From assembly GCA_963810615.1 (NCBI GenBank), contig CAWEOA010000002.1, forward strand, positions 654,515 through 718,514: a stretch of 64,000 bases of DNA, written 5' to 3'. Source of the stretch: an uncultured Gammaproteobacteria bacterium. GTDB taxonomy: Bacteria > Pseudomonadota > Gammaproteobacteria > DRLM01. Below, one piece after another: positions 1 through 64,000 of this stretch. The stretch's first letter is position 1, and every line of letters begins with the position of its first letter. The translations under genes were made by a program, and so were the position numbers. A model generated the notes under the pieces. That model saw nothing but the letters and a program-made list of their open reading frames with translations, searched no databases and was not told the origin of the DNA.

Positions 1-411
1 GCACCCGCTATACCGCGCTCGGTGGAGATCGAAAAGCCGCGCGCCGACATGGAACAATTGTTCCCACACGCCGATGTACTGCTGTTCTCGCGCCACTTCG
101 CCACTAGCCGCGGTTACGATGACCCGCAACGCTTCCTGGACGACATCGCCCGCCAGACACCCGCCGTCACACGGACCTTGGCGTGGGGCGAGGCCGGTGC
201 CTATGCCCTGGACCGCGACGGTCGCCTGTTTCACAGCCCGGCCTACCCACCGCCGCAACTGGTCGATACCCTCGGCGCCGGCGATACCTTCAACGCCGGC
301 ATCATCGACGCCCTGCTGCGCGGCATGGCCCTCGCCGAAGCGCTGCAGCGGGCCTGCCAACTCGCGGGCCGCAAATGCGGACAGCCGGGCTTCGATTTTA
401 TTACTCCGTAG
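1..411 (+). CDS. pfkB-family carbohydrate kinase, C-terminal fragment (5' end lies outside the window)
   Basis: The frame is open from the window edge. The C-terminal DTLGAGDTFNAGII anion-hole motif is typical of ribokinase/pfkB sugar kinases. Confidence 0.7.
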   Translation, partial: APAIPRSVEIEKPRADMEQLFPHADVLLFSRHFATSRGYDDPQRFLDDIARQTPAVTRTLAWGEAGAYALDRDGRLFHSPAYPPPQLVDTLGAGDTFNAGIIDALLRGMALAEALQRACQLAGRKCGQPGFDFITP

Positions 412-424
412 CAGACGGCGGCGC

Positions 425-1182
425 TCAGGTCTTGAGCCGGTAGCCGGTCTTGAACATCCACCACACCGCCAGCAGACACAGCGTCAGGAACACCAAGGTC
501 ATGACCAGGCTGACACCGGCGCTGATGTCGGAGACATCGTAAAAGCTCCAGCGAAAACCGCTGATCAGATAGACCACCGGATTGAATAAGGTGATCTTCT
601 GCCACAGCGGCGGCAACATGCTGATGGAATAGAAGCTGCCGCCGAGAAAGGTCAGCGGCGTGACGATCATCAAGGGCACGATCTGCAGCTTTTCGAAACC
701 GTCCGCCCAGATGCCGATGATGAAGCCGAACAGGCTGAAGGTCACGGCGGTAAGCACCAGAAAACCGAGCATCCACACCGGGTGCGCGATATGGTAGTCG
801 ACGAAAAACCGTGCCGTGATCAGGATCAGGATTCCCAGGATGATCGACTTGGAGGCCGCGGCGCCCACATAACCGACCACGATCTCGACAGTGGAGACCG
901 GCGCCGACAGCACTTCGTAGATCGTCCCGGTAAACTTGGGAAAGTAGATGCCGAAGGAGGCATTGGAAATACTCTCGTTCAACAGCGACAGCATGATCAA
1001 GCCGGGTATGATGAAGGCCCCGTAGCTGACCCCGTCGATCGCGCCCACCCGAGAGCCGATCGCCGCCCCGAACACTACGAAGTACAAGGATGTGGACAGC
1101 ACCGGCGAGGCGATGCTCTGCATCAATGTCCGCCAGGTGCGGGCCATTTCAAAAAGATAGATGGCGCGGATGGCATACAGGT

Positions 1183-1186
<4 letters not shown>
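425..1186 (-). CDS. yadH: ABC-2 type transporter permease (YadH-like)
   Basis: This is a 253-aa polytopic membrane protein that aligns by eye along its full length with E. coli YadH. Its stop overlaps the upstream ATPase gene by 4 nt. Confidence 0.85.
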
Positions 1187-2109
<923 letters not shown>

Positions 2110-2311
2110 ACGCCCCCCCTGTAATGCAGATAAAACCGTCGCGAACGCCTGCCGGATTATAAAGCATTAGTGATTCAAGAGACGTGGCAGGATTTATTCT
2201 CGCCATTGCGTGCCGATGTGAGAATATTAAGGTGGGCGGCGGCGATTACCGATCTTTCAGAAGAATAAGGCGCTTTGACTCTCCGCCAAGCTGGCTTGAC
2301 CGTCCGAAGCT

Positions 2312-3106
2312 CTAAACCACAATTTTCTGAATCAGCTTCTTTATCAAGGCGGACTCGAACGGCTTATCCACGATGGCGGACACCCCGAGCTGGTCCACGG
2401 CCGCAAGACGACCCATATCCGTCTCGGACGTCACCATCATGACCGGCGTGTCCGCATACTTTTCCTTGCTGCGGATAAAGCCGATCAATTCTTTGCCATC
2501 CATCTCCGGCATGTTGTAGTCGGTCAAGATCAGATCGTAATTGTTTTGTTCGAGCAAAGGCATGGCCGCTTTGCCGTTTTCGGCCTGGGTAATATTAACT
2601 ATCCCCAAGTTACGCAATGTCTTGAGGATATGCTGGCGGGAAAAGCGGCTGTCGTCGACCACCAGGACAGCAAGTTCTGCGGGATTATATCTTTCCAGTT
2701 CGAGTTGTTCCGGTTCTATGTAATCCAGCGTGGTGGCCAGGGCCTTTTTCAGCTGTTCGTATTCAAACGGTTTGGGCAGGATGGCAACGGCCCCGGCCTG
2801 GCGCACCGGATCCAGGTAGCGGATATTGGTTTCACTGGAGATGAGAATGAAGGCGATATCGCGCAGGTCTTCTTGAGCACGCATGGTTTCGATCAACTCG
2901 ACCCCGGTCATATCGGGCAAATGCATGGCGCTGATGACCAGATCGGGTTTGCGCTTCGCCATGGCCTGCAGCGCGCTCTGACCGTTTTCCACGCAATCCA
3001 GGTGCTGGATGGCCGATACGGTCAGATACTCGCGGATGATGTGGCTCTGCGTCGAAGAAGGTTCGACCAAAACAACGACCAGTTGCTCGAGATTGGCTGC
3101 TTTCAT
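2312..3106 (-). CDS. response regulator made of two receiver domains and no output domain (N-terminal degenerate pseudo-receiver plus canonical REC)
   Basis: The second domain has the canonical LVVDDS...LILTDYNMPEMDG...KPF receiver motifs. The first domain has the same fold pattern but EP in place of the acidic DD pair and no obvious phospho-acceptor Asp. The ATG at 3106 (MKAAN) is preceded by a GGGAG SD. Confidence 0.8.
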   Translation of the reverse strand: MKAANLEQLVVVLVEPSSTQSHIIREYLTVSAIQHLDCVENGQSALQAMAKRKPDLVISAMHLPDMTGVELIETMRAQEDLRDIAFILISSETNIRYLDPVRQAGAVAILPKPFEYEQLKKALATTLDYIEPEQLELERYNPAELAVLVVDDSRFSRQHILKTLRNLGIVNITQAENGKAAMPLLEQNNYDLILTDYNMPEMDGKELIGFIRSKEKYADTPVMMVTSETDMGRLAAVDQLGVSAIVDKPFESALIKKLIQKIVV

Positions 3107-3282
3107 GAGGCTCCCTGATGTCTGTCCATATAGTAGTGGCATGTGCTTGCGCTCCCGGCCGTTAGCCCTACGGCTGCCATTCGGCACATATCTATATCGA
3201 ATCGTTCAGGATTTTAATTAACCGGCCTCGTTCCTACCCGCCCGTATGCGGTTTACCGGGGGATGTTTGGAACCGCCGCCGA

Positions 3283-4536
3283 CTACGGCCCGGACGTTTC
3301 CAAGCGGTCGGCCCGGCGCAAGGCCGGAAACAGTTTGGCCCATATGGCGGTCACGGCGATGGAACCGATGCCGCCCAGCAGCGCCGAGCCGACCGGGCCC
3401 AGCAAGCGTGCCGCCACCCCGCTCTCGAATTCGCCCAGTTCGTTCGAGGCGCTGATGAACATCCCCGACACGGCGGAAACACGACCGCGCATCAGGTCCG
3501 GCGTCACCACCTGCACCAGGCTCTGACGAATGAAGACCGAGATGACATCCGCCGCACCCAGCACGACCAAGGCGGCCATGGACAGCATCAGATCCCGGGA
3601 AACGGCAAAGACGATGGTCGCAAGACCGAAGACCACTACCGCCCATAGCATCCACGCACCCGCGTAGCGGTGAATAGGTCTGAAGCTCAGCAGCAAGGCC
3701 ATCAAGCCGCCGCCTATCGCCGGCCCGGAACGCAATAGGCCGAAGCCATGCGGCCCGACGCTGAGAATATCGTGGGCATAAACGGGCAACAGCGCCGTCA
3801 CCCCGCCGAGCAACACGGCGACCAGGTCCAGGGAGATGGCGCCGAACACGACCTTGTTCGACCAGATATAGGCCAGACCCTCGCGGATCATGGCCATTCG
3901 CGAAGCGCCGTTATGCACCGGCCGGGTATTGCCGCGTATCGACGTGAAGGCGGTGAGCGCCAACAGATACGAGCCGGCCGCAACGGCGTAGGAAAGCGAG
4001 ATGGAAACGGCGCACAGCACCCCACCCAGCCACGGCCCCAGGATCATGCCCCCCTGGCTGCCGAGAGAACTCCAGGCGATGGCTCGCGGCAGCAACTCGA
4101 TGGAAACCAGCATCGGCCCCAGCGCGCTGGCTGTCGGGATGATGAAGGCGCGCGCCACCCCGAACAGGGCCGCGACGGCAAAAATCAGCACCAAAGGAGG
4201 ATGTGCCGACCAGGCGATGGCGGCCAGCGCGGCGGCGCATAACAGCTGCAGCAAGGTTGCAGCGAGCAGAATCTTACGCCGGTCGTAACGATCCGCCGCC
4301 GCCCCGGCCAGCAAACTCAAGGCGAACAGCGGCAAAAACTGCACCAGCCCGACCATTCCCACCAGGAATGCGCTTTGTTCGACACTGTGACTCAGGCGCG
4401 CAATGGTATAGACCTGCCACCCCAGGGTAACGCTCATGGTGAAAGTGCCGAGCGTGGAGAGAAAACGACCTAGCCAGAACTTGGCAAAATAACCGTGGCG
4501 AAAAACCTGGAGGGAAGAATTCAAGGAAGCATGCAA
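3283..4536 (-). CDS. MFS transporter
   Basis: The 417-aa product has about 12 hydrophobic segments and the GRxxDRxGRR-like loop motif (DRYDRRKIL) between TM2 and TM3. Confidence 0.8.
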   Translation of the reverse strand: MHASLNSSLQVFRHGYFAKFWLGRFLSTLGTFTMSVTLGWQVYTIARLSHSVEQSAFLVGMVGLVQFLPLFALSLLAGAAADRYDRRKILLAATLLQLLCAAALAAIAWSAHPPLVLIFAVAALFGVARAFIIPTASALGPMLVSIELLPRAIAWSSLGSQGGMILGPWLGGVLCAVSISLSYAVAAGSYLLALTAFTSIRGNTRPVHNGASRMAMIREGLAYIWSNKVVFGAISLDLVAVLLGGVTALLPVYAHDILSVGPHGFGLLRSGPAIGGGLMALLLSFRPIHRYAGAWMLWAVVVFGLATIVFAVSRDLMLSMAALVVLGAADVISVFIRQSLVQVVTPDLMRGRVSAVSGMFISASNELGEFESGVAARLLGPVGSALLGGIGSIAVTAIWAKLFPALRRADRLETSGP

Positions 4537-4682
4537 AAGATGTACATCCGGGCTGAAGAATGAGGGTTCGTTATTTCAAGCACTGACAAGACACACGAGG
4601 AAGCACGCGGGCAGGCGCATAGATTGCGGCCGAGCTTCCCCCCACCCCGACATCAACGTAAAATAAAATTATACACTCATCC

Positions 4683-5075
4683 TTGAATACCATGATCGAG
4701 ATCTACGACCGCCGCGGCTTCACCCTGCTCTTGTCCGTGGACGGCGATACGCTGCAAGGCGCACAGCTGGCGGGCGCCGACCTTAACGATGCCAACCTGG
4801 TACAGGTGGATTTGCGCCATGCCGATTTGAGCGGCGCCGGTCTGCGTGATGCGGATCTGCGCCTCGCCAAGCTGTCCCAGGCCAAGCTCGGCGGCGCCGA
4901 TCTGAACGGTGCAGATCTTTCCAGGGCAAATCTGGAAGGTGCCGACCTGCGCGGCGCCAAGTTACTCGGCGCCAAGCTGACGGGAGCCGAGTTGCGCGGT
5001 GCCACTATCGAACGCAAGGCCCTGCTTACCGCGGACAGCCGCGACGCGCGACTGGAAGAGGCCATCATCGTTTGA
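4683..5075 (+). CDS. pentapeptide-repeat protein
   Basis: The product consists of contiguous A(D/N)LxxA(D/N)L pentapeptide repeats, for example GADLNDANLVQVDLRHADLSGAGLRDADL. Confidence 0.85.
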   Translation: MNTMIEIYDRRGFTLLLSVDGDTLQGAQLAGADLNDANLVQVDLRHADLSGAGLRDADLRLAKLSQAKLGGADLNGADLSRANLEGADLRGAKLLGAKLTGAELRGATIERKALLTADSRDARLEEAIIV

Positions 5076-5092
5076 GCTGCGTAACAAGCATT

Positions 5093-5167
5093 CACCGCAA
5101 AGACGCAAAGAATGCAGAAAAAATCCAAATATCAAATTTTTGCGGCCTTTGCGCCTTTGCGGTGAAT
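5093..5167. terminator. imperfect 19-nt inverted repeat between convergent genes; putative bidirectional terminator
   Basis: tcaccgcaaagacgcaaag and ctttgcgcctttgcggtga are reverse complements with one mismatch. They lie in the 111-bp gap between two convergent stop codons. Confidence 0.4.
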
Positions 5168-5186
5168 AGATTTTGCTTTTACTTAG

Positions 5187-6596
5187 CTATGACTTGAGTT
5201 TGAGGCTGACCAGATCCAGCTCGGCACCATGGGCGGGCGTGAACACCTGCTGCGCGCCTTGTGACTTGAGCCGTGCGGCGAAGGGATCCATGGCCTGGGG
5301 TTCGCCATGTACCAGGACCACCGGTGGCCGCGCGCTGAAACCTCCGTACCACTCGGCGAGGCCGTTGCAATCGGCGTGGGCGGAGAAGCCACCGATGGTA
5401 CGGATTTTCGCCGCTACGCGGATGGCCTCGCCCCACAGATGAATGGTGTCGATCCCCTCCACCAGCGCGCGTCCCAGTGTCCCCCGCGCTTGAAAGCCCA
5501 CGATCAACACCTGACACTTGCGGCGCCAAATATTGTGCTTGAAATGGTGTTTGATGCGCCCGCCCTCGCACATACCGCTGCCGGCGATGATAATGGCGCC
5601 GGACTCGACGCGGTTGATGCCCATAGATTGCTGGGCGGTACGGGTAAAGCGCAGGTTGGGCAATTCAAAGATATCGCCGTTGTGACGGCGCTCGTTGCGG
5701 GCCTCACGATCGAACAGTTCGTAATGACGGCCGTAGACCTCGGTGGCCTGGATGGCCATGGGGCTGTCGAGAAAGATCGCCCAGCGATCCAAATTCCAGC
5801 GCTCGTAATTGCGCTTGAAGGCGTATAACAGTTCCTGAGTGCGTCCCACGGCGAAGGCGGGGATCAATATATTGCCCCGCCCCTGTTGCATGACGGTGAA
5901 TACCTCATCCAATTCCGCCCAGGTATCATCCCAGGAGCGGTGGGCGCGATCGCCGTAGGTGCTTTCCATTACCACCAGGTCGGCCTCGCTCACCACCGCA
6001 GGATCGCGCAGGATCGGCGCGCCTTTGTGGCCGAGGTCGCCGCTGAAGACGATCTTGCGCCGCACGCCGCCCTCTTCCAGCCACAGCTCAACGATGGCCG
6101 AACCCAGGATGTGGCCGGCATCCTGTAAGCACAGCGTGACGCCTTTCATGATCTCGAGGCTTTCACCGTATTCGACGGTCTTGAAGCGGCGCATCGCCGT
6201 CTGCGCATCGGTCATGGTATAGAGGGGCTCCAACAGCGGCAGGTGTTTGCGCTGGCGCTTGCGGTTCTCCCACTCCACATCCTTCTCATTGAGATAGCCG
6301 GCATCCTTAAGCATGATGCGCGCCAGATCCCGGCTGGCGGAATGAGTATAGATAGGGCCGCGATAGCCGGCCTTCACCAGCAGGGGTATGCGCCCGGAAT
6401 GATCCAGATGAGCGTGGGTGAGGATCACCGCATCGAGTTGATGTACATCGAAGGGAAACGGCGCGCGATTACGCTCCTCATCCGCCGGCTCGCCCTGCAC
6501 CAATCCGCATTCCACCAGCAGTCGGCGCCCGTTGACCTCGATGAGGTAACAGGAACCGGTCACCTCGCGGGTCGCCCCCCAGAATTCGATCTTCAT
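5187..6596 (-). CDS. MBL-fold metallo-hydrolase of the beta-CASP RNA-metabolising family (RNase J/CPSF-like)
   Basis: It has the HAHLDHSG metallo-beta-lactamase motif near the N-terminus. The 469-aa length and C-terminal region are typical of beta-CASP enzymes. Confidence 0.8.
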   Translation of the reverse strand: MKIEFWGATREVTGSCYLIEVNGRRLLVECGLVQGEPADEERNRAPFPFDVHQLDAVILTHAHLDHSGRIPLLVKAGYRGPIYTHSASRDLARIMLKDAGYLNEKDVEWENRKRQRKHLPLLEPLYTMTDAQTAMRRFKTVEYGESLEIMKGVTLCLQDAGHILGSAIVELWLEEGGVRRKIVFSGDLGHKGAPILRDPAVVSEADLVVMESTYGDRAHRSWDDTWAELDEVFTVMQQGRGNILIPAFAVGRTQELLYAFKRNYERWNLDRWAIFLDSPMAIQATEVYGRHYELFDREARNERRHNGDIFELPNLRFTRTAQQSMGINRVESGAIIIAGSGMCEGGRIKHHFKHNIWRRKCQVLIVGFQARGTLGRALVEGIDTIHLWGEAIRVAAKIRTIGGFSAHADCNGLAEWYGGFSARPPVVLVHGEPQAMDPFAARLKSQGAQQVFTPAHGAELDLVSLKLKS

Positions 6597-6634
6597 GCCC
6601 AGGCTACTCGTTGTCGTTATCGTTCACTGAGAAT

Positions 6635-7093
6635 TCACATCATCAAGCGCCCGCCGCCGGCCATGACGACCACCATCAATCCGATGATCAGATTGATCCC
6701 GACCATGCGTCGGATCTGCGCCAGCTGCTTGCCGCCCGCCTCCCAGTCCTGCTCGCTCACCGCCCGCTTCAGTCGGCGAAACGGCGCGAAAAATATATGG
6801 CCGAAGATCGCCATCATGATCAAGCCCATGGCCTGCATGAGATGCACAAATATAGGCGTGTTGGCCATGGAGCCGAACATACCGAACATCATAGGATAGC
6901 CGGTCAACAACAAACTGATCACGGCAAACCACACCCAGGGGAAAAATCCGGTGAATACCCGCGCCCACAGGGTAAGGCGCTGCGGCGGTTCCAGTGTTGC
7001 CGCCGCCATCGGCCGCAACACCATATAGGCGAAGAACATACCGCCCACCCACACCGTCGCCGCCAATAGATGCAACATCAAGGCGATTGCCAT
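6635..7093 (-). CDS. small integral membrane protein (CopD-like), about 4 TM helices
   Basis: The 152-aa product has four hydrophobic helices. The family assignment is from memory only. Confidence 0.5.
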   Translation of the reverse strand: MAIALMLHLLAATVWVGGMFFAYMVLRPMAAATLEPPQRLTLWARVFTGFFPWVWFAVISLLLTGYPMMFGMFGSMANTPIFVHLMQAMGLIMMAIFGHIFFAPFRRLKRAVSEQDWEAGGKQLAQIRRMVGINLIIGLMVVVMAGGGRLMM

Positions 7094-7176
7094 CAGCTTG
7101 TCCTTTCTTGGTTAGCACTCCGTGCGCCGGAGATTAACGCATTTCGCTGCTGGTCTAAAACGCACAGCCTATTTCT

Positions 7177-10100
7177 TCATGCGTCGAGCACGGCCCAGTG
7201 CTGTTGCAAGCGCTTCACCGACACCGGCACCGCGGTCTTCAGCTCCTGAGCGAACAATGATACACGCAGTTCCTCCAGCAGCCAGCGAAAGTCCTCCAGG
7301 GCGGGAGCGGCACTACCGAGCTTGCGCTGTTTCTCGGCACGCTGCAAATAGACCTGCCACAGCGGCGCAAGCTGTGCCAGCAAGGGGCCGTCCCGTCCGG
7401 CATGCTGTTCAAGCTTGGTGAGCCGCAGGTCCACGGCCTTGAGATAGCGCGGCAGATGGCGCAACTGCCCGTAAGGTGTGGCGGTGACAAAGCCGGAATA
7501 GATGAGATGCCGCAGCTGCTCCTGGATGTCGCTCAGGGATTTCAGCCACGCCGGCTTTACCGCGCCTTTGAGGCGTTTGAGCAATGCATGATAAACCGCC
7601 AGGGTCTCGGCCACCCAGGCGCAAAGTTCATTGGCGACGGGGATAAGCCGGGCCAGGCCCGCCTCCTTGATTTCCTCGAACTGCGCGCGGCTGCGCGGCA
7701 AGGCCCGGTCACCGAGAAAGGCCTGTTCGGTGATGGCGGAAAGCAGGTCGGACTTGAGGACTGCGCAATCACCGACACTCGCGTAATGCAGACACATGCT
7801 CTGGATACCCGGCAGATTCTTTTCCAGATATTTGATCCGTTCCCGCGCCTGCAACATATATAAGCGCCGCACGCCGCCGCGCAGGGCGGTCTCGGCCTTG
7901 GCGAGCGAATCCAGGAGGCGCAGGGACACGCCGCCTTTTTCCTCCACCAGGGCCGGATAACCGACGAGGCTCATTCCGTGGCGTTCGAATTCCACCTGTT
8001 CCGGCAATTCGCCGAAATCCCACTCCGTCACCTGCTCGCGCTCGAAATCACTGCTGGGCAGCTGAGCGAAGGTCGCGGCGGCCTGCTCCCCTTGCTCGCC
8101 TTGCAAGCGCGCCACGTCCCGGCCCATGGCAACGACCGTCTCGCCGTCGCCCCTCACCACCTTGACGTTCATGCGCAGATGCAGCGGCAAAGCGTCTTCC
8201 TGCCAGGCATCGGCGGGGATGGTGACGCCGGTCATGCGCAATAACTGCCGGGCCAGCACCTCGCACAACGCACCCTCTCCCGCCGCCACAGCCTGTAGAC
8301 AGGCATCGGCGAAGTTAGGCGCGGGCACGAAATTACGCCGCAAGGCCTTGGGCAGGGTCTTCAACAGGGCGATGATCTTGTCGCGCAACAGCCCCGGCAC
8401 CAGCCATTGCACTTGTTCCGGGCGCAGTTGATTGAGCAGGGCGAGGGGCACGGTCACCGTCACACCGTCCAAGGGGTGGCCGGGCTCGAAATGATAGCTC
8501 AAGGGCAGGCGCATGCCGGCGATGTTGAGGTGATCCGGGAACTGTTCGGCACTGACCTCCGCGGCGCCGCGCTGCATGAGGTATTTCTTGCTGAGCAGCA
8601 GACGCTGCGGATCCTCGCGCTCCGCCTCTCTGCGCCAGCGCTCGAAGCGGCGTCCGTCGCAAATATCGGCGGGGATGCGCTCGGCGTAGAATTCATAGAG
8701 GGTCTGTTCATCCACCAGGATATCGCGGCGCCGCGCCTTGTGTTCCAGGTCTTCCACATCGTGGATCGCCGCCTGGTTGTGGGCGAAGAACGGCGCACGG
8801 GTTTCGTACTCGCCGGCCACCAGGGCGCTGCGGATGAAGATCTCGCGGCTGAGCTTGGGATCGATGCGCCCGTAGTGGATCTTGCGCCGCGGGATGAGGG
8901 GCAAGCCATAGAGGCTGACCCGCTCAAAACCCATGACCGCCTGTTGCGACTTCTCCCAGTGGGGATCGAAGTAATGACGTTTCACCAGATGGGCGGCGAG
9001 CTGCTCCACCCACTCGGGTTCGATCTTGGCCACGGTGCGCGCATAGAGGCGGGTGGTCTCCACTAGTTCCGCCGCCATCAGCCACTTGGGAGACTTCTTG
9101 AACAAGGCCGAGCCGGGGAAGATATGGAACCGGGTACCGCGCGCCCCGAGATAATCTCGCTCCTCGCCCTTGCAGCCGATGTTGCCCAGCAAGCCGGCCA
9201 ACAGGGCACGGTGGATCGGCTCATAATCGGCCGGTTGTTGGTTGAGGCGAAAACCCATGGGCTTTACCAGACTCAGCAATTGCGAATGGACATCGCGCCA
9301 GTCCTGGATGCGCACATAGGAAAGAAAATTTTCCCGGCAGTACTTGCGCAGCTTGTTGTTGCTCAAATGGCGCGCCTGCTCATGATAGTGTTCCCACAGT
9401 TTGAGATAGGCGAGGAAGTCGGAACGCTCATCGGCGTAACGCGCGTGTTTCTGGTCGGCGGCCTGCTGCGCCTCCAACGGCCGCTCGCGGGGATCCTGCA
9501 CCGCCAGGGCGGAGGCGATGATCAGGATCTCGGCTAGACATTGCTCCCGGCGCGCGGCGAGGATCATGCGCCCGATACGCGGATCCACCGGCAATTTGAC
9601 CAGGTCGCGCCCCAAGGGCGTCAAGCGCCGCGCCTTTACAGGCCCGGCAGGGGATGGCTTGTCGTCCACCGCCCCCAGTTCTATCAGGGTTTGATAACCG
9701 TCCTTGATGAGCCGTGGATCGGGGGGATCGATGAAGGGGAAGCGCTCCACATCACCCAGGGCCAGCACCTCCATCTGCAGGATCACCGCCGCCAGATTGC
9801 TGCGCTGGATCTCGGGGGCGGTGAACGGCGGGCGGTTGCGATAATCCTCCTCCGCGTAGAGGCGCACGCATACCCCGGCGCTCACCCGGCCGCAGCGCCC
9901 GGCGCGCTGATTAGCGGAAGCCTGGGAGATGGGTTCGATGGGCAGGCGCTGCACCTTGGCGCGATGACTGTAGCGGCTGATGCGCGCCAGGCCGGTATCG
10001 ATGACGTAACGAATGCCGGGGACGGTGAGCGAGGTCTCCGCCACGTTGGTGGCAAGCACGATACGGCGCCCGGTGTGAGACTGAAACACCTTGTTCTGTT

Positions 10101-11082
10101 CGGCGGCGGACAACCGCGCATACAAGGGCAGGATCTCGGTGTGGGGCGGATGGTGTTTGCGCAAGGCCTCGGCGGTGGCGCGGATCTCCCGTTCACCGCT
10201 GAGGAAGATGAGGATGTCGCCGCGATCGATACGGCCCAACTCGTCCACCGCATCGAGTATCGCCTGCTGCATGTCGCGATCGCGGCCGTCTTCGTCCTCG
10301 GCCAGCAAGGGACGGTAGCGCATCTCCACCGGATACATGCGTCCCGAGACCTCGATGATGGGCGCACCGTCGAAATGTTGGGCGAAACGCTGCGGATCGA
10401 TAGTGGCCGAGGTGATGATCAGTTTGAGATCGGGACGCTTGGGCAGCAATTGCTTGAGATAGCCCAGGAGAAAATCGATATTGAGGCTGCGCTCGTGGGC
10501 CTCGTCTATGATCAGGGTATCGTAGTGATCCAGATAGCGGTCGTGCTGGGTCTCGGCAAGCAGGATACCGTCGGTCATCACCTTGATGTAGGCGTCGGGA
10601 CTGGTGTGGTCGCTGAAACGCACCTTGTAGCCCACAGTCGCGCCCATGGGCGTTGCCAGTTCCTCGGCGACCCGCGCCGCCACGGTGCGCGCCGCAATAC
10701 GACGCGGCTGGGTGTGGCCTATCATCCCCGCCACGCCGCGCCCCAGGCTCAGGCAGATCTTGGGCAGTTGGGTGGTCTTGCCCGAACCGGTCTCGCCGCA
10801 CACGATCACCACCTGGTGGCTGGCGATGGCCGCGGCCAGTTCCTCGCGGCGCGCCGATACCGGCAGCTCTTCGGGGAAGCCGGGAACGGGGAGTGCCGCC
10901 CGGCGCTGTGCACAGCGCGCCTTGGAGGCGGCGATCGCCGCATTCAAGGCCTGCCATGCCTCTTCGTCAGCCGAGCGCGCGCGCTGCAACTTGTGCAGGC
11001 GTCGGCGCAGACCGTGTTGATCGCGCCGCAGGCACAAGTCTATGTCCGCCATCAGGGATTTGAGGGTGTCTTGGCGATCCAC
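7177..11082 (-). CDS. hrpA: ATP-dependent RNA helicase HrpA (DEAH box)
   Basis: The 1301-aa product has GETGSGKTTQLPK (motif I), DEAHERSL (DEAH), TSATID and a long C-terminal HA2/OB/DUF3418-type extension. Its N-terminus resembles E. coli HrpA. Confidence 0.95.
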   Translation of the reverse strand: MDRQDTLKSLMADIDLCLRRDQHGLRRRLHKLQRARSADEEAWQALNAAIAASKARCAQRRAALPVPGFPEELPVSARREELAAAIASHQVVIVCGETGSGKTTQLPKICLSLGRGVAGMIGHTQPRRIAARTVAARVAEELATPMGATVGYKVRFSDHTSPDAYIKVMTDGILLAETQHDRYLDHYDTLIIDEAHERSLNIDFLLGYLKQLLPKRPDLKLIITSATIDPQRFAQHFDGAPIIEVSGRMYPVEMRYRPLLAEDEDGRDRDMQQAILDAVDELGRIDRGDILIFLSGEREIRATAEALRKHHPPHTEILPLYARLSAAEQNKVFQSHTGRRIVLATNVAETSLTVPGIRYVIDTGLARISRYSHRAKVQRLPIEPISQASANQRAGRCGRVSAGVCVRLYAEEDYRNRPPFTAPEIQRSNLAAVILQMEVLALGDVERFPFIDPPDPRLIKDGYQTLIELGAVDDKPSPAGPVKARRLTPLGRDLVKLPVDPRIGRMILAARREQCLAEILIIASALAVQDPRERPLEAQQAADQKHARYADERSDFLAYLKLWEHYHEQARHLSNNKLRKYCRENFLSYVRIQDWRDVHSQLLSLVKPMGFRLNQQPADYEPIHRALLAGLLGNIGCKGEERDYLGARGTRFHIFPGSALFKKSPKWLMAAELVETTRLYARTVAKIEPEWVEQLAAHLVKRHYFDPHWEKSQQAVMGFERVSLYGLPLIPRRKIHYGRIDPKLSREIFIRSALVAGEYETRAPFFAHNQAAIHDVEDLEHKARRRDILVDEQTLYEFYAERIPADICDGRRFERWRREAEREDPQRLLLSKKYLMQRGAAEVSAEQFPDHLNIAGMRLPLSYHFEPGHPLDGVTVTVPLALLNQLRPEQVQWLVPGLLRDKIIALLKTLPKALRRNFVPAPNFADACLQAVAAGEGALCEVLARQLLRMTGVTIPADAWQEDALPLHLRMNVKVVRGDGETVVAMGRDVARLQGEQGEQAAATFAQLPSSDFEREQVTEWDFGELPEQVEFERHGMSLVGYPALVEEKGGVSLRLLDSLAKAETALRGGVRRLYMLQARERIKYLEKNLPGIQSMCLHYASVGDCAVLKSDLLSAITEQAFLGDRALPRSRAQFEEIKEAGLARLIPVANELCAWVAETLAVYHALLKRLKGAVKPAWLKSLSDIQEQLRHLIYSGFVTATPYGQLRHLPRYLKAVDLRLTKLEQHAGRDGPLLAQLAPLWQVYLQRAEKQRKLGSAAPALEDFRWLLEELRVSLFAQELKTAVPVSVKRLQQHWAVLDA

Positions 11083-11330
11083 GGCAAGCGTTTCGTCATT
11101 CGTTTCGGGCTAAAGCCGGGTATTTTACGCGGCAAACACCGCTTGCGCATGCGGCGGGCGACATTCATCGTGCTTGCGTGCGTTTGGCGCCACAGCTGGG
11201 AAGTCCTTCGTGAGATCTTCCGCCACTTGCCCCGTGCTTCATGTTATAAAATGGCGTGCCGGCATGGCTATTCCGCAATCGCCGGCCCCTCGTATCAACA
11301 TCCGCAGCAGTAAGTCAGAAAGGATGGGCC

Positions 11331-12284
11331 ATGGGATTGCTGGTCAATGGTCAATGGCAGGACGCCTGGTATCCCACCGAAAAGACCGGCGGCCGCTTCG
11401 TCCGTCAGGAGAGCAGCTTCCGCAACTGGGTGACCGCGGACGGCTCCTCCGGCTACCTGGCGGAGCCGGGGCGCTATCATCTCTACGTGTCGCTGGCCTG
11501 CCCCTGGGCGCACCGCACCCTGATCTTTCGCAAGCTGAAAGGACTGGAAGACAGCATTTCCCTATCGATCGTCGATCCCTATATGGGTCCCCAAGGCTGG
11601 GCCTTCAGCGACTACCCCGGCTGCATCGCCGACACGGTCAACGGCTGCGACTACCTGCACCAGCTCTACACCAAGGTCCAGGCCGATTACACCGGCCGGG
11701 TCACGGTACCGGTATTGTTCGACAAACACAGCCAAACTATCGTCAATAATGAATCGTCCGAGATCATCCGCATGCTCAATGACGCCTTCGGCGGCGCCGG
11801 ACCGGATTTCTTTCCCGCCGAATTGGAAGACGAGATGAATGCCGTCAATGCCGAGGTCTACGCCGGCATCAATAACGGCGCCTATAAGGTGGGCTTCGCC
11901 ACCCGTCAGGCCGCCTATGAAGACGCATTCGACGCATTGTTCGCCGCCCTGGATAAGCTTGAGGAGCGGCTGTCACGGCAACGTTATCTGCTGGGCGGGC
12001 GCCTCACCGCCGCTGATTGGCGGCTGTTCACCACCCTGGTGCGCTTCGACGCCGTGTATTACGGGCACTTCAAATGTAATCTGCGGCGGCTGGTGGATTA
12101 CCCGAATCTATGGGACTACCTGCGCGAGCTCTATCAAATACCGGGCGTAGCGGAGACGGTGAATATGGATCACATCAAGACCCACTACTACCGCAGCCAC
12201 ACCACCATCAATCCCATCGGTATCGTGCCCAAGGGACCCTTGCTGGACTTCACGCTGCCCCATACCCGGCAAGGCCTGTCATGA
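11331..12284 (+). CDS. yqjG: glutathionyl-hydroquinone reductase (Xi-class glutathione S-transferase) YqjG
   Basis: The N-terminus MGLLVNGQWQDAWY...FRNWVTADGSSG...YHLYVSLACPWAHRTLIFRKLKGLE matches E. coli YqjG almost residue for residue. An AAAGGA SD precedes the ATG at 11331. Confidence 0.9.
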   Translation: MGLLVNGQWQDAWYPTEKTGGRFVRQESSFRNWVTADGSSGYLAEPGRYHLYVSLACPWAHRTLIFRKLKGLEDSISLSIVDPYMGPQGWAFSDYPGCIADTVNGCDYLHQLYTKVQADYTGRVTVPVLFDKHSQTIVNNESSEIIRMLNDAFGGAGPDFFPAELEDEMNAVNAEVYAGINNGAYKVGFATRQAAYEDAFDALFAALDKLEERLSRQRYLLGGRLTAADWRLFTTLVRFDAVYYGHFKCNLRRLVDYPNLWDYLRELYQIPGVAETVNMDHIKTHYYRSHTTINPIGIVPKGPLLDFTLPHTRQGLS

Positions 12285-13853
12285 CGGTCGCTTGCCGGCG
12301 AGGGCCTGTTTGAGCGGTTCCAGATAGTCCGCGTAATCCCGCCACCACCCCACCGCTGCGCTTTGCTTGAGCTGACTTGGCTGCCGTAGACCTGCGCCGG
12401 CGGAAAGCTGTTTGCCCTTGTATAACTCCACGCAGCGTTTGTTCCACTTAAGACCGCAAAACTCCACCATGGCCCGGGTGAGTTTCCTGGGGTCGCGCAC
12501 CAGGTCTTCGTAATGCACTTCGAGGATCGGTATATCGAGAACCTCACCCCAATGGATCATCAGTCCTTGATACTGACGATAATATGCCCCCAAATCAGCC
12601 AAGGCATGTGCATAAGGATGATCATCGCCGCTCTCTTGGAAATAACATGCCAGGCAGGTATCCAAGGGATCGCGCAGGCAGTGAATCACCCGCGCCATGG
12701 GAAACAGCAAGGCGATGATCCCCAGATACAGGAAATTTTGCGGCAAGGTATCGATGACCCGCTTGCTTTCGGGAAGGCGCTGCTCCAGTAGATCGAGATG
12801 GGGCTGGGCCCAGCCATCGCATTGTTCACGGCTGAGCTGGGTAATGTCGTTGCGCGGCGATGTTTGCGCCAGCGCTTCTTGAAATTCCATCGCCAAGCGG
12901 CCCATATCCGAGAACTCGCCCAGTGTCGCCATCTCTGGATGCATGGTCAGGATCTGCTCAACCAGGGCGCCCCCGGCGTGCGGCATGCCGACAATGAAGA
13001 TCAGTCGTTCCGAACAATTGCCGGCCCGCGGCGCACGCAACATAGCCTCGTGGTTGAAGGTCTGCATCACCTCGCCGATCCGGGACTGCCATTGCCGAGC
13101 GTCGAACTGCGCCGGAACGAGTCGCTGGCCAGCCTCAAAGTGGGGGAAGGCCTGGGCGAACTCGCCGCGTCCGTCATGGAGTCCTCCCAGGCGGAAATGG
13201 ATTTGGGCACGGCGCTCCGCCGCCAGATCGTCCTTGGCCAATAAGCCTTCCAGAAACGCGCGCGCCTCATCGTAACGCCCTTGGTCGATGCGCACCCCGG
13301 CCAGATCATAATAGGCCTCCGTCAGATCGGGATCACGTTTGAGAACCTGCTCCAGGGCGGCGGCGGCCTCGTCGAGATCGCCCAGTTGCTGCAAGACTCC
13401 ACCCAAAGATAGATAGGCGGCGACGCGTGATGGATTGAGCTGAATGGCCTGATGATAGTGGCTGAGCGCGGCGCGCGGATCGCCGCGCAATTGTGCGAGT
13501 CGCCCCAAGGCGTCGTAAGCCTCGGCCGAATCCGCCTTCAATGTCAGCGCCTGGCGATAGCACTCTTCGGCCTCGGCGAGTTTGGCCTGTAACTCCAAGG
13601 CATGGCCGAGATTGAGATACGCCTGGGCCGCGCCCGGTTGCAGGCTCACCGCCTTGCGCAAGGCGTTCTCCGCCTCGACGACACGGCCTAAACGACCATA
13701 AAGGGTGCCTGCCATGAAGCAGGACTCGGCATCCTGAGGCGCGAGTTCACAGAGCTTTTCAAAAAGGACTAGGGCCTCGCCGATGCGCTTGGCCTGGACG
13801 CAGGCAAACGCATGACGTTTCTTTGCCCGGATGAGGACCTGGTCTTTATTCAT
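12279..13853 (-). CDS. TPR-repeat protein with C-terminal sulfotransferase domain (paralog 1)
   Basis: The N-terminal half is TPR units (AxxYxxLGxxxxxxGxxxEA). The C-terminal half has the sulfotransferase 5'-PSB-like motif IFIVGMPHAGGALVEQIL and an RDP...YFQ motif. The start could be 13853 or 13931. Confidence 0.75.
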   Translation of the reverse strand: MNKDQVLIRAKKRHAFACVQAKRIGEALVLFEKLCELAPQDAESCFMAGTLYGRLGRVVEAENALRKAVSLQPGAAQAYLNLGHALELQAKLAEAEECYRQALTLKADSAEAYDALGRLAQLRGDPRAALSHYHQAIQLNPSRVAAYLSLGGVLQQLGDLDEAAAALEQVLKRDPDLTEAYYDLAGVRIDQGRYDEARAFLEGLLAKDDLAAERRAQIHFRLGGLHDGRGEFAQAFPHFEAGQRLVPAQFDARQWQSRIGEVMQTFNHEAMLRAPRAGNCSERLIFIVGMPHAGGALVEQILTMHPEMATLGEFSDMGRLAMEFQEALAQTSPRNDITQLSREQCDGWAQPHLDLLEQRLPESKRVIDTLPQNFLYLGIIALLFPMARVIHCLRDPLDTCLACYFQESGDDHPYAHALADLGAYYRQYQGLMIHWGEVLDIPILEVHYEDLVRDPRKLTRAMVEFCGLKWNKRCVELYKGKQLSAGAGLRQPSQLKQSAAVGWWRDYADYLEPLKQALAGKRPS

Positions 13854-14027
13854 GAAATGATCGCCGCCGTCTTCCCTTACTTGTGCAAATAGCTTGCACA
13901 ACAAGGGTTTTCGGCTTATCCGGGGATTCACTAAAGCCGACCCGGCGACGATTCAATCGTGACGCACTGCCAACACCTTGGCGCAGACCGCAATTATCCT
14001 GTTTCGCCCGGAAATGAGCGCTCGGCA

Positions 14028-15797
14028 TCAGGCGCCGGTGAGGGCCTTTTTGAGCGGTTCGAGATGATCCGCGTAATGCCGCCAACGGCCCATCGAACCG
14101 GAATAGATGGGCCGGCGCACCTGCCGAAAACTTGCGGTAGTAACGGAGCGCGCGCTTTTATGAAATTCCAAGCAGTGCTTGTCCCATTTGAGACCGCAAA
14201 ATTCCACCATTGCCCGGCCCAGCTTCTCCGAGTCACGCACTAAGTCTTCATAGCACAGTTCGAAGATGGGGATATCCAGGACTTTGCGCCAATGGCGCAT
14301 CAGACGCTGGTATTGGCGATAATACGCCCCCAGGTTGGCCAAATCGTAGGCATAAGGATGATCACCGGTGAACATCTGAAAATAGCATGACAGACAGGTG
14401 TCCAAGGGATCGCGCATGCAATGGATTACCCGTGCACCGGGAAATAGCAGGGCGATCCATCCCAAATGCAAAAAATTCTGCGGCATTTTATCTATCACCC
14501 GCAAGGCATTAGGGTATCTGCCGCCCAGCAGATCGAGATAACGCTGCGCCAAACTATTGCGTTGCTCGCGGCTCAACTGGGTGATGTCTTTGGCGGGAGA
14601 TGTGTGCTCAAGCAACTCCTGTAACCGGTCGGCCAGTAGGCTGATGTCCACCAGTTCGCCCGCCGCCGCCACCTCGGGATACATGGAAAGGATTTGTTCC
14701 ACCAAAGTGGTCCCTGAGCGCGGCATCCCCACAATAAAGATCGGTCTCTCCGAGCGGTTGTCCGCCCGCGGCGCACGCATCACGGCATCGTGACTGAACA
14801 TGTCAATCAAGTTGGTAATCCTGTCTTGCCATGCCCCGGCATCGAACGTCGCCGGAATAAGCTGGTTACCGGCCCGATAATGCGCAAAGGCCTGGGCATA
14901 CTCGCCGCGCTTGTCATAGAGCTGCCCCAAATTGAAATAGATTTGGGTGCGATGCTTGTCCGACAGGCCGTCCTTGGCCAACAAGCTTTCCAGGCGCGCA
15001 ATCGCCCCGTCATAATCCTTGGTGAAATGAGTCAGGCTCGCATAGACCAGGGCCACTTCCGGATAGTCTTGATAACGATCCAACACCGGCCTCAGACTCT
15101 CCAAGGCGGCTGGATAATCGCAAAGATGCTCCAGGATATAGGCCTCCACGGCCGTGGCTTCTACGTAATCCGGTTTGAGCTGTAAAACCCTGCGGATGTC
15201 GTGCAGGGCGTCTTCGTATAAGCCTTGGCCGATGCGCACTCCGGCAAGGTCATAGTGCGCACCGACATTATCCGGATCAAGGCGCAAGGCCTGGCCGATG
15301 CTATCGGCCGCCGCGTCATAGGCACACATGTGAATGCAGGCCTTGGCCCGGGAAAGGTGTGCCGTGAGCAGCGGCGGATTCAACTGGATAGCCTTTTCAT
15401 AATGGGCGATAGCGGCTTGCAGATCACCACCTTGCTGGCTGAGTCGCCCCAGAGAAGCATGGGCATCGGCCAAATCCGCTTTCAATGCCACTGCGCGCCG
15501 AAAGCATTCCTCGGCTTCGGCGAGCCGGCCCTGCAGCTCCAGGGTTTGACCGAGATTGAGATAGGCCGCGGCGGAGTCGGGCTGCAGGCCCACCGTCTTG
15601 CGCAAGGCGGCCTCCGCCTCGGCGATGCGGCCCATCCGCCCGTAAAGCGTACCCGCCATAAACCAGGACTCGGCATCCGACGGATCGATTTCGCAAATCT
15701 TCTGATACAGATGGAGGGCCTCACCGATACGATCGGCCTGCGCGCAGGCGAAGGCTTGGCGCTTTTTTGCTCGGGTAAGGGCGTTTTTCTTACTCAT
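14028..15797 (-). CDS. TPR-repeat protein with C-terminal sulfotransferase domain (paralog 2)
   Basis: It has the same architecture as the neighbour (IFIVGMPRSGTTLVEQIL; RDPLDTCLSCYFQ). The two are roughly 50-60 % identical by eye and are arranged head to tail. Confidence 0.75.
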   Translation of the reverse strand: MSKKNALTRAKKRQAFACAQADRIGEALHLYQKICEIDPSDAESWFMAGTLYGRMGRIAEAEAALRKTVGLQPDSAAAYLNLGQTLELQGRLAEAEECFRRAVALKADLADAHASLGRLSQQGGDLQAAIAHYEKAIQLNPPLLTAHLSRAKACIHMCAYDAAADSIGQALRLDPDNVGAHYDLAGVRIGQGLYEDALHDIRRVLQLKPDYVEATAVEAYILEHLCDYPAALESLRPVLDRYQDYPEVALVYASLTHFTKDYDGAIARLESLLAKDGLSDKHRTQIYFNLGQLYDKRGEYAQAFAHYRAGNQLIPATFDAGAWQDRITNLIDMFSHDAVMRAPRADNRSERPIFIVGMPRSGTTLVEQILSMYPEVAAAGELVDISLLADRLQELLEHTSPAKDITQLSREQRNSLAQRYLDLLGGRYPNALRVIDKMPQNFLHLGWIALLFPGARVIHCMRDPLDTCLSCYFQMFTGDHPYAYDLANLGAYYRQYQRLMRHWRKVLDIPIFELCYEDLVRDSEKLGRAMVEFCGLKWDKHCLEFHKSARSVTTASFRQVRRPIYSGSMGRWRHYADHLEPLKKALTGA

Positions 15798-15901
15798 TTT
15801 ATGATTCTCTGCCGCTGTCAAAATCCCCGCAGTAAATACACGCTCTTCAGCAATCTTCGGCTGCACTGCTCATAGATGAAGCTACCCGCTCAGGGAAACG
15901 C

Positions 15902-16699
15902 TTACGGCTTCGTTTCCTCCTCCTTGGCGCGTTGCCACAGTTGCTCCATCTCGGCCAGGTCAGATCGCTCGGGGTCGCGACCCTGTTCCGCCAGCCAGTC
16001 CTCGATGCGGCGAAAGCGCCGTTCAAAGCGGCCGTTGGCCTCGCGCAAGGCGCTCTCGGGATCGATGCCGGCAAAACGGGCCAGATTGCTGCTCGCCAGT
16101 AGCAGGTCACCGATCTCATGGGACAGGCGGTCGCGACCGGCGCCGACCGCCACCTCGACGCGCACCTCTTCCAATTCTTCCTCCACCTTATCCAGGACCT
16201 CGGCAAGTTCGCGCCAATCGAACCCCACCCGCGCCGCACGGCGCTGCAATTTCACCGCGCGACTCAGGGCGGGCAGGCCCAAACTCACCCCATCCAGCAC
16301 GCTGGGCGAACCCGGCACCGCCTTGGCCTCTCGTTCAGCGGCCTTATGCCGTTCCCATTCCTCGCTCTGTTGTGCCGCATTACCGACCCGGGCGTCACCG
16401 AACACATGAGGATGGCGCCGCGTCAGTTTGGCGACGATGGCCTCCACCACGGCGCTGAAATCGAAATGGCCCGCCTCCTTGGCCATCTCGGCGTAGAACA
16501 CCACTTGAAACAGCAGATCGCCCAGCTCATCGCACAGCTCGTCCATATCACCGCGCTCGATGGCATCCGCCACCTCATAGGCCTCTTCTATGGTGAATGG
16601 CGCGATGGTGGCGAAGCTCTGTTCGCGATCCCAGGGACAGCCCCGCTCGGGATCGCGCAGCGTGGTCATGATCTCGAGAAGTCGTTCGATACCCGTCAT
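15902..16699 (-). CDS. mazG: nucleoside triphosphate pyrophosphohydrolase MazG
   Basis: It has the tandem MazG domains, with the EExxE motifs EEAYEVADAIE and EELEEV, and the N-terminus LLEIMTTLRDPERGCPWDREQSF. Confidence 0.9.
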   Translation of the reverse strand: MTGIERLLEIMTTLRDPERGCPWDREQSFATIAPFTIEEAYEVADAIERGDMDELCDELGDLLFQVVFYAEMAKEAGHFDFSAVVEAIVAKLTRRHPHVFGDARVGNAAQQSEEWERHKAAEREAKAVPGSPSVLDGVSLGLPALSRAVKLQRRAARVGFDWRELAEVLDKVEEELEEVRVEVAVGAGRDRLSHEIGDLLLASSNLARFAGIDPESALREANGRFERRFRRIEDWLAEQGRDPERSDLAEMEQLWQRAKEEETKP

Positions 16700-16753
16700 T
16701 ATTCGGCCCTCTTATTGCATGAAAGTTACCATATTTTTTTACGCCGCTGCGGC

Positions 16754-16759
16754 TATAAT
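16754..16759 (+). promoter_or_regulatory. candidate sigma70 -10 hexamer TATAAT upstream of the symporter gene
   Basis: A perfect TATAAT sits 32 nt upstream of a GAAGGGAGA SD in the mazG/AGCS divergent intergenic region. Confidence 0.3.
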
Positions 16760-16790
16760 CGTGGCGGCATTGCGCGAAGGGAGATTGCCT

Positions 16791-18161
16791 TTGGATACCT
16801 TGATCACCAGCCTCACGGATATCACCGGCCAGATTTCCGGGCTGCTGTGGAAAAATGCCATCACCCTGCTGATCCTGCTCGGCACCGGCATCTATCTCAC
16901 GGTACGCATGGGACTGGTTCAGATCCGCGGTTTTTATCACGCCACGCAGCTGGTGGGCGGGCGGTACAGCAGCCATAAGGACGTGGGCGAAGTCTCGCAT
17001 TTCCAGGCCCTTTCCACCGCCTTGTCCGCCACCGTCGGCACCGGTAACATCGCCGGCGTGGCCACCGCCATCTCCCTCGGCGGACCCGGCGCCTTATTCT
17101 GGATGTGGGTGACCGCCTTCATCGGTATGGCCACCAAGTTTACCGAATGCACCCTGTCCCTCAAATTCCGCGAGGTGGCACCCGACGGGCAGGTGTCGGG
17201 CGGACCCATGTATACCTTGCTGCACGGCTTGAAGATGCCCAAGCTCGCCATCGCCTTTGCCAGCTTCGCCCTGATCGCCTCCTTCGGCATCGGCAACATG
17301 GTCCAGGCCAACTCGGTGGTGGACGCCATGGGTTTCATTTTTCCGACGGTAAAAGAAGACGGCTGGCTGCTGGGCATGATCATGGCCGTGCTGGTAGGTA
17401 TGGTGATACTGGGAGGGGTGAAGCGCATCGCTAAGGTAGCCGGTACCCTGGTGCCCTTCATGGCCATCTTCTATATCGTCGGCTCGCTGCTGGTGCTGGC
17501 CAATCATCTCGCCGATATCCCCAGCGCCTTCTTAACCATCATCAACAACGCCCTCAATCCCTGGGCGGTGGGCGGCGGCGCCGTGGGCGAGGCGATCCGC
17601 TGGGGCGTGGCACGCGGTCTGTTTTCCAATGAAGCGGGCTTGGGTTCTTCCCCCATGGCCCACGCCGCGGCGCGCACCAATGAGCCGGTGCGCGAAGGCC
17701 TGGTGGCCATGATGGAACCCTTCATCGACACCCTGGTGATCTGCTCCTTGACCGGCCTGGTGATCATCGCCACCGGGGCCTATGCCCACCATCCCGACAG
17801 CGCCGTGGGGGCCGCACTCACCGCCTACGCCTTCAGCGAGACCCTGGGGGCGGGCGGGGCCTGGGTAGTAGGCATCGGTCTGGGCCTGTTCGCTTTCTCC
17901 ACCATCATCTCCTGGTCCTACTACGGCGACCGCGCCGCCAAGTTCCTGTTCGGCGAGAAAGCGGTACTGCCCTATCGAGTGATCTATACCTTGATAGTGG
18001 TATTCGGCGCGGCGGTACCGTTACCGCTGGTGTGGAACGTGGCGGATATCACCAATCTGTTCATGGCCCTGCCCAATCTGCTGAGTTTGATATTACTGGC
18101 CGGACTGGTGCGCAGCCTCAAGCTGGATTATTTCTCGCGCCCCCATCAGCGGACGCGTTGA
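16791..18161 (+). CDS. alanine/glycine:cation symporter (AGCS family)
   Basis: The product has about 11 TM helices and the conserved AGCS blocks GGPGALFWMW and WSYYG. The start is uncertain: TTG 16791 after GAAGGGAGA is favoured, ATG 16719 is the alternative. Confidence 0.85.
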   Translation: MDTLITSLTDITGQISGLLWKNAITLLILLGTGIYLTVRMGLVQIRGFYHATQLVGGRYSSHKDVGEVSHFQALSTALSATVGTGNIAGVATAISLGGPGALFWMWVTAFIGMATKFTECTLSLKFREVAPDGQVSGGPMYTLLHGLKMPKLAIAFASFALIASFGIGNMVQANSVVDAMGFIFPTVKEDGWLLGMIMAVLVGMVILGGVKRIAKVAGTLVPFMAIFYIVGSLLVLANHLADIPSAFLTIINNALNPWAVGGGAVGEAIRWGVARGLFSNEAGLGSSPMAHAAARTNEPVREGLVAMMEPFIDTLVICSLTGLVIIATGAYAHHPDSAVGAALTAYAFSETLGAGGAWVVGIGLGLFAFSTIISWSYYGDRAAKFLFGEKAVLPYRVIYTLIVVFGAAVPLPLVWNVADITNLFMALPNLLSLILLAGLVRSLKLDYFSRPHQRTR

Positions 18162-18166
18162 CCAAC

Positions 18167-18231
<65 letters not shown>

Positions 18232-18252
18232 TAAGGAAACTCCCATCCAGGT

Positions 18253-18335
18253 GTCATTTCGAGCGCAGCGAGAAATCTTCAGGCTGAAGCACCTATCGCA
18301 ACGATGTAAGATTTCTCGCTGCGCTCGAAATGACA
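18253..18335. repeat. perfect 28-bp inverted repeat (27-nt loop); probable bidirectional terminator or REP/MITE-like element
   Basis: tgtcatttcgagcgcagcgagaaatctt and aagatttctcgctgcgctcgaaatgaca are exact reverse complements. They lie between the convergent symporter and cytochrome genes. Confidence 0.9.
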
Positions 18336-18368
18336 GAACGTATTCATTTAATGCGTTTCCGCTGCATC

Positions 18369-19694
18369 TCAATGCATGATACGCGGCCAATACTTATCGA
18401 AGTTGAAGGAGGGGCTGTGGGGTTGGGTATGGCACTGGGCGCACATCTCCGCCGGCCGCCAACCGGCATTGGCCACCGGCTTTGTGCCGCCGGACTTCAC
18501 ATGCTCCCGCGCCGCGCCGTGGCAGGACTCACATTGCACATTAGTCAATGAGCCCGTTGCCTCCATGTCGATGAAGCCGCCGGGTTTGTCGAAGCCTACG
18601 GTGTGACACTGCAGACAATTGGGATCGAAAGACTTGCTCACATCCTCCAAGGCGCCGAATGCCTCGGCATGGCGTGACTTGCGCCAGATCGCGTAAGCGT
18701 CTTGATGGCAATACTGACAAGGCTCGTCACCGACATAGGGCGTCTCGCCGCTGGCCTGCGCCTTACGCAAGGCCACCATTTGCGCGTATTTCTCCTTGAT
18801 ATGCGCCGTATAGGCGGCGTACCAGTCGTGCAGGCGGGGATCGTCGACCACGCTTTTCGGCAAAGGAATTACTTGATGATGCCAAGTCGTGATCCGGGCA
18901 TGAGCGTCAAGTTCGAGATCCACCCGCCCGAGGCGCATGCCTCGAGAACCCGGTTGCAGCACCAAGGTTTTCCCTACCATCTGCGGCTTGCCGTAGTTTT
19001 CATAGTTGGAGTGGACCAATAGCACATCGATATCCTGCATAGGAAGGATGAGCCGCGCGTCCTTCAGCGCCAGGGTAGTGGTAACCACAGTCAGGCTGCC
19101 TTGCTGTTTGGCCTTGGCGATGCGCTTTGCCAGACCGTCCGCATCCTCGCCCACCTGGCTATGCTCACCCTTCATGGCCAGTTGCGGCGCCGTCCTAGGG
19201 TCAACCCAAGTAAAAAAGCTTGTCGTCAGCGCGCCGTGGCGTACGCGCCGCTCAGCGGCGAAGTGCTTATCGAGCCAGTTACTGGCCACCCACGGCAACG
19301 GGGGCGTCTGGAGAAATTCGGTACCGTATTGCAGATCGTCCCATTGCAAACCGACGGCGTCATAATCCATGACGGCGAAACCCTTGAGGATATATTCGTT
19401 GGTCAATCGCCCGTTGGCGGCGAAACCGCTCAGCAACCCGCCCGTCGAGACCAGGAATAAATCAGGTTTCTCCTTGCGTAAGCGCTGAATCACAGTGGCA
19501 CGGCGACGGATACCGCCGAGATCACCTTCCGCAGTGCAGCCGCAGGGTTCCAGTTCTCCATCGAGATTGCCCGAATAGATCAAGGTCGCCGCCTGCGCAG
19601 CGACGGCTTGCCCCGTCATGGCAAACTGTGCCGCGCAAACGGCGATGAGGCAAAGCACCCATGGCCACCCTGTTCTCAAAATTTGCACCCCCAT
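18369..19694 (-). CDS. periplasmic tetra-heme c-type cytochrome with a large N-terminal non-heme domain
   Basis: It has an N-terminal signal peptide and four CxxCH motifs in the C-terminal third (CQYCH, CLQCH, CESCH, CAQCH). The N-terminal ~300 aa lack heme motifs and may be a degenerate metallophosphatase/5'-nucleotidase-like domain. Confidence 0.75.
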   Translation of the reverse strand: MGVQILRTGWPWVLCLIAVCAAQFAMTGQAVAAQAATLIYSGNLDGELEPCGCTAEGDLGGIRRRATVIQRLRKEKPDLFLVSTGGLLSGFAANGRLTNEYILKGFAVMDYDAVGLQWDDLQYGTEFLQTPPLPWVASNWLDKHFAAERRVRHGALTTSFFTWVDPRTAPQLAMKGEHSQVGEDADGLAKRIAKAKQQGSLTVVTTTLALKDARLILPMQDIDVLLVHSNYENYGKPQMVGKTLVLQPGSRGMRLGRVDLELDAHARITTWHHQVIPLPKSVVDDPRLHDWYAAYTAHIKEKYAQMVALRKAQASGETPYVGDEPCQYCHQDAYAIWRKSRHAEAFGALEDVSKSFDPNCLQCHTVGFDKPGGFIDMEATGSLTNVQCESCHGAAREHVKSGGTKPVANAGWRPAEMCAQCHTQPHSPSFNFDKYWPRIMH

Positions 19695-19925
19695 TTAACT
19701 CACCCCGCGAGGAAAAAGTGATATATACGATTTTCGCTGCGAATGTATGACGCAAACCCCGGAATCGCCGCCGTTCACCATCAGGCATTCGATGAATCAA
19801 GTTGCGCGCACAGCCGCGGACTTGGGACGGAACGGCTGCGGAAGTCTTGCGCCGACAATTCCCTAGCCTCAGGGCTGGTCTGCACTGGAGCAAATACGAA
19901 TGATGCTAAAAAACGGGAACAGCGT

Positions 19926-21644
19926 CTATGCCGAAGTGTGCAATTCGAATAGGGAAAAATCGGTTTGGGCAATGATCGCCTCGCCCAGGGCGGCGCTATG
20001 CTGGTGATCGGCGAACATCACCGTCAAGCGGTCGCCGGTAATCAAATTCTGCTTATTGTCGCACAGTAGCTGCAATTTACCATCCTTGGTGCTAATCATC
20101 AGGGCGGGCAAGGGCGGTTGCTCCATGCCGTCCTCCTCCACCACTAGTACCGGAAGAATCTCACCTGCGATGCGGGCGATCGCCACCTGCACTTCGTCAT
20201 CCCCGATACGCTGGAGACGCACCACATAGCCCAAGCGACTGGCGGCAAACTCGTCCTCTTTACTGTTGTAGGCCACCAGGCGACCCACATAGACCGGCAG
20301 CCCGTATTCGCCCTCCTGGACATGCAGCTGAATACCTCCCACCCCTTCGTCGGCAACCACCCAGCGCGGCTCGCTTATCCCCTCTTCGTTTTCGGCGACG
20401 ATATTGATGTGCTCCGCCAGCGCATCCCAAAAGCGCCGCTCCTGCTTAACGGTTTCTTTATCGCTATCCTTACGATTGATATCGTCAAATAAGCGATACA
20501 CCGTTTCGAAGCCTCCATAGAGGCGGGCATGCTGCCCCCCGAAGACGCGTTGCCGCGGCTCATGACGCTGGCGGGGCTGCACGCGGTGGAGCAGCAAGTC
20601 CAGAAAGATAATCCGCTCCCGCTCCGGAATTTCCTGTATGGGCGTACTGACGGACGATGTGTCCGCAGCAGACATGAGCGTCAAGCGATCCTCGGTTGCC
20701 TGTCTCAGAATGGGATTGAGATCAATGAGTAAAGATGCCTCCCCTTGATCCGAGGTCCGGCTAAACTGCGGCGGAACTGCCTGGTCATGATAAATAATGC
20801 AATGCCCGGCGGGAACATCACCAATGCTCTCATCGTCCTTGATGAAAGGTTCTTCGATGACACTCAAATAACGAACTACCCGATAGGCAAGATGGACCGG
20901 CCAACTGATCACATCCAACAAACCGGTCAGCTCGATGGCGAGATACAAATGCTCGAGATTTGCCATCTTGGGGAACAGTTCCACGCTGGAAACACTGTCC
21001 TCCACCGTCCACTGAATCTTGAGCGGATATTTCGCCTTCATGTCCCAATCGCTGCGCAAGGCGAAGAACAAATGATTAACGTCCCGCCAAATATAGTCGG
21101 GCAATTTTTGATAGCGAAAGGCCAGCAGCAGCTGCTCGAAACGAGCGCACTCGAAAATACGTAATGCGACCGTCAGGGTCCGTTCCCGGGTCGCGTGACT
21201 CTGATCGGGGTCGGCCCAATCCTGGCGGAAGAGCAATTTGTAGTTGATCGCCAACTGTTCGACGGCGCGTACGGCGTGGGAAATGGTTTCCCGCTGCTCG
21301 CGGGTCTCCGGAATCCCACCGCCCTGCTGGAAAAAGCGGGCAAACAAACTACTGACCGCGGCCACTACTTCATTCAATACTATATTGCTGATGCGGGTCC
21401 GCTGTTCGTAACTCATAGGCAGCGGGTTGATTTTATCAAGATAACGGTAGGCGGCCTGCAGCAACAGCAAGGGACCAAGCCGTTGTTGGATCACCTGATT
21501 CCACATGGCTTCGATATTTTGATCGATATCCTTCCCCACCTGCAGGGTCAGAGGGATATACAGAGCAACGACTTGACGATCCGTGTTCTTCTTGCGACTA
21601 CCGAACAGCGACTTGAATAACCCGGACTTTGTAGAATCTGCCAT
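19926..21644 (-). CDS. hypothetical protein, 572 aa, no recognisable motif
   Basis: It is a long uninterrupted ORF in a coding-dense region with codon usage like its neighbours. No signal peptide or TM helix was seen, and the start is taken at MADSTK. Confidence 0.6.
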   Translation of the reverse strand: MADSTKSGLFKSLFGSRKKNTDRQVVALYIPLTLQVGKDIDQNIEAMWNQVIQQRLGPLLLLQAAYRYLDKINPLPMSYEQRTRISNIVLNEVVAAVSSLFARFFQQGGGIPETREQRETISHAVRAVEQLAINYKLLFRQDWADPDQSHATRERTLTVALRIFECARFEQLLLAFRYQKLPDYIWRDVNHLFFALRSDWDMKAKYPLKIQWTVEDSVSSVELFPKMANLEHLYLAIELTGLLDVISWPVHLAYRVVRYLSVIEEPFIKDDESIGDVPAGHCIIYHDQAVPPQFSRTSDQGEASLLIDLNPILRQATEDRLTLMSAADTSSVSTPIQEIPERERIIFLDLLLHRVQPRQRHEPRQRVFGGQHARLYGGFETVYRLFDDINRKDSDKETVKQERRFWDALAEHINIVAENEEGISEPRWVVADEGVGGIQLHVQEGEYGLPVYVGRLVAYNSKEDEFAASRLGYVVRLQRIGDDEVQVAIARIAGEILPVLVVEEDGMEQPPLPALMISTKDGKLQLLCDNKQNLITGDRLTVMFADHQHSAALGEAIIAQTDFSLFELHTSA

Positions 21645-21979
21645 TGAGTTCGATCTTCGGCCACGCATAATTGAGCAATAACATAGAATAGCAGTACAGC
21701 CCCAATTTACCCTAGTCGGCTCTTCTGCCCTTTTTCTTTAATAGCGATAGACAAAAATCGAAGATGGTCAAAAAGATAGCGTTCGCCGCACAGCTAATTG
21801 ACCTCGCCCCACCACGGTCATCATCCCACAGTTCGTCACCCTACTCCCCAACGGACGGCTGTAAGCATAATTCCCGAGATTACCTTCATCCCCCGGTCCT
21901 GTACGCCGCACCCCATGGACCTAAGCTTCGCACCGGGCTAAGCTCGATGCACCATCACCCCACAGGCAGGTTTATTTAG

Positions 21980-22648
21980 ATGAAACATGGGCTTCGCTCT
22001 CTCGGCTGCTTAGGTTTGTTGGTCTCGATCTCGGCCGGCGCGACTCCCGTACCCGCCGCTCTGGACTTCGCCCTACACCTCTCGCGCCTGGACATCCCAT
22101 TGAGCGACGGTCAACAAGAAATCAACACCACCGTCAAACATCTCGGCGTCGTCTCTTTCGACGTAAACCAACAAACCCTGCAGCCTGGTTTGGGCGTGGG
22201 CTATGCCTATGCCAGTGACAGCCAGCAGTCCGTCACCGCCGGCATGGAACTTCAGGGCTTCTACATTGCCCCGGCCCTGCGCGGGGTAGTGCTCGACGGC
22301 CACCGCTTGAACGTCACGCTCACCGCCACCTACCTCTATCAGCGCGTCAAGGACAGCAACTCCACCCAGGCCGTCACCCTGGAATGGCAACAGCCGCAAT
22401 TGGATCTGGATCTTAAATATCGCATCGGCGGACAGACAAGCCTGTTGCTGGGGGGACAATACGGACGGATCGATGTGGATGAAAAGCTTAGCGGTAATGT
22501 AAATCAAACCGTCACTCTGCAAAGCGGCCCTACTCTGGGTTACCGCGCCGGCCTCGATATCGACGTGGGGGGTGACGGTCACGTCGGCATGCTTATCCAC
22601 AGGGCCATGGGCGACGGGGTGGAGATATACTTTCAGCAACAATTCTGA
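21980..22648 (+). CDS. outer-membrane beta-barrel protein (small OmpW/OmpA-like family)
   Basis: It has a signal peptide and the alternating hydrophobic/polar beta-strand pattern, and it ends in the aromatic residue F (YFQQQF) typical of OMP C-termini. Confidence 0.65.
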   Translation: MKHGLRSLGCLGLLVSISAGATPVPAALDFALHLSRLDIPLSDGQQEINTTVKHLGVVSFDVNQQTLQPGLGVGYAYASDSQQSVTAGMELQGFYIAPALRGVVLDGHRLNVTLTATYLYQRVKDSNSTQAVTLEWQQPQLDLDLKYRIGGQTSLLLGGQYGRIDVDEKLSGNVNQTVTLQSGPTLGYRAGLDIDVGGDGHVGMLIHRAMGDGVEIYFQQQF

Positions 22649-22758
22649 GCGCTCAGACACAGGGCCAGTCGTGAAATCCTCCTACCATCCCCAACTCATC
22701 AACGACTACTAGGGCCGTGCGCTAGAGCGGGGAGGACAATGTCTTGACGGCACAAGAC

Positions 22759-23466
22759 CTAGCACACCACCGGCAAGTAGCGCTGCAAGACAATGCCGGA
22801 AGTGCTCACCGCAGCTTGATAGGCAATGACCTCCACGCCACTGTGCAGCGCCCGACGCAGGGTTTCTCCATAGACGCCGTCGATCTCGTCGGCGGGCCGC
22901 ACCGCCGTCACGTCGCCGCGCTGCACACAAAAACACAGGACACCGCGCTGCCCCGCGGCCACCACTCCCATCAACTCCCGCAGATGCTTGGCACCGCGGA
23001 CGCTGACCGCATCGGGAAAGATCGCCGTGTCCGCCACGGCGGCGGTAACGTTCTTCACCTCCACGTAACAGTCGACCTTCTCGCCGTCGTCCTGCAACAG
23101 CCAATCGATGCGGCTGCGTTCCGCGCCAAACGGCACCTCGCCGCGTAGCGAGCGGTAACCCTGCAATTCGCCTATCGTCCCCGCCTCTATCGCCTCCCTC
23201 ACCAAGGAATTGGGCAAGGCGGTATTGATCCCCACCAACACCCCGGCGGCGGTCTCGGTGATCTCCCATGAGTAAGGGTACTTGCGGGTTGTGCTCTCGG
23301 ATCGACTCAGCCACACCCGGCTGCCCGGCTCGGAGCAACCCAGCATGGACCCGGTATTGGCGGTGTGCACGGTAATAATCTCGCCGTCGGCCAGCCGCAC
23401 GTCGGCAAGAAAACGCTTATAGCGGCGCAGCAGGGTCGCTTCGATCAGCGGTATTTTGAATTCCAT
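22759..23466 (-). CDS. sfsA: sugar fermentation stimulation protein SfsA
   Basis: The 235-aa product starts MEFKIPLIEATLLRRYKRFLADV...VHTANTG, which is the conserved SfsA N-terminus. Confidence 0.9.
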   Translation of the reverse strand: MEFKIPLIEATLLRRYKRFLADVRLADGEIITVHTANTGSMLGCSEPGSRVWLSRSESTTRKYPYSWEITETAAGVLVGINTALPNSLVREAIEAGTIGELQGYRSLRGEVPFGAERSRIDWLLQDDGEKVDCYVEVKNVTAAVADTAIFPDAVSVRGAKHLRELMGVVAAGQRGVLCFCVQRGDVTAVRPADEIDGVYGETLRRALHSGVEVIAYQAAVSTSGIVLQRYLPVVC

Positions 23467-23582
23467 GGTCCGGAGCAGCTATTTTTGACGATTTTAACAG
23501 GCCCGGCGCCGCTTACAATTGCATTCGACACTATATGTACCTACCCTGATCCAAGGATCATATTCTTTTCTCTGCAACCACC

Positions 23583-24104
23583 ATGGCCACCTTCTATCGC
23601 TATACGTTGATCTTGATCGCCTGTGCTGCGTTGCTGGTGGGGATCCAAATACCCAATTTCGTCGACCAATACGAAAAGCGCCTGGACGCCCATTTGAGCG
23701 AAGTCAAAAACAATCTCCAGGGTTACCAGGACATCGCCGACCGGCTGTACGGCGGCTCCATCGCCGCCCTGATCGCCAGGCACCAGCAAAGCGACGACGA
23801 AGCCTTCAAACAAGAGGCCCGACCCATCGCCAATATCTTCCAGCGTTATGAACACTTCTCCAAGGAACTGGCCGCGCTGGCCACCGGCTTGCCCGGCAAG
23901 ATCGCTTATATCGCCACCAAAGGCGATAGTGAACTGATCGATGAAACCTTCCGTAATTACTCGTTCACCATTCCCTTGAATGCAGCGGCCGTCAGCGCCG
24001 GCTTCACCTTCATGGTCATGGTGGTGCTTATCGTCGAGATCCTGCGGCTGCTGATCGCCAGACTGTTCCGTCCCCGCCACAAGGCGGAACAGCCTGTGCC
24101 ATAA
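23583..24104 (+). CDS. membrane protein of unknown function (DUF2937-like)
   Basis: The 173-aa product has an N-terminal and a C-terminal TM helix flanking a soluble domain. The family name is recalled from memory, not verified. Confidence 0.55.
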   Translation: MATFYRYTLILIACAALLVGIQIPNFVDQYEKRLDAHLSEVKNNLQGYQDIADRLYGGSIAALIARHQQSDDEAFKQEARPIANIFQRYEHFSKELAALATGLPGKIAYIATKGDSELIDETFRNYSFTIPLNAAAVSAGFTFMVMVVLIVEILRLLIARLFRPRHKAEQPVP

Positions 24105-24175
24105 TAATCCCGCGGGCGCGACCGCGCCGCGCACCTCAAAAAAACAAGACATTCAACCATCGGGAATCGGCACAG

Positions 24176-25063
24176 ATGTCATATCAAATCATCGTTCACG
24201 GCGGGGCTTACGACAATGACAGCGACGTCACCTTGCGAAAACGCATTTGCGGCGACATCGTCGCGGTGCTGGAAAAGGACTTGAGCCGGGGCGCGGCCGC
24301 CCTGGACATCTGCGAACAGGCCATCATCATGCTGGAGAACGACCCCTTGTTCGACGCGGGCACCGGCTCCTATATCCAGACCGACGGCGAGGTCCGCATG
24401 GATGCCTCGCTGATGACCAGTGAAATGGACCTGGGTTGCGTGCTACAGATCAGCCACGTCAAGAACCCCATCTCGGTAGCACGCAAGATCCTGGAGAATC
24501 CCTTGCACTGCACCCTGTCCGGCGAAGGCGCCAATCAATTCGCCGTGGAAATGGGCTTCGCCCGCCATGATCCGAGGACAGCCGAAACCCGGGCACTCCA
24601 TGACGAGATCGTCCGCAAACTAGATGGGGATTTCAGCTACCAGCATATCGCCGCAAAATACGGCCCCCGCGCACCGTCCCTAAGTACGGTAGGCTGCGTG
24701 GTCCGCGACCGCCACGGCATGATCGTAGCCGGCACCTCCACCGGCGGCCGCGAGGTCTGTTACCAGGGCCGGGTGGGCGACTCGGGCCAGCCGGGCAACG
24801 GCACCTACGCCGACCGCCATGCCGGCATCTCCTGCACCGGCGTCGGCGAGATGATCATGCGCATCGGCATGGCGCGCATCGTCGCCTTATATGTAGAACT
24901 TGGCGACAGCCTCGACAGCGCCTGCGAAAAGGCTATGCACAAACTCGCCGTCATCGGCGGCCGCGGCGGCATCATCGCCATCTCCCATAAGGGGGAAATT
25001 GTGTACAAGCACAACACGCGCGCAATGGATCTGGCGATGGCAATGCGTGTGAGCAATGAATAA
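24176..25063 (+). CDS. iaaA: isoaspartyl peptidase/L-asparaginase (Ntn-hydrolase family)
   Basis: It has the IIVHGGA start, the autoproteolytic nucleophile region G-TVGCVV and GTSTGG, and is 295 aa long. Confidence 0.85.
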   Translation: MSYQIIVHGGAYDNDSDVTLRKRICGDIVAVLEKDLSRGAAALDICEQAIIMLENDPLFDAGTGSYIQTDGEVRMDASLMTSEMDLGCVLQISHVKNPISVARKILENPLHCTLSGEGANQFAVEMGFARHDPRTAETRALHDEIVRKLDGDFSYQHIAAKYGPRAPSLSTVGCVVRDRHGMIVAGTSTGGREVCYQGRVGDSGQPGNGTYADRHAGISCTGVGEMIMRIGMARIVALYVELGDSLDSACEKAMHKLAVIGGRGGIIAISHKGEIVYKHNTRAMDLAMAMRVSNE

Positions 25064-25366
25064 TCCCGCAATGGCCTGTGCTTAAACATTGGTATAGGTA
25101 ATCTGTTCATTATCGTGCCTTATCGGCCCGCATTCGACCCAACGCAGACCTTCGAAAGAGACGGAAGCCCCGCTCATGGCTGATAAGTACGGGTCCCGCT
25201 TTTCCGGGCTTGAAATGATCATACTCACGGCGTTACGTCCTATAATTAAACGGTAATATCAAGTTAAATCGGGGAAAGTTGAAAATGTATAACGAGACTC
25301 GGAGTCCCGTTCATATAACTGTTATGCGTCTTATCAGAAAGTGACGCATCCGGTGTCTATAGACAA

Positions 25367-26146
25367 ATGAAGAACCAGCACGATGAATTGTGTGAACTGG
25401 GTTGGAACGACTGGTTCGATCAACGGGCAGCATGCAAACCAACAGATACTGTCGCACGCGTTGCGGCTGTCGACCGCGACCAGTTACTACTCGTGGATCA
25501 AGCCGGTCATTTTCGAGCAAAACTGTCGGGTAGCTATTTGCACCACCATCACGATTCACATGAACTACCCTGCGTGGGTGACTGGGTGTGCGTGGAGAGA
25601 CAACTCGGTGACGACTTTGGGATGATCCACACGCTCCTTGATCGCAGGACTTCGCTGCGTAGAAAGTCGGCTGGAAACAGCATCGAGCACCAAATGATCG
25701 CGGCAAACCTCGACTATGTGGTGATCGTTCAGTCATGCCAATTCGATTTCAATCTGAATCGCTTGGAACGCTATCTCGTCATGGTGTTGGATGGCGGGGC
25801 GGAGCCGTACATTTTGCTAACCAAGACAGACCTCGTCGATTTTACCGTGCTGGCCTCACAGTTGGCTGAGATAGCTTCCGCCGGTATCACCGCACCGATT
25901 TTGCCGCTAAGCAACGTCACTCATGATGGGCTGGATAATCTCAAGAGACTGCTATTACCAGGAAAAACCTATTGCTTTGTCGGTTCATCCGGGGTTGGCA
26001 AGAGCACGCTAATAAACCAGTTGATTGGCCACCAAAGGTTGGAAATAGGTGTAGTCAGTGGGACGGGAGAAGGACGGCACACGACAGTTCGACGAGAGCT
26101 GATTCGTCTCGACGGGGGCGCACTGGTCATCATTCGTACGAACTAG
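25367..26146 (+). CDS. RsgA/YjeQ-like circularly permuted GTPase, truncated at the G3 motif and lacking the C-terminal zinc-finger domain (possible pseudogene)
   Basis: It aligns with RsgA through the OB fold, the G4 block (LLTKTDL), G1 GSSGVGKSTLIN and G2 GRHTT. Where RsgA has VIDSPG the ORF reads VIIRTN-stop, and no continuation exists in any frame. No SD precedes the ATG. Confidence 0.65.
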   Translation: MKNQHDELCELGWNDWFDQRAACKPTDTVARVAAVDRDQLLLVDQAGHFRAKLSGSYLHHHHDSHELPCVGDWVCVERQLGDDFGMIHTLLDRRTSLRRKSAGNSIEHQMIAANLDYVVIVQSCQFDFNLNRLERYLVMVLDGGAEPYILLTKTDLVDFTVLASQLAEIASAGITAPILPLSNVTHDGLDNLKRLLLPGKTYCFVGSSGVGKSTLINQLIGHQRLEIGVVSGTGEGRHTTVRRELIRLDGGALVIIRTN

Positions 26147-26161
26147 CATGATGAGATTCAT

Positions 26162-26935
26162 ATGAACACAGCGCTCTTCTTCACCACATGGCTCGCGGGT
26201 CTTCCTGGGGTTATTGTAGTAGCGTGGTTCGTGTTACCGATTCTCGTCGCGGATCGCCACCTCTCTGCACCGCTTTGGGTTGTACAGGTAGGAAGCGCAT
26301 TGCAAAGCGCTGTGCTGCTCGGGCTCGCAACAGCGGCAGGCACAGCATTGGCTCCCAAAGTCGGTCTTGCGGCTCCGGTATTTTCAGCCCTTATACAACA
26401 CAAGCATGCTATTGAAACACTTCGCCCACAATTGTTACCCAGTCTTGTCGGTGGCCTTGTAGGTGCCACGATTTTGTGGGTGTCGACTGCTGTTGCTCCG
26501 AAAGCCTTAGCAGAGGCCCAAACCAGGTTCTCCATGCCGATCGTCGCACGCCTACTCTATGGAGGCATCACGGAAGAGTTGTTGATTCGCTGGGGGGGCA
26601 TGACGCTGCTTGTTTGGCTTCTGTGGCATCTTGGACAGGGGGGTGCAGCCTCGCCTTCTGCCATCAGCGTATATTTAGCCATTTGTCTCAGCTCGCTACT
26701 GTTTGGTGCTGGTCACTTACCGGCTGTAGCGTCTATGGTTGGTCACATATCAGTTGGCATTGCCATATACGTCATCGCCGCAAATGCGGCATTTGGCATT
26801 GTTGCAGGCTGGCTGTATTGGCGATTTGGACTTGAGTCGGCAATACTAGCGCACATACTTGCTCATGGAGTCTTTCTCTTGGTTTCTCGGCGAGGAGGCA
26901 TCGCTAACGGTTCCAGTAAACGGTCGGCATGCTAA
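26162..26935 (+). CDS. CPBP-family (CAAX protease/Abi, PF02517-type) intramembrane metalloprotease
   Basis: It is a polytopic membrane protein with the three CPBP motifs: EExxxR (ITEELLIRWGG), FxxxH (LLFGAGHLPA) and HxxxN/H (AHILAHGVF). Confidence 0.8.
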   Translation: MNTALFFTTWLAGLPGVIVVAWFVLPILVADRHLSAPLWVVQVGSALQSAVLLGLATAAGTALAPKVGLAAPVFSALIQHKHAIETLRPQLLPSLVGGLVGATILWVSTAVAPKALAEAQTRFSMPIVARLLYGGITEELLIRWGGMTLLVWLLWHLGQGGAASPSAISVYLAICLSSLLFGAGHLPAVASMVGHISVGIAIYVIAANAAFGIVAGWLYWRFGLESAILAHILAHGVFLLVSRRGGIANGSSKRSAC

Positions 26936-26971
26936 CCCGCCGCCCCTATTATATCTGAGCATTGAACGCCC

Positions 26972-27056
26972 GCTTCTGGCCGCATTCGGAAGTAGGCGCG
27001 GTGCAACGCGAACTGGCACTTTCGACCCGAAGCGGACGTTCAGTAATACAATGTCC
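26972..27056 (+). repeat. ~85-nt conserved non-coding element, copy 1 (downstream of the CPBP gene)
   Basis: It is about 75 % identical to copy 2 by manual alignment, sharing the blocks gcttctggccg, ggaag.aggc, cgcgaactggc, tcgacccg and gcgg.cgt. Confidence 0.7.
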
Positions 27057-27362
27057 GAGCTGATGAATCTGGGCACTGGAGTAATGGGATTTCCTTGCAT
27101 AAGCCAGAGAGACGGTCTTCAGAATCAAAGCAGCCCTTTGAAAATAGAGGCTCAATTACATCCGCTTTGTAAAAAGCGATAACCCTAAATACATCATTAA
27201 TTTTGTCGGTAATTTTTACAAGTCAGAGAATGGGGGAAATATGTCTTGTATTATCTAATTGATAAAGAATATTAAAATATTTATGGCATTTAATTTGCCT
27301 TTTTATATTAAAAATTATAAGGGGGTTCTGATAACCACACAACGGAAGGGGAGGGAGCTTTT

Positions 27363-27974
27363 ATGAAAGCATACAAATTCAGCATGCGAGCATTATGCAT
27401 ATCCATAATAGCGAGTTTGCAATTGCTTGGACTTTCGCAAGAGGCAGCTGCAAGTATTATCGTCCAACTCGATAGCGTTGCGCCAGATTTAGTATTTCCT
27501 GGCAATTACCGATGGACATTCTCGGCCATAGCCTCATCAACCGATGGGTTCGGCTCATCAGTAGATAACTACTTCACCATCTATGATCTTCCCGGTTCTA
27601 TTACCACTGTTGAAGCCAGTGCCGTATATTGGGGCAGTGCATCCAGCGCTTTGACGGGAGTCACCCCAGTGGGACTGACTCCGGCTGATGATCCAAGTAA
27701 GCCTAATGTTACATTTAGATATATGGACTCTAGCGATCGTCCCGGAAACGCGGCATTTCAAGCCGGCGATCATTTCGATATCATTTTGTCAGATGGGATT
27801 CCTATCGATCTCCAGTATTCGTGGCAGGATTACAGCGCCTATCCAATTGTAAATAATCCACTGCAGAGTGGTCTGGGCACAGTTCAAAACAGCGTACCTG
27901 AGCCTGCAACTATCGGTTTAATAGGTCTCGGTTTAGCCGGATTGGGAATCAGCCGTCGAAAACGCGTCAACTAG
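27363..27974 (+). CDS. PEP-CTERM sorting-domain protein (exosortase substrate)
   Basis: It has a signal peptide and a C-terminal VPEP-ATIGLIGLGLAGLGI-SRRKR tripartite PEP-CTERM motif. A strong AGGGGAGGGAG SD precedes the start. Confidence 0.85.
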   Translation: MKAYKFSMRALCISIIASLQLLGLSQEAAASIIVQLDSVAPDLVFPGNYRWTFSAIASSTDGFGSSVDNYFTIYDLPGSITTVEASAVYWGSASSALTGVTPVGLTPADDPSKPNVTFRYMDSSDRPGNAAFQAGDHFDIILSDGIPIDLQYSWQDYSAYPIVNNPLQSGLGTVQNSVPEPATIGLIGLGLAGLGISRRKRVN

Positions 27975-27996
27975 ACGAATCCGTTATCGTGTAAGC

Positions 27997-28025
27997 AAAC
28001 CCCGCTTCGGCGGGGTTTTATTTTC
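27997..28025 (+). terminator. rho-independent terminator
   Basis: aaaccccgc-ttcg-gcggggttt is a perfect stem-loop followed by TTATTTT, and it lies 22 nt after the PEP-CTERM stop. Confidence 0.8.
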
Positions 28026-28072
28026 GTGAATCACGAGTCAAAGTGCAGCTGTGTAGTAGTGTGTAAAAGGCT

Positions 28073-28157
28073 GCTTCTGGCCGATGACGGAAGAAGGCAC
28101 AGCTAACCGCGAACTGGCGCTATCGACCCGCTGCGGGCGTCCGGTCAACATGAGCCA
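28073..28157 (+). repeat. ~85-nt conserved non-coding element, copy 2 (downstream of the PEP-CTERM gene and its terminator)
   Basis: See copy 1. The orientation is the same. Confidence 0.7.
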
Positions 28158-28372
28158 CCTGGCCAATAAGTTTCCTCCAAAACACCCAAATCTTACGGCA
28201 TCACGACTAATATGGGGTTAGACACTCCCGCCTGCTCCCTCGGTACACTCAACATCTGCAACAAATCAAACAGTGGACGATAACCTTTCAACATCAGAAT
28301 CCTCAACAATCACAACATACATGCGATGTGGAGGCGAAGGTTGCAAATACTGCACGGGAGGTTAGAACACTT

Positions 28373-28528
28373 ATGGACCTACACGAATCATTGTGTGAAA
28401 TATTAATTGCTGAAAAGATGGAGGAGAATCCACGGTTAACAAAGAAGGCTGCGGCTGAAATGGTTAATCGCGAGTTAAAAGAACAAGCGGCAGAAAATGA
28501 TGATATTTTCAGGTGTAGTGGCGATTAA
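28373..28528 (+). CDS. small hypothetical protein (51 aa)
   Basis: The ATG is preceded by GGGAGG, and the product is charged and helical (MDLHESLCEILIAEKMEENPRLTKK...). There is no homology support. Confidence 0.25.
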   Translation: MDLHESLCEILIAEKMEENPRLTKKAAAEMVNRELKEQAAENDDIFRCSGD

Positions 28529-28819
28529 CATTATATCGGGGCACATAAAAACATAGGAGTCATGCGCTGGAACCCGGTGCTGGCCAATTTTTATTTAAAA
28601 TCGTGATAATTTAATTATCTCGTTCTATATCAGTGGCCTTATGATTTAGAGGTCCACTTTCAGAGCGGACGTTCTTTCGGATTCGATACCATTCGGCAAA
28701 AGATATGGCAGCTCAATGTCTTGGGTATAACGCTTGTAAAGCAAGGTGGAAAACAGTGCTGAACATGCCATACTTTATAAAAAGATACTAAATTAGTGTG
28801 ATGCTGGGGAGGCAGTGTT

Positions 28820-29242
28820 ATGCCATACATCGTAGCTCAACATCCAAAGTTGGATGTGGTGGAACTTAAGCTCACCGGATTGATTACCGGAGTTGACTTA
28901 AGGAAAGCAACGTCCGAATGCATCGCAATACAGAAGCAGAATGGAATAAAGAGGTTTCTAGTTGATGCGAACGAGGGGGAAGTGGTCGCATCATTCAATG
29001 AGCTTTTCGAAATAGTAAGTGAGCAATATCACATTGAAGGACTCGATAAGAACAGTCGCATTGCGGTGATGCTTCCAACTACTTTAAGTGCAAAAGCCGC
29101 TGCAGATTTCTACGAAGCCGTATGCTTAAAAGGTGGGTGGAATGCACTGGTGTTTCCAAGCAATGAAAGCGCACTAGATTGGTTGATGGATACCGCTGAC
29201 ACAAGCAAGTCAACTGATAACGGGCCTCTTCACCGGTCCTAA
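28820..29242 (+). CDS. SpoIIAA-like/STAS-fold protein (DUF3478-type), paralog A
   Basis: A GGGGAGG SD precedes the start. The pattern LKLTG.ITG....EAT..CIA.QKQ...RFLVD..E.E..ASF...........RIAV.LPTT........FYE.V...GW.A.VF......A.DWL matches, as far as I recall, the SpoIIAA-like family consensus (RVLVDL.DFEGW ... RVAVVGD ... VRYF ... A..WL). Confidence 0.6.
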   Translation: MPYIVAQHPKLDVVELKLTGLITGVDLRKATSECIAIQKQNGIKRFLVDANEGEVVASFNELFEIVSEQYHIEGLDKNSRIAVMLPTTLSAKAAADFYEAVCLKGGWNALVFPSNESALDWLMDTADTSKSTDNGPLHRS

Positions 29243-29368
29243 AACGACCCAAAGCGGCAACGTCAATTTCTTGCGCTTCAGCGAATTAAGAAACACGGAA
29301 AACGGTGCGGCGCATGTCATACTTTAATAAAGCATATTAGCTTGCTGAGATATTGGAGGAAGTCGACT

Positions 29369-29773
29369 ATGCCATATACCATAACGTATGATCCTGAGTC
29401 AGATATCGTCAACCTGGCATTCACCGGGGAAATTACTGGGATAGTGATATCGGAAGCAACGTCTAAATGTATCGCCCTTCAGAAGCAGTCGCGTGCATTG
29501 CGCTTTCTAGTCGAAGTAAATGGGTGGGAAGTTGTCGCGTCATTCGTTGATATTTACAAACTTATTTACGATCAATACGCGGCAGAAGCAGCACATCGTC
29601 TATCCCGTATTGCTGTTGTACTTCCAACTACGGCAAGCGGACAAACTGCTGCAACCTTCTACGAAACTGTAAGCCAAAATGCTGGTTGGAAAGCACAGGT
29701 ATTTGCAAGCCGTAAAAATGCAATTGATTGGCTAACGACTAGCGAAAATATCAATGTCGTTGCTGCAGATTAG
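29369..29773 (+). CDS. SpoIIAA-like/STAS-fold protein (DUF3478-type), paralog B
   Basis: A GGAGGAAG SD precedes the start. It is about 45 % identical to paralog A, and both have upstream regions containing catactttaataaa. Confidence 0.6.
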   Translation: MPYTITYDPESDIVNLAFTGEITGIVISEATSKCIALQKQSRALRFLVEVNGWEVVASFVDIYKLIYDQYAAEAAHRLSRIAVVLPTTASGQTAATFYETVSQNAGWKAQVFASRKNAIDWLTTSENINVVAAD

Positions 29774-29858
29774 CGTATTTATCCAACGTAGCTCACTCAG
29801 CAGAACATCCAATTCTCGCGACACGGTAAGGTCACCTTCCCCACTCGTATGACCGCTT

Positions 29859-30236
29859 CTGGCCGGCAAGCGACCGATCGGCGCGGTCGTTCCCGGGTTG
29901 TGATGGTCTTAAACTTCAGTTTTCTCAGACATTTCCAGGGCGTCGTCAACCTCGATCCCAAGATATCTGACCGTGCTTTCCAGCTTTGTGTGCCCAAGCA
30001 GCAGCTGAACAGCTCGAAGATTCTTTGTTCTCCGGTAGATCAATGTTGCTTTTGTACGACGCAGGGTGTGTGTTCCATACTCCCCAGGATCCAGCCCAGC
30101 GAGAGCCACCCACTTTTTCACAATACGAGCGTATTGCCGCGTAGAAATATGTAGAGACTCCCTTAGCCGGCTAGGGAAAAGGAACTGACCCGAAGTGAGC
30201 TGTGCCTTGGCAATCCATGCCTCAACAGCCTCGCGC
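29859..30236. repeat. direct repeat copy 1 (3' portion of the recombinase gene), ~95 % identical to 32045-32422
   Basis: Manual alignment of the two stretches shows near-identity over about 380 nt, with a few substitutions and one 4-nt indel. Confidence 0.85.
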
Positions 30237-30544
30237 GTCTGGTCGGTCAACTCAAACTTCACCGGCTGTGCGGTCTTTTGCTGCATGACGGTCGTCCGTG
30301 ATATTGCCTTGCCGCTGTGTGCCACATCCCTCACTTGAAGCTTGACGATATCGCAGCCCCGAAGCTTGCTGTCGATTGCCAGGTTGAAAAGGGCAAGGTC
30401 TCTGATGCGTCTGGCCAATTGCAGTCGAATTCGGATTGCCCAGATCTCGCGAAGCTTCAATGGCGGCTTCGGCCCGATCAACCGATCCTTATTCCAAGGG
30501 ATGTGGGCGGCTGTGGCGGCTGTATTGTCTTGATTGATGTACAT
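29909..30544 (-). CDS. tyrosine-type site-specific recombinase/integrase (short form, catalytic domain)
   Basis: The C-terminal HTLRRTKATLIYRRT...LLLGHTKLESTVRYLGI carries the R...HxxR...Y catalytic signature of phage-integrase-family recombinases. A GGAGG SD lies 9 nt before the ATG at 30544. Confidence 0.8.
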   Translation of the reverse strand: MYINQDNTAATAAHIPWNKDRLIGPKPPLKLREIWAIRIRLQLARRIRDLALFNLAIDSKLRGCDIVKLQVRDVAHSGKAISRTTVMQQKTAQPVKFELTDQTREAVEAWIAKAQLTSGQFLFPSRLRESLHISTRQYARIVKKWVALAGLDPGEYGTHTLRRTKATLIYRRTKNLRAVQLLLGHTKLESTVRYLGIEVDDALEMSEKTEV

Positions 30545-30599
30545 GGTGTGTTTCCTCCATTCTGACTAGGGAAACACAAGTTTGGTTGATCGCAGCAGG

Positions 30600-30642
30600 T
30601 GGCGCTTGCCGACCCTTAGCCGACGTGGGCGTGAGTGTCAGC
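30600..30642 (+). repeat. partial third copy (3' half) of the ~85-nt element, about 55 nt upstream of the recombinase start codon
   Basis: tggcgcttgccgaccc..gccgacgtgggcgt aligns with tggcgctatcgaccc..gctgcgggcgt in copy 2. Confidence 0.5.
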
Positions 30643-30939
30643 TTTGAATAGATCCATGCAGAAAAGGGCCGCGGCGAGGTCTAGTCCGGGAGGATGATCC
30701 AAAATCGTGTCGAAATCTTTTACAATCAGACTGTCGCCGCCCCCAGATCAACCACAGGCCGGCTTGTAACAAACTGAAAACTTAAGTGCCTTTCATTCAC
30801 GGCACATAAATTGCTGCCATCAAGAACGGCCAGAGTGACGGCGTGGGGGGCACTCCGATATAAAAACGCGAATAAGGAGCGTCCGCGATGGCTTCGTTTA
30901 ATATGCACGAGCCATAAACATTCACATTGAGGAGACACC

Positions 30940-31806
30940 ATGAGACTTTCCGCCTGGCCCTGGCTCGGGATCCTGGCTGCCGCCATCACGATTGGCGCGG
31001 CGTCGGAGGCACGGGCGACACCGACCTATTGGAACCTATTCAACATCGAGGGTGAGAACAGCCTCAGCGCGGGTTTCATTACCTACGCCAGCCAGATTGA
31101 CATGCTGTTCGACATCAATCGGACGGGCTTCTATCAACCGAATGGCTACGGAGCGGGCCAGAACGTCGTCGGCACCGGATCGGACGGAACGACCTACTGG
31201 AACCTATTCAACATCGAGGGTGAGAACAGCGCTTTGGCAGGCTTCATCACCTATGACTCGCAGTTCGACATGCTGTTCGACATCAACCGGACGGGCTTCT
31301 ACCAGCCGAACTTCCACGGGGCGGCCCAGAACGTCGTCGGCAGCGGGTCGGACGGAACGACCTACTGGAACCTGTTCAACTTCGAGGGCGAGAGCACGTC
31401 CAACGCGGTCTACGTTACCTATGACAGCCTGATCGACATGCTGTTCGACAACAACCGGACGGGCTCCTTCATCCCGGACGGTTACGGGGCAGCCCAGAAC
31501 GTCGTCGGCAGCGGGTCGGACGGAACGACCTACTGGAACCTATTCAACATCGAGGGTGAGAACAGCCTCAGCGCGGGTTTCATTACCTACGCCACGCTGA
31601 TCGACATGCTGAACGACACTAACCGAGTGGTGTTCGCCCAGCCGAATGGCTACGCGGCGGGCCAGAACGTCGTCGGCAGCGGCGCGACCGTGATGGCCAT
31701 AACGGGGCCGGGGCCTGTGACCACCGTTCCCGAGCCGGAGACGCTATGGTTGCTGGGGCTGGGGCTGGTCGCTCTCAGCTTTCAGGCGAGGCACCGCGTG
31801 CGCTGA
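30940..31806 (+). CDS. PEP-CTERM protein with four 57-aa tandem repeats
   Basis: It has a signal peptide, four repeats starting TYWNLFNIEGENS...QNVVGSGSDGT, and a C-terminal VPEPETLWLLGLGLVAL-SFQARHRVR motif. A GAGGAGA SD precedes the start. Confidence 0.85.
   Translation: MRLSAWPWLGILAAAITIGAASEARATPTYWNLFNIEGENSLSAGFITYASQIDMLFDINRTGFYQPNGYGAGQNVVGTGSDGTTYWNLFNIEGENSALAGFITYDSQFDMLFDINRTGFYQPNFHGAAQNVVGSGSDGTTYWNLFNFEGESTSNAVYVTYDSLIDMLFDNNRTGSFIPDGYGAAQNVVGSGSDGTTYWNLFNIEGENSLSAGFITYATLIDMLNDTNRVVFAQPNGYAAGQNVVGSGATVMAITGPGPVTTVPEPETLWLLGLGLVALSFQARHRVR
31024..31704 (+). repeat. four in-frame 171-nt tandem repeats inside the PEP-CTERM gene
   Basis: Repeats 1 and 4 are identical at the nucleotide level over more than 60 nt (acctattggaacctattcaacatcgagggtgagaacagcctcagcgcgggtttcattacctacgcc). 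Confidence 0.9.
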
Positions 31807-32044
31807 AAAAATCCGGGTCAGATCACAGTTCTTTCTAATATAGATATACATCACTGAGCCAACTCCACAAGAAGATGGATAATGGCATGCAAACCCCGTT
31901 TTGCTCCACCGTGTATACCTCAACACATCATCCAGCGCGGAAATAACCGCGATGCATGCTTTTACGCAGATCAAGACCTTCAGTTCAAGCTAGACTACTT
32001 AAAAAAGCGGACAGTCAGCCTCAAGTAAAGAACGGCTCGTATTG

Positions 32045-32440
32045 GCCGGCAAGCGACCGATCGGCGCGGCCGTTCCCAGACCGTGGTGGCCTTAACCTTC
32101 AGCTTGCTCAGACATTTCCAGGGCGTCGTTAACCTCGACCCCAAGATATCTGACAGTGCTTTCCGGCTTTGTGTGCCCAAGCAGCAGCTGAACAGCTCGA
32201 AGATTCCTTGTTCGCGGGTAGATCAACGTTGCTTTTGTACGATTCAGGCTGTGTGTTCCATCCTCCCCAGGATCCAGCCAGCCCAGCGAGAGCCACCCAC
32301 TTTTTCACAATACGAGCGTATTGCCGCGTAGAAATATGTAGAGACTCCCTTAGTCGGCTCGGGAAAAGGAGCTGACCTGAAGTGAGCTGTTCTTTAGCAA
32401 TCCATGCCTTAATAGCCTTTCGTGTCTGGGTGGACATTCA
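32045..32440 (-). pseudogene. frameshifted 3' fragment of a second recombinase gene (duplicate of 29859-30236)
   Basis: It encodes ...AIKAWIAKEQLTSGQLLFPSRLRESLHISTRQYARIVKKWVALAGL and then shifts frame at a ccagcc duplication. It has no N-terminal part and no start. Confidence 0.75.
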
Positions 32441-32492
32441 ACGTACAAATTGGGCGCTGCGCGCTATTGAGCAGCCCCTCTCTAATGGAGGG

Positions 32493-32720
32493 TTATGCCG
32501 GGATTACTTCATTACAGACTACACCAGTCTCTTTGTTTTCGATTCGACTTTTAAACTTGTCATCCAAAGACGGGGCAGCAAGTCTCCCGATTAGCACATA
32601 GTCATTTTGCGTAACAGCCTTGGCGCTGGGGAACAAAAGAGGAGACGCAATTGCGATGGCTGCAAGTATGCAAATGACGATAACGACGAATAACGGAACA
32701 GCACGATTCGATAGCTTCAT
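32493..32720 (-). CDS. small exported or membrane hypothetical protein (75 aa)
   Basis: A GGAGG SD lies 8 nt before the ATG, and the N-terminus is a hydrophobic signal/TM segment. Confidence 0.4.
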   Translation of the reverse strand: MKLSNRAVPLFVVIVICILAAIAIASPLLFPSAKAVTQNDYVLIGRLAAPSLDDKFKSRIENKETGVVCNEVIPA

Positions 32721-33816
32721 TTAAATAACCTCCAACTTAAATAAAACAACGATAGTCACTCGATGTTTGTGAATGGGCATAACAGGCAACAGGCGGGCGC
32801 TCAGCATGCGCCGCAATTGATTAATATGCAATGGTATTGGTGCGCCGGCGTCAGTATATAAATCACAACAGTGCTGATATTGCCTGCAGGCTAGGGCTCG
32901 GAAGCGACAGTTCGCTACTGGCCGGGGGTGAACTTTTGAATGACCGCTATCATACAGCAGGAAAGATCAATAGAAACATAGAGTCTCTACGTTTCACCGC
33001 GATGCTCAGCGAAGCCATCCCATGGTTCGACACATGAGAGTCACACATTCATACGTGAGTAGCCGATAAGTGCTAAGCTGCTATTAACGTAAACGCAGGG
33101 GAAAATGTTATATCAACCGAAGAACAACGTGAGGCAGAGGCTGCGTCCCTTGAGCAGGAACGCCTAGCCTTCAATAGAACACATACTGCATGGATCGCCG
33201 TTCAAAATCAGTTTACACCCTTTGGTAATGGACAGCCTACTCAGGACAGCATTGATCAATACTATGCTGCCGAAATTGATTGGGAAGTAGCCCAAGCAAA
33301 AGTGAAGCGTTTCGGCATCGAAACAAGGAGTGATGCATGATAATAAAGCCTACCCGAAACGACGTACACGGAGCCGCCGCCATACTGATAAAGGTAAAAG
33401 GGGCTCCCGCACTTATGAAAGTGCTCGGCACATACGGTGCCGTCCGTACCGGCCAAATTCAGATGCGCGACTGGCCTCGATTTATCACAGATTGTCAGAA
33501 AGTGGAAACTGCATAGCTATCGTTTATCTGTCCAGCCTTTTCGGATCCAAGTTGATCAATGCGAATTTGTCCACTTGAAAATTGGACACTCAGTTCACCT
33601 AGAGCAATGTCGGGTATTGGCCGACACTTGCCTTGACCGATAGGCAGGCGCGACGGGATATCAATACTGAGGACTGACAATATTCGATAACTACGGTTGT
33701 TTCAGCGTGATGCAGATGCCCAACATATTAGTTAGCGGTCGCGGCTATGAGAGACGACAGAATTAGCACGGAAGAATCATGAGCACGACGCCCTCAATTA
33801 CGATAACAGGTCGTTA

Positions 33817-34287
33817 CTACCAGGCATGGATGTAATTAAGTGAGACCTGCATAGGCTCGAAAGGAGCCTGGATGTTGTAAATGGCGCCGTGATAGTAACT
33901 ATCCAGCGTCACATTGAGCGACAACCTTCCCGTATTGGTATTTGTATCCGCTCCCGTGGAAGCCTCGCTGAAATTAGCATTCCCGCCGGACACGGACCTG
34001 TCCGAGGTTTGCCATCCAGCATTCACGCCACGTACGCCAGACGCGAGTTGTGACGGACGGACCTCGATGCCACTCTGCCGTCCGGCATTGCGCGTAGTTG
34101 CCTGAGAAGACAGGACGGCGGGATCACAGCGGGAGAAGATCGCAGTGCACAGAAGGAGAGTGGCGCTCTGCGACCCAGATACCGCTCGCGGCGCAACCGC
34201 CCCTTCAGCGCGGCATCCAACTGAGGCACCCATTCCAAAAACAACGAGAGACAAGTTTAAGATTAAAACGCGCCTCTGACAGGACAT
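33817..34287 (-). CDS. secreted hypothetical protein (156 aa)
   Basis: An AAAAGGAG SD lies 7 nt before the ATG. The product has a signal peptide, a Ser/Gly/Asn/Thr-rich mature region and a C-terminal aromatic residue. Confidence 0.55.
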   Translation of the reverse strand: MSCQRRVLILNLSLVVFGMGASVGCRAEGAVAPRAVSGSQSATLLLCTAIFSRCDPAVLSSQATTRNAGRQSGIEVRPSQLASGVRGVNAGWQTSDRSVSGGNANFSEASTGADTNTNTGRLSLNVTLDSYYHGAIYNIQAPFEPMQVSLNYIHAW

Positions 34288-34915
34288 CTGGAAACTCCTT
34301 TTTAGCTGGCTGCTGGCTGCGATTAACTGACTATTGTACGCTTTTTTTAAATACCAACAAAAGGTTAGACAACAATTTCGTCAAAAATATCCCTGCGAAT
34401 AGGAGGCCACCCCAAACGAGGAGTGGATAGTTCTTTCGCAAACTTCAGCTTTGGAGGCAACATACAAAAGTCAGATATCAAAAATTCAACAAATTGCGCA
34501 CCTTCCAATTCTTGATAAAGTAAGTCATCAATAGGCCTATATATTGTCGCGAACTCGGAGCTAAACAGCTTAATTAGTTGGCTTTCAATTTAGACAGGGC
34601 AAGGCGCTCAAAGAGCATGAATCCGCTTAGCTCGTCAGGGAAGTGGGCTCTCAGCCCTGTCTAATCAAGTGACTGATTGAACTCGCAGCCGATGCGAGAC
34701 ATTCCAACAGCTGCACTTCGGTATAGATAATGACAGAGAAATTAGGCACGACCAGTGGCTACACTTAACGCGCTCGTTTCGCTCTCATGGGCATAATATG
34801 CAGTGTGATATAAATGAAAAAAACTCAACAGAGAAGGAAATCGACAACCGTGTTACGTGGTTTAAACTTATGTAGGGATGAATGATCCGTTACACATGGC
34901 GCGCTAAGCACCTAC

Positions 34916-35962
34916 TTAGCAGATACGCGGCAAGGGATCGCTGCTCAACCAGTCCACCAGGCGGTTGCCGCCGAAGGCGGTCTCCATCTCCACAAATCGA
35001 TGCTCGTCGGCGCGCACCTCGCCGATGATGACGGCATCCTTACCCAAGGGGTGATGGCGCATCACCGCCACCAGATCGTCGGCACATTGGGGCGGACACA
35101 CGGCCACCAGCTTGCCTTCGTTGGCAATGTATAAAGGGTCGAGGCCGAGGAATTCGCAGGCAGCGCTCACCGCGGGACGGACCGGGATGTCGCGCTCGCG
35201 GATGATCATCCCTACGCCGGACTGGCGCGCCCATTCATTGAGCACCGCGGCCAGGCCGCCGCGGGTGGGATCGCGTAGACAATGGATGTCCGGCGCCACC
35301 TCAATCATAGCCGCCACCAGTTCGTGCAAGGCCGCGCTGTCGGACCGCAATTCGGTCTCAAACTGCAGGTGTTCCCGCTGCGAGAGGATGGCCACGCCGT
35401 GGTCGCCGATGCTGCCGCTGAGGATGATGCGATCACCCGATCGCGCGCGGTCGGCGCCAATATTCACGTCGGACGGCACGCTGCCCACGCCGGTAGTGGT
35501 AATGAACACCCCATCGCCCTTGCCGCGCTCCACCACCTTGGTATCGCCGGTGACCACGACCACATCGGCGGCGCGCGCCGCCGCCGCCATGGAATCGACG
35601 ATGCGCCGCAAGTCCGTCAGGGGGAAGCCTTCTTCGATGATGAAGCTCGCCGACAGATACAGCGGCCGCGCCCCGGCCATAGCGATGTCGTTGACAGTGC
35701 CGTGCACCGCCAGGCTGCCGATGTCGCCGCCGGGAAAGAACAGCGGCGACACCACGAAGCTGTCTGTGGTGAGTACCAGGCGCCCGGGCGGCGGTTCGAA
35801 GGCCGCCTGATCGTTCATCGCGCGCAGCCAATCGTTGTCGAAGGCGGCGACGAATAATTCCTCGATCAGTTGCGCCGTGGCGCGCCCGCCGCTGCCGTGA
35901 CCGAGCTCAACGCGGCCATGGGCGAAATCCAGGGGTGGAAAATAATCTTTATTCTTGCTCAT
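34916..35962 (-). CDS. hypE: hydrogenase maturation protein HypE (carbamoyl dehydratase)
   Basis: It has an AIR-synthase-related fold and the conserved C-terminal PRIC with the catalytic Cys as the last residue. Confidence 0.9.
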   Translation of the reverse strand: MSKNKDYFPPLDFAHGRVELGHGSGGRATAQLIEELFVAAFDNDWLRAMNDQAAFEPPPGRLVLTTDSFVVSPLFFPGGDIGSLAVHGTVNDIAMAGARPLYLSASFIIEEGFPLTDLRRIVDSMAAAARAADVVVVTGDTKVVERGKGDGVFITTTGVGSVPSDVNIGADRARSGDRIILSGSIGDHGVAILSQREHLQFETELRSDSAALHELVAAMIEVAPDIHCLRDPTRGGLAAVLNEWARQSGVGMIIRERDIPVRPAVSAACEFLGLDPLYIANEGKLVAVCPPQCADDLVAVMRHHPLGKDAVIIGEVRADEHRFVEMETAFGGNRLVDWLSSDPLPRIC

Positions 35963-36046
35963 ACCATGATCCGTGCATCACGAACGGGCTAAATGCCAGT
36001 TTGCCACTACCTTCCTTCTCCCTTAGGGAGAGGGGACAAATACAAC

Positions 36047-37183
36047 TCAGTTCGTCACTTGATCTATCGTCCGGTCGACAAACCGGCCATAGCGATAATG
36101 CGCGGCGCAGGCCCCTTCCGACGACACCATGCAGGAACCCAGGGGATTGTCCGGGGTGCATACCGTAGCGAATACCTTGCACTGCTCCGGACGCTTGGCG
36201 CCGCGCAACACCGCGGCGCATTCGCAGGCCTTGTGATCGGGGATGGCCTCCTGGGCGATGGCGAATCTGGCCTCGGCGTCATACTCTGCGTAGGCGGTAC
36301 ACAGTTTCAAGGCACTGTGGGGCAGACTGCCCAGGCCGCGCCACTCAAATTCGTCGCGTAGCTCGAACACCTCCGCCATCAGGGCCTGGGCCTTTTGATT
36401 ACCGTCGCGCGACACCACCCGGCTGTATTCGTTTTCCAACTCGGCGCGCCCCTCGTTGAGCTGGCGGATCAATTGGCGGATCGCCTGCAGGATGTCCAGG
36501 GGCTCGAAGCCGGTGATCACCACCGGATAACCGTAGTCGCGGGCAAAGCGTTCGAAGGGCCGGCTGCCGATCACGGTACTTACGTGACCGGGTCCGACGA
36601 AGCCATCGACGTGAATGGCCTCCGCCGCCGGCGCATCGAGAATGCCCGCCATGGCCGCCGGGGTCAGCACGTGATTGCAGAATACCGTGAAGTTTTTCAG
36701 GCCGAGGCGCTGCGCCTCCTTGACCGCTACCGCGGTAGGCGGCGTGGTGGTCTCGAAACCGATGGCGAAAAACACTACCTGCCGTTCGGGGTGACGCTGG
36801 GCAACGCTCAAGGCATCCAGCGTCGAATAGATCATACGCACTTCGGCCCCCGCCGCTCGGGCCTTCATCAGGGTCGCGCCATTCTTGCCCGGCACCCGCA
36901 GCATGTCGCCGTAACTGCACAGTATCACCTCGGGCCGCCGCGCCAATGAAATCGCCGCCTCGATACAGCCCGTAGGCAGTACGCACACCGGACAACCCGG
37001 ACCATGAATCATCTCCACATTGTCCGGCAACAGTCGCTCGAGACCGTAACGCGCCAAAGTGTGGGTGTGACCGCCGCAAAATTCCATGAGGCGATAACCG
37101 CGCCCTGCATCGACCTCAGAGGCGATCGCACTGGCGAGATGCCGTGCCAGATCACCGTCACGAAAGGCCTCCAGATATCTCAT
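36047..37183 (-). CDS. hypD: hydrogenase maturation protein HypD
   Basis: It has the MRYLEAFRD start and the motifs CGGHTH, GPGCPVC and FxPGHVS, plus C-terminal CxxH/CPVC cysteines. It overlaps hypC by ATGA. Confidence 0.9.
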   Translation of the reverse strand: MRYLEAFRDGDLARHLASAIASEVDAGRGYRLMEFCGGHTHTLARYGLERLLPDNVEMIHGPGCPVCVLPTGCIEAAISLARRPEVILCSYGDMLRVPGKNGATLMKARAAGAEVRMIYSTLDALSVAQRHPERQVVFFAIGFETTTPPTAVAVKEAQRLGLKNFTVFCNHVLTPAAMAGILDAPAAEAIHVDGFVGPGHVSTVIGSRPFERFARDYGYPVVITGFEPLDILQAIRQLIRQLNEGRAELENEYSRVVSRDGNQKAQALMAEVFELRDEFEWRGLGSLPHSALKLCTAYAEYDAEARFAIAQEAIPDHKACECAAVLRGAKRPEQCKVFATVCTPDNPLGSCMVSSEGACAAHYRYGRFVDRTIDQVTN

Positions 37184-37401
37184 GATGACGTCGCCGCCTC
37201 GGCGAACAGGCGCAGGGTCTTTTCCGCCTCCATGGGATCGAGCTTGCGTAAGGCATAGCCCACATGCACGATCACCCACTCACCCACGGCGCAATCGTCA
37301 AGCAAAGCCAGGGAAATTTCTTTTGACACACCGCCCATGTCCACACGGGCGAGTTCACCTTCGCGCAATTCGGTGATTAAGGCGGGGATCGCCAGGCACA
37401 T
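37180..37401 (-). CDS. hypC: hydrogenase maturation chaperone HypC
   Basis: The 73-aa product starts MCLAIP, the invariant HypC N-terminus. Confidence 0.9.
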   Translation of the reverse strand: MCLAIPALITELREGELARVDMGGVSKEISLALLDDCAVGEWVIVHVGYALRKLDPMEAEKTLRLFAEAATSS

Positions 37402-37586
37402 GGATTTTCTCCGTAGCGGGTGCGTGAATTAGTATAGCGCAGCGATCCGTGTTACATGGCTTCATAGATTCGCGAGGACATTTCCAGTCGGACAAGCTGG
37501 TCGTGGTATTTTTATCGATGTCCTCACCCTGAACCTGCCCCTGAGGGAGAGACAAAGACTTTAAAAACATCAGACATTGCGCCACC

Positions 37587-39935
37587 TTACATTAGCGCCG
37601 CCATGGAGCTTATCGCCACCCAGGCCTGACCCAGGCTCAAGCCACCGTCGTTGGGCGGCAGTCGTTGCGCCACATGCACATTCATACCCGCATCCCGCAA
37701 TTCGGTGGACAGACTCTGAAGCAGCACGCCGTTCATGAAACAACCGCCGTTCAACACTACATGGCGCAGCGATTCCTGCCGTGCGGCACGCTGCACCCAC
37801 TCGCCGAGTCCCGCCGCCAAAGTGGCATGAAACAGCGCGGCCCCGTAAGCGGCGTCTGATTCGCGGGCGAGGCGATCGAGCAAGGGCAGTAAATTCAATA
37901 CGCCGTTCGGCTCGACACGATAATCCTCCCGGCACGGCGCCACCGGCCCGTGGCGCAGCGCCAAAGACTCCAACTGCATGGCGGCCTGCCCTTCGTAGCT
38001 GTTGCGCACAGTGATCCCCAACAGTCCGGCGGCGGCGTCGAACCAGCGGCCGGCGCTGCTGGTGACGGGGGCGTTGACATTCTTATCCAGCATTTCCTTC
38101 ACCGTCTCCGCACCTGGACCGGCAAAGCGCCGCTGGATTTCCCCACCGCGACCCAGGGCGTGCAGGGCACTGGCCGCCATGCGCCACGGTTCCCGCGCCG
38201 CGCGATCGCCACCGGGCAAGGCGAGTTCATAGATATGACTCAGGCGCCGACAGTGGGCGCCCTCCACTCGCAGCAGTTCGCCGCCCCACAGACCGTCATC
38301 ATCTCCCAGACCGAAACCGTCCAGAGCAAGACCCAACACCGGTTCGCTCACCCCCTGCTCGGCCAGCACCGCGGCGATATGGGCATGATGATGTTGGACG
38401 GCGATACAGGGCAGATCGCGCTCCGCGGCGAAACGGCGCGCCAAGCGGCTGCTGTAGAAATCGGGATGGCGGTCATGGGCGACGTACAACGGCACGATAT
38501 CCAAGGTATCCAGCCAGCGGTCGAGGGTGTGTTCCAGGGCGCGGCAGGCGGCGCCATTGTCGAGATCACCGTTGTGCTGCGAGACATAGGCCTCGTCACC
38601 GCGGGTAACACAAAAAGTATTCTTCAAATCTCCGCCCATGGACAACAGCGCCGGTCCGCCGTGAGGCAACTTGATGGGCTGCGGGACGAAGCCGCGGGCA
38701 CGGCGGATGAAGCGCGGCGCAGCGACTCCGCCGTGCAGCACGCTGTCATCGCAGCGCTGAGTGATGTCGCGATCATGACTTACGAAGAAATCGGCAATGC
38801 CACGCAGACCCGTAAAGGCCTCGCGGTTATCGGTCACCAGGGGCTCGCCGCCCACATTGGCGGAGGTGCAGACCAGGACTAATGCCTGTGTCTGCTGCAG
38901 CCATGCCGTACCGACGGGGCGACCTGCCGCCTCATGAAACAATAGATAGTGCAGCGGCGTATACGGCAGCATCACACCCAGGTGGGCGATGCCCGGCGCG
39001 ACACCGGCAAGGGTAATATCACAGGCTGCGGTTTTCTCCAACACAACGATAGGACGTGCCGCCGACTCCAATAAATTCCTTTGGCCCGAATCGCACCGTA
39101 CCCAAGGCGACAAGGAGGCGCAATTGGCGGCCATCACCGCGAAGGGCTTGGCCTCGCGGCCCTTACGCACGCGCAGGCGTGCCACCGCCCCCGCGTTGCG
39201 GGCATCGCACAACAGATGAAAACCGCCCAGACCCTTGAGGGCGACGATGCGTCCGGCGGCCAGCGCCGCCAGGGTCGTGGCGATAATATCCTCCACCGGG
39301 AGGAGCTCACCTTCAGCATCGTGAAAATGCAATCGCGGCCCGCACTCCGGGCAGGTATTGGCCTGGGCGTGAAAGCGCCGTGCACTCGGATGCTGATATT
39401 CGCTGATACAAACCGGGCATTGCTCAAAGCCCGCCATGCTGGTGTTATGGCGGTCGAAGGGCAAGGCCCGGCTGATAGTGAAGCGCGGACCGCAGTGCAC
39501 GCAATTGATGAAGGGATAGCGACAGCGGCGATCACCAGGATCGAACAGTTCGCCAAGGCAATCGGCACATACCGCCGCATCCGCAGCGATGGCGGTACGC
39601 GCGGCATCCGTCCGGCTGGCGGCGATGAAAAACGGCGGCGGCGTGGCCAGCACCGCAACGACGCTTTGCTCCACGGCGATGATGTGCGCCTGCGGCGGCG
39701 CAGCGCGCAGGCGCACCAGAAAGGATTGTAGTGCGTTCGCCCCGCCCTGCAGCTCGATCTCCACGCCCTCGGCGCAATTACATACCCAGCCGCACAACCC
39801 CAATTCAGTGGCCAACCTGTATACAAAGGGGCGAAACCCCACACCCTGCACTTGGCCACGCACCAGGATGCGGTGACGCAGGACTTTCGCGCCATGTTGC
39901 GGGGCGCCGATCGTGTCGCGTTCAGTGCTTGTCAT
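37587..39935 (-). CDS. hypF: carbamoyltransferase HypF
   Basis: It has an N-terminal acylphosphatase domain (VRGQVQGVGFRPFV), two CxxC...CxxC zinc-finger pairs, a YrdC-like domain and a Kae1-like domain. The length is 782 aa. Confidence 0.9.
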   Translation of the reverse strand: MTSTERDTIGAPQHGAKVLRHRILVRGQVQGVGFRPFVYRLATELGLCGWVCNCAEGVEIELQGGANALQSFLVRLRAAPPQAHIIAVEQSVVAVLATPPPFFIAASRTDAARTAIAADAAVCADCLGELFDPGDRRCRYPFINCVHCGPRFTISRALPFDRHNTSMAGFEQCPVCISEYQHPSARRFHAQANTCPECGPRLHFHDAEGELLPVEDIIATTLAALAAGRIVALKGLGGFHLLCDARNAGAVARLRVRKGREAKPFAVMAANCASLSPWVRCDSGQRNLLESAARPIVVLEKTAACDITLAGVAPGIAHLGVMLPYTPLHYLLFHEAAGRPVGTAWLQQTQALVLVCTSANVGGEPLVTDNREAFTGLRGIADFFVSHDRDITQRCDDSVLHGGVAAPRFIRRARGFVPQPIKLPHGGPALLSMGGDLKNTFCVTRGDEAYVSQHNGDLDNGAACRALEHTLDRWLDTLDIVPLYVAHDRHPDFYSSRLARRFAAERDLPCIAVQHHHAHIAAVLAEQGVSEPVLGLALDGFGLGDDDGLWGGELLRVEGAHCRRLSHIYELALPGGDRAAREPWRMAASALHALGRGGEIQRRFAGPGAETVKEMLDKNVNAPVTSSAGRWFDAAAGLLGITVRNSYEGQAAMQLESLALRHGPVAPCREDYRVEPNGVLNLLPLLDRLARESDAAYGAALFHATLAAGLGEWVQRAARQESLRHVVLNGGCFMNGVLLQSLSTELRDAGMNVHVAQRLPPNDGGLSLGQAWVAISSMAALM

Positions 39936-40004
39936 GCCTCCCTACTCTACTCCTGTCGCGGGAGGCGAGGGAACGCTATGCCGGGGGGAAGTACAACGAG
40001 GGCG

Positions 40005-40346
40005 TTACGTGGCCACCAATTCGGTAATGCGCAGGGCCTCGCCATCGACCGGGGTCAGCGGCTGCGCCTGACAGTAGGGACAGGCCTGATCGTGATGCGT
40101 CATCATGACTTCACGCAGGCAGGCCGGGCAAATAGCCTGGGTCGGATGCTCGACGATATCCAATTCCGCCGCGTCGGCGATGGTACCCCGCGCGGCGGTT
40201 TCGAAATTAAAACGCAGGGCCTCGCGCTCCGCGGCACTCAGTGTGCCGGTCTCCACGCGCACCCTGCTCACCCGGGTCAAGCATCGCGCCTGCGCCTCAT
40301 CTTCGATGAGTTTGAGCAGTCGACGCGTCAAGCCCCATTCATGCAT
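40005..40346 (-). CDS. hypA: hydrogenase nickel-incorporation protein HypA
   Basis: It has the MHE start, is 113 aa long, and carries CPAC...CPYC zinc-binding pairs. A GGAGAGGG SD overlaps the end of petC. Confidence 0.85.
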   Translation of the reverse strand: MHEWGLTRRLLKLIEDEAQARCLTRVSRVRVETGTLSAAEREALRFNFETAARGTIADAAELDIVEHPTQAICPACLREVMMTHHDQACPYCQAQPLTPVDGEALRITELVAT

Positions 40347-40368
40347 ACAACCACCCTCTCCGGGTATT

Positions 40369-41019
40369 TTAATCCAGGCGCGCCCAGACCTTGCGCTTGG
40401 AAAAATATAGCAAAATGGTGAGCATCAGCAGATAGCCCAGTACGTAGTAGCCCAGGTGATGGCGTTCCGCAGCGTGCGGGTCCGCCGCCCAGTTCAAGAA
40501 CGCCGCGGCGTCTTTGGCCTGTTCTTCCAGCGGCCCACGCTGCGCTGCGTCCTCGGCGTCGCTGAAATTCAGGACGTCCGGCATCTTGATGCCGGGAAAC
40601 GCATGATTGTCCACACTGCCGTCGGGCTTATGATAAAACCCCGTCAAAATTGAATATATGTAGGCGGCCCCACCTTCGCGGGCGTTGGCCATCAAGGACA
40701 GGTCGGGCGGAACGACACCAAAGCTTTCCTTCAGCATGTCCGGGGACATATCGCTCACCAGCGGCTCTTTGAGACCCTTGCCGCTGCGCAAGGTATCCAA
40801 CTCTTTGGCGCTGAAACCCAACTGCGACAACCCCCCATACTTGATGTATTTCAAGCTATGGCAGGCCATACAGACATTGGTGATGACCTCGGCCCCACGG
40901 CGCACCGCCTCGGGGGATTGTGGGATTTTGACATCCGCCGACTCCGCCGCCACCGCAATGGACTGGCTCACGGCAATGCCCAGGAAAATGATAAGGCCGG
41001 CTAAGTTAAGGCGCTTCAT
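40369..41019 (-). CDS. petC: ubiquinol-cytochrome c reductase, cytochrome c1 subunit
   Basis: It has a signal peptide, a single CMACH heme motif near the N-terminus and a C-terminal TM anchor. It follows cytochrome b with a 4-nt overlap. Confidence 0.85.
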   Translation of the reverse strand: MKRLNLAGLIIFLGIAVSQSIAVAAESADVKIPQSPEAVRRGAEVITNVCMACHSLKYIKYGGLSQLGFSAKELDTLRSGKGLKEPLVSDMSPDMLKESFGVVPPDLSLMANAREGGAAYIYSILTGFYHKPDGSVDNHAFPGIKMPDVLNFSDAEDAAQRGPLEEQAKDAAAFLNWAADPHAAERHHLGYYVLGYLLMLTILLYFSKRKVWARLD

Positions 41020-42245
41020 TTGCCGGTACCGACTTTATCACCCTCGCCCGCGACCAAGGTCTCCAGCCCGGGAGGTAGACCGCGCGCCCGCATCCAGCGT
41101 TCTTCCAGTATTGAAACCGGAGGCAGGAGCAGAAACGTAGCGAAGTACACAAAGGTGGCGGCACGACCAACGACCACCAATACGCCGCTGGGAGGATGGG
41201 CGCCCACATAGCTCAACACCGCCACGTCAACGATGAATACAAAAAACGCCAGACGATACAGCGGCCGGAAGCGTGCGCCGCCGGGCAGCTTGGAACGATC
41301 CAGGTAAGGCATGCCCGCAAAGATCAGGATGGACATTACCATGGCCACCACCCCGCCCAAGGTGTCGGGGATAGCTCGGAGAATGGCGTAGAACGGCAGA
41401 AAATACCATTCCGGCACAATGTGGGGCGGAGTCTGCATGGGATTGGCGGGCACGTTGTTGATCGCCTCCATGAAGAAATCCGGTTTGAAAAACACAAAGG
41501 CGCAAAACACGATGAGAAACACGCCCAAGCCATAGAAGTCCTTGCTGGTGAAATAGGGATGAAACGGGATGTTGTCCTTGTCGGCCAGATTGATCCCGGA
41601 AGGATTACTGCTTCTAACCGCATGCAGCGCCACCAGGTGAATAAACACCATACCCAGGATTATGAACGGCACCAGATAATGCAGGGCAAAGAAGCGGTTG
41701 AGAGTGGCATCGCTAACCGTAAAATCGCCGCGCAACCACAATACCAGTTGATCACCGAACCACGGCGTGGCGCGGAACAAACTGGTGATGACTTGGGCGC
41801 CCCAATAGGACATCTGCCCCCAGGGCAGGAGATAACCCATAAAGGCTGTAGCCATCAGCATCAACAACAATATCTGGCCGCTCCACCACAACAATTCCCG
41901 CGGCGCGCGGTAGGAACCGTAATAAAGCGTACGCGCCATATGAATATAGATCACGATGAAAAACGCGGAGGCGCCGATGGCATGGAGGTAGCGCAGCAAC
42001 CAGCCGTAATTCACCTCGCGCATGATGTATTGCACCGAATCGAAGGCCAGATGAATATCCGGCTTATAGTGCATGGCGAGAAATACGCCACTCACGATTT
42101 GCAATACCAAAACAATGCCGGCGAGAAACCCGAAATTCCACCAGTAGCTCAGATTACGGGGCGTAGGATATTCGGTAAGCTCGTGTTTAACGAAAGAACT
42201 CAGCGGAAAGCGCTGGTCTATCCAGGCAATGACACGATTGGCCAT
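41016..42245 (-). CDS. petB: cytochrome b of the bc1 complex
   Basis: It has the WIDQRFP start region, conserved His pairs in helices B and D, and about 8 TM helices. A GGAG SD precedes the ATG at 42245. Confidence 0.9.
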   Translation of the reverse strand: MANRVIAWIDQRFPLSSFVKHELTEYPTPRNLSYWWNFGFLAGIVLVLQIVSGVFLAMHYKPDIHLAFDSVQYIMREVNYGWLLRYLHAIGASAFFIVIYIHMARTLYYGSYRAPRELLWWSGQILLLMLMATAFMGYLLPWGQMSYWGAQVITSLFRATPWFGDQLVLWLRGDFTVSDATLNRFFALHYLVPFIILGMVFIHLVALHAVRSSNPSGINLADKDNIPFHPYFTSKDFYGLGVFLIVFCAFVFFKPDFFMEAINNVPANPMQTPPHIVPEWYFLPFYAILRAIPDTLGGVVAMVMSILIFAGMPYLDRSKLPGGARFRPLYRLAFFVFIVDVAVLSYVGAHPPSGVLVVVGRAATFVYFATFLLLPPVSILEERWMRARGLPPGLETLVAGEGDKVGTGK

Positions 42246-42259
42246 GGTCGACTCCCTGT

Positions 42260-42763
42260 TCAACCGATGATGATTTTGTCGTCGGCAGCAAAATGATAAG
42301 GCGGCACATCGAGATTACGCGGCGCCGGCCCTGAAATGATTCTTCCGCTGTTATCGTAGACACTGCCGTGGCAGGGGCATAACCAGCCCTTTGCGGTCTT
42401 ATTCGGCACACAGCCGAGATGGGTGCAGATGCCCACCACTACCAACCAATCGGGATTTTTTACGCGCGCCGCATCGGGCTGCGGGTCCTTGCCGCCCTGG
42501 GACTTTTCCATAGCGGCAATCTCCTCCTGAGTGCGATGGAAGAGAAAAATCGGCTCACCCCGCCATGGCACGGTATGCACCGCACCGGGAGCGACACCTT
42601 GAAGATCGACCTCCGTCACCGCCTCCGACTTGACCGAAGGGGTAGGGTTCATGCTGCTGATGAAAGGCCAGCACGCCCCCGCCGCGCCCGCCACCCCGAG
42701 GATGGTGGTCGAGGTAATGAGAAAATCTCGTCGTTCTGGGTCAACTTTATCTTGGTCCGACAT
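42260..42763 (-). CDS. petA: ubiquinol-cytochrome c reductase Rieske iron-sulfur subunit
   Basis: It has the twin-arginine-like RRDFL N-terminus, a TM anchor, and the Rieske boxes CTHLGC and CPCHGS. Confidence 0.9.
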   Translation of the reverse strand: MSDQDKVDPERRDFLITSTTILGVAGAAGACWPFISSMNPTPSVKSEAVTEVDLQGVAPGAVHTVPWRGEPIFLFHRTQEEIAAMEKSQGGKDPQPDAARVKNPDWLVVVGICTHLGCVPNKTAKGWLCPCHGSVYDNSGRIISGPAPRNLDVPPYHFAADDKIIIG

Positions 42764-43276
42764 CTGAGAACTTCCTATCCATGTATTGGAACAATATTCA
42801 CGGAGAAGCTAGCTACTCCATCCAATGACGCATTTCGACTTTTCTGGCGCCAACTATACACCTTCTACCTTTACTTGATAATCGCGTACATCATACTGGG
42901 CAAAATTTGCGCCACTAATCATTCTCTGCTCCATACGACCTATCTCAAAATGTAAATTCAGGCCAAAATCCGCTGAAGGCTCACACCAAACATCAATAAT
43001 TCTCGGAAAATACGGCAATTGCAGCAGGATATGGCCGCCGCCACAAATTCAATTTTCAGGCAGGCTCGAATGATGATTCGCTGCAAATTGTCACAAATGA
43101 GGTAGCTCTCATTGGGTGCGGAAGTGCACCAAAAAGTTTCATCCGGCAAGACGATATTATTCGACTTCGATATCAAAAATGCGACGCTGCTCGCTGAGCG
43201 CATAGCAGAGATACATGGAGAGCATGGGCAACGATGATTTACACCACTTTTCTCTACCCTATGAGACTAAAAATGC

Positions 43277-43597
43277 TCAGTCCCAGCGCGCGTCGCGCAC
43301 TTGGATCATCCCTTCGTAAATTCGGACAGGAAAGGTAGGAATTGCCTCGTAGGCGGGCGGGGCTGTCACGGCGCCGGTTTTGATGCAGAACCGCGCTCCA
43401 TGGCGCGGGCAGATGATTTCATCGCCCTCTAACTTGGCATCGGCTAAAGGTGCATAGTCGTGGGTGCAGACGTCTTCGATGGCATAGTATTCGCCCTCCA
43501 GGTTGAACACCGCGATTTGGACATCATCGACATCCACGATACGCCGGTCTCCCGGTGAAAGCTCTGCTATTTTCGCGACATCGACCCAATCGGACAT
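43277..43597 (-). CDS. small Rieske [2Fe-2S] ferredoxin (NirD-like)
   Basis: The 106-aa product has the CTH...CPRHG Rieske cluster ligands. It is the last gene of the suf operon. Confidence 0.8.
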   Translation of the reverse strand: MSDWVDVAKIAELSPGDRRIVDVDDVQIAVFNLEGEYYAIEDVCTHDYAPLADAKLEGDEIICPRHGARFCIKTGAVTAPPAYEAIPTFPVRIYEGMIQVRDARWD

Positions 43598-43648
43598 AAA
43601 TTAGCTTTCAACACTGAGCACTCAGCTAAAAGCTGATGGCTGACGGCC

Positions 43649-44200
43649 TCATAACAATCCTGCCTGCAACTTGGCCGCTTCGGTCATGCGACTCTGATCC
43701 CAGGGCGGTTCGAAGACCACCTCGACATGGGCATCGGTGACGTTGGGCACGGTCTTGACCTTGTTGGCGACGTCGGCTTGCAGGATGGGACCCATGCCGC
43801 AACCCGGCGCAGTGAGGGTCATCTTGATATCGACGCGATTGCCGCCTTCGGGCAGCGGGACGACCTTGCAATCGTAGATCAGACCCAGCTCCACGATATT
43901 GATGGCGATCTCAGGGTCGTAACAGGTGGCGAGCTGCTGCCAGATCAATTGTTCATCGACGGCACCACCGGCAGTAGTCTCGTTCTCTTCGAACTCATAC
44001 TGCGTCGGGGTCTTGCCCAGAGCGTCGGCGTCTTTGCCATCGATACGCACCAGACTGCCTTCGACATAGCAGGTGTAGCTGCCGCCCAGGGATTGGGTAA
44101 TGGTCACCTGTTGTCCCGCCGGCAAGGTGATGGGCGTCCCCTCCGGGATAAGAACGGCGGGACAATCTCTGGTCAGCGATACGATTTCATTGGCCTGCAT
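43649..44200 (-). CDS. sufT: Fe-S cluster assembly protein SufT (DUF59/MIP18 family)
   Basis: It has the DUF59 core CYDPEIAINIVELGLIY...TLTAPGCGMG. The ATG at 44200 is preceded by GGAG. Confidence 0.75.
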   Translation of the reverse strand: MQANEIVSLTRDCPAVLIPEGTPITLPAGQQVTITQSLGGSYTCYVEGSLVRIDGKDADALGKTPTQYEFEENETTAGGAVDEQLIWQQLATCYDPEIAINIVELGLIYDCKVVPLPEGGNRVDIKMTLTAPGCGMGPILQADVANKVKTVPNVTDAHVEVVFEPPWDQSRMTEAAKLQAGLL

Positions 44201-44205
44201 CGCGC

Positions 44206-44652
44206 TTACTCCGTTGATGCCGTTTCCTGGTTGTGCAGGGCCGCTTCCAGAGTGTGCCAGGCCAGAGTGGCGCACTTGACCCGCGCCGGATAATCGCGCA
44301 CGCCGGTAAGCACACTGAGCTTGCCCAGCTCAGGGCCTTCCGTGTCATTGCCGTCTTCCGTCACCACCGCATGGAACTTGCGAAACAAGGCCTCGGCATC
44401 GGCCACCTTCATGCCCTTGAGCCGCTCGGTCATCAGCGAGGCGGAGGCGGTGGAGATGGCGCAACCCATGCCTTCGAAGCGCACATCGGCGATAACATCG
44501 CCGTCTATCCTGAGATAGAGGCTGAGTTTGTCGCCGCACAAGGGATTATTGCCGTCGGCATGACGATTGGAGTCCTCCAGCTTGCCGAAGTTGCGCGGAT
44601 GGCGGTTGTGATCGAAGATCACTTCTTGATAGAGCTCACGCAGGTCAGACAC
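44206..44652 (-). CDS. sufU: SUF-system NifU-family Fe-S assembly/sulfur-acceptor protein SufU
   Basis: The 148-aa product has three conserved Cys ([22 protein letters not shown]), which is the SufU/IscU-like scaffold pattern. Confidence 0.8.
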
Positions 44653-45904
44653 GGAACACCTCTTTCACCTTGATGACCGCTGCAAGCAAGCGGTCGATGT
44701 CATCGCGGGTATTGTATAAAGCCAGGGAGGCGCGCGCCGTGGCCGGCACGGCAAAGTGATCCATCACCGGCATGGCGCAATGATGGCCGGTACGGATGGC
44801 GACGCCCTCATGGTCGAGGATGGTGCCGATGTCGTGGGGATGCACCCCGTCCATCACGAAGGACAAGATACCGGCCTTGTGGCGGGCCGTACCGATGAGA
44901 CGCACACCCGGGATTTCCAGCGCGCGGGCGGTAGCGTAGCGCAACAGTTCGTCTTCCCAGGCGGCGATGGCCTGCAACCCGATATTCGATACGTAATCGA
45001 TGGCCGCTCCCAGACCGATGCCGCCGGCAATATGCGGTGTGCCGGCCTCGAACTTATAGGGCAGCGCGTTGTATTCGGTCTTGGTGAACGTGACGGAACG
45101 AATCATGTCACCGCCACCCTGATAGGGGGGCATCGTCTCCAACAATGCGGCCTTGCCATACAGCGCGCCGCTGCCGGTAGGCGCATAGAGCTTGTGGCCG
45201 GAGAACACATAGAACTCGCAATCCAGGGCCTGCACATCCACCGCCACATGCGGCACCGCCTGGGCGCCGTCCAGCAGTACCGGCACCCCCTGGGCATGGG
45301 CCGCCGCAATGATTTCCTCCACGGGATTAATCGTACCCAAGGCGTTGGACACATGAACCACTGCCACCAATTTAGTACGCACGCTCAACAAACGATGAAA
45401 ATCATCGAGCAGCAGTTCACCTGTATCGTCGATGGGCACCACCTTCAACACCGCCCCGGTCTGCTCGCACACCATCTGCCACGGCACGATATTGGAATGG
45501 TGTTCCATCTCGGTAATGAGGATCTCGTCGCCGGGCTTGAGGCGCGGCCGCGCATAACTTTGCGCCACCAGATTGATGGCCTCGGTGGCGCCGCGCACGA
45601 ACACGATCTCGCGACGGTCGGCGGCGTTGAGGAATTGCTTAACCTTGTCGCGCCCCCCTTCATAAGCAGCGGTGGCGCGCTCGCTCAGGGTATGCACGCC
45701 ACGATGGATGTTGGCGTTGTCCGCGCTGTAATAATGGTCCAGCGCAGCGATGACCTGGCTGGGCTTTTGACTGGTGGCGGCATTGTCCAGATAGACCAGG
45801 GGCTTGCCATGCACTTCTTGATGCAGGATGGGAAAATCGCGGCGAATACGCTCCACATCATCACTACTCAGGCTGGGCGATGTTGATTGCAGTACGCTGC
45901 TCAT
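44645..45904 (-). CDS. sufS: cysteine desulfurase SufS
   Basis: It is a class II aminotransferase-V fold. The PLP lysine is in HVSNALG...[10 protein letters not shown], and the active-site Cys is in the motif RTGHHCAMP. Confidence 0.9.
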
Positions 45905-47244
45905 GGCCTATCCTCGCCCCATGCGCCCTGCGGTAAACGCCGCATCACCGCCTGGTCGAGGTGGCTGCGCAAGGCCGGCACCTTAACCTGTTCGATGATC
46001 TCGCGCGCGAAGGCCAAGGTCAGCAAATTACGCGCAGCAGCTTCATCGATGCCGCGGGAACGCAGATAAAACACCGCGTCGGCATCCAGCTGTCCGACGG
46101 TGGCTCCATGGGAACACTTGACGTCATCGGCATATATCTCCAATTCCGGCTTGGTGTCCGCCTCGGCATCGTCGGACAGCAGCAGGTTCTTATTGGACTG
46201 GCGGGCGTCGGTCTTCTGCGCGTCGGGATGCACGACCACCTTGCCGTTGAACACACTGCGACCGTGACCGTCCAGGATACCTTTGTAAAATTCGTTGCTG
46301 GTGCCATGAGCTTGAAGATGATCGATACGGGTGTGAACATCCACATGCTGGCGACCGCCTGCCAGGTACAAGCCGTTCAGACTGCAGGAGGCGCCCGATG
46401 CCGCCAGGCGCACATCCACATCGTTGCGCACCAAAGCACTGCCCAGCGTAACGGTGTGGGTGTCAAAGCGGCTGTCACGTTCCTGATGAACATGCACGCC
46501 GCTGATGTGGAAGGCCTTGGTGCTTTCCTCCTGCAGACGGTAATACTCGACGGCGGCATTCTTGCCCAGCGCAATTTCGCTGATGACATTGCTGAAGTAC
46601 ACCGCATCATCAAGGGCGACATGACGTTCGACCAGCACAACATGGCTGTTCTCGTCCGCCTTCACCATCACCCGCGAATGACTGGCGCGTCCATCATGCG
46701 CCGCCGTGGTGATGAACACCGCATGGATAGGCTGCTCCACCACCACGCCACTAGCGAGAGACAGATAGACGCCGTCATCGGCAAATGCGGTATTCAATGC
46801 GGCGAATGGGTGACGGTCCATATCAAGCACGCCACCCAGCAAACCTTCCAGTTCATCAGGGCGCTGACGCAAAACGTCATTGAGGCTGAGCACCTCCACC
46901 CCGCCGCCCAGCGCATCCGCTCGGGACAAGGCGGGGAAATAGCGGCCGTTGATAAACACCAGGCGCTGCGCGGCGCCTTCGACGCGCAGCAACTCCTCCA
47001 TCCTCGCCATATCCACCGCGAATTCAGCGCCAGGACCACAGCTGAAGTTACGCTTTTCGATGGCGGCGGTTCGGGTATATTTCCATTCCTCATCGCGCTG
47101 AGTCGGAAAGCCGCGCGCCAGGAAACTCGTAATGGCCTTACGGCGCAATTCCCGCAGCCACGGCGACGTGTGTCCCGCCAAACCGGCGGCGACCCGTTCG
47201 AATTCGGCGGCATAATGCTCTTTGGTTTGTATTACGGCGTTCAT
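45901..47244 (-). CDS. sufD: Fe-S cluster assembly protein SufD
   Basis: It lies between sufC and sufS and has the C-terminal beta-helix region homologous to SufB. The length is 447 aa. Confidence 0.85.
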
Positions 47245-47275
47245 ATCACGGCGATCCCCATCGTTGGTTGCCAGC

Positions 47276-48031
<756 letters not shown>

Positions 48032-48136
48032 GTCACTCGTCTTCTCTATCAAAGCTGTCAGCCATCAGCTGTCAGCATTCAGTAAAAATATATACAAGCA
48101 GCAATTAGCCGATAGCTAACGGCTGATTGCTATTAA

Positions 48137-49579
48137 TCACCCTACGCTGCCTTCCAGACTCACGCCCAACAGATTCTGGGCCTCCACGGCGAACTCCATG
48201 GGCAGCTCCTTGATCACCTCTTTACAGAAACCGTTGACGATCATGGACACCGCATCCTCAGCGCTCAGCCCGCGCTGCCTGCAATAGAACAATTGATCCT
48301 CGCTGATCTTGGATGTTGTGGCTTCGTGTTCCACCTGGGCGGTGTGATTTTTGGCCTCGATATAGGGAAAGGTATGGGCGCCGCACTTATCGCCCAGCAA
48401 CAACGAGTCGCACTGGGTATAGTTGCGCGCGCCCTCGGCGCTTTTCAGGATCTTCACCAGGCCGCGGTAGGCGTTCTGTCCGTGACCGGCGGAGATGCCC
48501 TTGGACACGATGGTGCTACGGGTGTTCTTGCCGATATGGATCATCTTGGTGCCGGTGTCGGCCTGTTGATAGTTATTGGTCAAGGCCACCGAATAAAACT
48601 CGCCTACCGAATTGTCGCCTTCCAGGACACAGCTGGGGTATTTCCAGGTGATGGCGGAACCGGTCTCCACCTGGGTCCAGGCGATCTTGGAATTGTCGCC
48701 GCGGCAATGGCCGCGCTTGGTGACGAAGTTATAGATACCGCCTTTGCCCTCGGCGTCACCGGGATACCAGTTCTGCACCGTGGAATACTTGATCTCGGCA
48801 TTCTTGAGGGCTACCAGCTCTACCACTGCGGCATGCAACTGGTTCTCGTCGCGCATCGGCGCGGTGCAGCCTTCCAGATAACTCACATGGGCGCCTTCGT
48901 CGGCGATGATTAGAGTCCGTTCGAACTGGCCGGTGCTGGCGGCATTGATGCGGAAATAGGTGGACAATTCCATAGGGCAGCGCACACCCTTGGGTATGTA
49001 GACAAAGGAACCGTCGCTGAACACTGCGGAATTGAGCGCTGCATAAAAATTGTCGCCGGGCGGCACCACCGTGCCCAGGTATTGCTGGATCAGCTCCGGA
49101 TACTTGTGCACCGCCTCGGAAAAGGGACAGAAGATCACACCCTTTTCGCCGAGTTTTTCTTTGAAGGTGGTGGCCACCGACACACTATCGAACACCGCAT
49201 CCACCGCCACCCCGGCGAGGCGCGCCCGCTCGTGGAGCGGAACGCCCAGCTTTTCGTAGGTACGCAGCAATTCGGGATCGACCTCGTCCAGACTCTTGGG
49301 ACCGTCCTTCTTCTTCGGCGCCGAGAAATAGCTGATGGCCTGATAATCGATGGGCGGATAGTGGACATGGGCCCAGGCCGGGTGGGTCATGGACTGCCAA
49401 TGGCGAAAGGCCTTGAGACGCCACTCCAGCATGAACTCCGGCTCGTTCTTCTTCGCCGAAATCGCGCGCACCACATCTTCATCCAGGCCGGGCGGCAGGG
49501 TGTCGGACTCGATGTCGGTAAAGAAGCCGTGTTTGTATTCCCGGCTTACCAGGTCGTCGATGGGCTGGGTCTTAGCCAT
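48137..49579 (-). CDS. sufB: Fe-S cluster assembly scaffold SufB
   Basis: The 480-aa product starts [19 protein letters not shown] and is highly conserved with SufB proteins. Confidence 0.92.
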
Positions 49580-49597
49580 AAACTTTAACTCCGATTC

Positions 49598-50056
49598 TCA
49601 AATACCTTCGGCGCGGGACAGCGTATCCGGCTCGGTGAAGCGCAAGGGCTGCGCCATGGGGCGCGCCAAATCCGCCAGTGTTACCCGCTCCAGTGCCTCG
49701 CGTACCGCCTTGTTGATGAGCTGCCAATTGCCGCGCACCGAACACTGTGTCTCCTGGCCGCATAGCCCCACGGAGTCACTACACTCGGTCAACGCAATAG
49801 GCCCTTCGATAGCCGATATGATTTGCGCCACCGAAATCTCCTCGGGTGCGGCGGCGAGGCTGTAACCGCCCTTGGCGCCGCGATGGGATACCAATAAACC
49901 ATGCTGTACCAAGGCCTTCAACACCTTGCTCACCGTGGGCAGCGCCAAGCCCAACTCGGCGGCGAGCTCATTGGCGCTGTGCAGACGCTGCGGCTGCCGG
50001 GCGAACGAGGTCATTACCACCGTCCCGTAATCAGTCAATTTTCCTACTCGCAGCAT
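49598..50056 (-). CDS. iscR: Rrf2-family transcriptional regulator (IscR/SufR-like)
   Basis: It has an N-terminal wHTH (LTDYGTVVMTSFAR...LPTVSKVLKALVQHGLL) and three clustered Cys (C...CxxxxxC) for an Fe-S cluster. It is the first gene of the suf operon. Confidence 0.85.
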   Translation of the reverse strand: MLRVGKLTDYGTVVMTSFARQPQRLHSANELAAELGLALPTVSKVLKALVQHGLLVSHRGAKGGYSLAAAPEEISVAQIISAIEGPIALTECSDSVGLCGQETQCSVRGNWQLINKAVREALERVTLADLARPMAQPLRFTEPDTLSRAEGI

Positions 50057-50067
50057 GAGCGGCCACC

Positions 50068-50096
50068 CGTCAAATCATACTGGACTATTTTGGTAC
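50068..50096 (-). promoter_or_regulatory. candidate IscR-type operator upstream of iscR-suf
   Basis: Read on the minus strand the site is atagtccagtatgatttgacgggtgg, which loosely resembles the IscR type-1 consensus ATASYYGACTRwwwYAGTCRRSTAT. Confidence 0.25.
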
Positions 50097-50201
50097 TAAT
50101 TAAATCTGGCGTCAACTCCCTATTTGTTTGAGGAAATCTTTACCGTTGGCGGAAATCCGCAGATTGCAGCCGCAGAGAAAGCGGGTTAACTTAGCAGCAA
50201 G

Positions 50202-51059
50202 ATGCCCGCAGCAACGACCATCATGAACGCCAAACCCCTGACCGGCCGTACTATTGCTATCCCCGAGAGCCGGGAACTCGACCTCTTCGCGCAAATATTG
50301 GAAACCCGGGGCGCGATCACGGTGCGCTGCCCGCTGGTAAGCATCCTTGATGCGCCCGACCAGGAACCCATCATCGCCTGGCTTCGGCAGCTCGCCGCAG
50401 GCCACTTCGACGATCTGATATTGCTCACCGGGGAGGGCCTGAGACGCTTGCTCGGCACCGCGGAACGCGCCGGCATCCAAGAGGCGGTCATCGCGGCCCT
50501 GAGTAACACGAGGAAGATCACCCGCGGCCCGAAGCCGGCACGCGCCTTGCGCGACATTGGCTTGCGCCATGACCTGGCGGCGGAACAACCCACCACCGAG
50601 GGCGTCATCGCCGCCTTGGCCAAGCTGGACCTCACAGGGCGCAAGCTCGGCGTGCAACTCTACGGCTCGGAACCCAATCTCCCGCTCATCGCATTCATCC
50701 GCGAATCCGGCGCGACGGCGTTTCCGGTGGCGCCTTATGTCTATGCGAACCAGGCCGACGACCGCAAGGTCGTTTCCCTCATCAAACAGCTGACGGCGGG
50801 TGAGATCGACGTCATCGCCTTCACCAGCGCTCAACAAGTCACCCGACTGTATAACGTCGCTGTAGCCAACCACCTCGAAGAATCTCTCAATAATGCCTGG
50901 TCGCTCACCAAAGTCGCCGCCGTAGGCCCTATCGTTGCCGAGGCTTTGCATAGCCACGGCGTGCGTATCGACATGATTCCCGAAGAGAGCTTCTTCATGA
51001 AACCCTTGGTCAATTCCATCGTTGCGGGACTGGGCGCGCCGGCGGCCGGCGATAGCTAA
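50202..51059 (+). CDS. hemD: uroporphyrinogen-III synthase (HemD family)
   Basis: It has a two-lobed architecture with the conserved IAFTSAQQV and VAAVGP..A blocks. The alternative ATG at 50223 is a possible start. Confidence 0.6.
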   Translation: MPAATTIMNAKPLTGRTIAIPESRELDLFAQILETRGAITVRCPLVSILDAPDQEPIIAWLRQLAAGHFDDLILLTGEGLRRLLGTAERAGIQEAVIAALSNTRKITRGPKPARALRDIGLRHDLAAEQPTTEGVIAALAKLDLTGRKLGVQLYGSEPNLPLIAFIRESGATAFPVAPYVYANQADDRKVVSLIKQLTAGEIDVIAFTSAQQVTRLYNVAVANHLEESLNNAWSLTKVAAVGPIVAEALHSHGVRIDMIPEESFFMKPLVNSIVAGLGAPAAGDS

Positions 51060-51190
51060 ACCTCCCGCAAGGAATGCACCTCAGTTGCCGAGTAGCGTGG
51101 GAATTATCGAGATGGATGGTGTCGCGCGGATACTACGGCTGATCTCAAGCCGCCCCGCTTCTAAGAAAAAGGGCGGACGGAAAGCCGCGG

Positions 51191-52042
51191 TCAGTTGAAC
51201 AGGCTTCTTAGTTCCTGCAATTCCTCGCGCACTTCCTCGATGGTTTTGATGGTTTCTTCCGGGGTGAGCCCTAATTTGGCGAAGGCGGGGATCTCCGACC
51301 AGTCCATTTGGGTGAGGTGATGTTGTGTCCCCAGATAGCTGTGCAGGTTGGCGACGATTACCACATCCACGTAGGTCACCTCAGCCCCCTCGCTACGCCA
51401 CAAATCCTCGTGTTGAGAGGTCACCGCCACCAACTCCGGCGAAAAATTCCATTCATCCAGGATAAACGGACCGATGATGGTATGGAGATGTTTGATCACT
51501 TCGTCCAGGGCCTCGGGATCGTTGGCCAACAGCGGATAGGCCTCGGCCCGACGCAGGATAGGCAAGACGCCGATGTCATGAATCAACCCCCCCAGCAAGG
51601 CCTGATCCGGCTGTAGCTGGGTAAAGCGCCGAGCCAGCACATAGCTCAAGGTTGCGACTTTGGCGCTGTGCGACCATAAGGTTTTCAGCCGCTGCTTGGT
51701 CAGTTGGGTACCCTTGGCTTGGTAGAGCTGCTGCATCACCAGGGCGGTGACCAGATTGCGAACTTGCTCGTTACCCAGGCGGGTCACCGCTGTTTGGATG
51801 TTATCGATCTTTTCCTGACCACGATATAAGGGGCTATTTACCACCTTCAAGAGACGCGTGGTCAGCGCCGGATCGACCCCGATTAAACGCGCAATCTGAC
51901 GGTCGGTAGAGTTCGGGTCACTGACCAGCTTACGTACCTGCACGGCCACTTCCGGCAGCGTAGGCAAAACGACCCGATTGCGGTTCAGGTCTTCGAGGAA
52001 ACTGGCAAGAAACTGTTTTTCAACTTTCACGTGTGCCACCAC
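51191..52042 (-). CDS. HDOD-domain signalling protein
   Basis: It has an LPTLPEV...VVNSPLY N-terminus and a GLIHDIG-type HD-related motif. The length is 283 aa. Confidence 0.8.
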   Translation of the reverse strand: MVAHVKVEKQFLASFLEDLNRNRVVLPTLPEVAVQVRKLVSDPNSTDRQIARLIGVDPALTTRLLKVVNSPLYRGQEKIDNIQTAVTRLGNEQVRNLVTALVMQQLYQAKGTQLTKQRLKTLWSHSAKVATLSYVLARRFTQLQPDQALLGGLIHDIGVLPILRRAEAYPLLANDPEALDEVIKHLHTIIGPFILDEWNFSPELVAVTSQHEDLWRSEGAEVTYVDVVIVANLHSYLGTQHHLTQMDWSEIPAFAKLGLTPEETIKTIEEVREELQELRSLFN

Positions 52043-52098
52043 CGATCATAAATTCACACCATTGTATCGACAGCCGTTCACCTTCCTGGAGGTCCGGG

Positions 52099-53514
52099 TC
52101 AACGATGCAAGGCCCGCCCGCCCACCGCCAATGCGGCTTCGTGGATTGCCTCCGATAAGGTGGGATGGGCATGTACGGTGCGGGCGATGTCCTCCGCCGC
52201 GCCGCCGAACTCCATGGCGGTCACCAGCGCACCAATCAATTCAGAGGCATAGGGACCGACAATATGCGCACCCAGGATTCTATCGCTCTTGCTGTCGCTC
52301 AATATTTTCACCAATCCTACGGCATCACCCATGGCATGGGCTCGACCGTTGCCGCTAAAGGGAAAAACGCCGGCGCGAAAATCCGTATTACTGGCTTGCA
52401 GCTGCTGGCTGGTCTTGCCTACCCAGGCGATCTCCGGCCAGGTATAGATCACCCAGGGGATGGTCCCATAGCTCACCTGACTGGCCTGCCCGGCAATGCG
52501 TTCCGCCACCGCCACACCCTCCTCCGACGCCTTGTGGGCCAGCATAGGACCACGCACTACGTCGCCGACGGCATAGACTCCCGGGAGATTGGTGCGACAA
52601 AACTCATCAACGACGATATAACCGTGTTCATCCACGGACAAGCCCACGCCTTCGGCATTAAGACCTTGAGTGCAGGGACGGCGTCCCGTCGCCACCAATA
52701 CCCGATCCACCTTCAGATTCTGCTCGCCCTGCGCATCCCGATAATGCACCGTGACGTGTTTCTTGTTGACCATGACCTTGGCGAGTTTGGCGCCGGGGCG
52801 GATATCCAGACCTTGGGCGGCGAGTTGGCGCTGGGCCTCCTTAGCCAGATCCTCTTCCACCTTGGCAAGCAGGCTTGTGCCACGGTTCAGAATCGTGACC
52901 TCCGCACCTAAACGCCGCCACACGCTGCCCAATTCCAAGGCGATGACGCCGCCGCCGATCACCGCCAGACGCTTCGGCACCTCCGTGAACGCCAAGGCCC
53001 CGCTGGAATCGACGATACGCTCTCCGTCCAAGGGCGCCTCCGCCAAGAACGCCGGCGTAGAACCGGTAGCCACGATGATATGCTTGCTCTCCACCACTCG
53101 CTTGTCGCCGGAGTGAGACTGGATCTCCACCTGATTCTTTGCCAGCAGACGACCACGCCCCTGCAGCCAAGTGATCTTATGCTTGAGGAACAGCGCTTCG
53201 ATGCCGCCGGTGAGCGTGCGCACCACTTTAGTCTTACGCGCCTGCATGGCGGGGATATCGAGTTGCACACCCTTGACGGTGATGCCGTGGTTAGGCAGTC
53301 CGTGCTGTAACTGATGATAGTAATGGGAAGAATCCAGCAGGGCCTTGGACGGAATGCAACCCACATTGAGACAGGTACCGCCTAATGCCGGCTTACCCTC
53401 CTCGGTCCGCCAGTCATCCACGCAGGCGGTGTGCAGCCCCAATTGTGCACAGCGAATGGCGGCCACATAGCCCCCCGGCCCGCCGCCGATCACCACCACA
53501 TCATATCTGTCCAT
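52099..53514 (-). CDS. lpdA: dihydrolipoyl dehydrogenase (E3)
   Basis: It has FAD-binding GGGPGGY, the redox disulfide GGTCLNVGCIPSK and a C-terminal HAHPTLSE motif. Confidence 0.95.
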   Translation of the reverse strand: MDRYDVVVIGGGPGGYVAAIRCAQLGLHTACVDDWRTEEGKPALGGTCLNVGCIPSKALLDSSHYYHQLQHGLPNHGITVKGVQLDIPAMQARKTKVVRTLTGGIEALFLKHKITWLQGRGRLLAKNQVEIQSHSGDKRVVESKHIIVATGSTPAFLAEAPLDGERIVDSSGALAFTEVPKRLAVIGGGVIALELGSVWRRLGAEVTILNRGTSLLAKVEEDLAKEAQRQLAAQGLDIRPGAKLAKVMVNKKHVTVHYRDAQGEQNLKVDRVLVATGRRPCTQGLNAEGVGLSVDEHGYIVVDEFCRTNLPGVYAVGDVVRGPMLAHKASEEGVAVAERIAGQASQVSYGTIPWVIYTWPEIAWVGKTSQQLQASNTDFRAGVFPFSGNGRAHAMGDAVGLVKILSDSKSDRILGAHIVGPYASELIGALVTAMEFGGAAEDIARTVHAHPTLSEAIHEAALAVGGRALHR

Positions 53515-53523
53515 GGCCAGTCC

Positions 53524-54726
53524 CTATACCTGCAGCAATAAGCGCGCCGGATCCTCCAGCATGTCCTTGATCGTCACCAAAAACCGTACCGCATCATGCC
53601 CGTCGACCAAACGGTGGTCATAAGAAAGGGCGAGATACATCATGGGTCGCGCCACGATGACGCCGTCTTCCACCACTGGCCGTTCGGCGATTTTATGCAT
53701 GCCGAGAATGGCGCTTTGCGGAGGATTGAGGATAGGCGTCGACAACAATGAACCGAACACCCCGCCATTGGTGATGGAGAAGGTCCCCCCGGTAAGCTCC
53801 TCCATGGTGAGCTTACCGTCGCGGGCGCGGCCGGCATAATCGCTGACCGCCTGCTCCAGCTCGGCGAAAGTCTGGACATCGGCATCGCGAAGTATGGGCA
53901 CGACCAGACCCCGCGGGGTGCTCACCGCGACGCCGACATCGAAATAATTGTGATAGATGATATCGCCGCCGTCTATGGAGGCATTGACCACCGGAAATTG
54001 TTTCAAGGCTTCCACGGTAGCCTTGATGAAGAACGACATGAAACCCAGCTTGATGCCGTACTTCTTCTGAAAGTGTTCCTGGTAACGACCGCGCATCTGC
54101 ATCAGCGGCTGCATGTTCACCTCGTTGAAGGTGGTCAACATGGCGGCGGAATGCTGCGCCTCCACCAGGCGTTCGGCGATACGACTGCGCAGGCGCGTCA
54201 TGGCGACGCGATTGTCTCTCCGATTATCGTTGTCCAACTGCACTGTCACACAGCCTTCCTCACCTGGCTCCGGCTGCTGCTCCAAGTGACGCAAGACATC
54301 GCCTTTAGTGAGGCGACCGCCCTTGCCTGTACCGGAAATCTGCTGGGGATCCACCTGATGTTCCGCCACCAGCTTACGCACCGCCGGACTGAGTTCGGCG
54401 GGCGCCGCAGTAGTTGCAGCGGCGGGTTTCGCCGCGGTCAACGCCGCGGCTTGCACAGTGCTATTACTCTGTTCCGCAACCGCCACTCCCGAGGTATCTA
54501 TCACCGCAACGACTTCACCGCTCTTGACCGTGGTTCCATCCGGATGCTTGATATCGGTAAGTACGCCGTCCTGCGGCGCCGGGATTTCAAGCACGACCTT
54601 ATCCGTCTCCAGATCCACCAGATTCTCATCGCGGCGCACCGCGGCACCGGACCGTTTATGCCACTTGGACAATGTCCCGTCCGCGACGGATTCGGGCAAC
54701 ACCGGCACTTTCACCTCAATCAACAT
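53524..54726 (-). CDS. sucB: dihydrolipoyllysine-residue succinyltransferase (E2 of 2-oxoglutarate dehydrogenase)
   Basis: It has the lipoyl domain [13 protein letters not shown], an Ala/Pro linker and the catalytic DHRLVDG motif. Confidence 0.92.
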
Positions 54727-54743
54727 AATCAGCTCCCTGCTCT

Positions 54744-57581
54744 TTATGCTATGCGCATTTTGCCTTTTTGTGCGTTGACGCGCTCACCTAAGGCGGCTGC
54801 AATGAGCGTGGACTGCGCCGCCTTATGCCTTGCCAAGGAACCTTCCGCCGGGGCGGCATAGGCGGGGCGACCGGCATAATGCAAGACCTGGCCTGTCTTT
54901 AAGTAGCCCTGCAAATACGGCTGCATATAGCGCCATGCCCCTTGATTCTCAGGCTCTTCCTGACACCATACGACATCTTTCACTAAGGGATAGCGCAGCA
55001 ATTCCTGCCCCAATGATTCCCGGGGAAAGGGGTTCAATTGTTCGATGCGAATGATGGCGGTGTCTACGCGCTGCTCCTCCCGCCTTTGTTCCAGCAGATC
55101 GAAATACACTTTACCGCCGCAGACTATCACCCTGCGTACATCTCTATCCTTGAGGCCATCCACCTCGCCGATGACCGCTTTAAAGCAACCGTCAACCAGA
55201 TCGGACAAGCTGGAAACAGAAAGCCGGTGGCGTAGTAGGCTCTTGGGCGACATGACGATCAGGGGTTTGCGATATTGACGCAAGGCTTGGCGCCGCAACA
55301 TATGAAACATCTGCGCCGGCGTCGTGGGCGTGCACACCTGGATATTGTCACCGGCGCACAACTGTAAGAAGCGCTCCAAGCGCGCCGAGGAATGTTCCGG
55401 CCCCTGACCATCGTAACCGTGGGGCAGCATGACCACCAATCCCGCCAGACGATTCCATTTCACTTCGCCTGAGCTGATAAATTGATCGATCACCACCTGG
55501 GCATTATTGGCAAAATCGCCGAACTGCGCCTCCCAAATCACCAAACCCTCCGGCGCGGCGGTGGCGTATCCGTATTCGAATCCCAACACTGCTTCTTCGG
55601 AGAGCAATGAGTCGATTACTGTAAATCCGGCCTGCTTGTCGGATAAATGTTGCAGAGGAATATAGTTCTCGACATCGCGCTGGTTATGCCACACGGCGTG
55701 ACGGTGAAAGAAGGTGCCGCGACCGCTGTCTTGCCCGGACAGCCGCACGGGATAGCCGGCATGCAACAAGGTGGCATAGGCCATGATCTCGGTGAAACCC
55801 CAATCCATGGGATGTCGGTCCGCGGCCATCTCCCGCCGGGCTTCGTTGATCTTGATCAACTGCGGATGGAGTTCGAAATTCTCGGGCACTCGAGTCAAGC
55901 GGCCCGCCAGTTCTTTAATCAAGTCCGAAGACACTTTGTCGTCGACGCTATCCGTCCATGACCCGTTGACATAGGGCGCCCAGCCCCGTGAATACTTGCC
56001 TTCGCCGTCTTTGACGATATTGCGCGCCACAACGTCACCCTCGTCCAGAGCGGCGTGGTAATCCCCGGCCATGGCGTCGAAATCCTCCATAGTAATGACG
56101 CCGTCCGCAATCAAACGATCGGCATACAAGCGGGGAACGCGGGGATGATTGCGGATCGCATGATACATCTGCGGCTGGGTAACAGCGGGCTCATCGGCCT
56201 CGCTGTGGCCGTGCCGCCGGTAACACACCAAATCAATCACGACATCGCGCTTGAACTCCATACGAAAATCCAAGGCAAGCTGCGTCACCCATACCACCGC
56301 CTGCGGATCATCGCCGTTGACGTGAAAAATGGGGGCCTGCACCATGCGCGCTACTTCGGTGCAATACAGGGTGGAGCGGGCATCAAGGGGATTGCTGGTG
56401 GTAAAACCGATCTGATTGTTCACCACGATGTGCAGAGTGCCTTGCGTGCTGTAGCCTCGCGCCTGCGACATATTAAACGTCTCCATCACCACGCCCTGCC
56501 CGGCGAAAGCGGCGTCGCCGTGGATCAACACGGGTAATACCTGTTCGCCCAGACTGTCCTTGCGCCGGTCCTGGCGCGCACGCACCGAGCCCTCCACTAC
56601 CGGAGAGATGATCTCCAGGTGAGAAGGATTGAAGGCCAGCGCCAGATGCACCGGACCGCCGGGGGTTTCGATGTCCGAGGAAAATCCCTGGTGATACTTG
56701 ACGTCGCCCAGCCCTTGGCCTTGACTGTCATATTTCCCTTCGAACTCGCGAAACAGCTCCTTGGTGCCCTTTCCGAGGACGTTCACCAAGACGTTGAGGC
56801 GGCCGCGATGGGCCATACCCAATACGATTTCCTGCACCTTGCGGGTGCCGGCGCGGCGAATCAGCTCATCGAGCAAGGGGATGAGACTCTCTCCGCCCTC
56901 CAGGGAAAAGCGCTTTTGCCCAACGTATTTGGTATGGAGATATTGTTCCAGACCCTCGGCGGCAATCACCCGCTCCAGGATCTGGCGGCGGAACTCCGGG
57001 GCAAATTGCACTCGGCTGCGCACGTCTTCCAGCTTGCGTTGAATCCAGCGCTTCTGATTGGTATCGCTGATGTGCATGTATTCGGCGCCCACATGCCTGC
57101 AATAGGCCTCGCGGAGAATGGTGACGATCTCCGCCAGCGGCGCCTGCGGCGTGCCGATCAGGGAACCGGTGCTGAACACGGTATCCATGTCCGCGTCGGT
57201 CAAACAGTGAAATCCCGGATCCAACTCGGCGATCGGCGATTGTTCCTGAATACCCAAAGGATCGAGAATGGCCTGCTGGTGACCGCGGAACCGATAGGCA
57301 TTAATTAGTTGTAAAACAGCCACCTGTTTGCTTGCCGTGGCGGCAACGTTGCCGATTTGCGGCCCGGCGGGAACACGTCGGTGCTGCGCCTGGGCGACCA
57401 GGGCGTCACGGATCACCTCATGGTCCATGTCGATTAAGTCGGCCTGACCGGAATTCAAAGACTGAAAATAAGCGCGCCAATCATCGCTGATCGAACTGGG
57501 ATCCTGTAGGAAACGCTGGTACAATTCTTCGAGGAAAGGGGCGTTGCCGCCGTAGAGAAGGCTGTCTGGTTGCTCCGCCAT
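54744..57581 (-). CDS. sucA: 2-oxoglutarate dehydrogenase E1 component
   Basis: It is a 945-aa thiamine-diphosphate enzyme with a conserved N-terminal [21 protein letters not shown] start. Confidence 0.95.
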
Positions 57582-58013
57582 GTTATCGCTAAACCATCTT
57601 GGTTATTAATTCCCTGAGTAATTTGTCGCCCATTTTGCCCACAACTTTAGAACCGCCACTGCGAACATCGCCGCCTCCGATCCGGATAAACTAAGCGGCT
57701 AGCCCTCGCAGGAGAAATACTACCAAGCGGAATAAACGTCAATGGCTTATCATAACGTTGATATTAGCACTTGGGCGAAAATTTGGTCCCGGGAAATGCT
57801 CACCTGCTTAATTGACACTCAAGTCTGGTGAAAATTCGCCGACTGTATAGGCCAGAGTTACGGTGGTGTGTGGTAGTTGAACGTATGCTGTTCTACACCA
57901 TCCAATACTCTATAAATGTATGTAACAATATTTCGCCAAAGATCAACCGCGCAAATTGTGAACTCATTCATAGCTGTACCATGCTTTAATCTGTAGGATA
58001 GCCTTTAAAATAC

Positions 58014-58310
58014 ATGAACATAGCAACCCATAAACTCATCATCGAAGGTGTCCGGGAAGACGGTAGCCGCTTTCGACCCAGCGATTGGATCGAGCGGATT
58101 TCCGCCACACTCGCCACCTTTGGACCGGATCATCGCCTGCGCTACGCCCGTAGCGTTCAACCCAAGATCATCAACGGGCAGAAATGCCTGGTGCTCGACG
58201 CGTCTCTGCGTGATGAAAATCCCGCCGCCTATGAATATGTGCTCGCCTTCGCAAAGGCCAACCAGCTGCGGATTCAGGAAATCAACGCACCCTTGGAGGG
58301 CGTAGGTTAA
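58014..58310 (+). CDS. DUF3579-like small conserved protein
   Basis: The 98-aa ORF has a good coding signature. The family name is recalled from memory, not verified. Confidence 0.5.
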   Translation: MNIATHKLIIEGVREDGSRFRPSDWIERISATLATFGPDHRLRYARSVQPKIINGQKCLVLDASLRDENPAAYEYVLAFAKANQLRIQEINAPLEGVG

Positions 58311-58336
58311 CACCTCCGTTTGCCCAAGGAGCGGGC

Positions 58337-59137
58337 ATGCGCAAATACCACGGCACCGTCATTCATCGCTCTCAAGATAGCCACGGCATTATCGAAGTCG
58401 TGGACGATGGCTACACCCGTTCGATGCATTTTGGCAATGCGACTCGCCAAAGCACTATGGACTTATCCCGCCCGGAATACTTGATTCTAACCTATACCCG
58501 CGCCATGATGAGCAGCCTGCTCTTCGAACCCTCACCGCGCAGGGTGTTGCTGATCGGCTTGGGCGGCGGTTCGCTGGCCAAATTCATTTTGCATCATTTT
58601 CCGCAGTGCAGCATCGATGCAGTCGAGCACCGCGAGCTTGTCGTACAGTTGGCCCGCGATTATTTTTCGCTCCCAGAGGAACATCGCCTGCGCATCCATG
58701 TAGCGGATGGCGCCGAATTCGCGCCACACCAAGCGCTTAGCTCTCCGGGCAATTACGACCTTATCCTGATCGACGCCTACAACGACGTGGGCATGGATGA
58801 CAACATGGCGGAACAGCTATTCCTTCAGGCCTGTCACAACCTGTTAAGTGCCGATGGCCTATTGGCCATTAACTTATGGGGTCGTGATGAACCCCGTTAC
58901 AGCCGGGCACAAGGAACATTACAGCGCTGTTTTTCCGCCGAACCCTTATTGCTGCCGGCTGAAGGCACCACCAACATCATCGCCATGGCATTGCGTCGGG
59001 CAAACTATAAAAAACCATTGAAAACCATGAAAGCACGCGCCAAGCTCTTGGAAGAACGAACGGGCGTGGAGTTGGTGAGGTTTTCCCGAACCTTACGCAA
59101 GCAATACGGCTCTCTGCTAAGTAGAATTTTATTCTAA
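58337..59137 (+). CDS. spermidine-synthase-like SAM-dependent transferase (PABS fold)
   Basis: It has the Rossmann motif VLLIGLGGG and the spacing DAVE...IHVADGAEF...YDLILID characteristic of aminopropyltransferase-like proteins. Confidence 0.7.
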   Translation: MRKYHGTVIHRSQDSHGIIEVVDDGYTRSMHFGNATRQSTMDLSRPEYLILTYTRAMMSSLLFEPSPRRVLLIGLGGGSLAKFILHHFPQCSIDAVEHRELVVQLARDYFSLPEEHRLRIHVADGAEFAPHQALSSPGNYDLILIDAYNDVGMDDNMAEQLFLQACHNLLSADGLLAINLWGRDEPRYSRAQGTLQRCFSAEPLLLPAEGTTNIIAMALRRANYKKPLKTMKARAKLLEERTGVELVRFSRTLRKQYGSLLSRILF

Positions 59138-59422
59138 AGCATGCAGTTAACAACACTCACATCGCGGCAGACCATGACAATAAAAACTGCGCCATTCTCT
59201 CCGGCATCGAACTCAACAGTTTTATCATGATCGAGCTTGCGGCCCTCTCATAAAAAAATATCCGATTCGCGGACCAGGCGGCATATTTAGTGTGAACACC
59301 GTCACAGATGCCCCTCAAAGTCTCTATTAATCTTCCGACATCTCTAAACGAGAACAGCGGGTTCTGCGACAGAAGGCAAAACAGCCTCGGCACCCGCCAA
59401 GCGGCATCCCTAATCCAGGAAG

Positions 59423-61237
59423 ATGGTCACCATGAATGCATCGACACAGGCTATCGACGATACTCTTTTCAAGAGTTTTACGCCTTTAAGCTCCTTAGAC
59501 AATCACACGCTCGAGAAGCTGGCTCGACACGCAGTCATCAGACGCATAGATGCCGGCAATTTTCTATTTGAACGAGGGGATACGACACCGCAAACCCTGT
59601 TTTTATTGGAGGGAGAGATTGAGCTGTGCTCTCCTGTTTTCCCCACGCAAAAAGTGACCACGGGCTCCGACGCCGGGCGCTATCCGTTGGCCCATTCATT
59701 CCCAAGACAATTCACGGCACTGACGGTAACTGATGTCCGCGTATTGATCCTGCCTCTGGATATTTTGGAAGTCATGCCCGTCGATACCGCCCAAACAAAA
59801 TCGGTATCCAATGGCGCGGCAAGCGATGTCTGGAAAACCCAATGGCTGAACTCACCCATGCTGAGCAATCTTTCGGCCGCCAACAAAGAAGACCTGTTGT
59901 CGAAGATGGAAGAAATAAAGGCTCAGGCGGGCCAGGTCATCATCCATCAGGAAGAGCCGGCGGACAGCTATTTCGTCATTAAAAAGGGTCGCTGCAGCGT
60001 TTCGCGGCGACCCGCTCCCGGCGCCCGCGATGTCAAGCTGGCGGAATTGACGGAAGGCCAGGGTTTCGGCGAAGAAGCGCTGATCACCAATGTCTCGCGC
60101 AATGCCTCGGTAACCATGCTCAGTGATGGCGTCTTGCTGCGTCTTAGAAAGCAAGACTTCATCACCTCATTGGCCAGGCCGCTGCTACATCACCTGCCCT
60201 TTCAGAATGCCATCGAGCTGGTAGAACAAGGCGCGGTGCTGATCGACGTCAGGGCCCCCGAGGAATTTGAAATCGACGGACTGATTGGCAGCCTCAACAT
60301 GCCGCTCCCCGTACTGCGATTGAAGGCCAATCGCCTTCACCGCGACTGCACTTATATCGTCTATTCCAATACCGGCCATTTCAGCTCTGTTGCTGCATTC
60401 CTTTTGATCCAACAAGGACTCAAGGCCTACGTTTTACAGGGCGGCCTCAGCACCGCGCCTAAATATCGCATGAAGCGTGGAGCCTTCAATGATCATGAAT
60501 CGCAGCATTACGACACCCACGGCTCGTCAAAAACGGTATTGCCGTTTCCTAACGGTAACGACGTCCACCATGGCAATTCCGCCAAGAAGCAGCAGCAAAC
60601 CCAGGTAGATTGGAATCTCATTTCCGACGACGTGTTGTGGCGCACAACCATCGGCCATCGCCAAGATGACAGTGTAGAGGCGGCACTAGCGGCCAAACCA
60701 GCCAAAGATACGCGGCCACCTGCCGACCCGACTTTACAGGGCTTTGATGATATAAGGCTTTTTACAACCATCCATCCCGTACAGGATATGAAAATCGGGG
60801 ATGCCGATGAATCGCAACCCATAGCTGGATATTCACAACCCGACACTACTCCTAACAGCCATCCCGCCAAGACATTTAACCAGCGCCACTCGGAAACGCA
60901 ACACTGGAGCGACAAACCCTACCAACGCTCATCAAAACGCCCGATATTTACACTACTGACCATCCTCCTGGCACTGAGTGGCGGCGTAGGCTATTGGTAT
61001 TTCACCACCGGATCCTTACCGACCAAGCTCAATGAGGCGTCACCGCTCCTTCTTGAACAGCAACGCAAACTAGATGCCAAGGTAACACGCCTTCTGGATG
61101 CCATCGCATCCATGCCGGCCCTTCAACACCGACCCAAGGAATCAAATGAGCCTGAAATCCCATCTTCGCCGCCGGTAAGCGATAGTAAGATCGAACCATC
61201 TGCCGTCATTGCGCAGGGTCAGATACTTCGCAAGTAA
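59423..61237 (+). CDS. multidomain protein: two cyclic-nucleotide-binding domains, a rhodanese domain and a C-terminal TM helix
   Basis: It has cNMP-like FxxGDxxxxLFLLEGEIEL and GFGEEALIT...A blocks. A rhodanese motif follows (LIDVRAPEEF...YIVYSNTGHFS), then a Pro/Gln-rich region and a hydrophobic helix (FTLLTILLALSGGVGYWYF). Confidence 0.75.
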   Translation: MVTMNASTQAIDDTLFKSFTPLSSLDNHTLEKLARHAVIRRIDAGNFLFERGDTTPQTLFLLEGEIELCSPVFPTQKVTTGSDAGRYPLAHSFPRQFTALTVTDVRVLILPLDILEVMPVDTAQTKSVSNGAASDVWKTQWLNSPMLSNLSAANKEDLLSKMEEIKAQAGQVIIHQEEPADSYFVIKKGRCSVSRRPAPGARDVKLAELTEGQGFGEEALITNVSRNASVTMLSDGVLLRLRKQDFITSLARPLLHHLPFQNAIELVEQGAVLIDVRAPEEFEIDGLIGSLNMPLPVLRLKANRLHRDCTYIVYSNTGHFSSVAAFLLIQQGLKAYVLQGGLSTAPKYRMKRGAFNDHESQHYDTHGSSKTVLPFPNGNDVHHGNSAKKQQQTQVDWNLISDDVLWRTTIGHRQDDSVEAALAAKPAKDTRPPADPTLQGFDDIRLFTTIHPVQDMKIGDADESQPIAGYSQPDTTPNSHPAKTFNQRHSETQHWSDKPYQRSSKRPIFTLLTILLALSGGVGYWYFTTGSLPTKLNEASPLLLEQQRKLDAKVTRLLDAIASMPALQHRPKESNEPEIPSSPPVSDSKIEPSAVIAQGQILRK

Positions 61238-61597
61238 CACAGTGTTCTATTCAGTGCCACCTATCGACTGATTTTTAACCGCTGCGGTCTATGCATGTTC
61301 AACATGCGCGACAGTTATGGACTATATTTAAAAATGAAGTTTAACTTCAAAGATGGTAGCGGCAAGAAGTTACAGGCATATATCTGCTGCAATATTCAGT
61401 CCACCATTCACTTTTTGATCTGACAGGAACTGTCTTTGACCGAATAGGTCAAATCGCTAGATTGCTGACCCAGGAATAATGTCAGCCTTCTTTGGCTAAC
61501 CGCAGGAATATATCTCCATGGAACGCTTGGCTACGGCACTCCGCTTTCGCGATACGTCATTAGTTTGCGCCCGTGACAAATATTTCCTGTTGTTAGT

Positions 61598-62026
61598 GTG
61601 GGAAATACTAGGGAGCTTATAGTGACCGCACTATCTCCGGCACTGGTAACTCAGCTGAAGCAGCAAACGGAGACCGCCAACATGGAACATCGCTTGAGCT
61701 TACGGACCCCGTTAAGGATGAATGTCGCCATCTACTACAATAGCCTGGGTTTATTGCAGGGTCGTTCTCTAGATGTCAGCCGTCATGGCATGTTTGTGGT
61801 CACCGGTCCAATAATGCTGCCGCTCCATGCAATTGTCGACGTTGCTTTCCCGCTCGAATCCGGCAAACACGGAAAAGTACCGCAGCGAACCCCCGCTATG
61901 GTCGTGCGCGTTGGCAACGAAGGTGTAGGCCTGATGTTCTCTAAGGAATTTGAACCCAATTCCGCTGAATATTTGGAATATGAACAACAAGCTTTTCCGT
62001 ACAGTGTGGATGCATCCACGGGATGA
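61598..62026 (+). CDS. PilZ-domain protein (c-di-GMP binding)
   Basis: It has RxxxR (HRLSLRTPLR) followed by D.S..G (LDVSRHG), which is the PilZ signature. Confidence 0.7.
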   Translation: MGNTRELIVTALSPALVTQLKQQTETANMEHRLSLRTPLRMNVAIYYNSLGLLQGRSLDVSRHGMFVVTGPIMLPLHAIVDVAFPLESGKHGKVPQRTPAMVVRVGNEGVGLMFSKEFEPNSAEYLEYEQQAFPYSVDASTG

Positions 62027-62303
62027 ACTGTTAACGACTGGAAACCTACCACATTTCTGCCAAACCATCGTTTTGCTTAAGGTATTGCCTGAAGAGGAGA
62101 CAGAGCCAAGTTGATTGGCTAGTCCGCAATTTTTTGAAATGACAACCCACCTCTGACTCAAGACAAAATATGCATATCTACCCACCACCACCTGGCCTGA
62201 CGGTGGCTACGTGGATAACAGAACCCCGCCCCACGCCTCGCGCGAGGTAAGAACTGAGAATTCTTCTTTTTGTTGTCTTGGAAGATTAATTTGAAGACGA
62301 CGC

Positions 62304-62411
62304 TTAGCCGCCCCACTCCTTAACCATGTATAAAACCGAAATGACGATCATCAAAATTACAGCGGCTTCGGCAAGATAACTGGAAGGATGTTCAGGAATG
62401 TGCTGTGCCAT
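62304..62411 (-). CDS. 35-aa hydrophobic small protein, paralog A (candidate type I toxin or small membrane protein)
   Basis: A GGAGGAG SD lies 8 nt before the ATG. The product MAQHIPEHPSSYLAEAAVILMIVISVLYMVKEWGG has a single TM helix. Confidence 0.45.
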   Translation of the reverse strand: MAQHIPEHPSSYLAEAAVILMIVISVLYMVKEWGG

Positions 62412-62807
62412 TGTCCATTCTCCTCCAAGCTTGAGAAGTAATTACCACTATATGGGGCCAAGCTCGGCCTGTAATGCCCCATACCCTTCTAAATATAGTC
62501 AGTAATTGGCCTGCTGTTAGGGGATGTAAGACAGATAACAGATATAAGAAGTCGTCAAGAGAAACCGAACTGCGTGCTTTTTTCTAGTGATCGTTGAAAT
62601 ATCGGATTCTATTCAGCAAGGAAGGCCGAGATTGATCACTTAATTACAAATTTGGGCGGGGATGCTTAGAACTCAAGCCCCTAAAGGCTCAAAGCAGAAT
62701 TGTTAAAAAAGATCGGATTGAGTATGAGGCTCCGTAACACGGCGTCAATCAGGACACGGTCAAGAACCTGCTTTTAATATTTTCTGTTACAACACCGTCA
62801 ATTTCTT

Positions 62808-62842
62808 CCCCTCTCCCCCGATTTTAATCGGGGAGAGAGGGG
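62808..62842. repeat. GC-rich imperfect palindrome cccctctcccccg-attttaat-cggggagagagggg
   Basis: It is seen directly in the sequence, between the two small paralogous ORFs. No U-tract follows on either strand. Confidence 0.6.
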
Positions 62843-62886
62843 TATCTGCCTAACTGACAATCATGATTGCTTCACTCAGCTCAAGC

Positions 62887-62994
62887 TTACATCGGGGTCA
62901 TGGTGAACAGGAAAATTACAGCAAGGGCGACAGCCGAGAGCACGAGCAGGCTGGCCAAATAGCTTTCCGTATGTTCAGGCAGTTCTTGATACAT
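62887..62994 (-). CDS. 35-aa hydrophobic small protein, paralog B
   Basis: An AGAGGAGAA SD lies 6 nt before the ATG. The product MYQELPEHTESYLASLLVLSAVALAVIFLFTMTPM shares M.Q..PEH..SYLA with paralog A. Confidence 0.45.
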   Translation of the reverse strand: MYQELPEHTESYLASLLVLSAVALAVIFLFTMTPM

Positions 62995-63309
62995 GATCTT
63001 ATTCTCCTCTGTTGATATGACTCACCCTCTCATGAGATAAGCGTAAAGCGTTTCACTCATGAGTAACCACAATCATAATATGCCTATCCAAATTCTGCTA
63101 GTATCTGTAAGGGTATTTGAGCAAATCAGTAAAGATTTCAACGAAGGAGTTAATGACCCTGCCTTTCCTTTTGCATAAATAAATGCGAGTAGGCCCATGC
63201 CTTGGCGCTAAATAGCATCCAGGACACTTTAATATCTCTAATACGCGAGCGAGTAAGTTTGGACCGCGCTATTGCGCAATATGATTGAAGAAATATTAGG
63301 AAGGGCTAA

Positions 63310-63386
63310 TGGTGGCTACGGGTGGACTCGAACCACCGACCTCAGCATTATGAGTGCCGCGCTCTAACCAGCTGAGCTACGTAGCC
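63310..63386 (-). tRNA. tRNA-Met (anticodon CAU, elongator-like)
   Basis: The reverse complement reads GGCTACGTAGCTCAGCTGGTTAGAGCGCGGCACTCATAATGCTGAGGTCGGTGGTTCGAGTCCACCCGTAGCCACCA. It has a perfect 7-bp acceptor stem, a D-arm, a CAU anticodon, a T-arm GGTGG/CCACC and an encoded CCA, and it closely resembles E. coli metT. Confidence 0.9.
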
Positions 63387-63472
63387 AAAAACTCAGAAAA
63401 ATACCGCCGAAACAAAAAGAGGGCTAATTATAGCCGCGTTCTATATTCTTTTCACTTACCTGTTTGTTCTGC

Positions 63473-64000
63473 CTACACATTAAAGCGGAAATGGATGACA
63501 TCTCCGTCTTTGACCACATAATCCTTGCCTTCCAAACGCCACTTGCCCGCCTCTTTGGCACCCTGTTCGCCGCCGCAGGTCACGAAGTCGTCATAAGCAA
63601 TCACTTCGGCACGGATGAATCCCCTCTCAAAATCGGTGTGAATCACGGCCGCCGCCTGCGGCGCCGTGGCACCGATATGCACCGTCCAGGCACGCACCTC
63701 TTTAACCCCGGCGGTAAAATAGGTCTGCAGCCCCAATAACTTGTAGCCGGCACGGATGACCCGATTGAGGCCGGGCTCGGCCAGACCCAGGTCGGCAAGG
63801 AACTCGCCCTTCTCCTCATCGGGTAATTCCGCAATCTCTGACTCGATGGCGGCGCATATTGGCACCACCTCGGCACCTTCACTTGCAGCCATGGCCTGCA
63901 CCCGATCCAGGTAAGGATTGTTGGAAAAGCCATCCTCGGCGACATTGGCGATGTACATGGTGGGCTTGAGGGTCAGGAGATTGATGTCTCGCAGGGCGCG
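63473..64000 (-). CDS. ychF: ribosome-binding ATPase YchF, C-terminal part (5' end beyond the window)
   Basis: The C-terminal TGS domain ...[36 protein letters not shown]...[12 protein letters not shown] is the conserved YchF C-terminus. The frame stays open to the window edge. Confidence 0.85.

Follow-up and report, generated by a model that had tools for sequence, protein, structure and literature searches.

The interval 25064..34915, flanked by two convergent core genes, iaaA and hypE, in the 64,000-nucleotide stretch of DNA analysed here (hereinafter, the window), which comes from an uncultured gammaproteobacterium, is a low-GC, accessory genomic island that varies between strains. Judging from sequence comparisons, this interval is probably an accretion hotspot that takes up different foreign DNA in each lineage and in which gene modules bounded by palindromic sites would be exchanged by site-specific recombination, with a 211-aa recombinase encoded in the island as the candidate agent.

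The island is delimited on the left by iaaA (24176..25063, plus strand; isoaspartyl peptidase/asparaginase_2, PF01112) and on the right by hypE (34916..35962, minus strand; AIRS/AIRS_C), both conserved flanks, the former with 85–86% identity in two related genomes, a Chromatiaceae MAG (L001) and a gammaproteobacterial MAG (L002). The GC content is 0.499 within the island compared with 0.585 and 0.597 in the adjoining 10-kb stretches and 0.583 in the window outside the island; the profile drops from about 0.60–0.65 to 0.40–0.55, and the shift falls exactly at the stop codons of iaaA (25063) and hypE (34916), as the initial annotation had described. Codon usage is clearly non-uniform too: GC3 is 0.79 in sfsA, 0.75 in the DUF2937 gene, 0.79 in iaaA, 0.81 in hypE and 0.72 in hypD, vs 0.37–0.60 in the island genes, with the exception of PEP-CTERM2 (0.85); the GC content of the island spacers is 0.40–0.52. 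The flanks of L002 are ~83% identical to those of the window, and nucleotide homology ends at window position 25046, synteny at the iaaA stop codon, and both restart at 34915, with 2.4 kb of unrelated filler in between; L001 has syntenic flanks and another unrelated filler at the same spot. Thus, three lineages carry unrelated low-GC fillers (GC 0.447, 0.469 and 0.499), the block is not shared by the relatives, and composition and comparison together confirm that the stretch between iaaA and hypE is a real genomic island. An unfilled iaaA-hypE locus was not found in the two relatives compared, which is compatible with an ancestral native region that was lost or replaced in the relatives and owes its low GC to relaxed selection rather than foreign origin. 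This reading is improbable, given that decay alone does not yield a GC3 drop of 0.2–0.4 in intact open reading frames, that three lineages have three different fillers, and that one island gene, PEP-CTERM1, recurs in unrelated contexts.

The island is a mosaic hotspot rather than one inserted element. No tRNA gene lies within 28 kb of it (the nearest is at 63310), the two borders have no direct or inverted repeats ≥9 nt in common, in line with the initial annotation, which had seen neither tRNA nor obvious flanking direct repeats, and proteins of phage, conjugation or defence systems were not found in the island. These absences, together with the mixed composition and the internal differences between close strains, argue for a mosaic. 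The contiguity of the low-GC block and its integrase-family gene would also fit a single integrase-mediated insertion, be it of an ICE/IME, a classical tRNA-type island or a prophage of which a remnant is left, but such an origin is very unlikely in view of the same absences, the heterogeneous GC3 (0.37–0.85), the strain differences and the location of the integrase gene mid-island within its own 750-bp unit. The proposed island with PEP-CTERM cargo accordingly stands as an island, but not as a single insertion.

The leftmost island gene encodes a truncated paralogue of the RsgA GTPase (25367..26146, plus strand; PF03193, E = 7e-40), followed, on the same strand, by a CPBP/Rce1-like intramembrane protease (26162..26935; PF02517, E = 8e-10), PEP-CTERM1, a 66-aa ORF without a family match (28328..28528), and two SpoIIAA-like (STAS-fold) paralogues (28820–29242 and 29342–29773; PF11964, E = 3e-3 and 7e-6) that form a tandem duplication (~64% nucleotide identity). 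To the right of the recombinase gene are PEP-CTERM2 (30940..31806, plus strand), a 288-aa protein with four 56-aa repeats, and, on the minus strand, a 75-aa ORF with a hydrophobic N-terminal segment (32493..32720), which is called as a gene in strain L003 too, and a 156-aa ORF with a signal-like N-terminus (33817..34287), neither of which has a family match. Both PEP-CTERM proteins that were initially annotated score above the cut-offs of PF07589 (33.7 and 29.2 bits, cut-off 20.7) and TIGR02595 (28.6 and 18.8, cut-off 16), and both possess the hallmark C-terminal PEP motif, transmembrane helix, basic tail and N-terminal signal (VPEPATIGLIGLGLAGLGISRRKR and VPEPETLWLLGLGLVALSFQARHR); no exosortase genes are encoded within the 64-kb window, and the exosortase system that the initial annotation expected elsewhere is putative. 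PEP-CTERM1 has a GC3 of 0.43; PEP-CTERM2, by contrast, is host-like in its GC3 and does not occur in L003. The 11-nt inverted repeat noticed earlier near the right border (34590–34600 and 34654–34664) is present, and the 86-nt stretch that contains it, which had been selected for the test, folds with z = −4.1. This repeat is unrelated to the palindromic sites and has no evident role; at least one such repeat occurs in 22% of shuffled islands, so that it is not significant by itself.

Strain L003, 99.4–99.9% identical to the window, lacks a 2183-bp block comprising int and PEP-CTERM2 and still has 501 bp that are gone from the window. The 2183-bp block is the only within-population presence/absence event open to dissection, and its mosaic junction fits homologous recombination within a ~390-bp direct repeat (29860–30249 and 32043–32436, about 90% identical), not a crossover at a palindromic site. 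The right member of this repeat lies in a decayed second copy of the recombinase element (32031..32437, minus strand; 4-nt frameshift), which is located 2.2 kb from the intact one and is reduced to the 3' half and a site arm; homologous recombination between the two copies would account for gain or loss of the block. In L003, the rsgA-like gene keeps its full length of 356 aa, and the window copy is cut at ~26130 by the 501-bp deletion, a microhomology deletion with TCAT at its junction, which also took out one palindromic site (L003 12323–12398). The 390-bp repeat, the two 86-nt palindromic elements discussed below and the truncation of the rsgA-like gene had all escaped the initial annotation.

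The recombinase element (29848..30626, minus strand; mobile core 29862–30614) contains the int coding sequence (29909–30544), a hairpin after the int stop and, at both ends, the outer arms of an occupied palindromic site. The presence of a recombinase, already proposed, is firmly established (PF00589, E = 2.6e-21, 76.6 bits, cut-off 27.1), with catalytic residues R62, K90, H159, R162, H185 and Y194 invariant in 22 homologues. The predicted structure has a Xer/Cre-type catalytic fold and matches XerA, XerH and Cre. An N-terminal core-binding domain (~100 aa) was not found, the PF00589 match starting at residue 45; in the model, residues 1–26 are disordered and only two helices (31–58) precede the Pfam-matched region. 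The family is very large, highly conserved and spans phyla: there are over 8000 matches, with 67–100% identity among the matches listed, and 1016 clusters at 50% identity (E ≤ 1e-30), the length is fixed at ~208–212 aa, and homologues are present in Methylomirabilis, Acidobacteria, Mariprofundus, Salinisphaera and plasmids such as pMOL30, whose copy is RMET_RS30660. No other recombinase, IntI included, is encoded in the 64-kb window.

The recombinase core, with termini that read TGGCCGGTTAGCGAC and GTCGCTAACCGGCCA, is a discrete unit with near-identical copies in unrelated surroundings, as shown by dozens of pairs of loci that are 88–99.7% identical over ~700–780 bp only. In near-identical core pairs, mismatches amount to 15 of 54 positions in the 9-nt outer arms vs 4 of 2490 inside, and this pile-up indicates that the arms are part of the target site, with the core seated at the site centre. 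No target-site duplication is evident; the core lies inside a pre-existing palindrome whose arms mimic terminal repeats. One pair of contigs has the core in both orientations beside a common flank, and the difference is not a simple inversion.

The sites follow the consensus GNCCGCTTC-TGGCCA-GAAGCGGNC, i.e., inverted arms of 9 nt or more around a GC-rich centre, and form imperfect hairpins of 40–86 nt. Gene-less copies separate the island genes, and about 30 more were detected near int in unrelated contigs, between single genes; IS1182-like and IS30-like elements adjoin or interrupt some sites. Two copies in the island are well defined, each 86 nt long and on the plus strand: site 1 (26960..27045; GAACGCCCGCTTCTGGCCG, 38 nt, CGACCCGAAGCGGACGTTC; covariance model R1, E = 6e-13), with supported pairing of the arms, and site 2 (28061..28146; R1, E = 8e-13). 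Three other island sites are weak matches to the position weight matrix (PWM), near chance level, which counts against the exchange model: tandem half-site motifs that may be the remains of a decayed site (25165..25215, plus strand; PWM score 11.6), further tandem half-site motifs (32907..32960, plus strand), and a degenerate site resembling the one present only in L003 (33606..33660, plus strand; PWM score 11.8, partial covariance model match with E = 2.6), all of them uncertain. Seven of the 9 PWM matches scoring at least 10 are located in the island, which makes up 15% of the window (p ~5e-5, binomial estimate), and strong covariance model matches in the window occur in the island only. The covariance model search of L001 and L002 gave no strong matches, so the fillers of these genomes lack such sites and the hotspot property is independent of them.

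PEP-CTERM1 is the sole module that can be traced in other contexts. The 1066-bp module (27019..28084, plus strand) encompasses the gene for a protein of 203 aa whose N-terminal segment is hydrophobic and signal-like (27363..27974, plus strand) and its intrinsic terminator (27997..28018, plus strand), a hairpin that accounts for a partial RsmY match, and is present with 85–86% nucleotide identity in metagenome contigs L091, L092 and L093. In L093, the block is located between that contig's own short palindromic sites, in otherwise unrelated surrounding DNA, and homology extends from the right arm of the site upstream to the left arm of the one downstream; the left boundary is the same in L091 and L092. 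Of each flanking site, the block retains the inner arm alone, i.e., the module boundaries are at site centres.

These boundaries bear on a different explanation, under which the island was put together by other processes, for instance homologous recombination in its flanks following transformation or conjugation, and the recombinase and palindromes are later IS/MITE-like parasites of AT-rich spacers that have no role in the movement of cargo. This passive colonisation is rather unlikely. It is consistent with the IS-like nature of the recombinase core, a discrete unit in many near-identical copies, with the location of the palindromes in spacers, where insertions are tolerated, with the homologous recombination behind the 2183-bp polymorphism, with the site-less fillers of L001 and L002, and with the more distant PEP-CTERM1 homologues (42–58% identity), which have no sites around them. 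Against it stands the PEP-CTERM1 block of L091, L092 and L093, which ends inside the flanking sites with inner arms only: MITEs inserted independently would not yield an identical pair of boundaries, and composite-transposon movement would carry entire elements. Exchange at the sites has contrary evidence of its own: besides the junction of the 2183-bp block and the site-less surroundings of the distant PEP-CTERM1 homologues, one block common to L044, L047 and L051 terminates where a site arm has its outer edge instead of at the centre, and neither an excised circle nor an empty-site pair was seen in the compared sequences.

The possibility that the palindromes are attC sites, of an integron cassette array or a CALIN (attC cluster without integrase), is suggested by the imperfect hairpins of 40–86 nt that follow single ORFs, by the tendency of the outer site ends to AAC...GTT, and by a classical attC-like sequence that adjoins the recombinase element in contig L072. 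It is nonetheless highly improbable: IntI is absent from the 64 kb, Rfam scans yielded no family and no attC-type match, and the 211-aa recombinase scores only 29.4 bits against TIGR02249 (cut-off 265) and 22 against PRK15417 (cut-off 435). Furthermore, the boundaries are at site centres and not at the R' box, no whole downstream site is carried by the module, and the site sequence is conserved across phyla along with the recombinase.

For exchange of palindrome-bounded modules, then, the recombinase and the sites are a concrete candidate mechanism of insertion. We propose that DNA is exchanged at site centres by this recombinase or perhaps by one of the host, that modules might be delivered as circles, each with one site, that integrate into and are excised from a site array, and that the recombinase core could hop between empty sites. 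Ordinary events overlie this process: homologous recombination between the two recombinase copies, the microhomology deletion in the rsgA-like gene and the insertion of IS elements into sites. The island filler would then be an accreted, partly decaying mosaic of small modules that encode mostly envelope or secreted proteins.

Several known systems share features with this arrangement. The hotspot itself is ordinary: as in other flexible islands between core genes, the location is fixed and the content lineage-specific, with low-GC cell-surface cargo and strain-level variation. The recombinase resembles the FimB/FimE DNA invertases (~200 aa) in size, in the absence of an N-terminal core-binding domain and in the inverted repeats alongside, but its match to the NCBIfam model for tyrosine-type DNA invertases (26.5 bits) is far under the cut-off of 222 and, unlike the fixed promoter switch of FimB/FimE, the recombinase unit is mobile between genomes. 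A coding unit accompanied by many clustered, gene-less palindromes with the same termini is reminiscent of IS and MITE or RAYT and REPIN pairs; here, however, the enzyme is a tyrosine recombinase rather than a transposase of the DDE or HUH type, no target-site duplication is evident, and the outer arms form part of the target instead of the mobile unit.

Integrons, likewise, combine a tyrosine recombinase with hairpin-forming imperfect palindromes located after single, promoterless-looking small ORFs, and with arrays of low-GC cargo to which no function is assigned. The IntI integrase, however, consists of ~320 aa with an IntI-specific extra domain and adjoins the array, and each integron cassette carries a full attC of its own at the end, the cassette boundary lying at the G/TT of R'. 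The recombinase described here has no such domain and is two thirds the size, its gene is within a site instead of beside attI, and module boundaries are at site centres; no common promoter arrangement is seen, and PEP-CTERM1 has its own terminator.

The system more closely resembles the dif modules of Acinetobacter. The pdif sites of the latter are 28-bp, XerC/XerD-binding sites of 11-6-11 structure and dif-like sequence; the GNCCGCTTC-TGGCCA-GAAGCGGNC consensus appears to be unlike the dif consensus. On Acinetobacter plasmids, XerC and XerD act at pdif sites (PMC6449649, PMC13141974), which are also targeted by IS elements of the IS1202 family (PMC10132070). Both systems comprise accessory modules of small size (one or two genes in many cases) between short arm-spacer-arm sites, the same module in different contexts (here, the PEP-CTERM1 block in the window and L003, in L093 and in L091/L092) and IS targeting of sites (here, by IS1182-like and IS30-like elements). 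The differences from dif modules are the long insertions in the centre of many sites, the dedicated 211-aa recombinase that travels with the sites and is seated inside one of them, and the chromosomal hotspot setting with cross-phylum distribution. It is conceivable, although we put this forward only tentatively, that the recombinase and its sites make up a previously undescribed cross-phylum gene-module exchange system, in which the catalytic-domain-only recombinase resides in the centre of one of its own sites, hops between empty sites and moves single-gene modules into and out of site arrays. Such a system would account for the spread of small surface-protein genes, such as PEP-CTERM1, and, in functional terms, would add a third class of cassette platform to integrons and dif modules.

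The sharp drop in GC content that the initial annotation placed between the stop codons of iaaA (24176-25063, forward strand) and hypE (34916-35962, reverse strand) is borne out by the computed profile, with GC of 0.40–0.55 over 25064-34915 vs 0.58–0.66 in the flanks, and the composition switches at these two stops (25063 and 34916). Codon usage is also distinct: GC3 is 0.37–0.60 in nine of the 10 island ORFs and 0.72–0.81 in each of the flank genes sfsA, DUF2937, iaaA, hypE and hypD, the sole island ORF outside the low range being PEP-CTERM2 (30940-31806, forward strand; GC3 0.85). Neither a tRNA nor border repeats had been noticed at the island, and indeed the nearest tRNA lies at 63310 and no direct or inverted repeat of at least 9 nt is common to both borders. 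The 11-nt inverted repeat noted near the right border (34590/34654) is present but was rejected as a border feature, because 22% of shuffled islands have one. Other GC dips in the window, 0.45 at ~42750-43250 (region 42500-43500) and 0.46–0.55 over the final 7 kb (57000-64000), beside tRNA-Met (63310-63386), may be other accessory segments; none of the site motifs described below was found in either.

Family searches recovered the gene content initially assigned to the island, including two PEP-CTERM proteins, both above the curated cut-offs, along with an rsgA-like GTPase, a CPBP/Rce1-like protease, two SpoIIAA-like paralogs and a PF00589 recombinase; the small ORFs have hydrophobic N-termini and matched no family. 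In the island, PADLOC gave no match, no Rfam family was found (the sole match is a terminator-only RsmY fragment), and PHROGs matches were limited to the integrase and, for the rsgA-like protein, a marginal one to an ABC transporter. PEP-CTERM proteins serve as substrates of exosortases, none of which is encoded within the 64-kb window. PEP-CTERM2 contains four tandem 168-nt (56-aa) repeats, 80–86% identical (31022-31682; motif TTYWNLFNIEGENS...), and belongs to a family of ~290-aa PEP-CTERM proteins that is widespread in Alpha-, Beta- and Gammaproteobacteria and Myxococcota; an exact-sequence look-up for this protein found nothing on record. The two SpoIIAA-like genes are an old tandem duplication (28748-29182 and 29297-29731; 64% nucleotide identity) that includes the upstream regions. 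A lone motif resembling the right arm of the sites, ACGACCCAAAGCGG, lies between them at 29244-29257.

A scan with IaaA, one genome per species, identified two relatives. In one of these, a Gammaproteobacteria MAG (L002), the order sfsA-DUF2937-iaaA ... hypE-hypD-hypF is retained, and nucleotide homology to the window stops at 25046 and restarts at 34915; the intervening 2.4 kb are unrelated DNA of GC 0.47 that includes a cytochrome-c-like gene. The Chromatiaceae MAG (L001) has a third kind of filler (GC 0.45). In line with the initial island call, the island proteins have no counterpart in either filler, and no site is shared between these fillers and the window. One rival reading is that the segment is an ancestral region, and no empty site between iaaA and hypE was found in either relative; the three different fillers, however, imply that the gap is a hotspot and that the content of the window is lineage-specific. 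L001 (6065-6126) and L002 (9988-10049) share 62 nt (76% identity) right behind the iaaA stop that are absent from the window, the remainder of their fillers being unrelated; this stretch may represent an ancestral 3' region or terminator of iaaA.

The island recombinase (29909-30544, reverse strand; 211 aa) consists of the catalytic domain only, with the Pfam match starting at residue 45, and 22 homologs share the catalytic R, K, H, R, H and Y without exception. In a Foldseek search, its AlphaFold model (pLDDT 74) matches XerA, XerH and Cre, and nothing more specific than generic Xer/Cre was retrieved. The family is very large, with >8000 database matches to close homologs (1016 clusters at 50% identity, E of at most 1e-30); among the matches listed, identity is 67–100% and almost all proteins are 208–212 aa long. 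The sources include Methylomirabilis, Acidobacteria, Mariprofundus, Salinisphaera and many metagenomes, and 374 plasmid records hold most of the query, among them pMOL30, Pseudomonas aeruginosa megaplasmids and Methylomonas pLM6; some of these replicons carry several copies. The pMOL30 homolog is WP_008652562 (RMET_RS30660), and that of P. aeruginosa pPUV-1 is WP_015278136. An exact-sequence look-up found nothing on record for this protein, and the only names in the records and sources examined are 'tyrosine-type recombinase/integrase' or 'integrase'. This group is not set apart in either of two tyrosine-recombinase surveys, one of which regards proteins of <200 aa as probably defective. An integron or CALIN fails as an explanation of the island on both the integrase and the cassette boundaries.

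The ends of the recombinase element were defined with 80 further recombinase loci, in which inverted conserved sequences bracket the gene: G(T/A)CCGCTTCTGGCCGGTTAGCGACC is located ~85 nt upstream of it, and a covarying hairpin followed by GTCGCTAACCGGCCAGAAGCGGAC lies behind its stop codon. Dozens of locus pairs are 88–99.7% identical over the same ~700–780 bp and unrelated outside, and the window element (29848-30626) aligns with its relatives over 29851-30620. Where pairs have just one or two differences in ~620 internal positions, another two to three fall within the outermost 9 nt of each side (15/54 mismatches in the outer arms vs 4/2490 inside). This accumulation of mismatches in the outer 9 nt indicates that the moving unit extends from TGGCCGG to CCGGCCA, window 29862-30614. 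The recombinase core thus delimited sits at the center of a palindromic target, GNCCGCTTC / TGGCCA / GAAGCGGNC, and an intact empty site, with the core absent, would read GNCCGCTTCTGGCCAGAAGCGGNC. Such an arm-spacer-arm layout is typical of the core sites of tyrosine recombinases (lox, FRT, dif).

Two contigs with 99.7% identical recombinase cores share a 136-nt flank (L062 1-136, L071 1878-2013) that is upstream of the core in one and downstream and inverted in the other; a simple site-specific inversion of the core was rejected as the opposite flanks differ. In another locus, GCTAACAATTAATTCAAACCGACGCCGCTTCGCGCCGCGGCTTAATTCAAGCGTTAG (L072, ~3860-3925), which resembles a classical integron attC, lies immediately next to the upstream repeat of the element; the element may have landed in, or beside, an integron array.

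Gene-less copies of the site are present in the same island. A position weight matrix (PWM) built from the site arms and run over the 64-kb window gave nine matches with a score of at least 10, vs ~2 in shuffles, and seven of the nine fall in the island. Two full palindromes, 26960-27045 and 28061-28146, which correspond to the '80-nt direct repeat', were detected by both the PWM and a covariance model (CM), whereas the weak PWM matches at 25165, 32907 and 33606 are possible remnants only. A four-way alignment of the 80-nt repeats and integrase-downstream regions was unconvincing, and the relation became clear only with the 80 extra loci. The CM finds both palindromes, and another copy that is specific to L003, a 300-kb metagenome contig of a near-identical strain retrieved through an exact-protein look-up, with E ~1e-13 to 1e-15; the rest of the window, L001 and L002 yielded no significant match. 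RNAalifold recovered the inner 7 bp of the palindrome and no more, and an explicit test of the full 25-bp pairing gave a moderate result, with 70% of positions paired vs 30–45% with the register slid. In unrelated contigs, the CM finds ~30 new palindromes near the recombinase, typically between single genes. In L003, a site follows 28–90 nt behind the stop of each of rsgA, CPBP, PEP-CTERM1 and the orf66-STAS-STAS group. Since PEP-CTERM1 ends in a separate terminator that precedes the site, the palindromes do not serve this function.

The contexts of PEP-CTERM1 (27363-27974, forward strand) in other genomes bear on how such modules might move. Its close homologs (81–97% identical) lie on short contigs of 1.0–1.7 kb. 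One of these (L093) aligns with the window over 27019-28084 only, a span that begins in the right arm of the site upstream and ends in the left arm of the one downstream; the DNA outside is unrelated on both sides, and each end carries a 40-nt version of the palindrome that is L093's own (CM E 5e-4 and 2e-3). L091 and L092 have this left limit of homology too, at the half-site upstream of the PEP-CTERM1 homolog; right beside it ends an IS30-family transposase gene (L091 2-757, L092 2-91) that takes the place of the remaining half of the palindrome. Inner arms thus move with the cargo and outer arms remain in the context, as predicted if a circle carrying one site integrates into a resident site. 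Neither independent MITE insertions nor movement of the module as a composite transposon predicts this arm pattern. Two observations run counter to it: a block common to L044, L047 and L051 has its boundary at the outer edge of an arm, and no sites were found around PEP-CTERM1 homologs of 42–58% identity (L095, L096). Downstream of the module, L093 contains a fragment resembling a tRNA 3' end (~1440-1475; GGTCGGGAGTTCGAATCTCTCCGGGCGCGCCA), in which ARAGORN called no tRNA and which may derive from the att site of a different integrative element.

Passive colonization, in which the recombinase element and its palindromes would be IS/MITE-like parasites with no part in moving the cargo, is a rival explanation. 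IS elements occur at the sites. An IS1182-family element with the terminal repeat GGGTTTTCACACAGCCTGG inserts at the center of the palindrome (window 30611/L090 1-126; L004 921-941, 2603-2619 and 6915-6934; L008 3404-4774). The 1.6-kb contig L090, a third variant of the island from a different sample, is identical to window 30611-32099 and then breaks within the outer repeat of the recombinase element into the terminal repeat of this IS1182-like element, which thus interrupts the repeat; in P. aeruginosa pPUV-1, an IS1182-family element adjoins a truncated copy of the same outer repeat. These arrangements suggest that the palindromic site is a site-specific IS target.

At strain level, L003 is 99.4–99.9% identical to the window, with two differences. 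It carries 501 bp missing from the window at 26130, which restore a full-length rsgA-like gene (356 aa) and include one more palindromic element; the deletion junction in the window shows TCAT microhomology. Conversely, L003 lacks 2183 bp encompassing the 5' half of the recombinase gene and PEP-CTERM2. In the window, two ~390-bp direct repeats (29860-30249 and 32043-32436, ~90% identical) correspond to the 3' half of the recombinase gene and to a second copy, frameshifted and 5'-truncated; no further recombinase remnants were found in the island. Given that the single repeat copy of L003 is a patchwork of the two, the 2183-bp difference is consistent with homologous recombination between the repeats, or with gene conversion, and does not fit a short-site crossover. 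A single integrative element, which would account for the island as one unit, fails on borders, content and this internal polymorphism. The megaplasmid pSBC2-1 of the cultured strain Caballeronia sp. SBC2 (L094) has five matches altogether, including a full and a 5'-truncated recombinase copy 7 kb apart (12709-13185 and 20001-20645), mirroring the full-plus-remnant layout of the window.

We conclude that the accessory island is genuine, varies among strains and occupies a hotspot; it was built piecemeal and is partly decaying, with mainly envelope or secreted proteins as cargo. The island itself is ordinary, a variable hotspot whose cargo is surface proteins; what makes it interesting is its internal machinery, a very abundant recombinase family present on well-studied replicons. 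The small tyrosine-recombinase element, together with palindromic sites delimiting exchangeable modules, is a candidate for the insertion mechanism, and we infer catalysis by the recombinase only from its association with the sites and the architecture. If the sites truly bound exchangeable modules, accessory genes could move by a simple and testable mechanism akin to that of cassettes, many metagenome contigs that are short and broken at repeats would be explained, and annotation pipelines would have a new marker of variable regions.

In the literature searched, coverage of which is incomplete, we found no description of small recombinases with palindromic repeats or of the site motif strings. 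The dif modules carried by Acinetobacter plasmids (PMC6449649, PMC13141974) are the closest analog, and targeting of the sites by IS elements (PMC10132070) is common to both. Unlike the dif modules, the present system has a site of another sequence and its own recombinase, housed inside a site, and is chromosomal and distributed across phyla.

Follow-up and report, generated by a model that had tools for sequence, protein, structure and literature searches.

The RsgA-like open reading frame (ORF) that ends at its G3 motif in front of a CPBP membrane protease gene, in the 64,000-nt stretch of DNA analysed here (the window), is very probably a fresh pseudogene, produced by a 502-nt deletion in an accessory 356-aa RsgA paralogue, with the CPBP gene following as an independent unit in a low-GC, cassette-like island undergoing decay. 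The first-pass annotation had described a RsgA/YjeQ homologue cut at G3, followed after 15 nt by a CPBP/PF02517 gene on the same strand, and both the ORFs and the Pfam matches agree with this description. Its proposal that the two genes form an undescribed defence or toxin-immunity system did not hold up, for the cut form was found in one assembly only, the pairing did not recur in any related genome or locus surveyed, and PADLOC lent no support. The tidy arrangement of a domain cut at a motif beside a membrane protease is most likely a strain-specific deletion, which near-identical contigs exposed quickly. As posed, the finding matters mainly as a caution, and no new defence or toxin-immunity architecture emerges from it. 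The features on which the analysis rests are collected in Table 1.

Table 1. Features of the window, with positions counted from its first nucleotide
Feature	Position	Strand	Evidence
5' boundary of the RsgA-paralogue cassette	25300-25327	+	core-site remnant GTTATGC at 25321-25327; cross-taxon DNA homology starts here
Truncated, putatively accessory RsgA-paralogue ORF, 259 aa	25367-26146	+	Pfam/NCBIfam matches, alignment to 356-aa relatives, identity to L003
Deletion junction	26130/26131		prefix/suffix match of L003; blastn of L002, L003 and L004; translation of the deleted segment
Intact CPBP/Rce1-like intramembrane protease gene, 257 aa	26162-26935	+	PF02517, homologues, alignment, same protein in L002/L003
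attC-like imperfect palindrome (D4 repeat)	26961-27044	+	hairpin scan, folding, repeat family
Degenerate D4-family copy, hairpin lost	28073-28140	+	repeat search, nhmmer (E 2e-27), no significant fold, local alignment
21-nt trace resembling the 3' half of D4 (17/21 identical), left edge of the island	25133-25153	+	local alignment only, weak
Tyrosine recombinase, 211 aa, catalytic domain only	29909-30544	-	PF00589 (E 3e-21)
attC of RsgA-cassette type (GCATAAC ... GTTGAAT)	32436-32498	-	covariance model R1

The truncated RsgA paralogue and its intact alleles

The 259-aa ORF matched the Pfam RsgA_GTPase family (PF03193) with an E-value of 7e-40 (score 137, cut-off 30) over profile positions 2-163 of 174, and reached 94.3 bits on TIGR00157, just below the cut-off of 100. 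It retains the OB fold, G4 (TKTD), G1 (GSSGVGKS) and G2 (GRHTT). The permuted G domain (G4-G5-G1-G2-G3, DxxG) is incomplete for want of G3 (DNPG), and switch II and the zinc-finger C-terminal domain are missing as well; the finger signature C-x4-C-x-H-x5-C was found neither in the ORF nor in the rest of the 64-kb window. In the alignment, homology to full-length relatives ends at residue 255 (...GGALVI), after which the relatives continue with DNPGMREF (G3) and the window with IRTN and a stop. These final four codons and the stop are former spacer DNA. The best 120 homologues were 318-382 aa long, mostly 356 aa, and their C-terminal 100 residues were almost invariant. The exact 259-aa sequence was not present in a collection of 15 billion proteins, in which the 356-aa form is found. 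Promoter and terminator scans gave counts not above those of shuffled controls.

Three independent metagenome assemblies provided contigs for comparison, L002 from ENA and L003 and L004 from Logan, and in all three blastn located an extra 502 nt at the junction given in Table 1. L003 shows 100% identity on both sides of the junction, along the 1019 nt of the window that end at position 26130 and the 877 nt that begin there; the flanks in L002 are at least 99.5% identical. With the 502 nt restored, translation of L003 gives a RsgA gene of 356 aa with a DNPG G3 motif and a zinc finger of the pattern above. This undeleted allele exceeds the TIGR00157 cut-off (153.6 versus 100 bits) and aligns to E. 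coli RsgA with an E-value of 2e-34, its zinc finger being aligned to CKYRDCKHDTDPGC of the E. coli protein. Besides RsgA codons 256-356 and their stop, the missing segment takes in a degenerate attC region and the greater part of a 226-nt spacer, of which 31 nt are left before the CPBP gene. Homology at the junction is limited to a 1-nt overlap, one T of ambiguous placement. The window thus differs from the intact allele only in lacking 502 nt, without any added sequence and with zero divergence, and the complete identity of the flanks to L003 indicates that no time has elapsed since the loss.

In the proposed course of events, the parent would be an accessory paralogue, 356 aa long, of RsgA, the GTPase of 30S biogenesis; this paralogue spreads by horizontal transfer, partly in the form of an integron cassette. 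A deletion without meaningful junction homology would then, in the lineage leading to the window, have removed the 3' part of the gene together with its stop, an already degenerate attC and spacer DNA, so that the G3 motif DNPG, switch II, a basic tail and the zinc-finger domain with its Cys/His residues were lost. As a result of the deletion, the reading frame enters the spacer, ends after four codons and leaves 15 nt to the CPBP start codon. With its own attC-like hairpin, the CPBP gene would simply be the next unit in a decaying cassette-like island of low GC. The truncated product is probably non-functional, because the Walker B/G3 aspartate and the 30S-contacting domain are lost. Truncated or frameshifted copies of the paralogue could occasionally be found at other positions in other lineages (L025 and L045), as would be expected of a decaying accessory gene.

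Alternatively, in the organism itself the 356-aa gene could be intact and followed by the full 226-nt spacer, the assembler having dropped 502 nt or taken a minor-variant path. This is unlikely, although the presence of the 502 nt in all three other assemblies and the perfect match of the flanks to L003 would suit it: the junction offers no repeat that could mislead an assembler, only the 1-nt overlap, and such deletions are common as real polymorphisms in accessory DNA. Whether the deletion is real or an artefact, the reading of the pair as a cut GTPase with a CPBP partner fails.

The first-pass annotation had also considered that insertion of a CPBP cassette destroyed an accessory rsgA copy. 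The destruction of a probably accessory copy stands; the agent was a 502-nt deletion, and the CPBP gene already lay downstream of the intact gene. A cassette-like island, an attC-like hairpin on the CPBP gene, and a RsgA copy that is apparently accessory and is destroyed would all be in keeping with a CPBP cassette that landed in the gene and cut it at G3. Nevertheless, such an insertion is very improbable, since L002 and L003 encode an identical CPBP protein from a gene lying 226 nt downstream of an intact RsgA gene, so that the RsgA gene was not interrupted by CPBP. Moreover, a tblastn search for the missing 3' part of RsgA found no trace of it past the CPBP gene or elsewhere in the whole 64-kb window, and relative to the intact form sequence has only been lost. 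A deletion in the accessory paralogue therefore remains the preferred explanation of the cut.

The CPBP gene and the proposed pairing

The CPBP gene is intact, codes for a membrane protease and stands independently beside the RsgA copy as an unrelated neighbour. Its product matched the Rce1-like family PF02517 with an E-value of 8e-10 (39.3 bits, above the gathering threshold of 22.4), and the motifs EExxxR (E138, E139, R143), FxxxH (H185) and HxxxH (H231, H235) fall in invariant alignment columns. Homologues share 44-68% identity, and relatives at 65% identity occupy an unrelated, conserved chromosomal context. The subfamily had no conserved neighbour across 83 loci. No bacteriocin, immunity partner or abortive-infection partner was found near the gene, its protein had no PADLOC match, and sequence comparison recovered no relative of solved structure.

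Gene neighbourhoods were surveyed from both sides. A CPBP gene of the window's subfamily lay within 5 kb of the RsgA paralogue in none of 80 genomes, a RsgA-like gene was present at none of the 83 loci of CPBP relatives, and the paralogue had no conserved neighbour across its 80 genome loci. For the GTPase, PADLOC returned only a 15-bit P-loop match, which is noise. Neither gene gave a meaningful match to a known defence or toxin-immunity protein model, and neither had a conserved partner. The first-pass annotation had itself held that the pairing would be refuted if it were unique to this genome and the rsgA fragment showed neutral decay; on the point of uniqueness, the system hypothesis fails.

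A genuine new two-gene module could still be imagined, in which the G3-less RsgA fragment binds the 30S subunit or GTP without hydrolysis and works, or is translationally coupled, with the CPBP protease in defence or toxin immunity. The fragment does retain the OB fold, G4, G1 and G2, the catalytic motifs of the CPBP protein are intact, and the 15-nt spacing is compatible with co-expression; with the CPBP start so close behind the new stop, co-transcription of the two is possible. Against this, the arrangement occurs in one assembly only, the pairing is absent at 163 related loci, PADLOC matched no defence family, and zero divergence from the intact allele means that there is no signature of selection, which together make the module highly improbable. 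With a deletion in the RsgA copy and an unrelated CPBP neighbour, the pair is best regarded as a product of ordinary gene decay rather than as a new two-gene system.

The RsgA paralogue as an integron cassette in other taxa

The paralogue was found at 60-91% protein identity across more than 10 phyla, and it scored 170 bits on the gammaproteobacterial equivalog model NF008931, for which the cut-off is 360. This score, the cross-phylum distribution and the cassette structure suggest that it is an accessory gene rather than the housekeeping rsgA, and from the same score a housekeeping rsgA would be expected elsewhere in the genome.

DNA homology between taxa is limited to the paralogue gene and short flanks, about 45 nt long on the upstream and 23 nt on the downstream side. 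The flanks place the ends of the cassette at G|TTATGCGCC upstream and at GGCGCATAAC...GTTRRRY downstream. In 15 of 82 loci, GTTAYGY precedes the ATG by 42-49 nt; its reverse complement is the GGCGCATAAC with which the gene's own attC opens. An inverse core RYYYAAC, paired L''/L' arms, a core GTTRRRY and a 5' G|TTRRRY, as in integron cassettes, were thus found for the RsgA paralogue generally, with a strict motif count recovering them at about 12-16 of 82 loci and many other copies being without recognisable sites. Of seven attC sites, five folded as hairpins with z-scores between -2.6 and -5.5, the values for the other two being weaker. In an alignment of nine sequences with a stated structure, 85.7% of pair cells were paired, compared with about 32% in slid controls, and three compensatory pairs were present. 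RNAalifold returned no consensus for 13 mixed attC sites, because that alignment mixed attC types. Further co-oriented attCs were detected by covariance model at four loci (L008, L047, L059 and L170), and a fragment of IntI adjoins the RsgA cassette in L011.

As a by-product of this analysis, a paralogue of a core ribosome-assembly GTPase is seen to circulate as an integron cassette among very distant bacteria, which we regard as a modest side result. In a full-text literature search, no description of a RsgA paralogue carried on cassettes or moving horizontally was found, and nothing relevant on CPBP cassettes or RsgA paralogues. It is conceivable, though unlikely, that the 356-aa paralogue represents an undescribed mobile ribosome-directed factor, that is, a cassette-borne 30S-binding GTPase exchanged among more than 10 phyla and perhaps conferring a selectable ribosome-related benefit. 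If so, the benefit could be, for example, that small subunits are protected or rescued during antibiotic exposure or stress. Cassette structure and spread across phyla are observed; an adaptive, ribosome-protective function would be purely speculative. More remote still is a selected operon of the G3-less fragment and the CPBP gene, created by the deletion.

Possible cassette traces in the island and comparison with known systems

The window copy of the paralogue has no attC of its own downstream, this region being deleted, and only the 5' core remnant GTTATGC is left. The remnant is preceded by a 24-nt repeat (CGGAGTCCCGTTCATATAACTGTT) that recurs at positions 1367-1390 of L003, where a GTT core once more forms its end. 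The RsgA attC of L003 has a mutated inverse core (ACATAAA), at which its homology to other attCs stops. The attC of the RsgA-cassette type on the minus strand was matched by model R1 with 24.6 bits and an E-value of 1e-5 (12-kb island, filters off), and it directly follows a 75-aa ORF (32493-32720, minus strand).

The D4 palindrome, ATTGAAC-GCCCGCTTC ... GAAGCGGAC-GTTCAGT, begins 26 nt past the CPBP stop and is a candidate for the recombination site of a CPBP cassette. It is the top AAC...GTT hairpin of the 64 kb (-34 kcal/mol, the next best being -28), in a scan that is unspecific at moderate thresholds (187 hits on the plus and 192 on the minus strand of 705 kb) and of which only extreme top hits are usable. 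On either strand it folds with a z-score of about -3. The D4 family is confined to the island; nhmmer found only two copies in the window and one more in the deleted spacer, and the degenerate copy of the window lies downstream of a PEP-CTERM gene (27363-27974). No D4 elements were found beside the RsgA paralogues of other taxa, which indicates that D4 is local to this lineage.

The first-pass annotation had placed both genes in a low-GC island with a recombinase. GC content is indeed lower in the island (49.9% for 25064-34915) than in the sequence between 16 and 25 kb (58.5%) or in the remainder (about 60-65%), and a recombinase is present, but the RsgA ORF (52.4%) and the CPBP gene (54.0%) are only moderately low and the recombinase is not linked to the pair. 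At 29 bits on TIGR02249, against a cut-off of 265, this recombinase falls outside the integron integrases. A 1.8-kb segment between 387-nt direct repeats contains its 5' part and is absent from L002.

Clusters of attC sites and single attC sites without an integrase are called CALIN and SALIN, respectively, in IntegronFinder terms. No IntI-like sequence was found in the 64-kb window, and the island as a whole does not show the combination of intI, attI and a co-oriented attC array that defines an integron. A regular integron array was considered for the island and rejected, given the lack of IntI, the mere two D4 copies in the window and the unspecific hairpin scan. Only two attC-like sites in the island are convincing, the R1-type site on the minus strand and the hairpin after the CPBP gene on the plus strand. 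The island may at best be called an integrase-less remnant cassette array, a label that is tentative because the attC-like sites are few and on opposite strands.

Among known systems, RsgA/YjeQ/EngC (TIGR00157, PF03193; E. coli structures 2ykr, 5uz4 and 7boi) shares its architecture with the full-length parent in L003, namely an OB fold at the N-terminus, a circularly permuted GTPase domain (G4-G5-G1-G2-G3) and a C-terminal Cys3His zinc finger. The parent differs in belonging to a distinct paralogue clade with a conserved LGWNDWF N-terminus, and the window copy differs further in lacking G3 and the zinc finger and in falling below the TIGR00157 cut-off. The CPBP protein resembles the CPBP/Abi family (PF02517; CAAX protease and bacteriocin-processing) in being of the eight-helix type, about 250 aa long and equipped with the EExxxR, FxxxH and HxxxH-or-N motifs, whereas its gene lacks a bacteriocin, immunity or abortive-infection partner and a conserved neighbour. 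In other taxa, the RsgA paralogue is like integron gene cassettes in its G|TTRRRY 5' end, in its attC with a GCATAAC inverse core, an L''/L' stem and a GTTRRRY core, and in its co-orientation with neighbouring attC-bearing ORFs. Unlike integron cassette arrays, the window has no intI, its RsgA attC is already degenerate in L003 and deleted here, and its few attC-like sites lie on both strands. What it shares with integron cassettes is a 5' core remnant, one attC of the RsgA type and one attC-like hairpin after the CPBP gene.

A deletion in the RsgA-like gene

The first-pass annotation described an RsgA-like GTPase cut at its G3 motif, with a CPBP-family membrane protease gene close behind and both lower in GC than their surroundings, and the coordinates, Pfam matches, alignment and GC content all agreed with this description (Table). 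The two ORFs are separated by 15 nt. The RsgA-like product is collinear with its nearest relatives through ...GGALVI (residue 255), after which it reads IRTN-stop where every relative aligned has the G3 motif (DNPGMREF), and it scored 94.3 bits on TIGR00157, slightly under the curated cut-off of 100. The CPBP gene is intact, with its catalytic residues conserved in the alignment. GC was 52.4% in the RsgA ORF, 54.0% in the CPBP gene and 49.9% in the surrounding island (25064-34915), compared with 58.5% in the preceding 9 kb.

Looking up the exact CPBP protein gave three other metagenome contigs, L002 (300 kb, ENA), L003 (2.4 kb, Logan) and L004. L003 matches the window at 100% identity in two stretches, one of 1019 nt up to 26130 and one of 877 nt that starts at 26130, and has 502 additional bases between them; the same extra DNA is present in L002 and L004. 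This segment codes for residues 256-356 of a complete RsgA-type protein, including DNPG, a C-x4-C-x-H-x5-C zinc finger and a basic KRKKDR tail, and also supplies the stop codon and the greater part of a 226-nt spacer ahead of the identical CPBP gene. The complete allele passes TIGR00157 (153.6 bits); in its alignment with E. coli RsgA structures (E 2e-34), its DNPG falls opposite DSPG and the residues of the zinc finger match up as well. The best 120 database homologues are 318-382 aa long, mostly 356 aa, and nearly invariant in their C-terminal 100 residues; a collection of ~15 billion proteins contains the 356-aa allele but not the exact 259-aa sequence, and no trace of the missing 3′ end was found elsewhere within the 64-kb window. 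The cut form is thus a 502-nt deletion, seen in this assembly only. Because the intact allele occurs in all three contigs, the homologues are full length and the cut protein is unique, the ancestral order is an intact gene, the 226-nt spacer and CPBP, from which the window derives by loss. The junction has a single T in common, so no repeat accounts for the loss, and what is left of the gene does not differ from the intact allele (100% identity), so the deletion is very recent, leaving no time for decay or selection to mark it.

Alternatively, the 502 nt could be missing through an error in this one assembly, which is unlikely and under which a reading of the pair as a coupled system fails too. 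The earlier fallback, that insertion of a CPBP cassette destroyed an accessory rsgA copy, holds as far as the destruction of a copy that is probably accessory; its insertion step is highly improbable, as the change is a deletion and L002 and L003 carry an intact RsgA gene ahead of the identical CPBP gene.

The Walker B/G3 aspartate is needed for Mg2+ and gamma-phosphate coordination, and in E. coli RsgA the C-terminal zinc-finger domain contacts the 30S subunit. These roles are established for the family, and the alignment of the complete allele to E. coli RsgA (E 2e-34) supports the homology. Having neither this aspartate nor this domain, the 259-aa product very probably has no activity. Read-through from the RsgA promoter may now reach the CPBP gene.

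Coordinates of features in the window and in related contigs
Feature	Sequence	Position	Strand	Remarks
RsgA-like ORF	window	25367-26146	+	259 aa; Pfam RsgA_GTPase E 7e-40, profile positions 2-163 of 174 only
CPBP gene	window	26162-26935	+	257 aa; Rce1-like/CPBP PF02517, 39.3 bits vs cut-off 22.4
5′ core remnant of RsgA cassette	window	25321-25327		GTTATGC
D4-like trace	window	25133-25153
D4 copy after RsgA gene	L003	1389-1465		within segment deleted from window
D4 copy after CPBP gene	window	26961-27044		imperfect palindrome ATTGAAC-GCCCGCTTC...GAAGCGGAC-GTTCAGT
D4 copy after PEP-CTERM gene	window	28073-28140
Tyrosine recombinase	window	29909-30544		211 aa, catalytic domain only
387-nt direct repeats (two), 90% identical	window	29860-30242 and 32043-32429		parts of two short tyrosine-recombinase gene copies
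attC of RsgA-cassette type	window	32436-32498	-	GCATAAC...GTTGAAT; covariance model, 24.6 bits
Cassette features	L008	1655-2809, 3921-4007, 4526-4651, 5438-5674		attC array, two RsgA copies
Solo RsgA cassette	L170	8001-9156		adjoins ispB-rplU-rpmA-obg
RsgA cassette and IntI fragment	L011	4112-6150		fragment beside the cassette
RsgA-paralogue cassette	L001	139-1337

Neighbourhoods of the two genes

That the GTPase and the CPBP protease form an undescribed defence or toxin-immunity system was not borne out by neighbourhood surveys from both genes, which left the pairing unique to this genome. From the RsgA side, a scan of species-representative genomes gave 80 loci with the same RsgA paralogue (63-91% identity); searching their 5-kb flanks with an HMM of 120 CPBP homologues gave no member of this CPBP subfamily, and clustering of three genes on each side gave no recurrent neighbour, the largest cluster being an acetyltransferase-like ORF at 5 loci. 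From the CPBP side, neither RsgA-like sequence (80 metagenome loci with relatives at 44-57% identity and three at ~65%) nor a conserved neighbour (loci examined) was found. The ~65%-identical relatives lie in a stable chromosomal context unrelated to the window island: purH, a CxxCxxCC protein, CPBP, an aminotransferase and then chemotaxis genes. Against the PADLOC models the CPBP protein had no match, and the GTPase had only a P-loop match of 15 bits. With the pairing in none of the 80 RsgA and 83 CPBP loci, a true new module made of the RsgA fragment and CPBP is scarcely credible, and nothing suggests their functional coupling.

The low-GC island

In L003 the attC (cassette recombination site) of the RsgA cassette is already degenerate, its inverse core mutated to ACATAAA, where homology to other attCs stops. 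Repeats of ~80 nt (D4) come after three successive ORFs in the same orientation; only the copy after CPBP keeps a long hairpin, the strongest AAC...GTT hairpin in the 64 kb. D4 was found neither elsewhere in the 64 kb nor beside RsgA paralogues of other taxa, and may be a lineage-specific attC family or a small mobile/REP-like element. The one attC of RsgA-cassette type directly follows a 75-aa ORF (32493..32720, -), and a recombinase gene fragment (32129-32437, -) begins right beside it. No integron integrase (IntI) was found in the 64-kb window; the 211-aa tyrosine recombinase was ruled out as one, since it fails the IntI model. Based on the remnant core, degenerate attC, D4 repeats, single attC and lack of IntI, we read the island, with moderate confidence, as a cluster of cassette-like units that lacks an integrase and is decaying. 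Most likely, a CPBP gene and an accessory RsgA-paralogue cassette, unrelated to each other, became neighbours in this variable island, the cassette's attC decayed, and a 502-nt deletion in this lineage then removed the G3 motif, switch II, the zinc-finger domain and the spacer.

The 387-nt repeats bracket a 1.8-kb segment in which a PEP-CTERM gene and the 5′ part of the recombinase lie; the near-identical L002 is without this segment and has one hybrid repeat copy, indicating a second structural polymorphism. The PEP-CTERM protein (288 aa, 30940-31806, +) has 168-nt (56-aa) tandem repeats at 31022-31500 (78-83% identical, motif GTTYWNLFNIEGEN), and an unrelated second one is encoded at 27363-27974. 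Two adjacent paralogous ORFs (28820-29242 and 29342-29773, +; 140 and 143 aa) are ~71% identical over a 139-nt DNA repeat, and one has a weak SpoIIAA-like/STAS match (PF11964).

The RsgA paralogue and its cassette ends

The flanks of the 356-aa RsgA paralogue carry, judged by sequence, an integron-cassette signature in many phyla. Even where nucleotide identity reaches 90-91%, cross-taxon DNA similarity is limited to the gene with ~45 nt on its 5′ side and ~23 nt on its 3′ side. Some 45 nt ahead of the ATG lies GTTATGCGCC, and 12-17 nt past the stop lies the inverse core, GGCGCATAAC, which is the reverse complement of GTTATGCGCC; paired arms, a GC-rich central stem and, 55-66 nt further, a GTTRRRY core follow. 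The paralogue carries its own attC, with the cassette 5′ end at G|TTATGCGCC. These sites fold as hairpins (z -2.6 to -5.5 in five of seven, weaker in two), and across nine aligned sequences 85.7% of pair cells form pairs, compared with ~32% with slid partners, with compensatory changes at three pairs. A covariance model of these attCs (R1) finds more co-oriented attCs in L008, L047, L059 and L170, contigs of other taxa; L008 has an array of three and a second RsgA copy 3.8 kb off. In L011, an opposite-strand ORF ~540 nt upstream encodes the C-terminal third of an integron integrase (158 bits on TIGR02249, profile positions 218-314 of 315). Since strict motif counting finds recognisable cassette ends in only 12-16 of 82 loci, many copies appear to be fixed chromosomal genes now. 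In the gammaproteobacterial contig L168 (1775-9071), nine small ORFs (35-356 aa) run in one direction and end with the paralogue, a row resembling a cassette array; R1 detected no attC in it, so any sites would be of another type.

On the gammaproteobacterial RsgA equivalog the paralogue reaches 170 bits, under the cut-off of 360, so it is probably accessory; the window gene is a broken copy of it. Truncated or frameshifted copies in other lineages (L025 5001-5879; L045 2802-3861), with break positions unlike the window's, fit sporadic decay of an accessory gene, or may be assembly errors. The gene falls within a tight clade of 356-aa proteins that occur in many groups, including Gammaproteobacteria, Betaproteobacteria, Zetaproteobacteria, Desulfobulbaceae, Geobacteraceae, Syntrophobacteraceae, Nitrospirae/Thermodesulfovibrio, Chlorobiaceae, Verrucomicrobia, Lentisphaerae, Kiritimatiellia, Acidobacteriota, Gemmatimonadota, Anaerolineaceae, Clostridia and Riflebacteria. 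The cassette-borne, cross-phylum RsgA paralogue is a modest, testable side result, its spread at 60-91% identity far exceeding what is expected of a vertically inherited ribosome-assembly factor.

Follow-up and report, generated by a model that had tools for sequence, protein, structure and literature searches.

We analysed a window of 64 kb (64,000 nucleotides) from an uncultured gammaproteobacterium, in which the GC content falls at about 25 kb, the left edge of a low-GC island. The island encodes a CPBP protease, a PEP-CTERM protein, a first SpoIIAA-like protein and a small tyrosine recombinase, and it contains two non-coding elements, here called A and B. Element A follows the CPBP gene, and B is positioned 3' of the PEP-CTERM gene, beyond the intrinsic terminator of that gene (27997-28018). 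Both are built from a core site of about 32 bp, in which outer and inner arms of 12 nt each (outer consensus GAAyGTCCGCTT) enclose a centre of 8 bp that is either CTGGCCGG or its GGGTCG variant. Site scores below are bits from the site matrix (PWM).

25122..25153, minus strand: lone core site, left island edge; outer arm GAAGGTCTGCGTT, centre GGGTCGA; 15.6 bits
26964..27041, plus strand: element A, a gene-less inverted core-site pair starting 28 nt past the CPBP stop codon
26964-26995, plus strand: left site of A, GAACGCCCGCTT / CTGGCCGC / inner arm; 20.6 bits
27010-27041, minus strand: right site of A, GAACTGGCACTT / TCGACCCG / AAGCGGACGTTC; 23.8 bits
28065..28142, plus strand: element B, a second gene-less pair, co-oriented with A; sites of 21.2 and 12.4 bits
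29232..29263, minus strand: weak solo core site, directly against the first SpoIIAA-like gene's stop codon; 11.2 bits
29847..29878, plus strand: site E, bounding the recombinase unit on its 3' side, GTATGACCGCTT / CTGGCCGG / CAAGCGACCGAT; 23.5 bits
29909..30544, minus strand: 211-aa tyrosine recombinase, PF00589 over residues 45-195
30548..30577, minus strand: hairpin involving the Shine-Dalgarno (SD) sequence of the recombinase gene; the SD pairs with an upstream anti-SD (GTGTTTCC...GGAAACAC)
30597..30628, minus strand: site C, bounding the recombinase unit on its 5' side; outer arm CCACGTCGGCTAA, centre GGGTCGG, inner arm CAAGCGCCAC; 15.5 bits
32030..32061, plus strand: site F, 3' end of the truncated second recombinase copy; 16.5 bits
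32092..32437, minus strand: second recombinase copy, C-terminal half, truncated and frame-shifted; tblastn match to residues 99-210 in two frames, weak PF00589 match
32906..32937, plus strand: site D, a solo core site, GACAGTTCGCTA / CTGGCCGG; 18.1 bits
33605..33636, plus strand: solo core site, then an inner-arm-like hairpin; 17.0 bits

A repeat search aligned A with B (26965-27044 and 28066-28145) in the same orientation, without gaps, at 74% identity over 80 nt. The two co-oriented copies of about 75% identity reported in a first-pass annotation of this DNA are thus real, as are the internal inverted repeats described within them. The similarity ends at 27041 and 28142, so that the 3' ends given earlier (27056 and 28157) were about 15 nt too long; the revised limits are 26964-27041 and 28065-28142, 78 nt each. 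A profile search based on A and B found no other full copies in the window (E about 2e-22 for each of the two). The 23-mer CGCGAACTGGCRCTWTCGACCCG occurs twice in the window and in none of 100 shuffles. The 11-mer GCTTCTGGCCG is exact at 26972, 28073 and 29855 only, with a one-mismatch copy at 32914; allowing up to one mismatch it has seven matches against 2.2 expected, a number reached by no shuffle. In both elements 14 nt separate the two core sites (40 nt centre to centre), and the left part of this filler (AwAGyGCCAG) is similar to the inner arm on the left of the window's recombinase unit (GCAAGCGCCAC). The outer arms of A are complementary to each other at 13 of 14 positions, and the element begins ..TGAAC and finishes GTTCA.. 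at its ends. Given that the genes upstream of A and B (CPBP protease and PEP-CTERM protein) are mutually unrelated, the pair cannot be read as the 3' UTR of a duplicated gene.

Matches to the same site on opposite strands overlap by 32 bp in 12 of 16 cases, a sharp peak that indicates a 12-8-12 geometry. Elements A and B and the two flanks of the recombinase gene (sites E and C) have the same arms and the same two centres, with GGGTCG sites at 27041, 28142 and 30628. Ten matches in the window reach 13 bits or more, compared to a mean of 1.1 in its dinucleotide shuffles, and all of them are inside the island (at 25.0-33.7 kb). The site at 29232-29263, at only 11.2 bits, could be a chance match. 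The sites follow one another in the order 25153(-) / 26964(+) 27041(-) / 28065(+) 28142(-) / 29847(+) recombinase 30628(-) / 32030(+), such that outer arms face gene modules in the window and inner arms face the fillers and the recombinase gene. Within the island, sites sharing a centre type are all co-oriented. Inner and outer arms are also related in sequence (GnC(C)GCT versus AGCGnC), consistent with binding of one protein to both. Two further repeats from the first-pass annotation can now be placed: the partial copy at 30600-30642 is core site C, 65-84 nt upstream of the recombinase ATG and kept in that position at the related loci L001, L006, L014, L015 and L016, and the degenerate copy suspected near 32895-32930 is the single site D, which has inverted matches to the inner arms of A and B. 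The sites at 29847 (just past the recombinase stop codon), 32030, 33605 and 25153, and the weak one at 29263, are new.

The recombinase gene is 1.7 kb from the A/B elements. Aligned to XerD, its product retains the R, HxxR, H and Y residues; in an AlphaFold2 model, residues 1-24 are disordered and a single helix (30-42) leads into the catalytic domain, with XerA, XerH and Cre as the best fold matches. As modelled, the protein is an Xer-like catalytic domain plus one N-terminal helix, lacking a core-binding domain. It scored far under the cut-offs of all XerC, XerD and XerA models, and below those of integron integrase models (TIGR02249, 29.4 bits, cut-off 265; NF011946, 22.1 bits, cut-off 435; both matches confined to residues 131-195) and of invertase models (NF007371, 26.5 bits, cut-off 222; NF007370, 20.4 bits, cut-off 221). 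The family is very large, with 70-90% identity across phyla. Together with its bracketing inverted sites, the gene forms a unit of about 760-790 bp. An equivalent SD hairpin, with differing stem sequences, folds in 19 of 19 diverse family members, and most of 100 members keep a hairpin 3' of the stop codon, followed by CCGGCCAGAAGCGG; in the window the right arm of this hairpin is the inner arm of site E. The second recombinase copy belongs to a direct repeat of 29860-30249 (88-91% identity) that begins at site F.

We compared about 150 related loci. Recombinase genes at least 99% identical were found in unrelated contexts, and the homology of such loci ends 45-77 nt 5' of the start codon and 45-60 nt 3' of the stop codon, that is, inside the centres. 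Altogether, 49 of 98 inter-locus homology endpoints lie within 8 nt of a predicted centre (0.7 expected), as do 5 of the 17 away from recombinase genes (0.09 expected). Gene-less pairs are common in other genomes (16 pairs at 65-nt spacing). The mini-element at L014 has its right inner arm in common with the recombinase unit, and a 121-nt filler is 98% identical in L124 and L130 with differing outer arms and flanks, placing the breakpoints of these pairs in the centres, as for recombinase units. A copy of A with 85% identity lies beside unrelated genes in L123, an unrelated metagenome contig; among the short metagenome contigs with the A/B inner-arm motif, 1 of 45 also has a recombinase gene. 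The arrangement with GGTC at the left of the recombinase unit and GGCC at the right is favoured over its reverse 20 to 1. The left and right outer arms of one unit agree at 7.5 of 15 positions, compared to 7.7 for arms of different units. On a 141-kb Thauera plasmid, strong sites are dispersed and not clustered round its single recombinase gene. This dispersal, the lack of extra likeness between the arms of one unit and the scarcity of recombinase genes on the motif-bearing contigs weigh against the recombinase-site reading given below, as does the weak right site of B. No duplication beyond the shared centre was seen at the compared loci, nor any swapped flanks, as expected from inversion, among about 100 units, which with one genome per species is a weak test.

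Within the window, the site anatomy, the identity with the recombinase flanks and the confinement to the island are direct observations, and across the family the homology breakpoints and the association with recombinase genes support a role as sites. Since A and B have the architecture of the recombinase unit, with a short filler replacing the gene, they appear to be its miniature, non-autonomous versions, and judging from sequence they are probably inverted core-site pairs for the nearby Xer-like recombinase. The proposal that these repeats are cassette recombination sites therefore survives, on the strength of shared arms and centres, island confinement and breakpoints in the centres; its attC/attI logic does not, there being no IntI and the exchange being internal. 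Similarly, the ORF-then-repeat units noted earlier are borne out to the extent that A-type elements separate single ORFs in the window and in L123, but their polarity is not family-wide (5 versus 9, plus 5 both and 10 neither).

In the mechanism we propose, recombinase dimers would bind both arms of a core site, and strands would be exchanged within the 8-bp centre with any partner site whose centre matches, a matching that we infer to be required. Because the sites flanking a unit or filler are inverted, simple excision between them is impossible. With orientation constant within each centre type in the island, an exchange between one element and the next would release, or take up, a circle made of one gene plus one element. 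A double exchange at two different centres would swap a filler or gene module between DNA molecules, resembling recombinase-mediated cassette exchange, and segments bounded by inverted sites could move in this way. The 211-aa protein would be the catalyst, the intermediates would be circular, and the system may be active in this genome at present. This is probably a very widespread modular recombination system, of which we found no description in the searchable literature. Tentatively, the window may represent a distinct and very abundant class of minimal mobile modules, in which a catalytic-domain-only recombinase of ~200 aa is bracketed by two inverted 12-8-12 sites and accompanied by gene-less pairs and by arrays that would shuffle, excise and capture gene modules via two heterospecific centres. 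Such a class could be a natural form of cassette exchange, parallel to and independent of integrons and pdif modules, and a target for insertion of ISCfr1-like elements of the IS1182 family.

It is less probable, if far from implausible, that A and B are inert fossils no longer recombining here, left behind by the recombinase system as, for example, internally deleted units or the scars of earlier events. The right site of B is degenerate (12.4 bits) and B lacks the fold of A, the second recombinase copy is truncated, and the close relative L103, whose island shows 99.3-99.6% identity, has A and B unchanged; the sole structural polymorphism there is ascribed to homologous recombination of one recombinase copy with the other and not to site-specific exchange. 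Against this, the intact recombinase gene retains all catalytic residues, the sites of A (20.6 and 23.8 bits) score as high as the recombinase's own, and gene-less pairs at other loci turn up in varied contexts, their breakpoints falling in the centres.

We regard as unlikely a second alternative, in which outer arms and centres are pre-existing REP-type host palindromes that serve as mere targets of the recombinase unit, the short fillers and IS1182-family elements. This would account for outer arms that change with context while inner arms travel with the recombinase unit, for solitary sites in which both arms are of outer type (such as L016 at 9480), and for the roughly 45 of 54 IS1182-family ends that directly adjoin half sites. 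However, 10 kb away from a recombinase gene the site density is 0.4 per 10 kb, compared to ~3 per 10 kb close by, neighbouring sites have the centre type of the local recombinase unit, the window's sites are restricted to the island, and the kinship of inner and outer arms fits two binding sites of one protein. Nor did a gene for a REP-associated (RAYT-type) transposase come to notice, in passing, at the examined loci.

A structured RNA (an sRNA, 3' UTR stabiliser or terminator), the first of which had been offered as an alternative at first pass, is very improbable. Both elements are at gene 3' ends in sense orientation, and A forms an imperfect 80-nt hairpin that folds better than shuffles (z -2.0 on the plus strand, -2.4 on the minus strand); yet B, downstream of a canonical terminator, has no stable hairpin (z about 0), no Rfam family matched even at E up to 1, and the same arms occur on both strands flanking a protein-coding gene. 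Pairing within elements reaches 72.2% of cells versus 68.7% in shuffles (3 of 500 shuffles reach it) and 25-45% with the partner slid, but in 19 related elements it is almost entirely explained by the symmetric consensus, and covariation is weak.

That A and B are classical integron attC sites, and the island a cassette array or CALIN (attC cluster without integrase), is hardly credible: A is indeed an imperfect palindrome of ~80 nt directly after an ORF, with ..TGAAC and GTTCA.. ends, and the repeats separate small unrelated ORFs here and in L123, but an IntI is lacking (the two integrase models, with cut-offs of 265 and 435, give just 29 and 22 bits), the site matrix carries little information (0.3-0.8 bits) at the AAC/GTT positions, which in attC belong to the R'' (RYYYAAC) and R' (GTTRRRY) boxes, breakpoints fall ~14 nt inside the element ends, in the 8-bp centre and not at a terminal GTT, and folded-strand covariation is weak.

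The inverted core-site pairs of a small recombinase nevertheless invite comparison with several known systems. As in integrons, small unrelated genes in an array acquired by horizontal transfer are interspersed with imperfect palindromes (about 60-140 nt) and accompanied by a tyrosine recombinase, and the elements of the island follow ORFs, themselves co-oriented, in constant orientation. Unlike in integrons, the recombinase has neither the IntI-specific insertion nor a core-binding domain, there is no attI/Pc platform, and the recombinase gene points towards the array, not away from it. Each element appears to have two complete, inverted core sites of double-strand type where attC is a single folded single-strand site, exchange would occur at an internal point and not at GTT, and ORF-then-site polarity is not kept in the family; the geometry had rightly been called unlike that of a classical integron.

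The MITE family suggested at first pass is close in form, as the elements are short non-coding miniatures with the terminal inverted repeats of a coding unit, and family members recur in different contexts (L123; L124/L130), A and B themselves being unchanged in L103. They are not ordinary MITEs: the parent encodes a PF00589 tyrosine recombinase instead of a DDE/HUH transposase, what look like inverted repeats are entire core sites, the outer halves of which remain in the DNA around the element, and a target-site duplication is not evident.

FimB/FimE, acting on fimS, are likewise recombinases of ~200 aa without a core-binding domain that use short inverted repeats, and the segment here could in principle invert. 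Sequence similarity to them is weak (NF007371, 26.5 bits versus 222), the bracketed segment is the recombinase gene itself, and the units occur in many genomes and contexts. Cre/loxP and FLP/FRT share simple core sites with inverted arms of about 12-13 bp and an 8-bp centre, and engineered cassette exchange likewise uses a segment flanked by sites with two different centres. In contrast to them, the sites described here are natural and multi-copy, and the arms of one site are non-identical. The protein lacks the N-terminal domain by which Cre clamps DNA; compared with Xer-type simple recombinases, too, the catalytic domain is present and the N-terminal core-binding domain missing.

The Acinetobacter pdif modules (XerC/XerD) differ in using the host XerC/XerD pair, whereas a dedicated single small recombinase, itself a module, is found here, together with two centre variants and common, very short gene-less modules (26-40 nt between centres). 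The dif site has an 11-6-11 geometry; the sites here are 12-8-12 and do not resemble it. A dif identity was considered and rejected, the consensus GAAyGTCCGCTT-CTGGCCGG being unrelated to the established dif consensus. In both systems, modules (one or two genes in pdif) occur in different contexts with breakpoints at the sites, and the sites are short, with an arm-centre-arm structure and alternating inverted orientation, so that each module is flanked by one arm type and its neighbour by the other.

The first-pass annotation had described a repeated non-coding element in the island as a candidate cassette recombination site. The repeat itself is confirmed and can be extended: a repeat search of the window aligned element A (26965-27044) with element B (28066-28145) in the same orientation over 80 ungapped nucleotides, at 74% identity. 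Within the window, a degenerate 23-nt core occurs only at A and B (0 expected), the 11-mer GCTTCTGGCCG has three exact occurrences, at 26972, 28073 and 29855, plus one at 32914 with a single mismatch, and a profile made from A and B recovered no further full copy. Both elements lie in an island of low GC content (~25.0-34.9 kb; 40-54% versus 58-66% in the flanks).

Features of the island, with site scores from the matrix scan
25153, solo site, 15.6 bits
25367-26146, short RsgA-like GTPase ORF (259 aa)
adjoining the RsgA-like ORF, CPBP protease gene
26964-27041, element A, gene-less pair of inverted sites, 20.6 + 23.8 bits
28065-28142, element B, gene-less pair of inverted sites, 21.2 + 12.4 bits
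28820-29242, SpoIIAA-like gene, first of two paralogues
29263, weak solo site, 11.2 bits
29342-29773, SpoIIAA-like gene, second paralogue
29847-29878, plus strand, site E of the recombinase unit, 23.5 bits
29909-30544, minus strand, intact tyrosine recombinase gene (211 aa)
30597-30628, minus strand, site C of the recombinase unit, 15.5 bits
31022-31657, stretch with the tandem repeats of a PEP-CTERM protein gene (288 aa), one of two such genes in the island
32030-32061, plus strand, site F, beside the truncated recombinase copy, 16.5 bits
32092-32437, second recombinase copy, truncated
32906, solo site, 18.1 bits
33605, solo site, 17.0 bits

The RsgA-like ORF may be a truncated or accessory copy, since its Pfam match stops 4 residues short of the stop codon. 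The 288-aa PEP-CTERM gene contains a 168-nt unit three times in tandem (79-80% identical), a repeated 56-aa module. The two SpoIIAA-like genes (PF11964) share 71% identity across 139 nt, and a gene-less site pair of 66 nt lies ~140 nt upstream of their homologues in other metagenomes (L101, L102). The island adjoins hydrogenase maturation genes (34916-39935, with hypE at 34916-35962). An 86%-identical recombinase on a metagenome contig (L001, 2074-11637) is likewise found beside [NiFe]-hydrogenase and hyp genes, a shared neighbourhood that may be due to the hosts being related and not to any link in function.

The intact recombinase matches PF00589 over residues 45-195, and retains the Arg, HxxR, His and Tyr residues when aligned to the XerD catalytic domain, while reaching none of the curated family cut-offs. 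An AlphaFold2 model (mean pLDDT 75) places a disordered N-terminus and one helix ahead of the catalytic domain, and its best fold matches (XerA, XerH, Cre, XerD and IntI) are all 266-350 aa long; on this modelled layout and the size of the matches, the protein lacks a core-binding domain. All 8000 candidate relatives that were scored had E values of at most 0.001, and the best 120 of these candidates are 70-100% identical; the family, a very large one, comprises at least 8000 protein clusters in public data. Named relatives include Salinisphaera, Mariprofundus and metagenome-assembled genomes assigned to Methylomirabilis and Acidoferrales, and members at 70-90% identity extend from Pseudomonas and Paraburkholderia to metagenome-assembled genomes assigned to Chloroflexota, Phycisphaerae and Acidobacteria. 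Scanning one genome per species gave 80 loci, mostly in Pseudomonas, Paraburkholderia and Caballeronia, with some in assemblies labelled Chloroflexota or Phycisphaerae. Matches were also found in 335 plasmid records, including the conjugative plasmids pMOL30 of Cupriavidus metallidurans and Pseudomonas aeruginosa megaplasmids, and every one of these records annotates the protein merely as 'tyrosine-type recombinase/integrase'. An exact-protein look-up of the window's recombinase returned no contig, and in the E. coli genome nothing beyond weak similarity to the conserved catalytic motif was found. The window is not alone in having more than one recombinase copy: two or three co-oriented copies, 4-10 kb apart, are found at several loci (L014, with three in 20 kb, L021, L034, L045 and L037).

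Ahead of the window's recombinase gene, a hairpin at 30548-30577 (minus strand) pairs the Shine-Dalgarno sequence with an upstream anti-Shine-Dalgarno. Such a hairpin folds in 19 of 19 diverse family members with differing stem sequences (GUGUUUCC/GGAAACAC, GUCCUCC/GGAGGAC, CAUACUCC/GGAGUAUG and others). Sequences were folded one by one, because MAFFT could not align the variable loops and RNAalifold returned an empty structure. The equivalent position was covered in L001, L007, L014, L018, L020, L026, L034, L037, L051, L056, L063, L076 and other loci. By analogy, the hairpin looks like the translational shielding against read-through transcripts of many insertion sequences.

The ends of the unit, a recombinase gene with its two flanking inverted core sites, were delimited by recombinase copies at least 99% identical in unrelated contexts, such as those of a Stutzerimonas locus (L034) and a P. 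aeruginosa plasmid (L096). Their homology stops 45-77 nt before the start codon and 45-60 nt beyond the stop codon. At the left end an outer arm (..GAAyGTCCGCTT) is followed by a centre (CTGGCCGG or tGGGTCGG) and an inner arm (TTAGCGACC, or GCAAGCGCC in the window's lineage). At the right end a hairpin follows the stop codon, its right arm being the inner arm (GGTCGCTAA / GGTCGCTTGC), and beyond it are the centre CCGGCCAG and the outer arm AAGCGGACATTC, so that each end repeats the other in inverted orientation. Overlapping opposite-strand matches peak sharply at 32 bp (12 of 16 cases); the core site therefore consists of a 12-nt arm, an 8-bp centre and a second 12-nt arm. Inner arms and centres move with the gene, and inner arms are more alike within a unit than between units (6.3 versus 5.2 matches of 10, p below 0.001). 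Outer arms vary by context and are no more alike within a unit than between units (7.5 versus 7.7 matches of 15, p = 0.82); a palindromic target was rejected, as the two outer arms of a unit show no greater complementarity to each other than to outer arms from elsewhere. Comparing left with right flanks in ~100 units, from a collection of one genome per species, revealed no inversion polymorphism.

On the recombinase strand, A reads GAACGTCCGCTT-CGGGTCGA-filler-CGGCCAGA-AGCGGGCGTTC. It consists of the left and right core sites of the unit, with the unit's two centre types, and has just 40 nt between the centres. The layout of B is the same, the paired sites being spaced 77 nt apart in both elements, and on its left side the filler (AAAGTGCCAG in A, ATAGCGCCAG in B) resembles the left inner arm of the unit, GCAAGCGCCAC. 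These alignments establish the anatomy of the sites and their identity with the flanks of the recombinase gene.

To score such sites, we made a 20-nt matrix from ~130 unit junctions, E and C among them. All 10 matches of at least 13 bits in the window, including the matrix-building E and C, fall inside the island, which makes up 14% of the window; dinucleotide shuffles average 1.1 matches. Every GGCC-type site in the window points one way and every GGTC-type site the other, so that gene modules are flanked by outer arms, and fillers and the recombinase gene by inner arms. Across 1.46 Mb of family loci the matrix found 555 matches versus 85 in shuffles. Plus/minus pairs spaced at 65 nt (n = 16, mostly Pseudomonas) are gene-less with a 26-nt hairpin-like filler, and pairs at 754-793 nt are recombinase units. 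Within their family, A and B are unremarkable. Same-strand half sites also occur in tandem at a fixed 34-35 nt spacing (15 cases, for example L045 3908/3942, L093 4210/4244, L048 10675/10709 and L065 8247/8281), and may be nested or abutting remnants.

Sites cluster around recombinase genes: leaving out each unit's own junctions, their density is ~3 per 10 kb at less than 3 kb from the gene and has dropped to 0.4 per 10 kb by a distance of 10 kb. Unit and neighbours also agree in centre type, with 63 of 75 neighbouring sites being GGCC at loci with GGCC/GGCC units and 39 of 49 being GGTC at loci with GGTC/GGTC units. Both regularities are direct observations. Hybrid units are almost always GGTC-left/GGCC-right (20 to 1 over the reverse).

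Breakpoints concentrate in the centres. Comparison of different loci gave 98 distinct internal homology endpoints; a predicted centre lies no more than 8 nt from 49 of them (0.7 expected), and from 5 of the 17 endpoints far from recombinase genes (0.09 expected). Among metagenome contigs with the inner-arm motif of A and B, L107 and L115 match as far as a centre and diverge beyond it; a 121-nt filler present in both L124 and L130 (98% identical) is set between different outer arms and, on either side, different flanking sequence. L123, from another organism, has two 78-nt elements 85% identical to A and a third site, and the single ORFs between them have no relation to the window's ORFs. In five metagenome contigs with recombinase P0004 (L001-L005), an identical block leads into three different downstream contexts, the divergence beginning exactly after GACCGCTTCGGGTCG, a site centre; the block comprises a gene for a 550-aa pyridine-nucleotide-disulphide oxidoreductase, MerA-like by domain content, followed by a 495-bp spacer and the recombinase unit.

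A metagenome scan for the inner-arm motif of A and B gave 45 contigs (239 kb in total, mostly 1-5 kb each), one of which carries a recombinase homologue. On the 141-kb Thauera plasmid pTX1 strong sites are dispersed, in a census that is merely indicative since the matrix misses the divergent-subfamily unit junctions of pTX1 itself. Sites and recombinase genes are therefore associated in a statistical sense, and a site can be remote from any recombinase gene. This would be expected if the protein acts in trans, and is also predicted if outer arms and centres were pre-existing REP-type host palindromes serving as targets of several mobile elements.

The symmetry of the sites bears on whether they would act as double strands or as a folded, attC-like single strand. 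A forms a long imperfect hairpin with outer arms complementary at 13 of 14 positions; B lacks such a fold. As RNAalifold on 19 gene-less pairs gave just 7 base pairs, all invariant, a named structure was used for them. In the full palindromic structure 72.2% of cells are paired, versus 68.7% with partners shuffled among sequences and 25-45% in a slid-partner control. Because pairing stays at 68.7% after shuffling, the symmetry mainly reflects a pair of binding sites in inverted orientation; any selection for base pairing would be modest at best, and these alignments favour double-strand core sites over the folded substrate.

Integron-like logic, which the first-pass annotation had considered, was rejected: IntI is absent, the crossover position is wrong, and the ORF-then-element polarity holds in the window and L123 but not in general, with no bias across 29 hybrid pairs. 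What survives of that proposal is that the elements are recombination sites, which belong to the neighbouring recombinase. The suggested sRNA is disfavoured, Rfam giving no match to the elements in the whole window at gathering thresholds or in 24.9-33.8 kb at E values up to 1.

A close relative (L103, 99.3-99.6% identical; ENA ERZ25039549 contig_31646) retains A and B unchanged and lacks 2183 bp containing the N-terminal half of the recombinase, site C and the 288-aa PEP-CTERM gene. In the window, direct repeats at 29860-30249 and 32043-32436 (88-91% identical) correspond to the 3' half of the recombinase gene. The single copy in the relative (3470-3960) is a mosaic of E-type and F-type patches; this patchwork speaks against a site-specific excision of exactly 2183 bp and for homologous recombination or gene conversion between the repeats. 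No unoccupied-site comparison was found for A or B, and relatives of the P. aeruginosa megaplasmid, where homology stops 1.4 kb into the query, offered no informative unoccupied site.

In the mechanism we propose, recombinase dimers would occupy both of the related arms, GnC(C)GCT and AGCGnC, and strand exchange would take place inside the 8-bp centre, between sites whose centres are the same. The data are compatible with two routes. By single exchange within the palindromic GGCC, the 'inner-inner' site of a circle would recombine with an 'outer-outer' site of the target, yielding exactly the junctions seen at GGCC-type sites; L016, for instance, does have an outer-outer site. Where the two centres of a unit differ, a double exchange at both of them, resembling engineered cassette exchange, would let two molecules trade fillers, recombinase genes or gene modules. 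Because sites of one centre type are co-oriented in the island, exchange between the left sites of A and B would release a 1101-bp circle with one gene and one element.

The centres also appear to be insertion targets. A half core site, consisting of an arm plus the first 4-5 nt of a centre, stands immediately before the end of an IS1182-family element (GATTCTGTTGAAAAAG or CAGGCTGTGTAAAAAC) in ~45 of 54 cases, as in GAATGACCGCTTCTGGCC/GATTCTG (the slash marking the junction). The ends came from L015, L019, L025, L028, L030, L033, L034, L041, L045, L053, L056, L061, L069, L096, L153 and an E. coli IncF plasmid (L156, NZ_CP020510.1). Judged by these junctions, IS1182-family elements appear to insert specifically into the centres of the recombination sites. 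One of them is 97% identical to ISCfr1, and ISCfr1 on an E. coli resistance plasmid is flanked by a remnant of such a site; insertion of this kind would tie the system to a transposable element common on Enterobacterales resistance plasmids.

The literature searched, which covered some of the journals, yielded no description of the recombinase family, including by site sequences. The family appears to be an undescribed and very widespread variant of modular site-specific recombination, although it may have been described earlier. If the proposal is correct, a recombinase family of at least 8000 protein clusters drives an unnoticed modular gene-shuffling system, which would explain small mosaic islands such as that of the window and would add a third natural 'cassette' logic to those of integrons and pdif modules. 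It would also offer genome engineering an attractive tool, in the form of a very small recombinase whose 32-bp site is defined and comes with two centres that are heterospecific by nature.

Among known systems, the pdif modules of Acinetobacter plasmids are the closest analogue in logic, sharing alternating inverted sites with modules between arms of one type. In contrast to pdif modules, the sites described here bear no relation to dif and come with a dedicated recombinase, which is one of the modules. In form, A and B look like MITEs of a unit encoding a tyrosine recombinase. The recombinase is like FimB/FimE in size and in its lack of a core-binding domain, yet is not a member of the FimB/FimE family.

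Follow-up and report, generated by a model that had tools for sequence, protein, structure and literature searches.

In the 64-kb window, that is, the whole stretch of DNA that was analysed, a low-GC cassette array sits between rsgA/CPBP and hypE. It holds two genes for small STAS-fold proteins, here called A and B, and a gene for a 211-aa tyrosine recombinase, which lies 136 nt downstream of B on the opposite strand (Table 1). The start of B is taken as the ATG at 29369; the mechanical ORF list puts it at TTG 29342.

Table 1. Features of the cassette array, in positions of the window
Feature	Coordinates	Strand	Remarks
Junction element R1 after the CPBP protease gene	26959–27044	+	core 26972–26982, inverted arm 27023–27038
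Junction with the upstream PEP-CTERM module	28066–28121	+	core GCTTCTGGCCG 28073–28083 plus ~38 nt variable spacer
Mobile module (orf51, A, B)	28122–29865	+	1.74 kb; recurs in a different flanking context
Module left end CGACCCGCTGCGGGCGTCCGGT	28124–28145	+	inverted imperfect copy of the right-end core
Small ORF orf51	28373–28528	+	51 aa from ATG (66 aa from GTG 28328); status uncertain
Promoter-like block of A	28747–28774	+	TGGAAA 28747–28752, 16-nt spacer ending TGc, CATACT 28769–28774
Gene A	28820–29242	+	140-aa stand-alone STAS-fold protein, clade with P0023; from the ORF list
Left end of the B unit in the A–B gap, CGACCCAAAGCGGCAACGTCAATTTC	29245–29270	+	from motif scan
Promoter-like block of B	29296–29323	+	CGGAAA 29296–29301, 16-nt spacer, CATACT 29318–29323
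Gene B	29369–29773	+	134-aa stand-alone STAS-fold protein, clade with P0002–P0012
Candidate core site GACCGCTTC-TGGCCGG-CAAGCGACC	29851–29875		imperfect dyad; module right boundary
Tyrosine recombinase, 211 aa	29909–30544	-	catalytic domain, short N-terminus only
Truncated second recombinase copy	32040–32437	-	degenerate core TTGGCCGGCAAGCGACC

BLASTP aligns A with B at 61 of 122 identical positions (50%, E 1e-44), and identity over the full alignment is 46%, in agreement with an earlier note on this DNA, which had described two paralogues about 45% identical and had placed both ORFs where we find them. The strong Shine–Dalgarno sequences that it ascribed to each gene are also present, with GGAGG at 28808–28812 (8–12 nt 5' of the ATG) for A and at 29355–29359 (10–14 nt 5' of the ATG) for B. 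Both genes are under purifying selection (dN/dS 0.14–0.20 for B versus its orthologues and 0.40 for A versus L057). Their GC3 is 0.45 (A) and 0.36 (B), as against 0.72–0.81 for hypD, hypE and the asparaginase gene. Searches of NCBIfam, PADLOC and PHROGs with A, B and orf51 gave no meaningful match, Pfam had none for orf51, and among 72,556 plasmids there were zero matches to protein B or to element R1.

PF11964 (SpoIIAA-like) is the sole Pfam family called for A and B. Gene B scores 27.4 bits and A 18.5 bits, on either side of the gathering score of 25, and the match of B is full length (residues 13–122 versus model positions 1–105 of 106). Beyond PF11964, only B gives anything in Pfam at E <= 1, namely chance-level matches to DUF7793 (E 0.05) and DUF1604 (E 0.1). 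The AF2 models (pLDDT 89.1 for A and 91.2 for B) both have the STAS topology β-β-α-β-α-β-α-β-α, and their top structural matches are STAS, RsbS, SpoIIAA and DUF3478 proteins, including 2q3l and 2ook. The HMM search and the structural search that had been proposed as checks thus both favour the SpoIIAA-like/STAS assignment made earlier, with the reservation that A stays below the gathering score. PDB sequence searches with the profile and with B alone returned nothing meaningful, and the viral structure library gave giant-virus unknowns only.

The family comprises 1,434 clusters at E <= 1e-3, and the best 150 of these are nearly all stand-alone proteins of 123–140 aa; PF11964 is matched at E <= 0.01 by 26 of 40 subfamily members. 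In 189 sequences the conserved residues are concentrated in α2, α3 and the C-terminal A..WL (A82 98%, F112 80%, A118 98%, W121 97%, L122 97%). The subfamily hallmark, FYExxCxNRGW, lies in α3, and its NRGW part is altered in both proteins, B having S102 and A105 and A having K104 and G105. Like the DUF3478 proteins (2q3l, 2ook, Shewanella), whose function is also unproven, these are stand-alone STAS domains of about 125 aa with a C-terminal A..WL packing cluster, and the second DUF3478 cluster (β4 Ala, β5 Phe, α4 A..WL) is present in the subfamily. The DUF3478 switch region consists of His6, Gly7, G-x-L-T-H, Tyr34 and A-A-W-D-D (PMC2954212). Compared by position and topology, not by residue-level structural alignment, these residues are not kept in the subfamily, which has G20-x-I-T-G without the His, and A-S-F-V-D. 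The start of α2 is marked by Ser in the subfamily, at a position where Asp or Glu prevails in DUF3478 (PMC2954212). A and B, as proteins, are new members of a known family, and they fall into a distinct subfamily at the edge of PF11964 (formerly DUF3478), which differs in the score of A, the unconserved switch region and a hallmark of its own.

The regions upstream of A and B align with each other and share a common block, [T/C]GGAAA-N16-CATACT. The earlier note had reported the same string upstream of both genes; the common block is there, but the exact string catactttaataaa stands before B only, A carrying catactttataaaa instead. The block of A is kept at the orthologue loci L057–59 and that of B in L052, L064, L004 and L007. 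Since it also precedes the orthologues in five further, mutually unrelated settings whose flanking sequences have diverged, its conservation exceeds chance, and we infer that these blocks act as promoters. That of A fits 8 of 12 sigma-70 consensus positions, plus TG, and escaped our sigma-70 scan because the threshold was 9 of 12. Two other readings of these regions were rejected: a sigma-54 promoter at TGGAAAACGGTGC would need 2 nt more between GG and GC, and neither L007 nor L064 keeps the GC, and an inverted repeat or operator around CATACTTT..AAAG.AT varies in spacing and sequence among orthologues. A scan found no terminator-like site between A and B. Over 26500–35000 Rfam recognised no RNA family, the sole match being a partial, terminator-like one to RsmY (E 0.19).

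The pair had been taken for a tandem duplication that included the regulatory region. A recent in-situ duplication of one gene with its promoter would account for the adjacency and common orientation of A and B and for the alignment of both their coding and upstream regions, but the phylogeny speaks against it so clearly that we regard it as almost certainly wrong. A is closest to P0023 (70% identical) and B to P0002 (87%), so each is nearer to its orthologue than to the other gene, and the two fall in different clades with a synonymous divergence (dS) of ~1.1. Orthologues of either gene occur singly, with the promoter block, and carry clade-specific 5' UTRs. Furthermore, a sequence of the module-end type (29245–29270) separates the two genes. 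Because the genes belong to different clades and their single orthologues bear the same promoter block, the duplication must be old and the adjacency secondary, and the earlier claim has to be given up.

The segment that carries the pair has well-defined borders in metagenome contigs, on which all module comparisons were made. Intermediates in circular or inverted form were not seen. Positions 28122–29865 are 98.2% identical to L067 1877–3620 and 97.7% identical to L066, while other shared island segments are only 80–90% identical. On the right, L067 and L068 lose homology at 29865 and L052 does so at 29864 (three contig sets). On the left, the breakpoint lies 2 nt ahead of CGACCC in two cases: homology to L066/L067 begins 2 nt before the left end at 28124, and that to L052 begins at 29243, ahead of the B unit. 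Modules in the array have the right end CCGCTTCTGGCCG and, as left end, an inverted imperfect copy of it (CGACCC...GCGG). For the whole module, the inverted left end matches the right end at 10 of 15 positions (P(>=10) = 0.0007 for random island 15-mers), and the left end of the B unit likewise matches the inverted core at 10 of 15; over four units the terminal inverted matches amount to 10–11 of 15, with a chance P of ~7e-4 each. The left end of the module is a half site, with no full core upstream of the module in L066/L067, and downstream of gene A there is no right-end core. The small orf51 is among the called genes of L002, L066 and L067, with a length of 51 aa, and is absent from the A-like context in L057. 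Judged from these alignments, the A/B pair is cargo of module 28122–29865. The low-GC mobile island proposed earlier is thus borne out by the low GC3, the adjacent recombinase and the recurrence of the module in another context. In the sister strain L001 the module is retained although the recombinase copy is truncated, so mobility is not needed for its persistence.

The module homology stops at the core GCTTCTGGCCG (29855–29865) of the imperfect dyad that lies between gene B and the recombinase gene. The same 25 nt occur right after the stop codon of the int homologue of an Achromobacter plasmid, and variants of the site follow the recombinase stop in pMOL30, pPUV-1, a Thauera plasmid and L081/L082, with further cores in the same orientation in L081. 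It should be noted that four of nine plasmid homologues have no clear site 3' of the stop in that orientation, two of these four showing a flipped core. The recombinase itself matches PF00589 (76.6 bits) and the phrog_216 integrase (E 4e-34), and its family counts at least 7,991 clusters at E <= 1e-40. The 120 closest homologues listed from these are 70–91% identical, mostly 208–211 aa long, and spread over Beta- and Gammaproteobacteria, Zetaproteobacteria (Mariprofundus), Methylomirabilis and Acidoferrales; plasmid homologues are ~70% identical. Apart from this gene, the only tyrosine recombinase in the window is its own remnant, which covers int residues 99–210 (tblastn). There, repeats D2 and D3 are 88–91% identical to 29860–30249, and the 2.18 kb that separate the two copies are missing from the sister contig L001. 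A weak int tblastn match at 12344–12547 falls inside a 550-aa TPR/sulfotransferase-like ORF and was discarded.

Since the module-end sequence forms a dyad after the stop of this recombinase and of its homologues, the recombinase family is the likely agent. The enzyme would then act on the modules, inserting, excising or inverting them, with GACCGCTTCTGGCCGGCAAGCGACC as its candidate target sequence. The core also recurs at other junctions of the array. The junction with the upstream PEP-CTERM module was found both as repeat D5 and by the core scan, and the PEP-CTERM A module is inverted in L057, its homology stopping at 28084. Folded as single-stranded DNA, R1 would give an imperfect but long hairpin, with z -2.9 for each of the strands. 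The literature search turned up no paper with the core sequence in a relevant context. We tentatively suggest, at somewhat less than even chances, that this is an undescribed, very widespread cassette system in which a highly conserved, minimal 211-aa recombinase would move, invert or stack small self-promoted modules bounded by inverted CCGCTTC-TGGCCGG-CAAGCG, with the STAS genes as typical and possibly defence- or immunity-like cargo.

What the two proteins do has to be deduced from fold, conservation and context. Their surroundings offer little guidance: across 41 loci, BLAST clustering of 857 neighbouring ORFs revealed no neighbour conserved across distinct lineages, and in Pfam searches of 145 neighbours the commonest families reach only 3 matches. 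PEP-CTERM genes, whose co-occurrence had been proposed as a check, do lie in the same cassette array, but they are co-residents there and not functional partners: each PEP-CTERM module ends at boundaries of its own, and in L057 one of them is inverted. A and B are single-domain, cytoplasmic STAS-fold proteins whose genes would be promoted separately, and they are probably non-enzymatic and work by binding or switching. The conserved α2/α3 face (D61, Y70, E73, F97-Y98-E99, C102, N104-R105-G106-W107) would hold a partner protein or small ligand, probably in dimers, and P0048, a 278-aa protein in which two such domains are fused, fits action as a dimer. On balance we lean slightly towards the joint reading that A and B are old-paralogue STAS proteins, non-catalytic binders, carried as cargo of a recombinase-linked module.

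A more familiar role would be that of partner-switching anti-sigma antagonists of the SpoIIAA/RsbV type, with Ser58 as the target of a kinase and a phosphatase whose genes would lie in other parts of the genome. In SpoIIAA the phospho-serine stands just before helix α2 (PMC2954212), and in both models Ser58, within A-S-F, occupies the same place ahead of α2 (59–72). SpoIIAA and RsbS are, moreover, among the top structural matches, and of 189 family members 62% have Ser and 9% Thr at this position. However, it is P, G or A in ~29% of them, the DSSG motif is absent, and the anti-sigma-antagonist STAS families give A and B no Pfam match at E <= 1, with nothing relevant in NCBIfam. No HATPase_c kinase or PP2C phosphatase is encoded within +-10 kb, nor does either rank in the top 25 Pfam families, by frequency, of the 145 neighbours, in keeping with the earlier remark that a partner kinase or phosphatase is missing. 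That note had also set the proteins apart from the phosphorylatable DSSG antagonists; this holds for the motif but not for phosphorylatability, as by topology Ser58 is at the phospho-serine position and Ser or Thr is found there in 71% of members. Ser58 may be phosphorylated by a kinase encoded elsewhere. A and B share with SpoIIAA, RsbV and RsbS the fold, the topology and a Ser at the N-terminus of α2, and differ from them in lacking the HMM match, the motif and the adjacent enzymes. They do not look like part of a locally encoded SpoIIAA-type phospho-relay, and we find the classical partner-switching role quite improbable.

It is somewhat easier, though still doubtful, to see A and B as proteins that carry small non-polar molecules or associate with membranes, a role proposed for the DUF3478 proteins 2q3l and 2ook, in which case α2 and α3 would open as a lid over a hydrophobic cavity. 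The PF11964 matches and the resemblance to 2q3l and 2ook agree with this, and A82, F112, A118, W121 and L122 correspond by position to the Ala88/Phe114/Ala120/Trp123/Leu124 cluster (PMC2954212). In place of the switch region, however, there is the polar FYExxCxNRGW, and for DUF3478, too, a carrier role has only been proposed, on the basis of crystal structures (PMC2954212). The context of the genes raises another idea: A and B might be orphans with an immunity or antitoxin-like function, kept in a defence array that is associated with a recombinase and would be the proteobacterial counterpart of rAID-1 in Bacteroidales. In rAID-1 clusters, by definition, at least 2 low-GC genes follow, in the same direction, a recombinase that is >44% identical to the Bacteroides XerD-like protein, and their cargo is homologous to immunity genes (bioRxiv 10.1101/471110). 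Our array shows several of their hallmarks: the cargo is low in GC, the tyrosine recombinase is conserved, the intergenic sequences are repetitive and a motif lies just 3' of the recombinase stop. Its cargo genes have putative promoters of their own, and several divergent paralogues occur within one sample. Another cassette encodes a CPBP/Abi-type protease, a family often associated with self-immunity. Against this, A and B match no immunity family in Pfam or PADLOC, no toxin gene is nearby, distant family members adjoin housekeeping or miscellaneous genes, and cargo and recombinase gene are convergent where those of rAID-1 are co-directional, and we consider an immunity function unlikely. The role that we infer for A and B is probably still non-enzymatic binding or switching.

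The subfamily with FYExxCxNRGW is well defined, occurs in many phyla and adds to a large domain family, and A and B are compact, confidently modelled targets for ligand or partner screens. The genomic context is more useful than the proteins, as it provides module boundaries at base-pair precision, a candidate 25-bp site and a candidate enzyme, and the recombinase-linked cassette array is also more novel than they are. If the link between them is true, a very common, unnamed 211-aa recombinase, present on plasmids such as pMOL30 and on Pseudomonas megaplasmids, would gain a function and a route to its cargo.

By analogy, such a cassette system would be integron-like or pdif-like in logic, with its own enzyme and site. 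Integrons and CALINs, the latter being clusters of attC sites without an integrase, are likewise low-GC arrays of small, mostly co-oriented cargo with structured repeats of ~80 nt between, and one junction here, R1, has a long imperfect hairpin with AAC...GTT ends. An integron attC reading was nevertheless rejected: only R1 fits R''(RYYYAAC)...R'(GTTRRRY) with a hairpin, R2 and the other junctions having no such boxes, and no IntI is encoded in the 64-kb window. The 211-aa recombinase has no IntI-specific insert and scores 29 bits with the integron-integrase model (cut-off 265); the cargo genes have putative promoters of their own, and the breakpoints, which would mark the crossover, coincide with the 5' core instead of the 3' G|TT (R') as in integrons. 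The likeness to rAID-1 is one of analogy, the conserved recombinase with a motif 3' of its stop, the intergenic repeats and the low-GC cargo being common to both, while phylum and recombinase are different, and the cargo here is convergent and includes no recognised immunity gene. A further parallel is offered by the pdif modules of Acinetobacter plasmids, which are bounded by XerC/XerD dif-like 11-6-11 sites and use the host Xer system. In both cases small modules lie between inversely oriented arm-spacer-arm sites and are reshuffled among replicons, but in our array the site is a 9-7-9 one, CCGCTTC-TGGCCGG-CAAGCG, and stands beside a dedicated small recombinase.

Judged from sequence comparison, the pair of STAS-fold genes A and B is carried as cargo by a module whose ends can be placed. 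The stretch 28122–29865 recurs at 97.7–98.4% identity in contigs L066, L067 and L068 of a second, related organism, where the PEP-CTERM gene in front of it is another one, of 404 aa; other island segments common to both organisms reach just 80–90%. Together with low GC3 and the neighbouring recombinase, this recurrence bears out the earlier note's view of a mobile low-GC island. GC is 44–47% in the A/B region versus roughly 50–65% in the flanks, and GC3 is 0.45 (A) and 0.36 (B) versus 0.72–0.81 in hypD, hypE and the asparaginase gene.

In L067 and L068 the right homology breakpoint falls at 29865; in L052 it is 29864, and 980 nt of unrelated sequence follow there. Exact copies of the 11-mer core found at this end also lie at 26972 and 28073, a one-mismatch copy at 32914, a degenerate one at 32040 and three further one-mismatch matches outside the island; core matches are seven in total versus 2.2 expected, and seven was reached in no shuffle. 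In L057 the PEP-CTERM A module lies in reverse orientation to an A-like gene and its homology stops at 28084, right after the core at 28073–28083, while B-like genes in five contexts carry TGGCCG ∼55–90 nt past the stop codon, with different sequences after it. Left breakpoints lie 2 nt before CGACCC...GCGG, at 28122 (L066/L067) and 29243 (L052), and this sequence is CCGCTTCkGGyCG copied inverted and imperfectly: the ends match each other at 10–11 of 15 positions in four units, and random island 15-mers reach at least 10 with P = 7e–4. Given these breakpoints and end sequences, the 80-nt repeats are therefore junctions between modules. The A–B gap holds a left end only (29245–29270), so A and B are two former units now joined. 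Sister contig L001, 99.5–100% identical to the window, has an extra junction after rsgA; its loss from the window granted, the CPBP protease gene is a module too.

Coordinates of the paired genes, the recombinase and the associated repeats (window positions)
Feature	Position	Strand	Remark
Gene A	28820..29242	+	140-aa ORF
Gene B	29369..29773	+	134 aa counted from ATG; mechanical ORF list begins at TTG 29342
Common upstream block [T/C]GGAAA-N16-CATACT	28747-28774 (A), 29296-29323 (B)		from alignment
211-aa tyrosine recombinase gene	29909..30544	-	PF00589, 76.6 bits; 136 nt downstream of B
Imperfect dyad GACCGCTTC-TGGCCGG-CAAGCGACC	29851-29875		includes core
Core GCTTCTGGCCG	29855-29865		end coincides with right homology breakpoint
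80-nt repeats	26965-27044, 28066-28145		each: module right end, ∼40 nt spacer, next module's left end

Several further features of the array deserve mention. At 26127–26130 the window lacks 497 bp present in L001 (6260–6758), a stretch that takes in ∼100 codons from the 3' end of rsgA and an entire junction element, with its core at L001 6640, and because of this loss the window rsgA ORF stops early, at 26146; alignments flanking the deletion point overlap by 4 nt. A conserved 3' UTR motif, TCGCGACA, holding the palindrome TCGCGA, is found at 29816–29825 and behind the B-like genes of L052, L064 and L004, ∼25–45 nt past the stop and ahead of the core. Its role could be that of an accessory site, or it could belong to a terminator. 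The junction motif GACCCGAAGCGGACG (27023–27040 and other junction elements) translates as D-P-K-R-T. Peptides of this kind (DPKRT, GKADI) may turn up repeatedly among spurious 'hypothetical proteins' across many Proteobacteria, in which case related repeats could be widespread. After the first PEP-CTERM gene lies a strong terminator-like hairpin CCCCGCTTCGGCGGGG, then T-rich), whose only Rfam match, RsmY, is partial and below threshold (E 0.19), and which is best read as a plain terminator.

In window coordinates the dyad stops 33 nt before the recombinase stop codon, and it is a candidate core site of this enzyme; module ends would be products of recombination there. We regard this model as somewhat favoured. 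An identical 25-nt sequence, CGGTCGCTTGCCGGCCAGAAGCGGT, stands past the stop codon of the Achromobacter homologue, variants of the site follow the recombinase stop in pMOL30, pPUV-1, a Thauera plasmid and L081/L082, and two more plasmids have the core in opposite orientation. Three cores in one orientation delimit multi-gene segments in L081, and an inverted core pair flanks a 102-aa ORF in pPUV-1. In L079–L082, as in the window, the genes beyond the recombinase stop codon point towards the recombinase gene.

The recombinase family itself is very large and unusually uniform: it comprises at least 7,991 clusters at E ≤ 1e–40, and the 120 clusters listed are 70–91% identical and almost always 208–211 aa long. 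It spans distant taxa (named sources include Methylomirabilis, Salinisphaera, Mariprofundus and Acidoferrales) and many plasmids, with ∼70% identical homologues in Pseudomonas, Cupriavidus (pMOL30), Paraburkholderia, Thauera, Achromobacter and Methylomonas, annotated merely as 'tyrosine-type recombinase/integrase'. Recombinase contigs L069–L082 are mostly short, as expected of a repeated mobile gene. Besides the full-length copy, the window has a remnant at 32098–32437. L001 is without the 2.18 kb between the two copies, a stretch that carries the second PEP-CTERM gene as well as the 5' part of the recombinase gene; it retains the truncated copy alone and the A–B module. The recombinase 3' part and site are duplicated at 29860–30249 and 32043–32436 (88–91% identical; L001 counterpart 10492–10878), and the difference looks like either a deletion between direct repeats or insertion of a recombinase-plus-cargo unit.

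Two other repeats were noticed. A 288-aa PEP-CTERM protein (30940–31806), whose GC3 of 0.85 is unlike the remaining island, has tandem repeats at 31022–31657 with a period of 168 nt (56 aa), ∼80% identical (TYWNLFNIEGEN...DMLFDINRTGFYQPNGYGAGQNVVGSGSDGT). On the minus strand, in the core-GC part of the window, adjacent 550-aa and 612-aa ORFs (12279–15866) are paralogous over their full length, a tandem duplication; on inspection by eye both seem to consist of TPR repeats and, C-terminal to these, a part resembling sulfotransferases.

Both A and B proved to be real ORFs, with GGAGG 8–14 nt 5' of each ATG, in line with the strong SD of the earlier note, and their products share 61/122 residues (50%, BLASTP E 1e–44). 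The 75 nt upstream of the two genes can be aligned; of the string that the earlier note saw before both, a block is indeed common, but exact catactttaataaa stands before B only and A has catactttataaaa. A recent tandem duplication that included this region, as first proposed, is nonetheless very improbable. A is 70% identical to its homologue P0023 and B 87% to P0002 versus just 46–50% between A and B, a neighbour-joining tree puts the two in separate clades, and A–B dS is ∼1.1. Orthologues occur singly, A-like in L057–L062 and B-like in L052, L064, L004–L006 and L007–L009, and share the upstream block (GGA-A, TG-CATACTT, spacing invariant in seven sequences), with 5' UTRs that differ by clade. 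A and B are thus two old paralogous units joined within one module. Tandem pairs elsewhere in the family are rare. One, in L010/L011 (a 126-aa member followed by a distant 129-aa paralogue, E 7e–10 to the family profile), lies in L010 (8001–9075) between IS3-family transposase genes; L010 and L001 stem from the same ENA sample. At the L010 pair the core motif was not found, which implies a different kind of mobile context.

A and B each have a separate block, read as their own promoter, probably of sigma-70 type with an extended –10 (TGGAAA, 16 nt, TGc, CATACT); it agrees with the consensus at 8/12 positions plus TG, slightly below the promoter-scan threshold. A third clade (L010, L053, L063) has another, clearer promoter, TTGAG-N17-TGTGnnATAAT. 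The block also contains ATG(C/T)CATACTTT (28766–28792, 29315–29341, also L052, L057 and L007), a repeat of the codons with which the main genes begin (ATGCCATAC/T = M-P-Y). The resulting mini-ORFs (MPYFIKRY*, MSYFNKAY*, MPYFNKAY*, MPYFYKVY*, MPYFN*; not closed in L064) have no ribosome-binding site before them and may encode a leader peptide or overlap the –10 element by chance.

The SpoIIAA-like assignment made earlier agrees with Pfam, where the sole meaningful match of both proteins is PF11964, aligned over the whole model; B scores 27.4 bits and A 18.5, above and below the gathering score of 25. At E ≤ 0.01 this family is matched by 26/40 subfamily members, and the sole other one, DUF7793, by two. 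NCBIfam, PADLOC and PHROGs searches gave nothing useful for A and B, and a PDB search by sequence gave nothing meaningful. AlphaFold models built from a 40-sequence alignment are confident (B: pLDDT 91.2, pTM 0.84; A: pLDDT 89.1), and their identical predicted topology (E3-8, E13-18, H24-41, E45-49, H59-72/73, E80-84, H89-104, E108-112, H115-123) is that of the STAS fold, as the earlier note had expected. We hold this assignment of fold and family with high confidence. An exhaustive profile search gave 1,434 clusters at E ≤ 1e–3 and 345 at E ≤ 1e–10; the best 150 of the 1,434 are nearly all stand-alone proteins of 123–140 aa. In the genome scan relatives occur in uncultured MAGs only, spread over many phyla (Nitrospiraceae, Desulfobacterota, Gammaproteobacteria, Planctomycetota, Melioribacteraceae, Smithella, Anaerolinea, one Thermoplasmatota archaeon). 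Across 189 sequences the best-conserved positions are G20, L47, D61, Y70, A82 and P86, also F112, R115, A118, W121 and L122, and a hallmark, F97-Y98-E99-T-x-C102-x-N104-R105-G106-W107, from which B departs at S102 and A105 and A at K104 and G105. A and B stand at the periphery of PF11964, as outlying members or near relatives, and do not belong to the SpoIIAA/RsbV antagonists; they form a new subfamily of a known parent family. Both genes are under purifying selection (dN/dS 0.14–0.20 for B versus four orthologues, 0.40 for A versus its orthologue), and the products are small cytoplasmic proteins with no catalytic signature; inspection by eye found neither signal peptide nor hydrophobic segment.

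As to function, the best-supported reading, held tentatively, is a STAS-type binding or switch module, whose target would be a small ligand or a partner with its gene elsewhere. It probably acts as a dimer, given that a double-domain fusion exists (P0048, 278 aa). Conservation is concentrated on helices a2 and a3. Overlapping with this reading, a role as DUF3478-like carriers of hydrophobic molecules is rather doubtful: the C-terminal cluster of the A/B family matches the structural cluster of DUF3478 by position, but the 'switch-region' residues of the latter are not retained (PMC2954212). That A and B are orphan immunity-type proteins within a defence array seems unlikely. The only operon-like context seen is in L012 (6778–8827), where a distant relative, P0032 (127 aa), is tightly co-directional with two unknowns, of 300 and 98 aa, and with a 4HBT thioesterase in a catabolic cluster; an acyl or thioester ligand could be hinted at.

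A phospho-relay via a distant kinase is quite unlikely, although Ser58, immediately N-terminal to helix a2 in both proteins, occupies by topology the phospho-serine position of SpoIIAA (PMC2954212), and of 189 family sequences 62% have Ser and another 9% Thr at this position. The DSSG motif is absent from A and B, anti-sigma-antagonist STAS models do not match them, and no kinase or phosphatase gene lies within ±10 kb, in line with the earlier note's remark that the island has no partner kinase or phosphatase. In 41 related loci no neighbour family is repeated in distinct lineages, the 857 neighbouring ORFs, when clustered by BLAST, share clusters only among close relatives, and among 145 neighbours no Pfam family exceeds three hits (RRM_1, GNAT), kinase and phosphatase families being absent from the 25 most frequent. 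These results exclude a locally encoded relay, but phosphorylation as such may occur; of the earlier claim of non-phosphorylatable proteins the lack of DSSG stands, and in view of Ser58 the rest is only one possibility.

The relationship of recombinase, site and module is a more novel lead than the proteins, and a directly testable one; our literature search found no paper with the core sequence in this context. The array resembles integrons/CALINs, pdif modules and rAID-1 clusters and is a member of none. IntI is absent from the window, only one junction of the array has attC-like ends with a hairpin, and crossover is at the other end of the junction than in integrons. The pdif modules of Acinetobacter plasmids are likewise small modules between inverted sites, but use host Xer sites. 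The Bacteroidales rAID-1 clusters (bioRxiv 10.1101/471110) differ from the array in recombinase, orientation and cargo, but share with it low GC, a conserved recombinase, a motif 3' of the recombinase stop and repetitive intergenic sequences.
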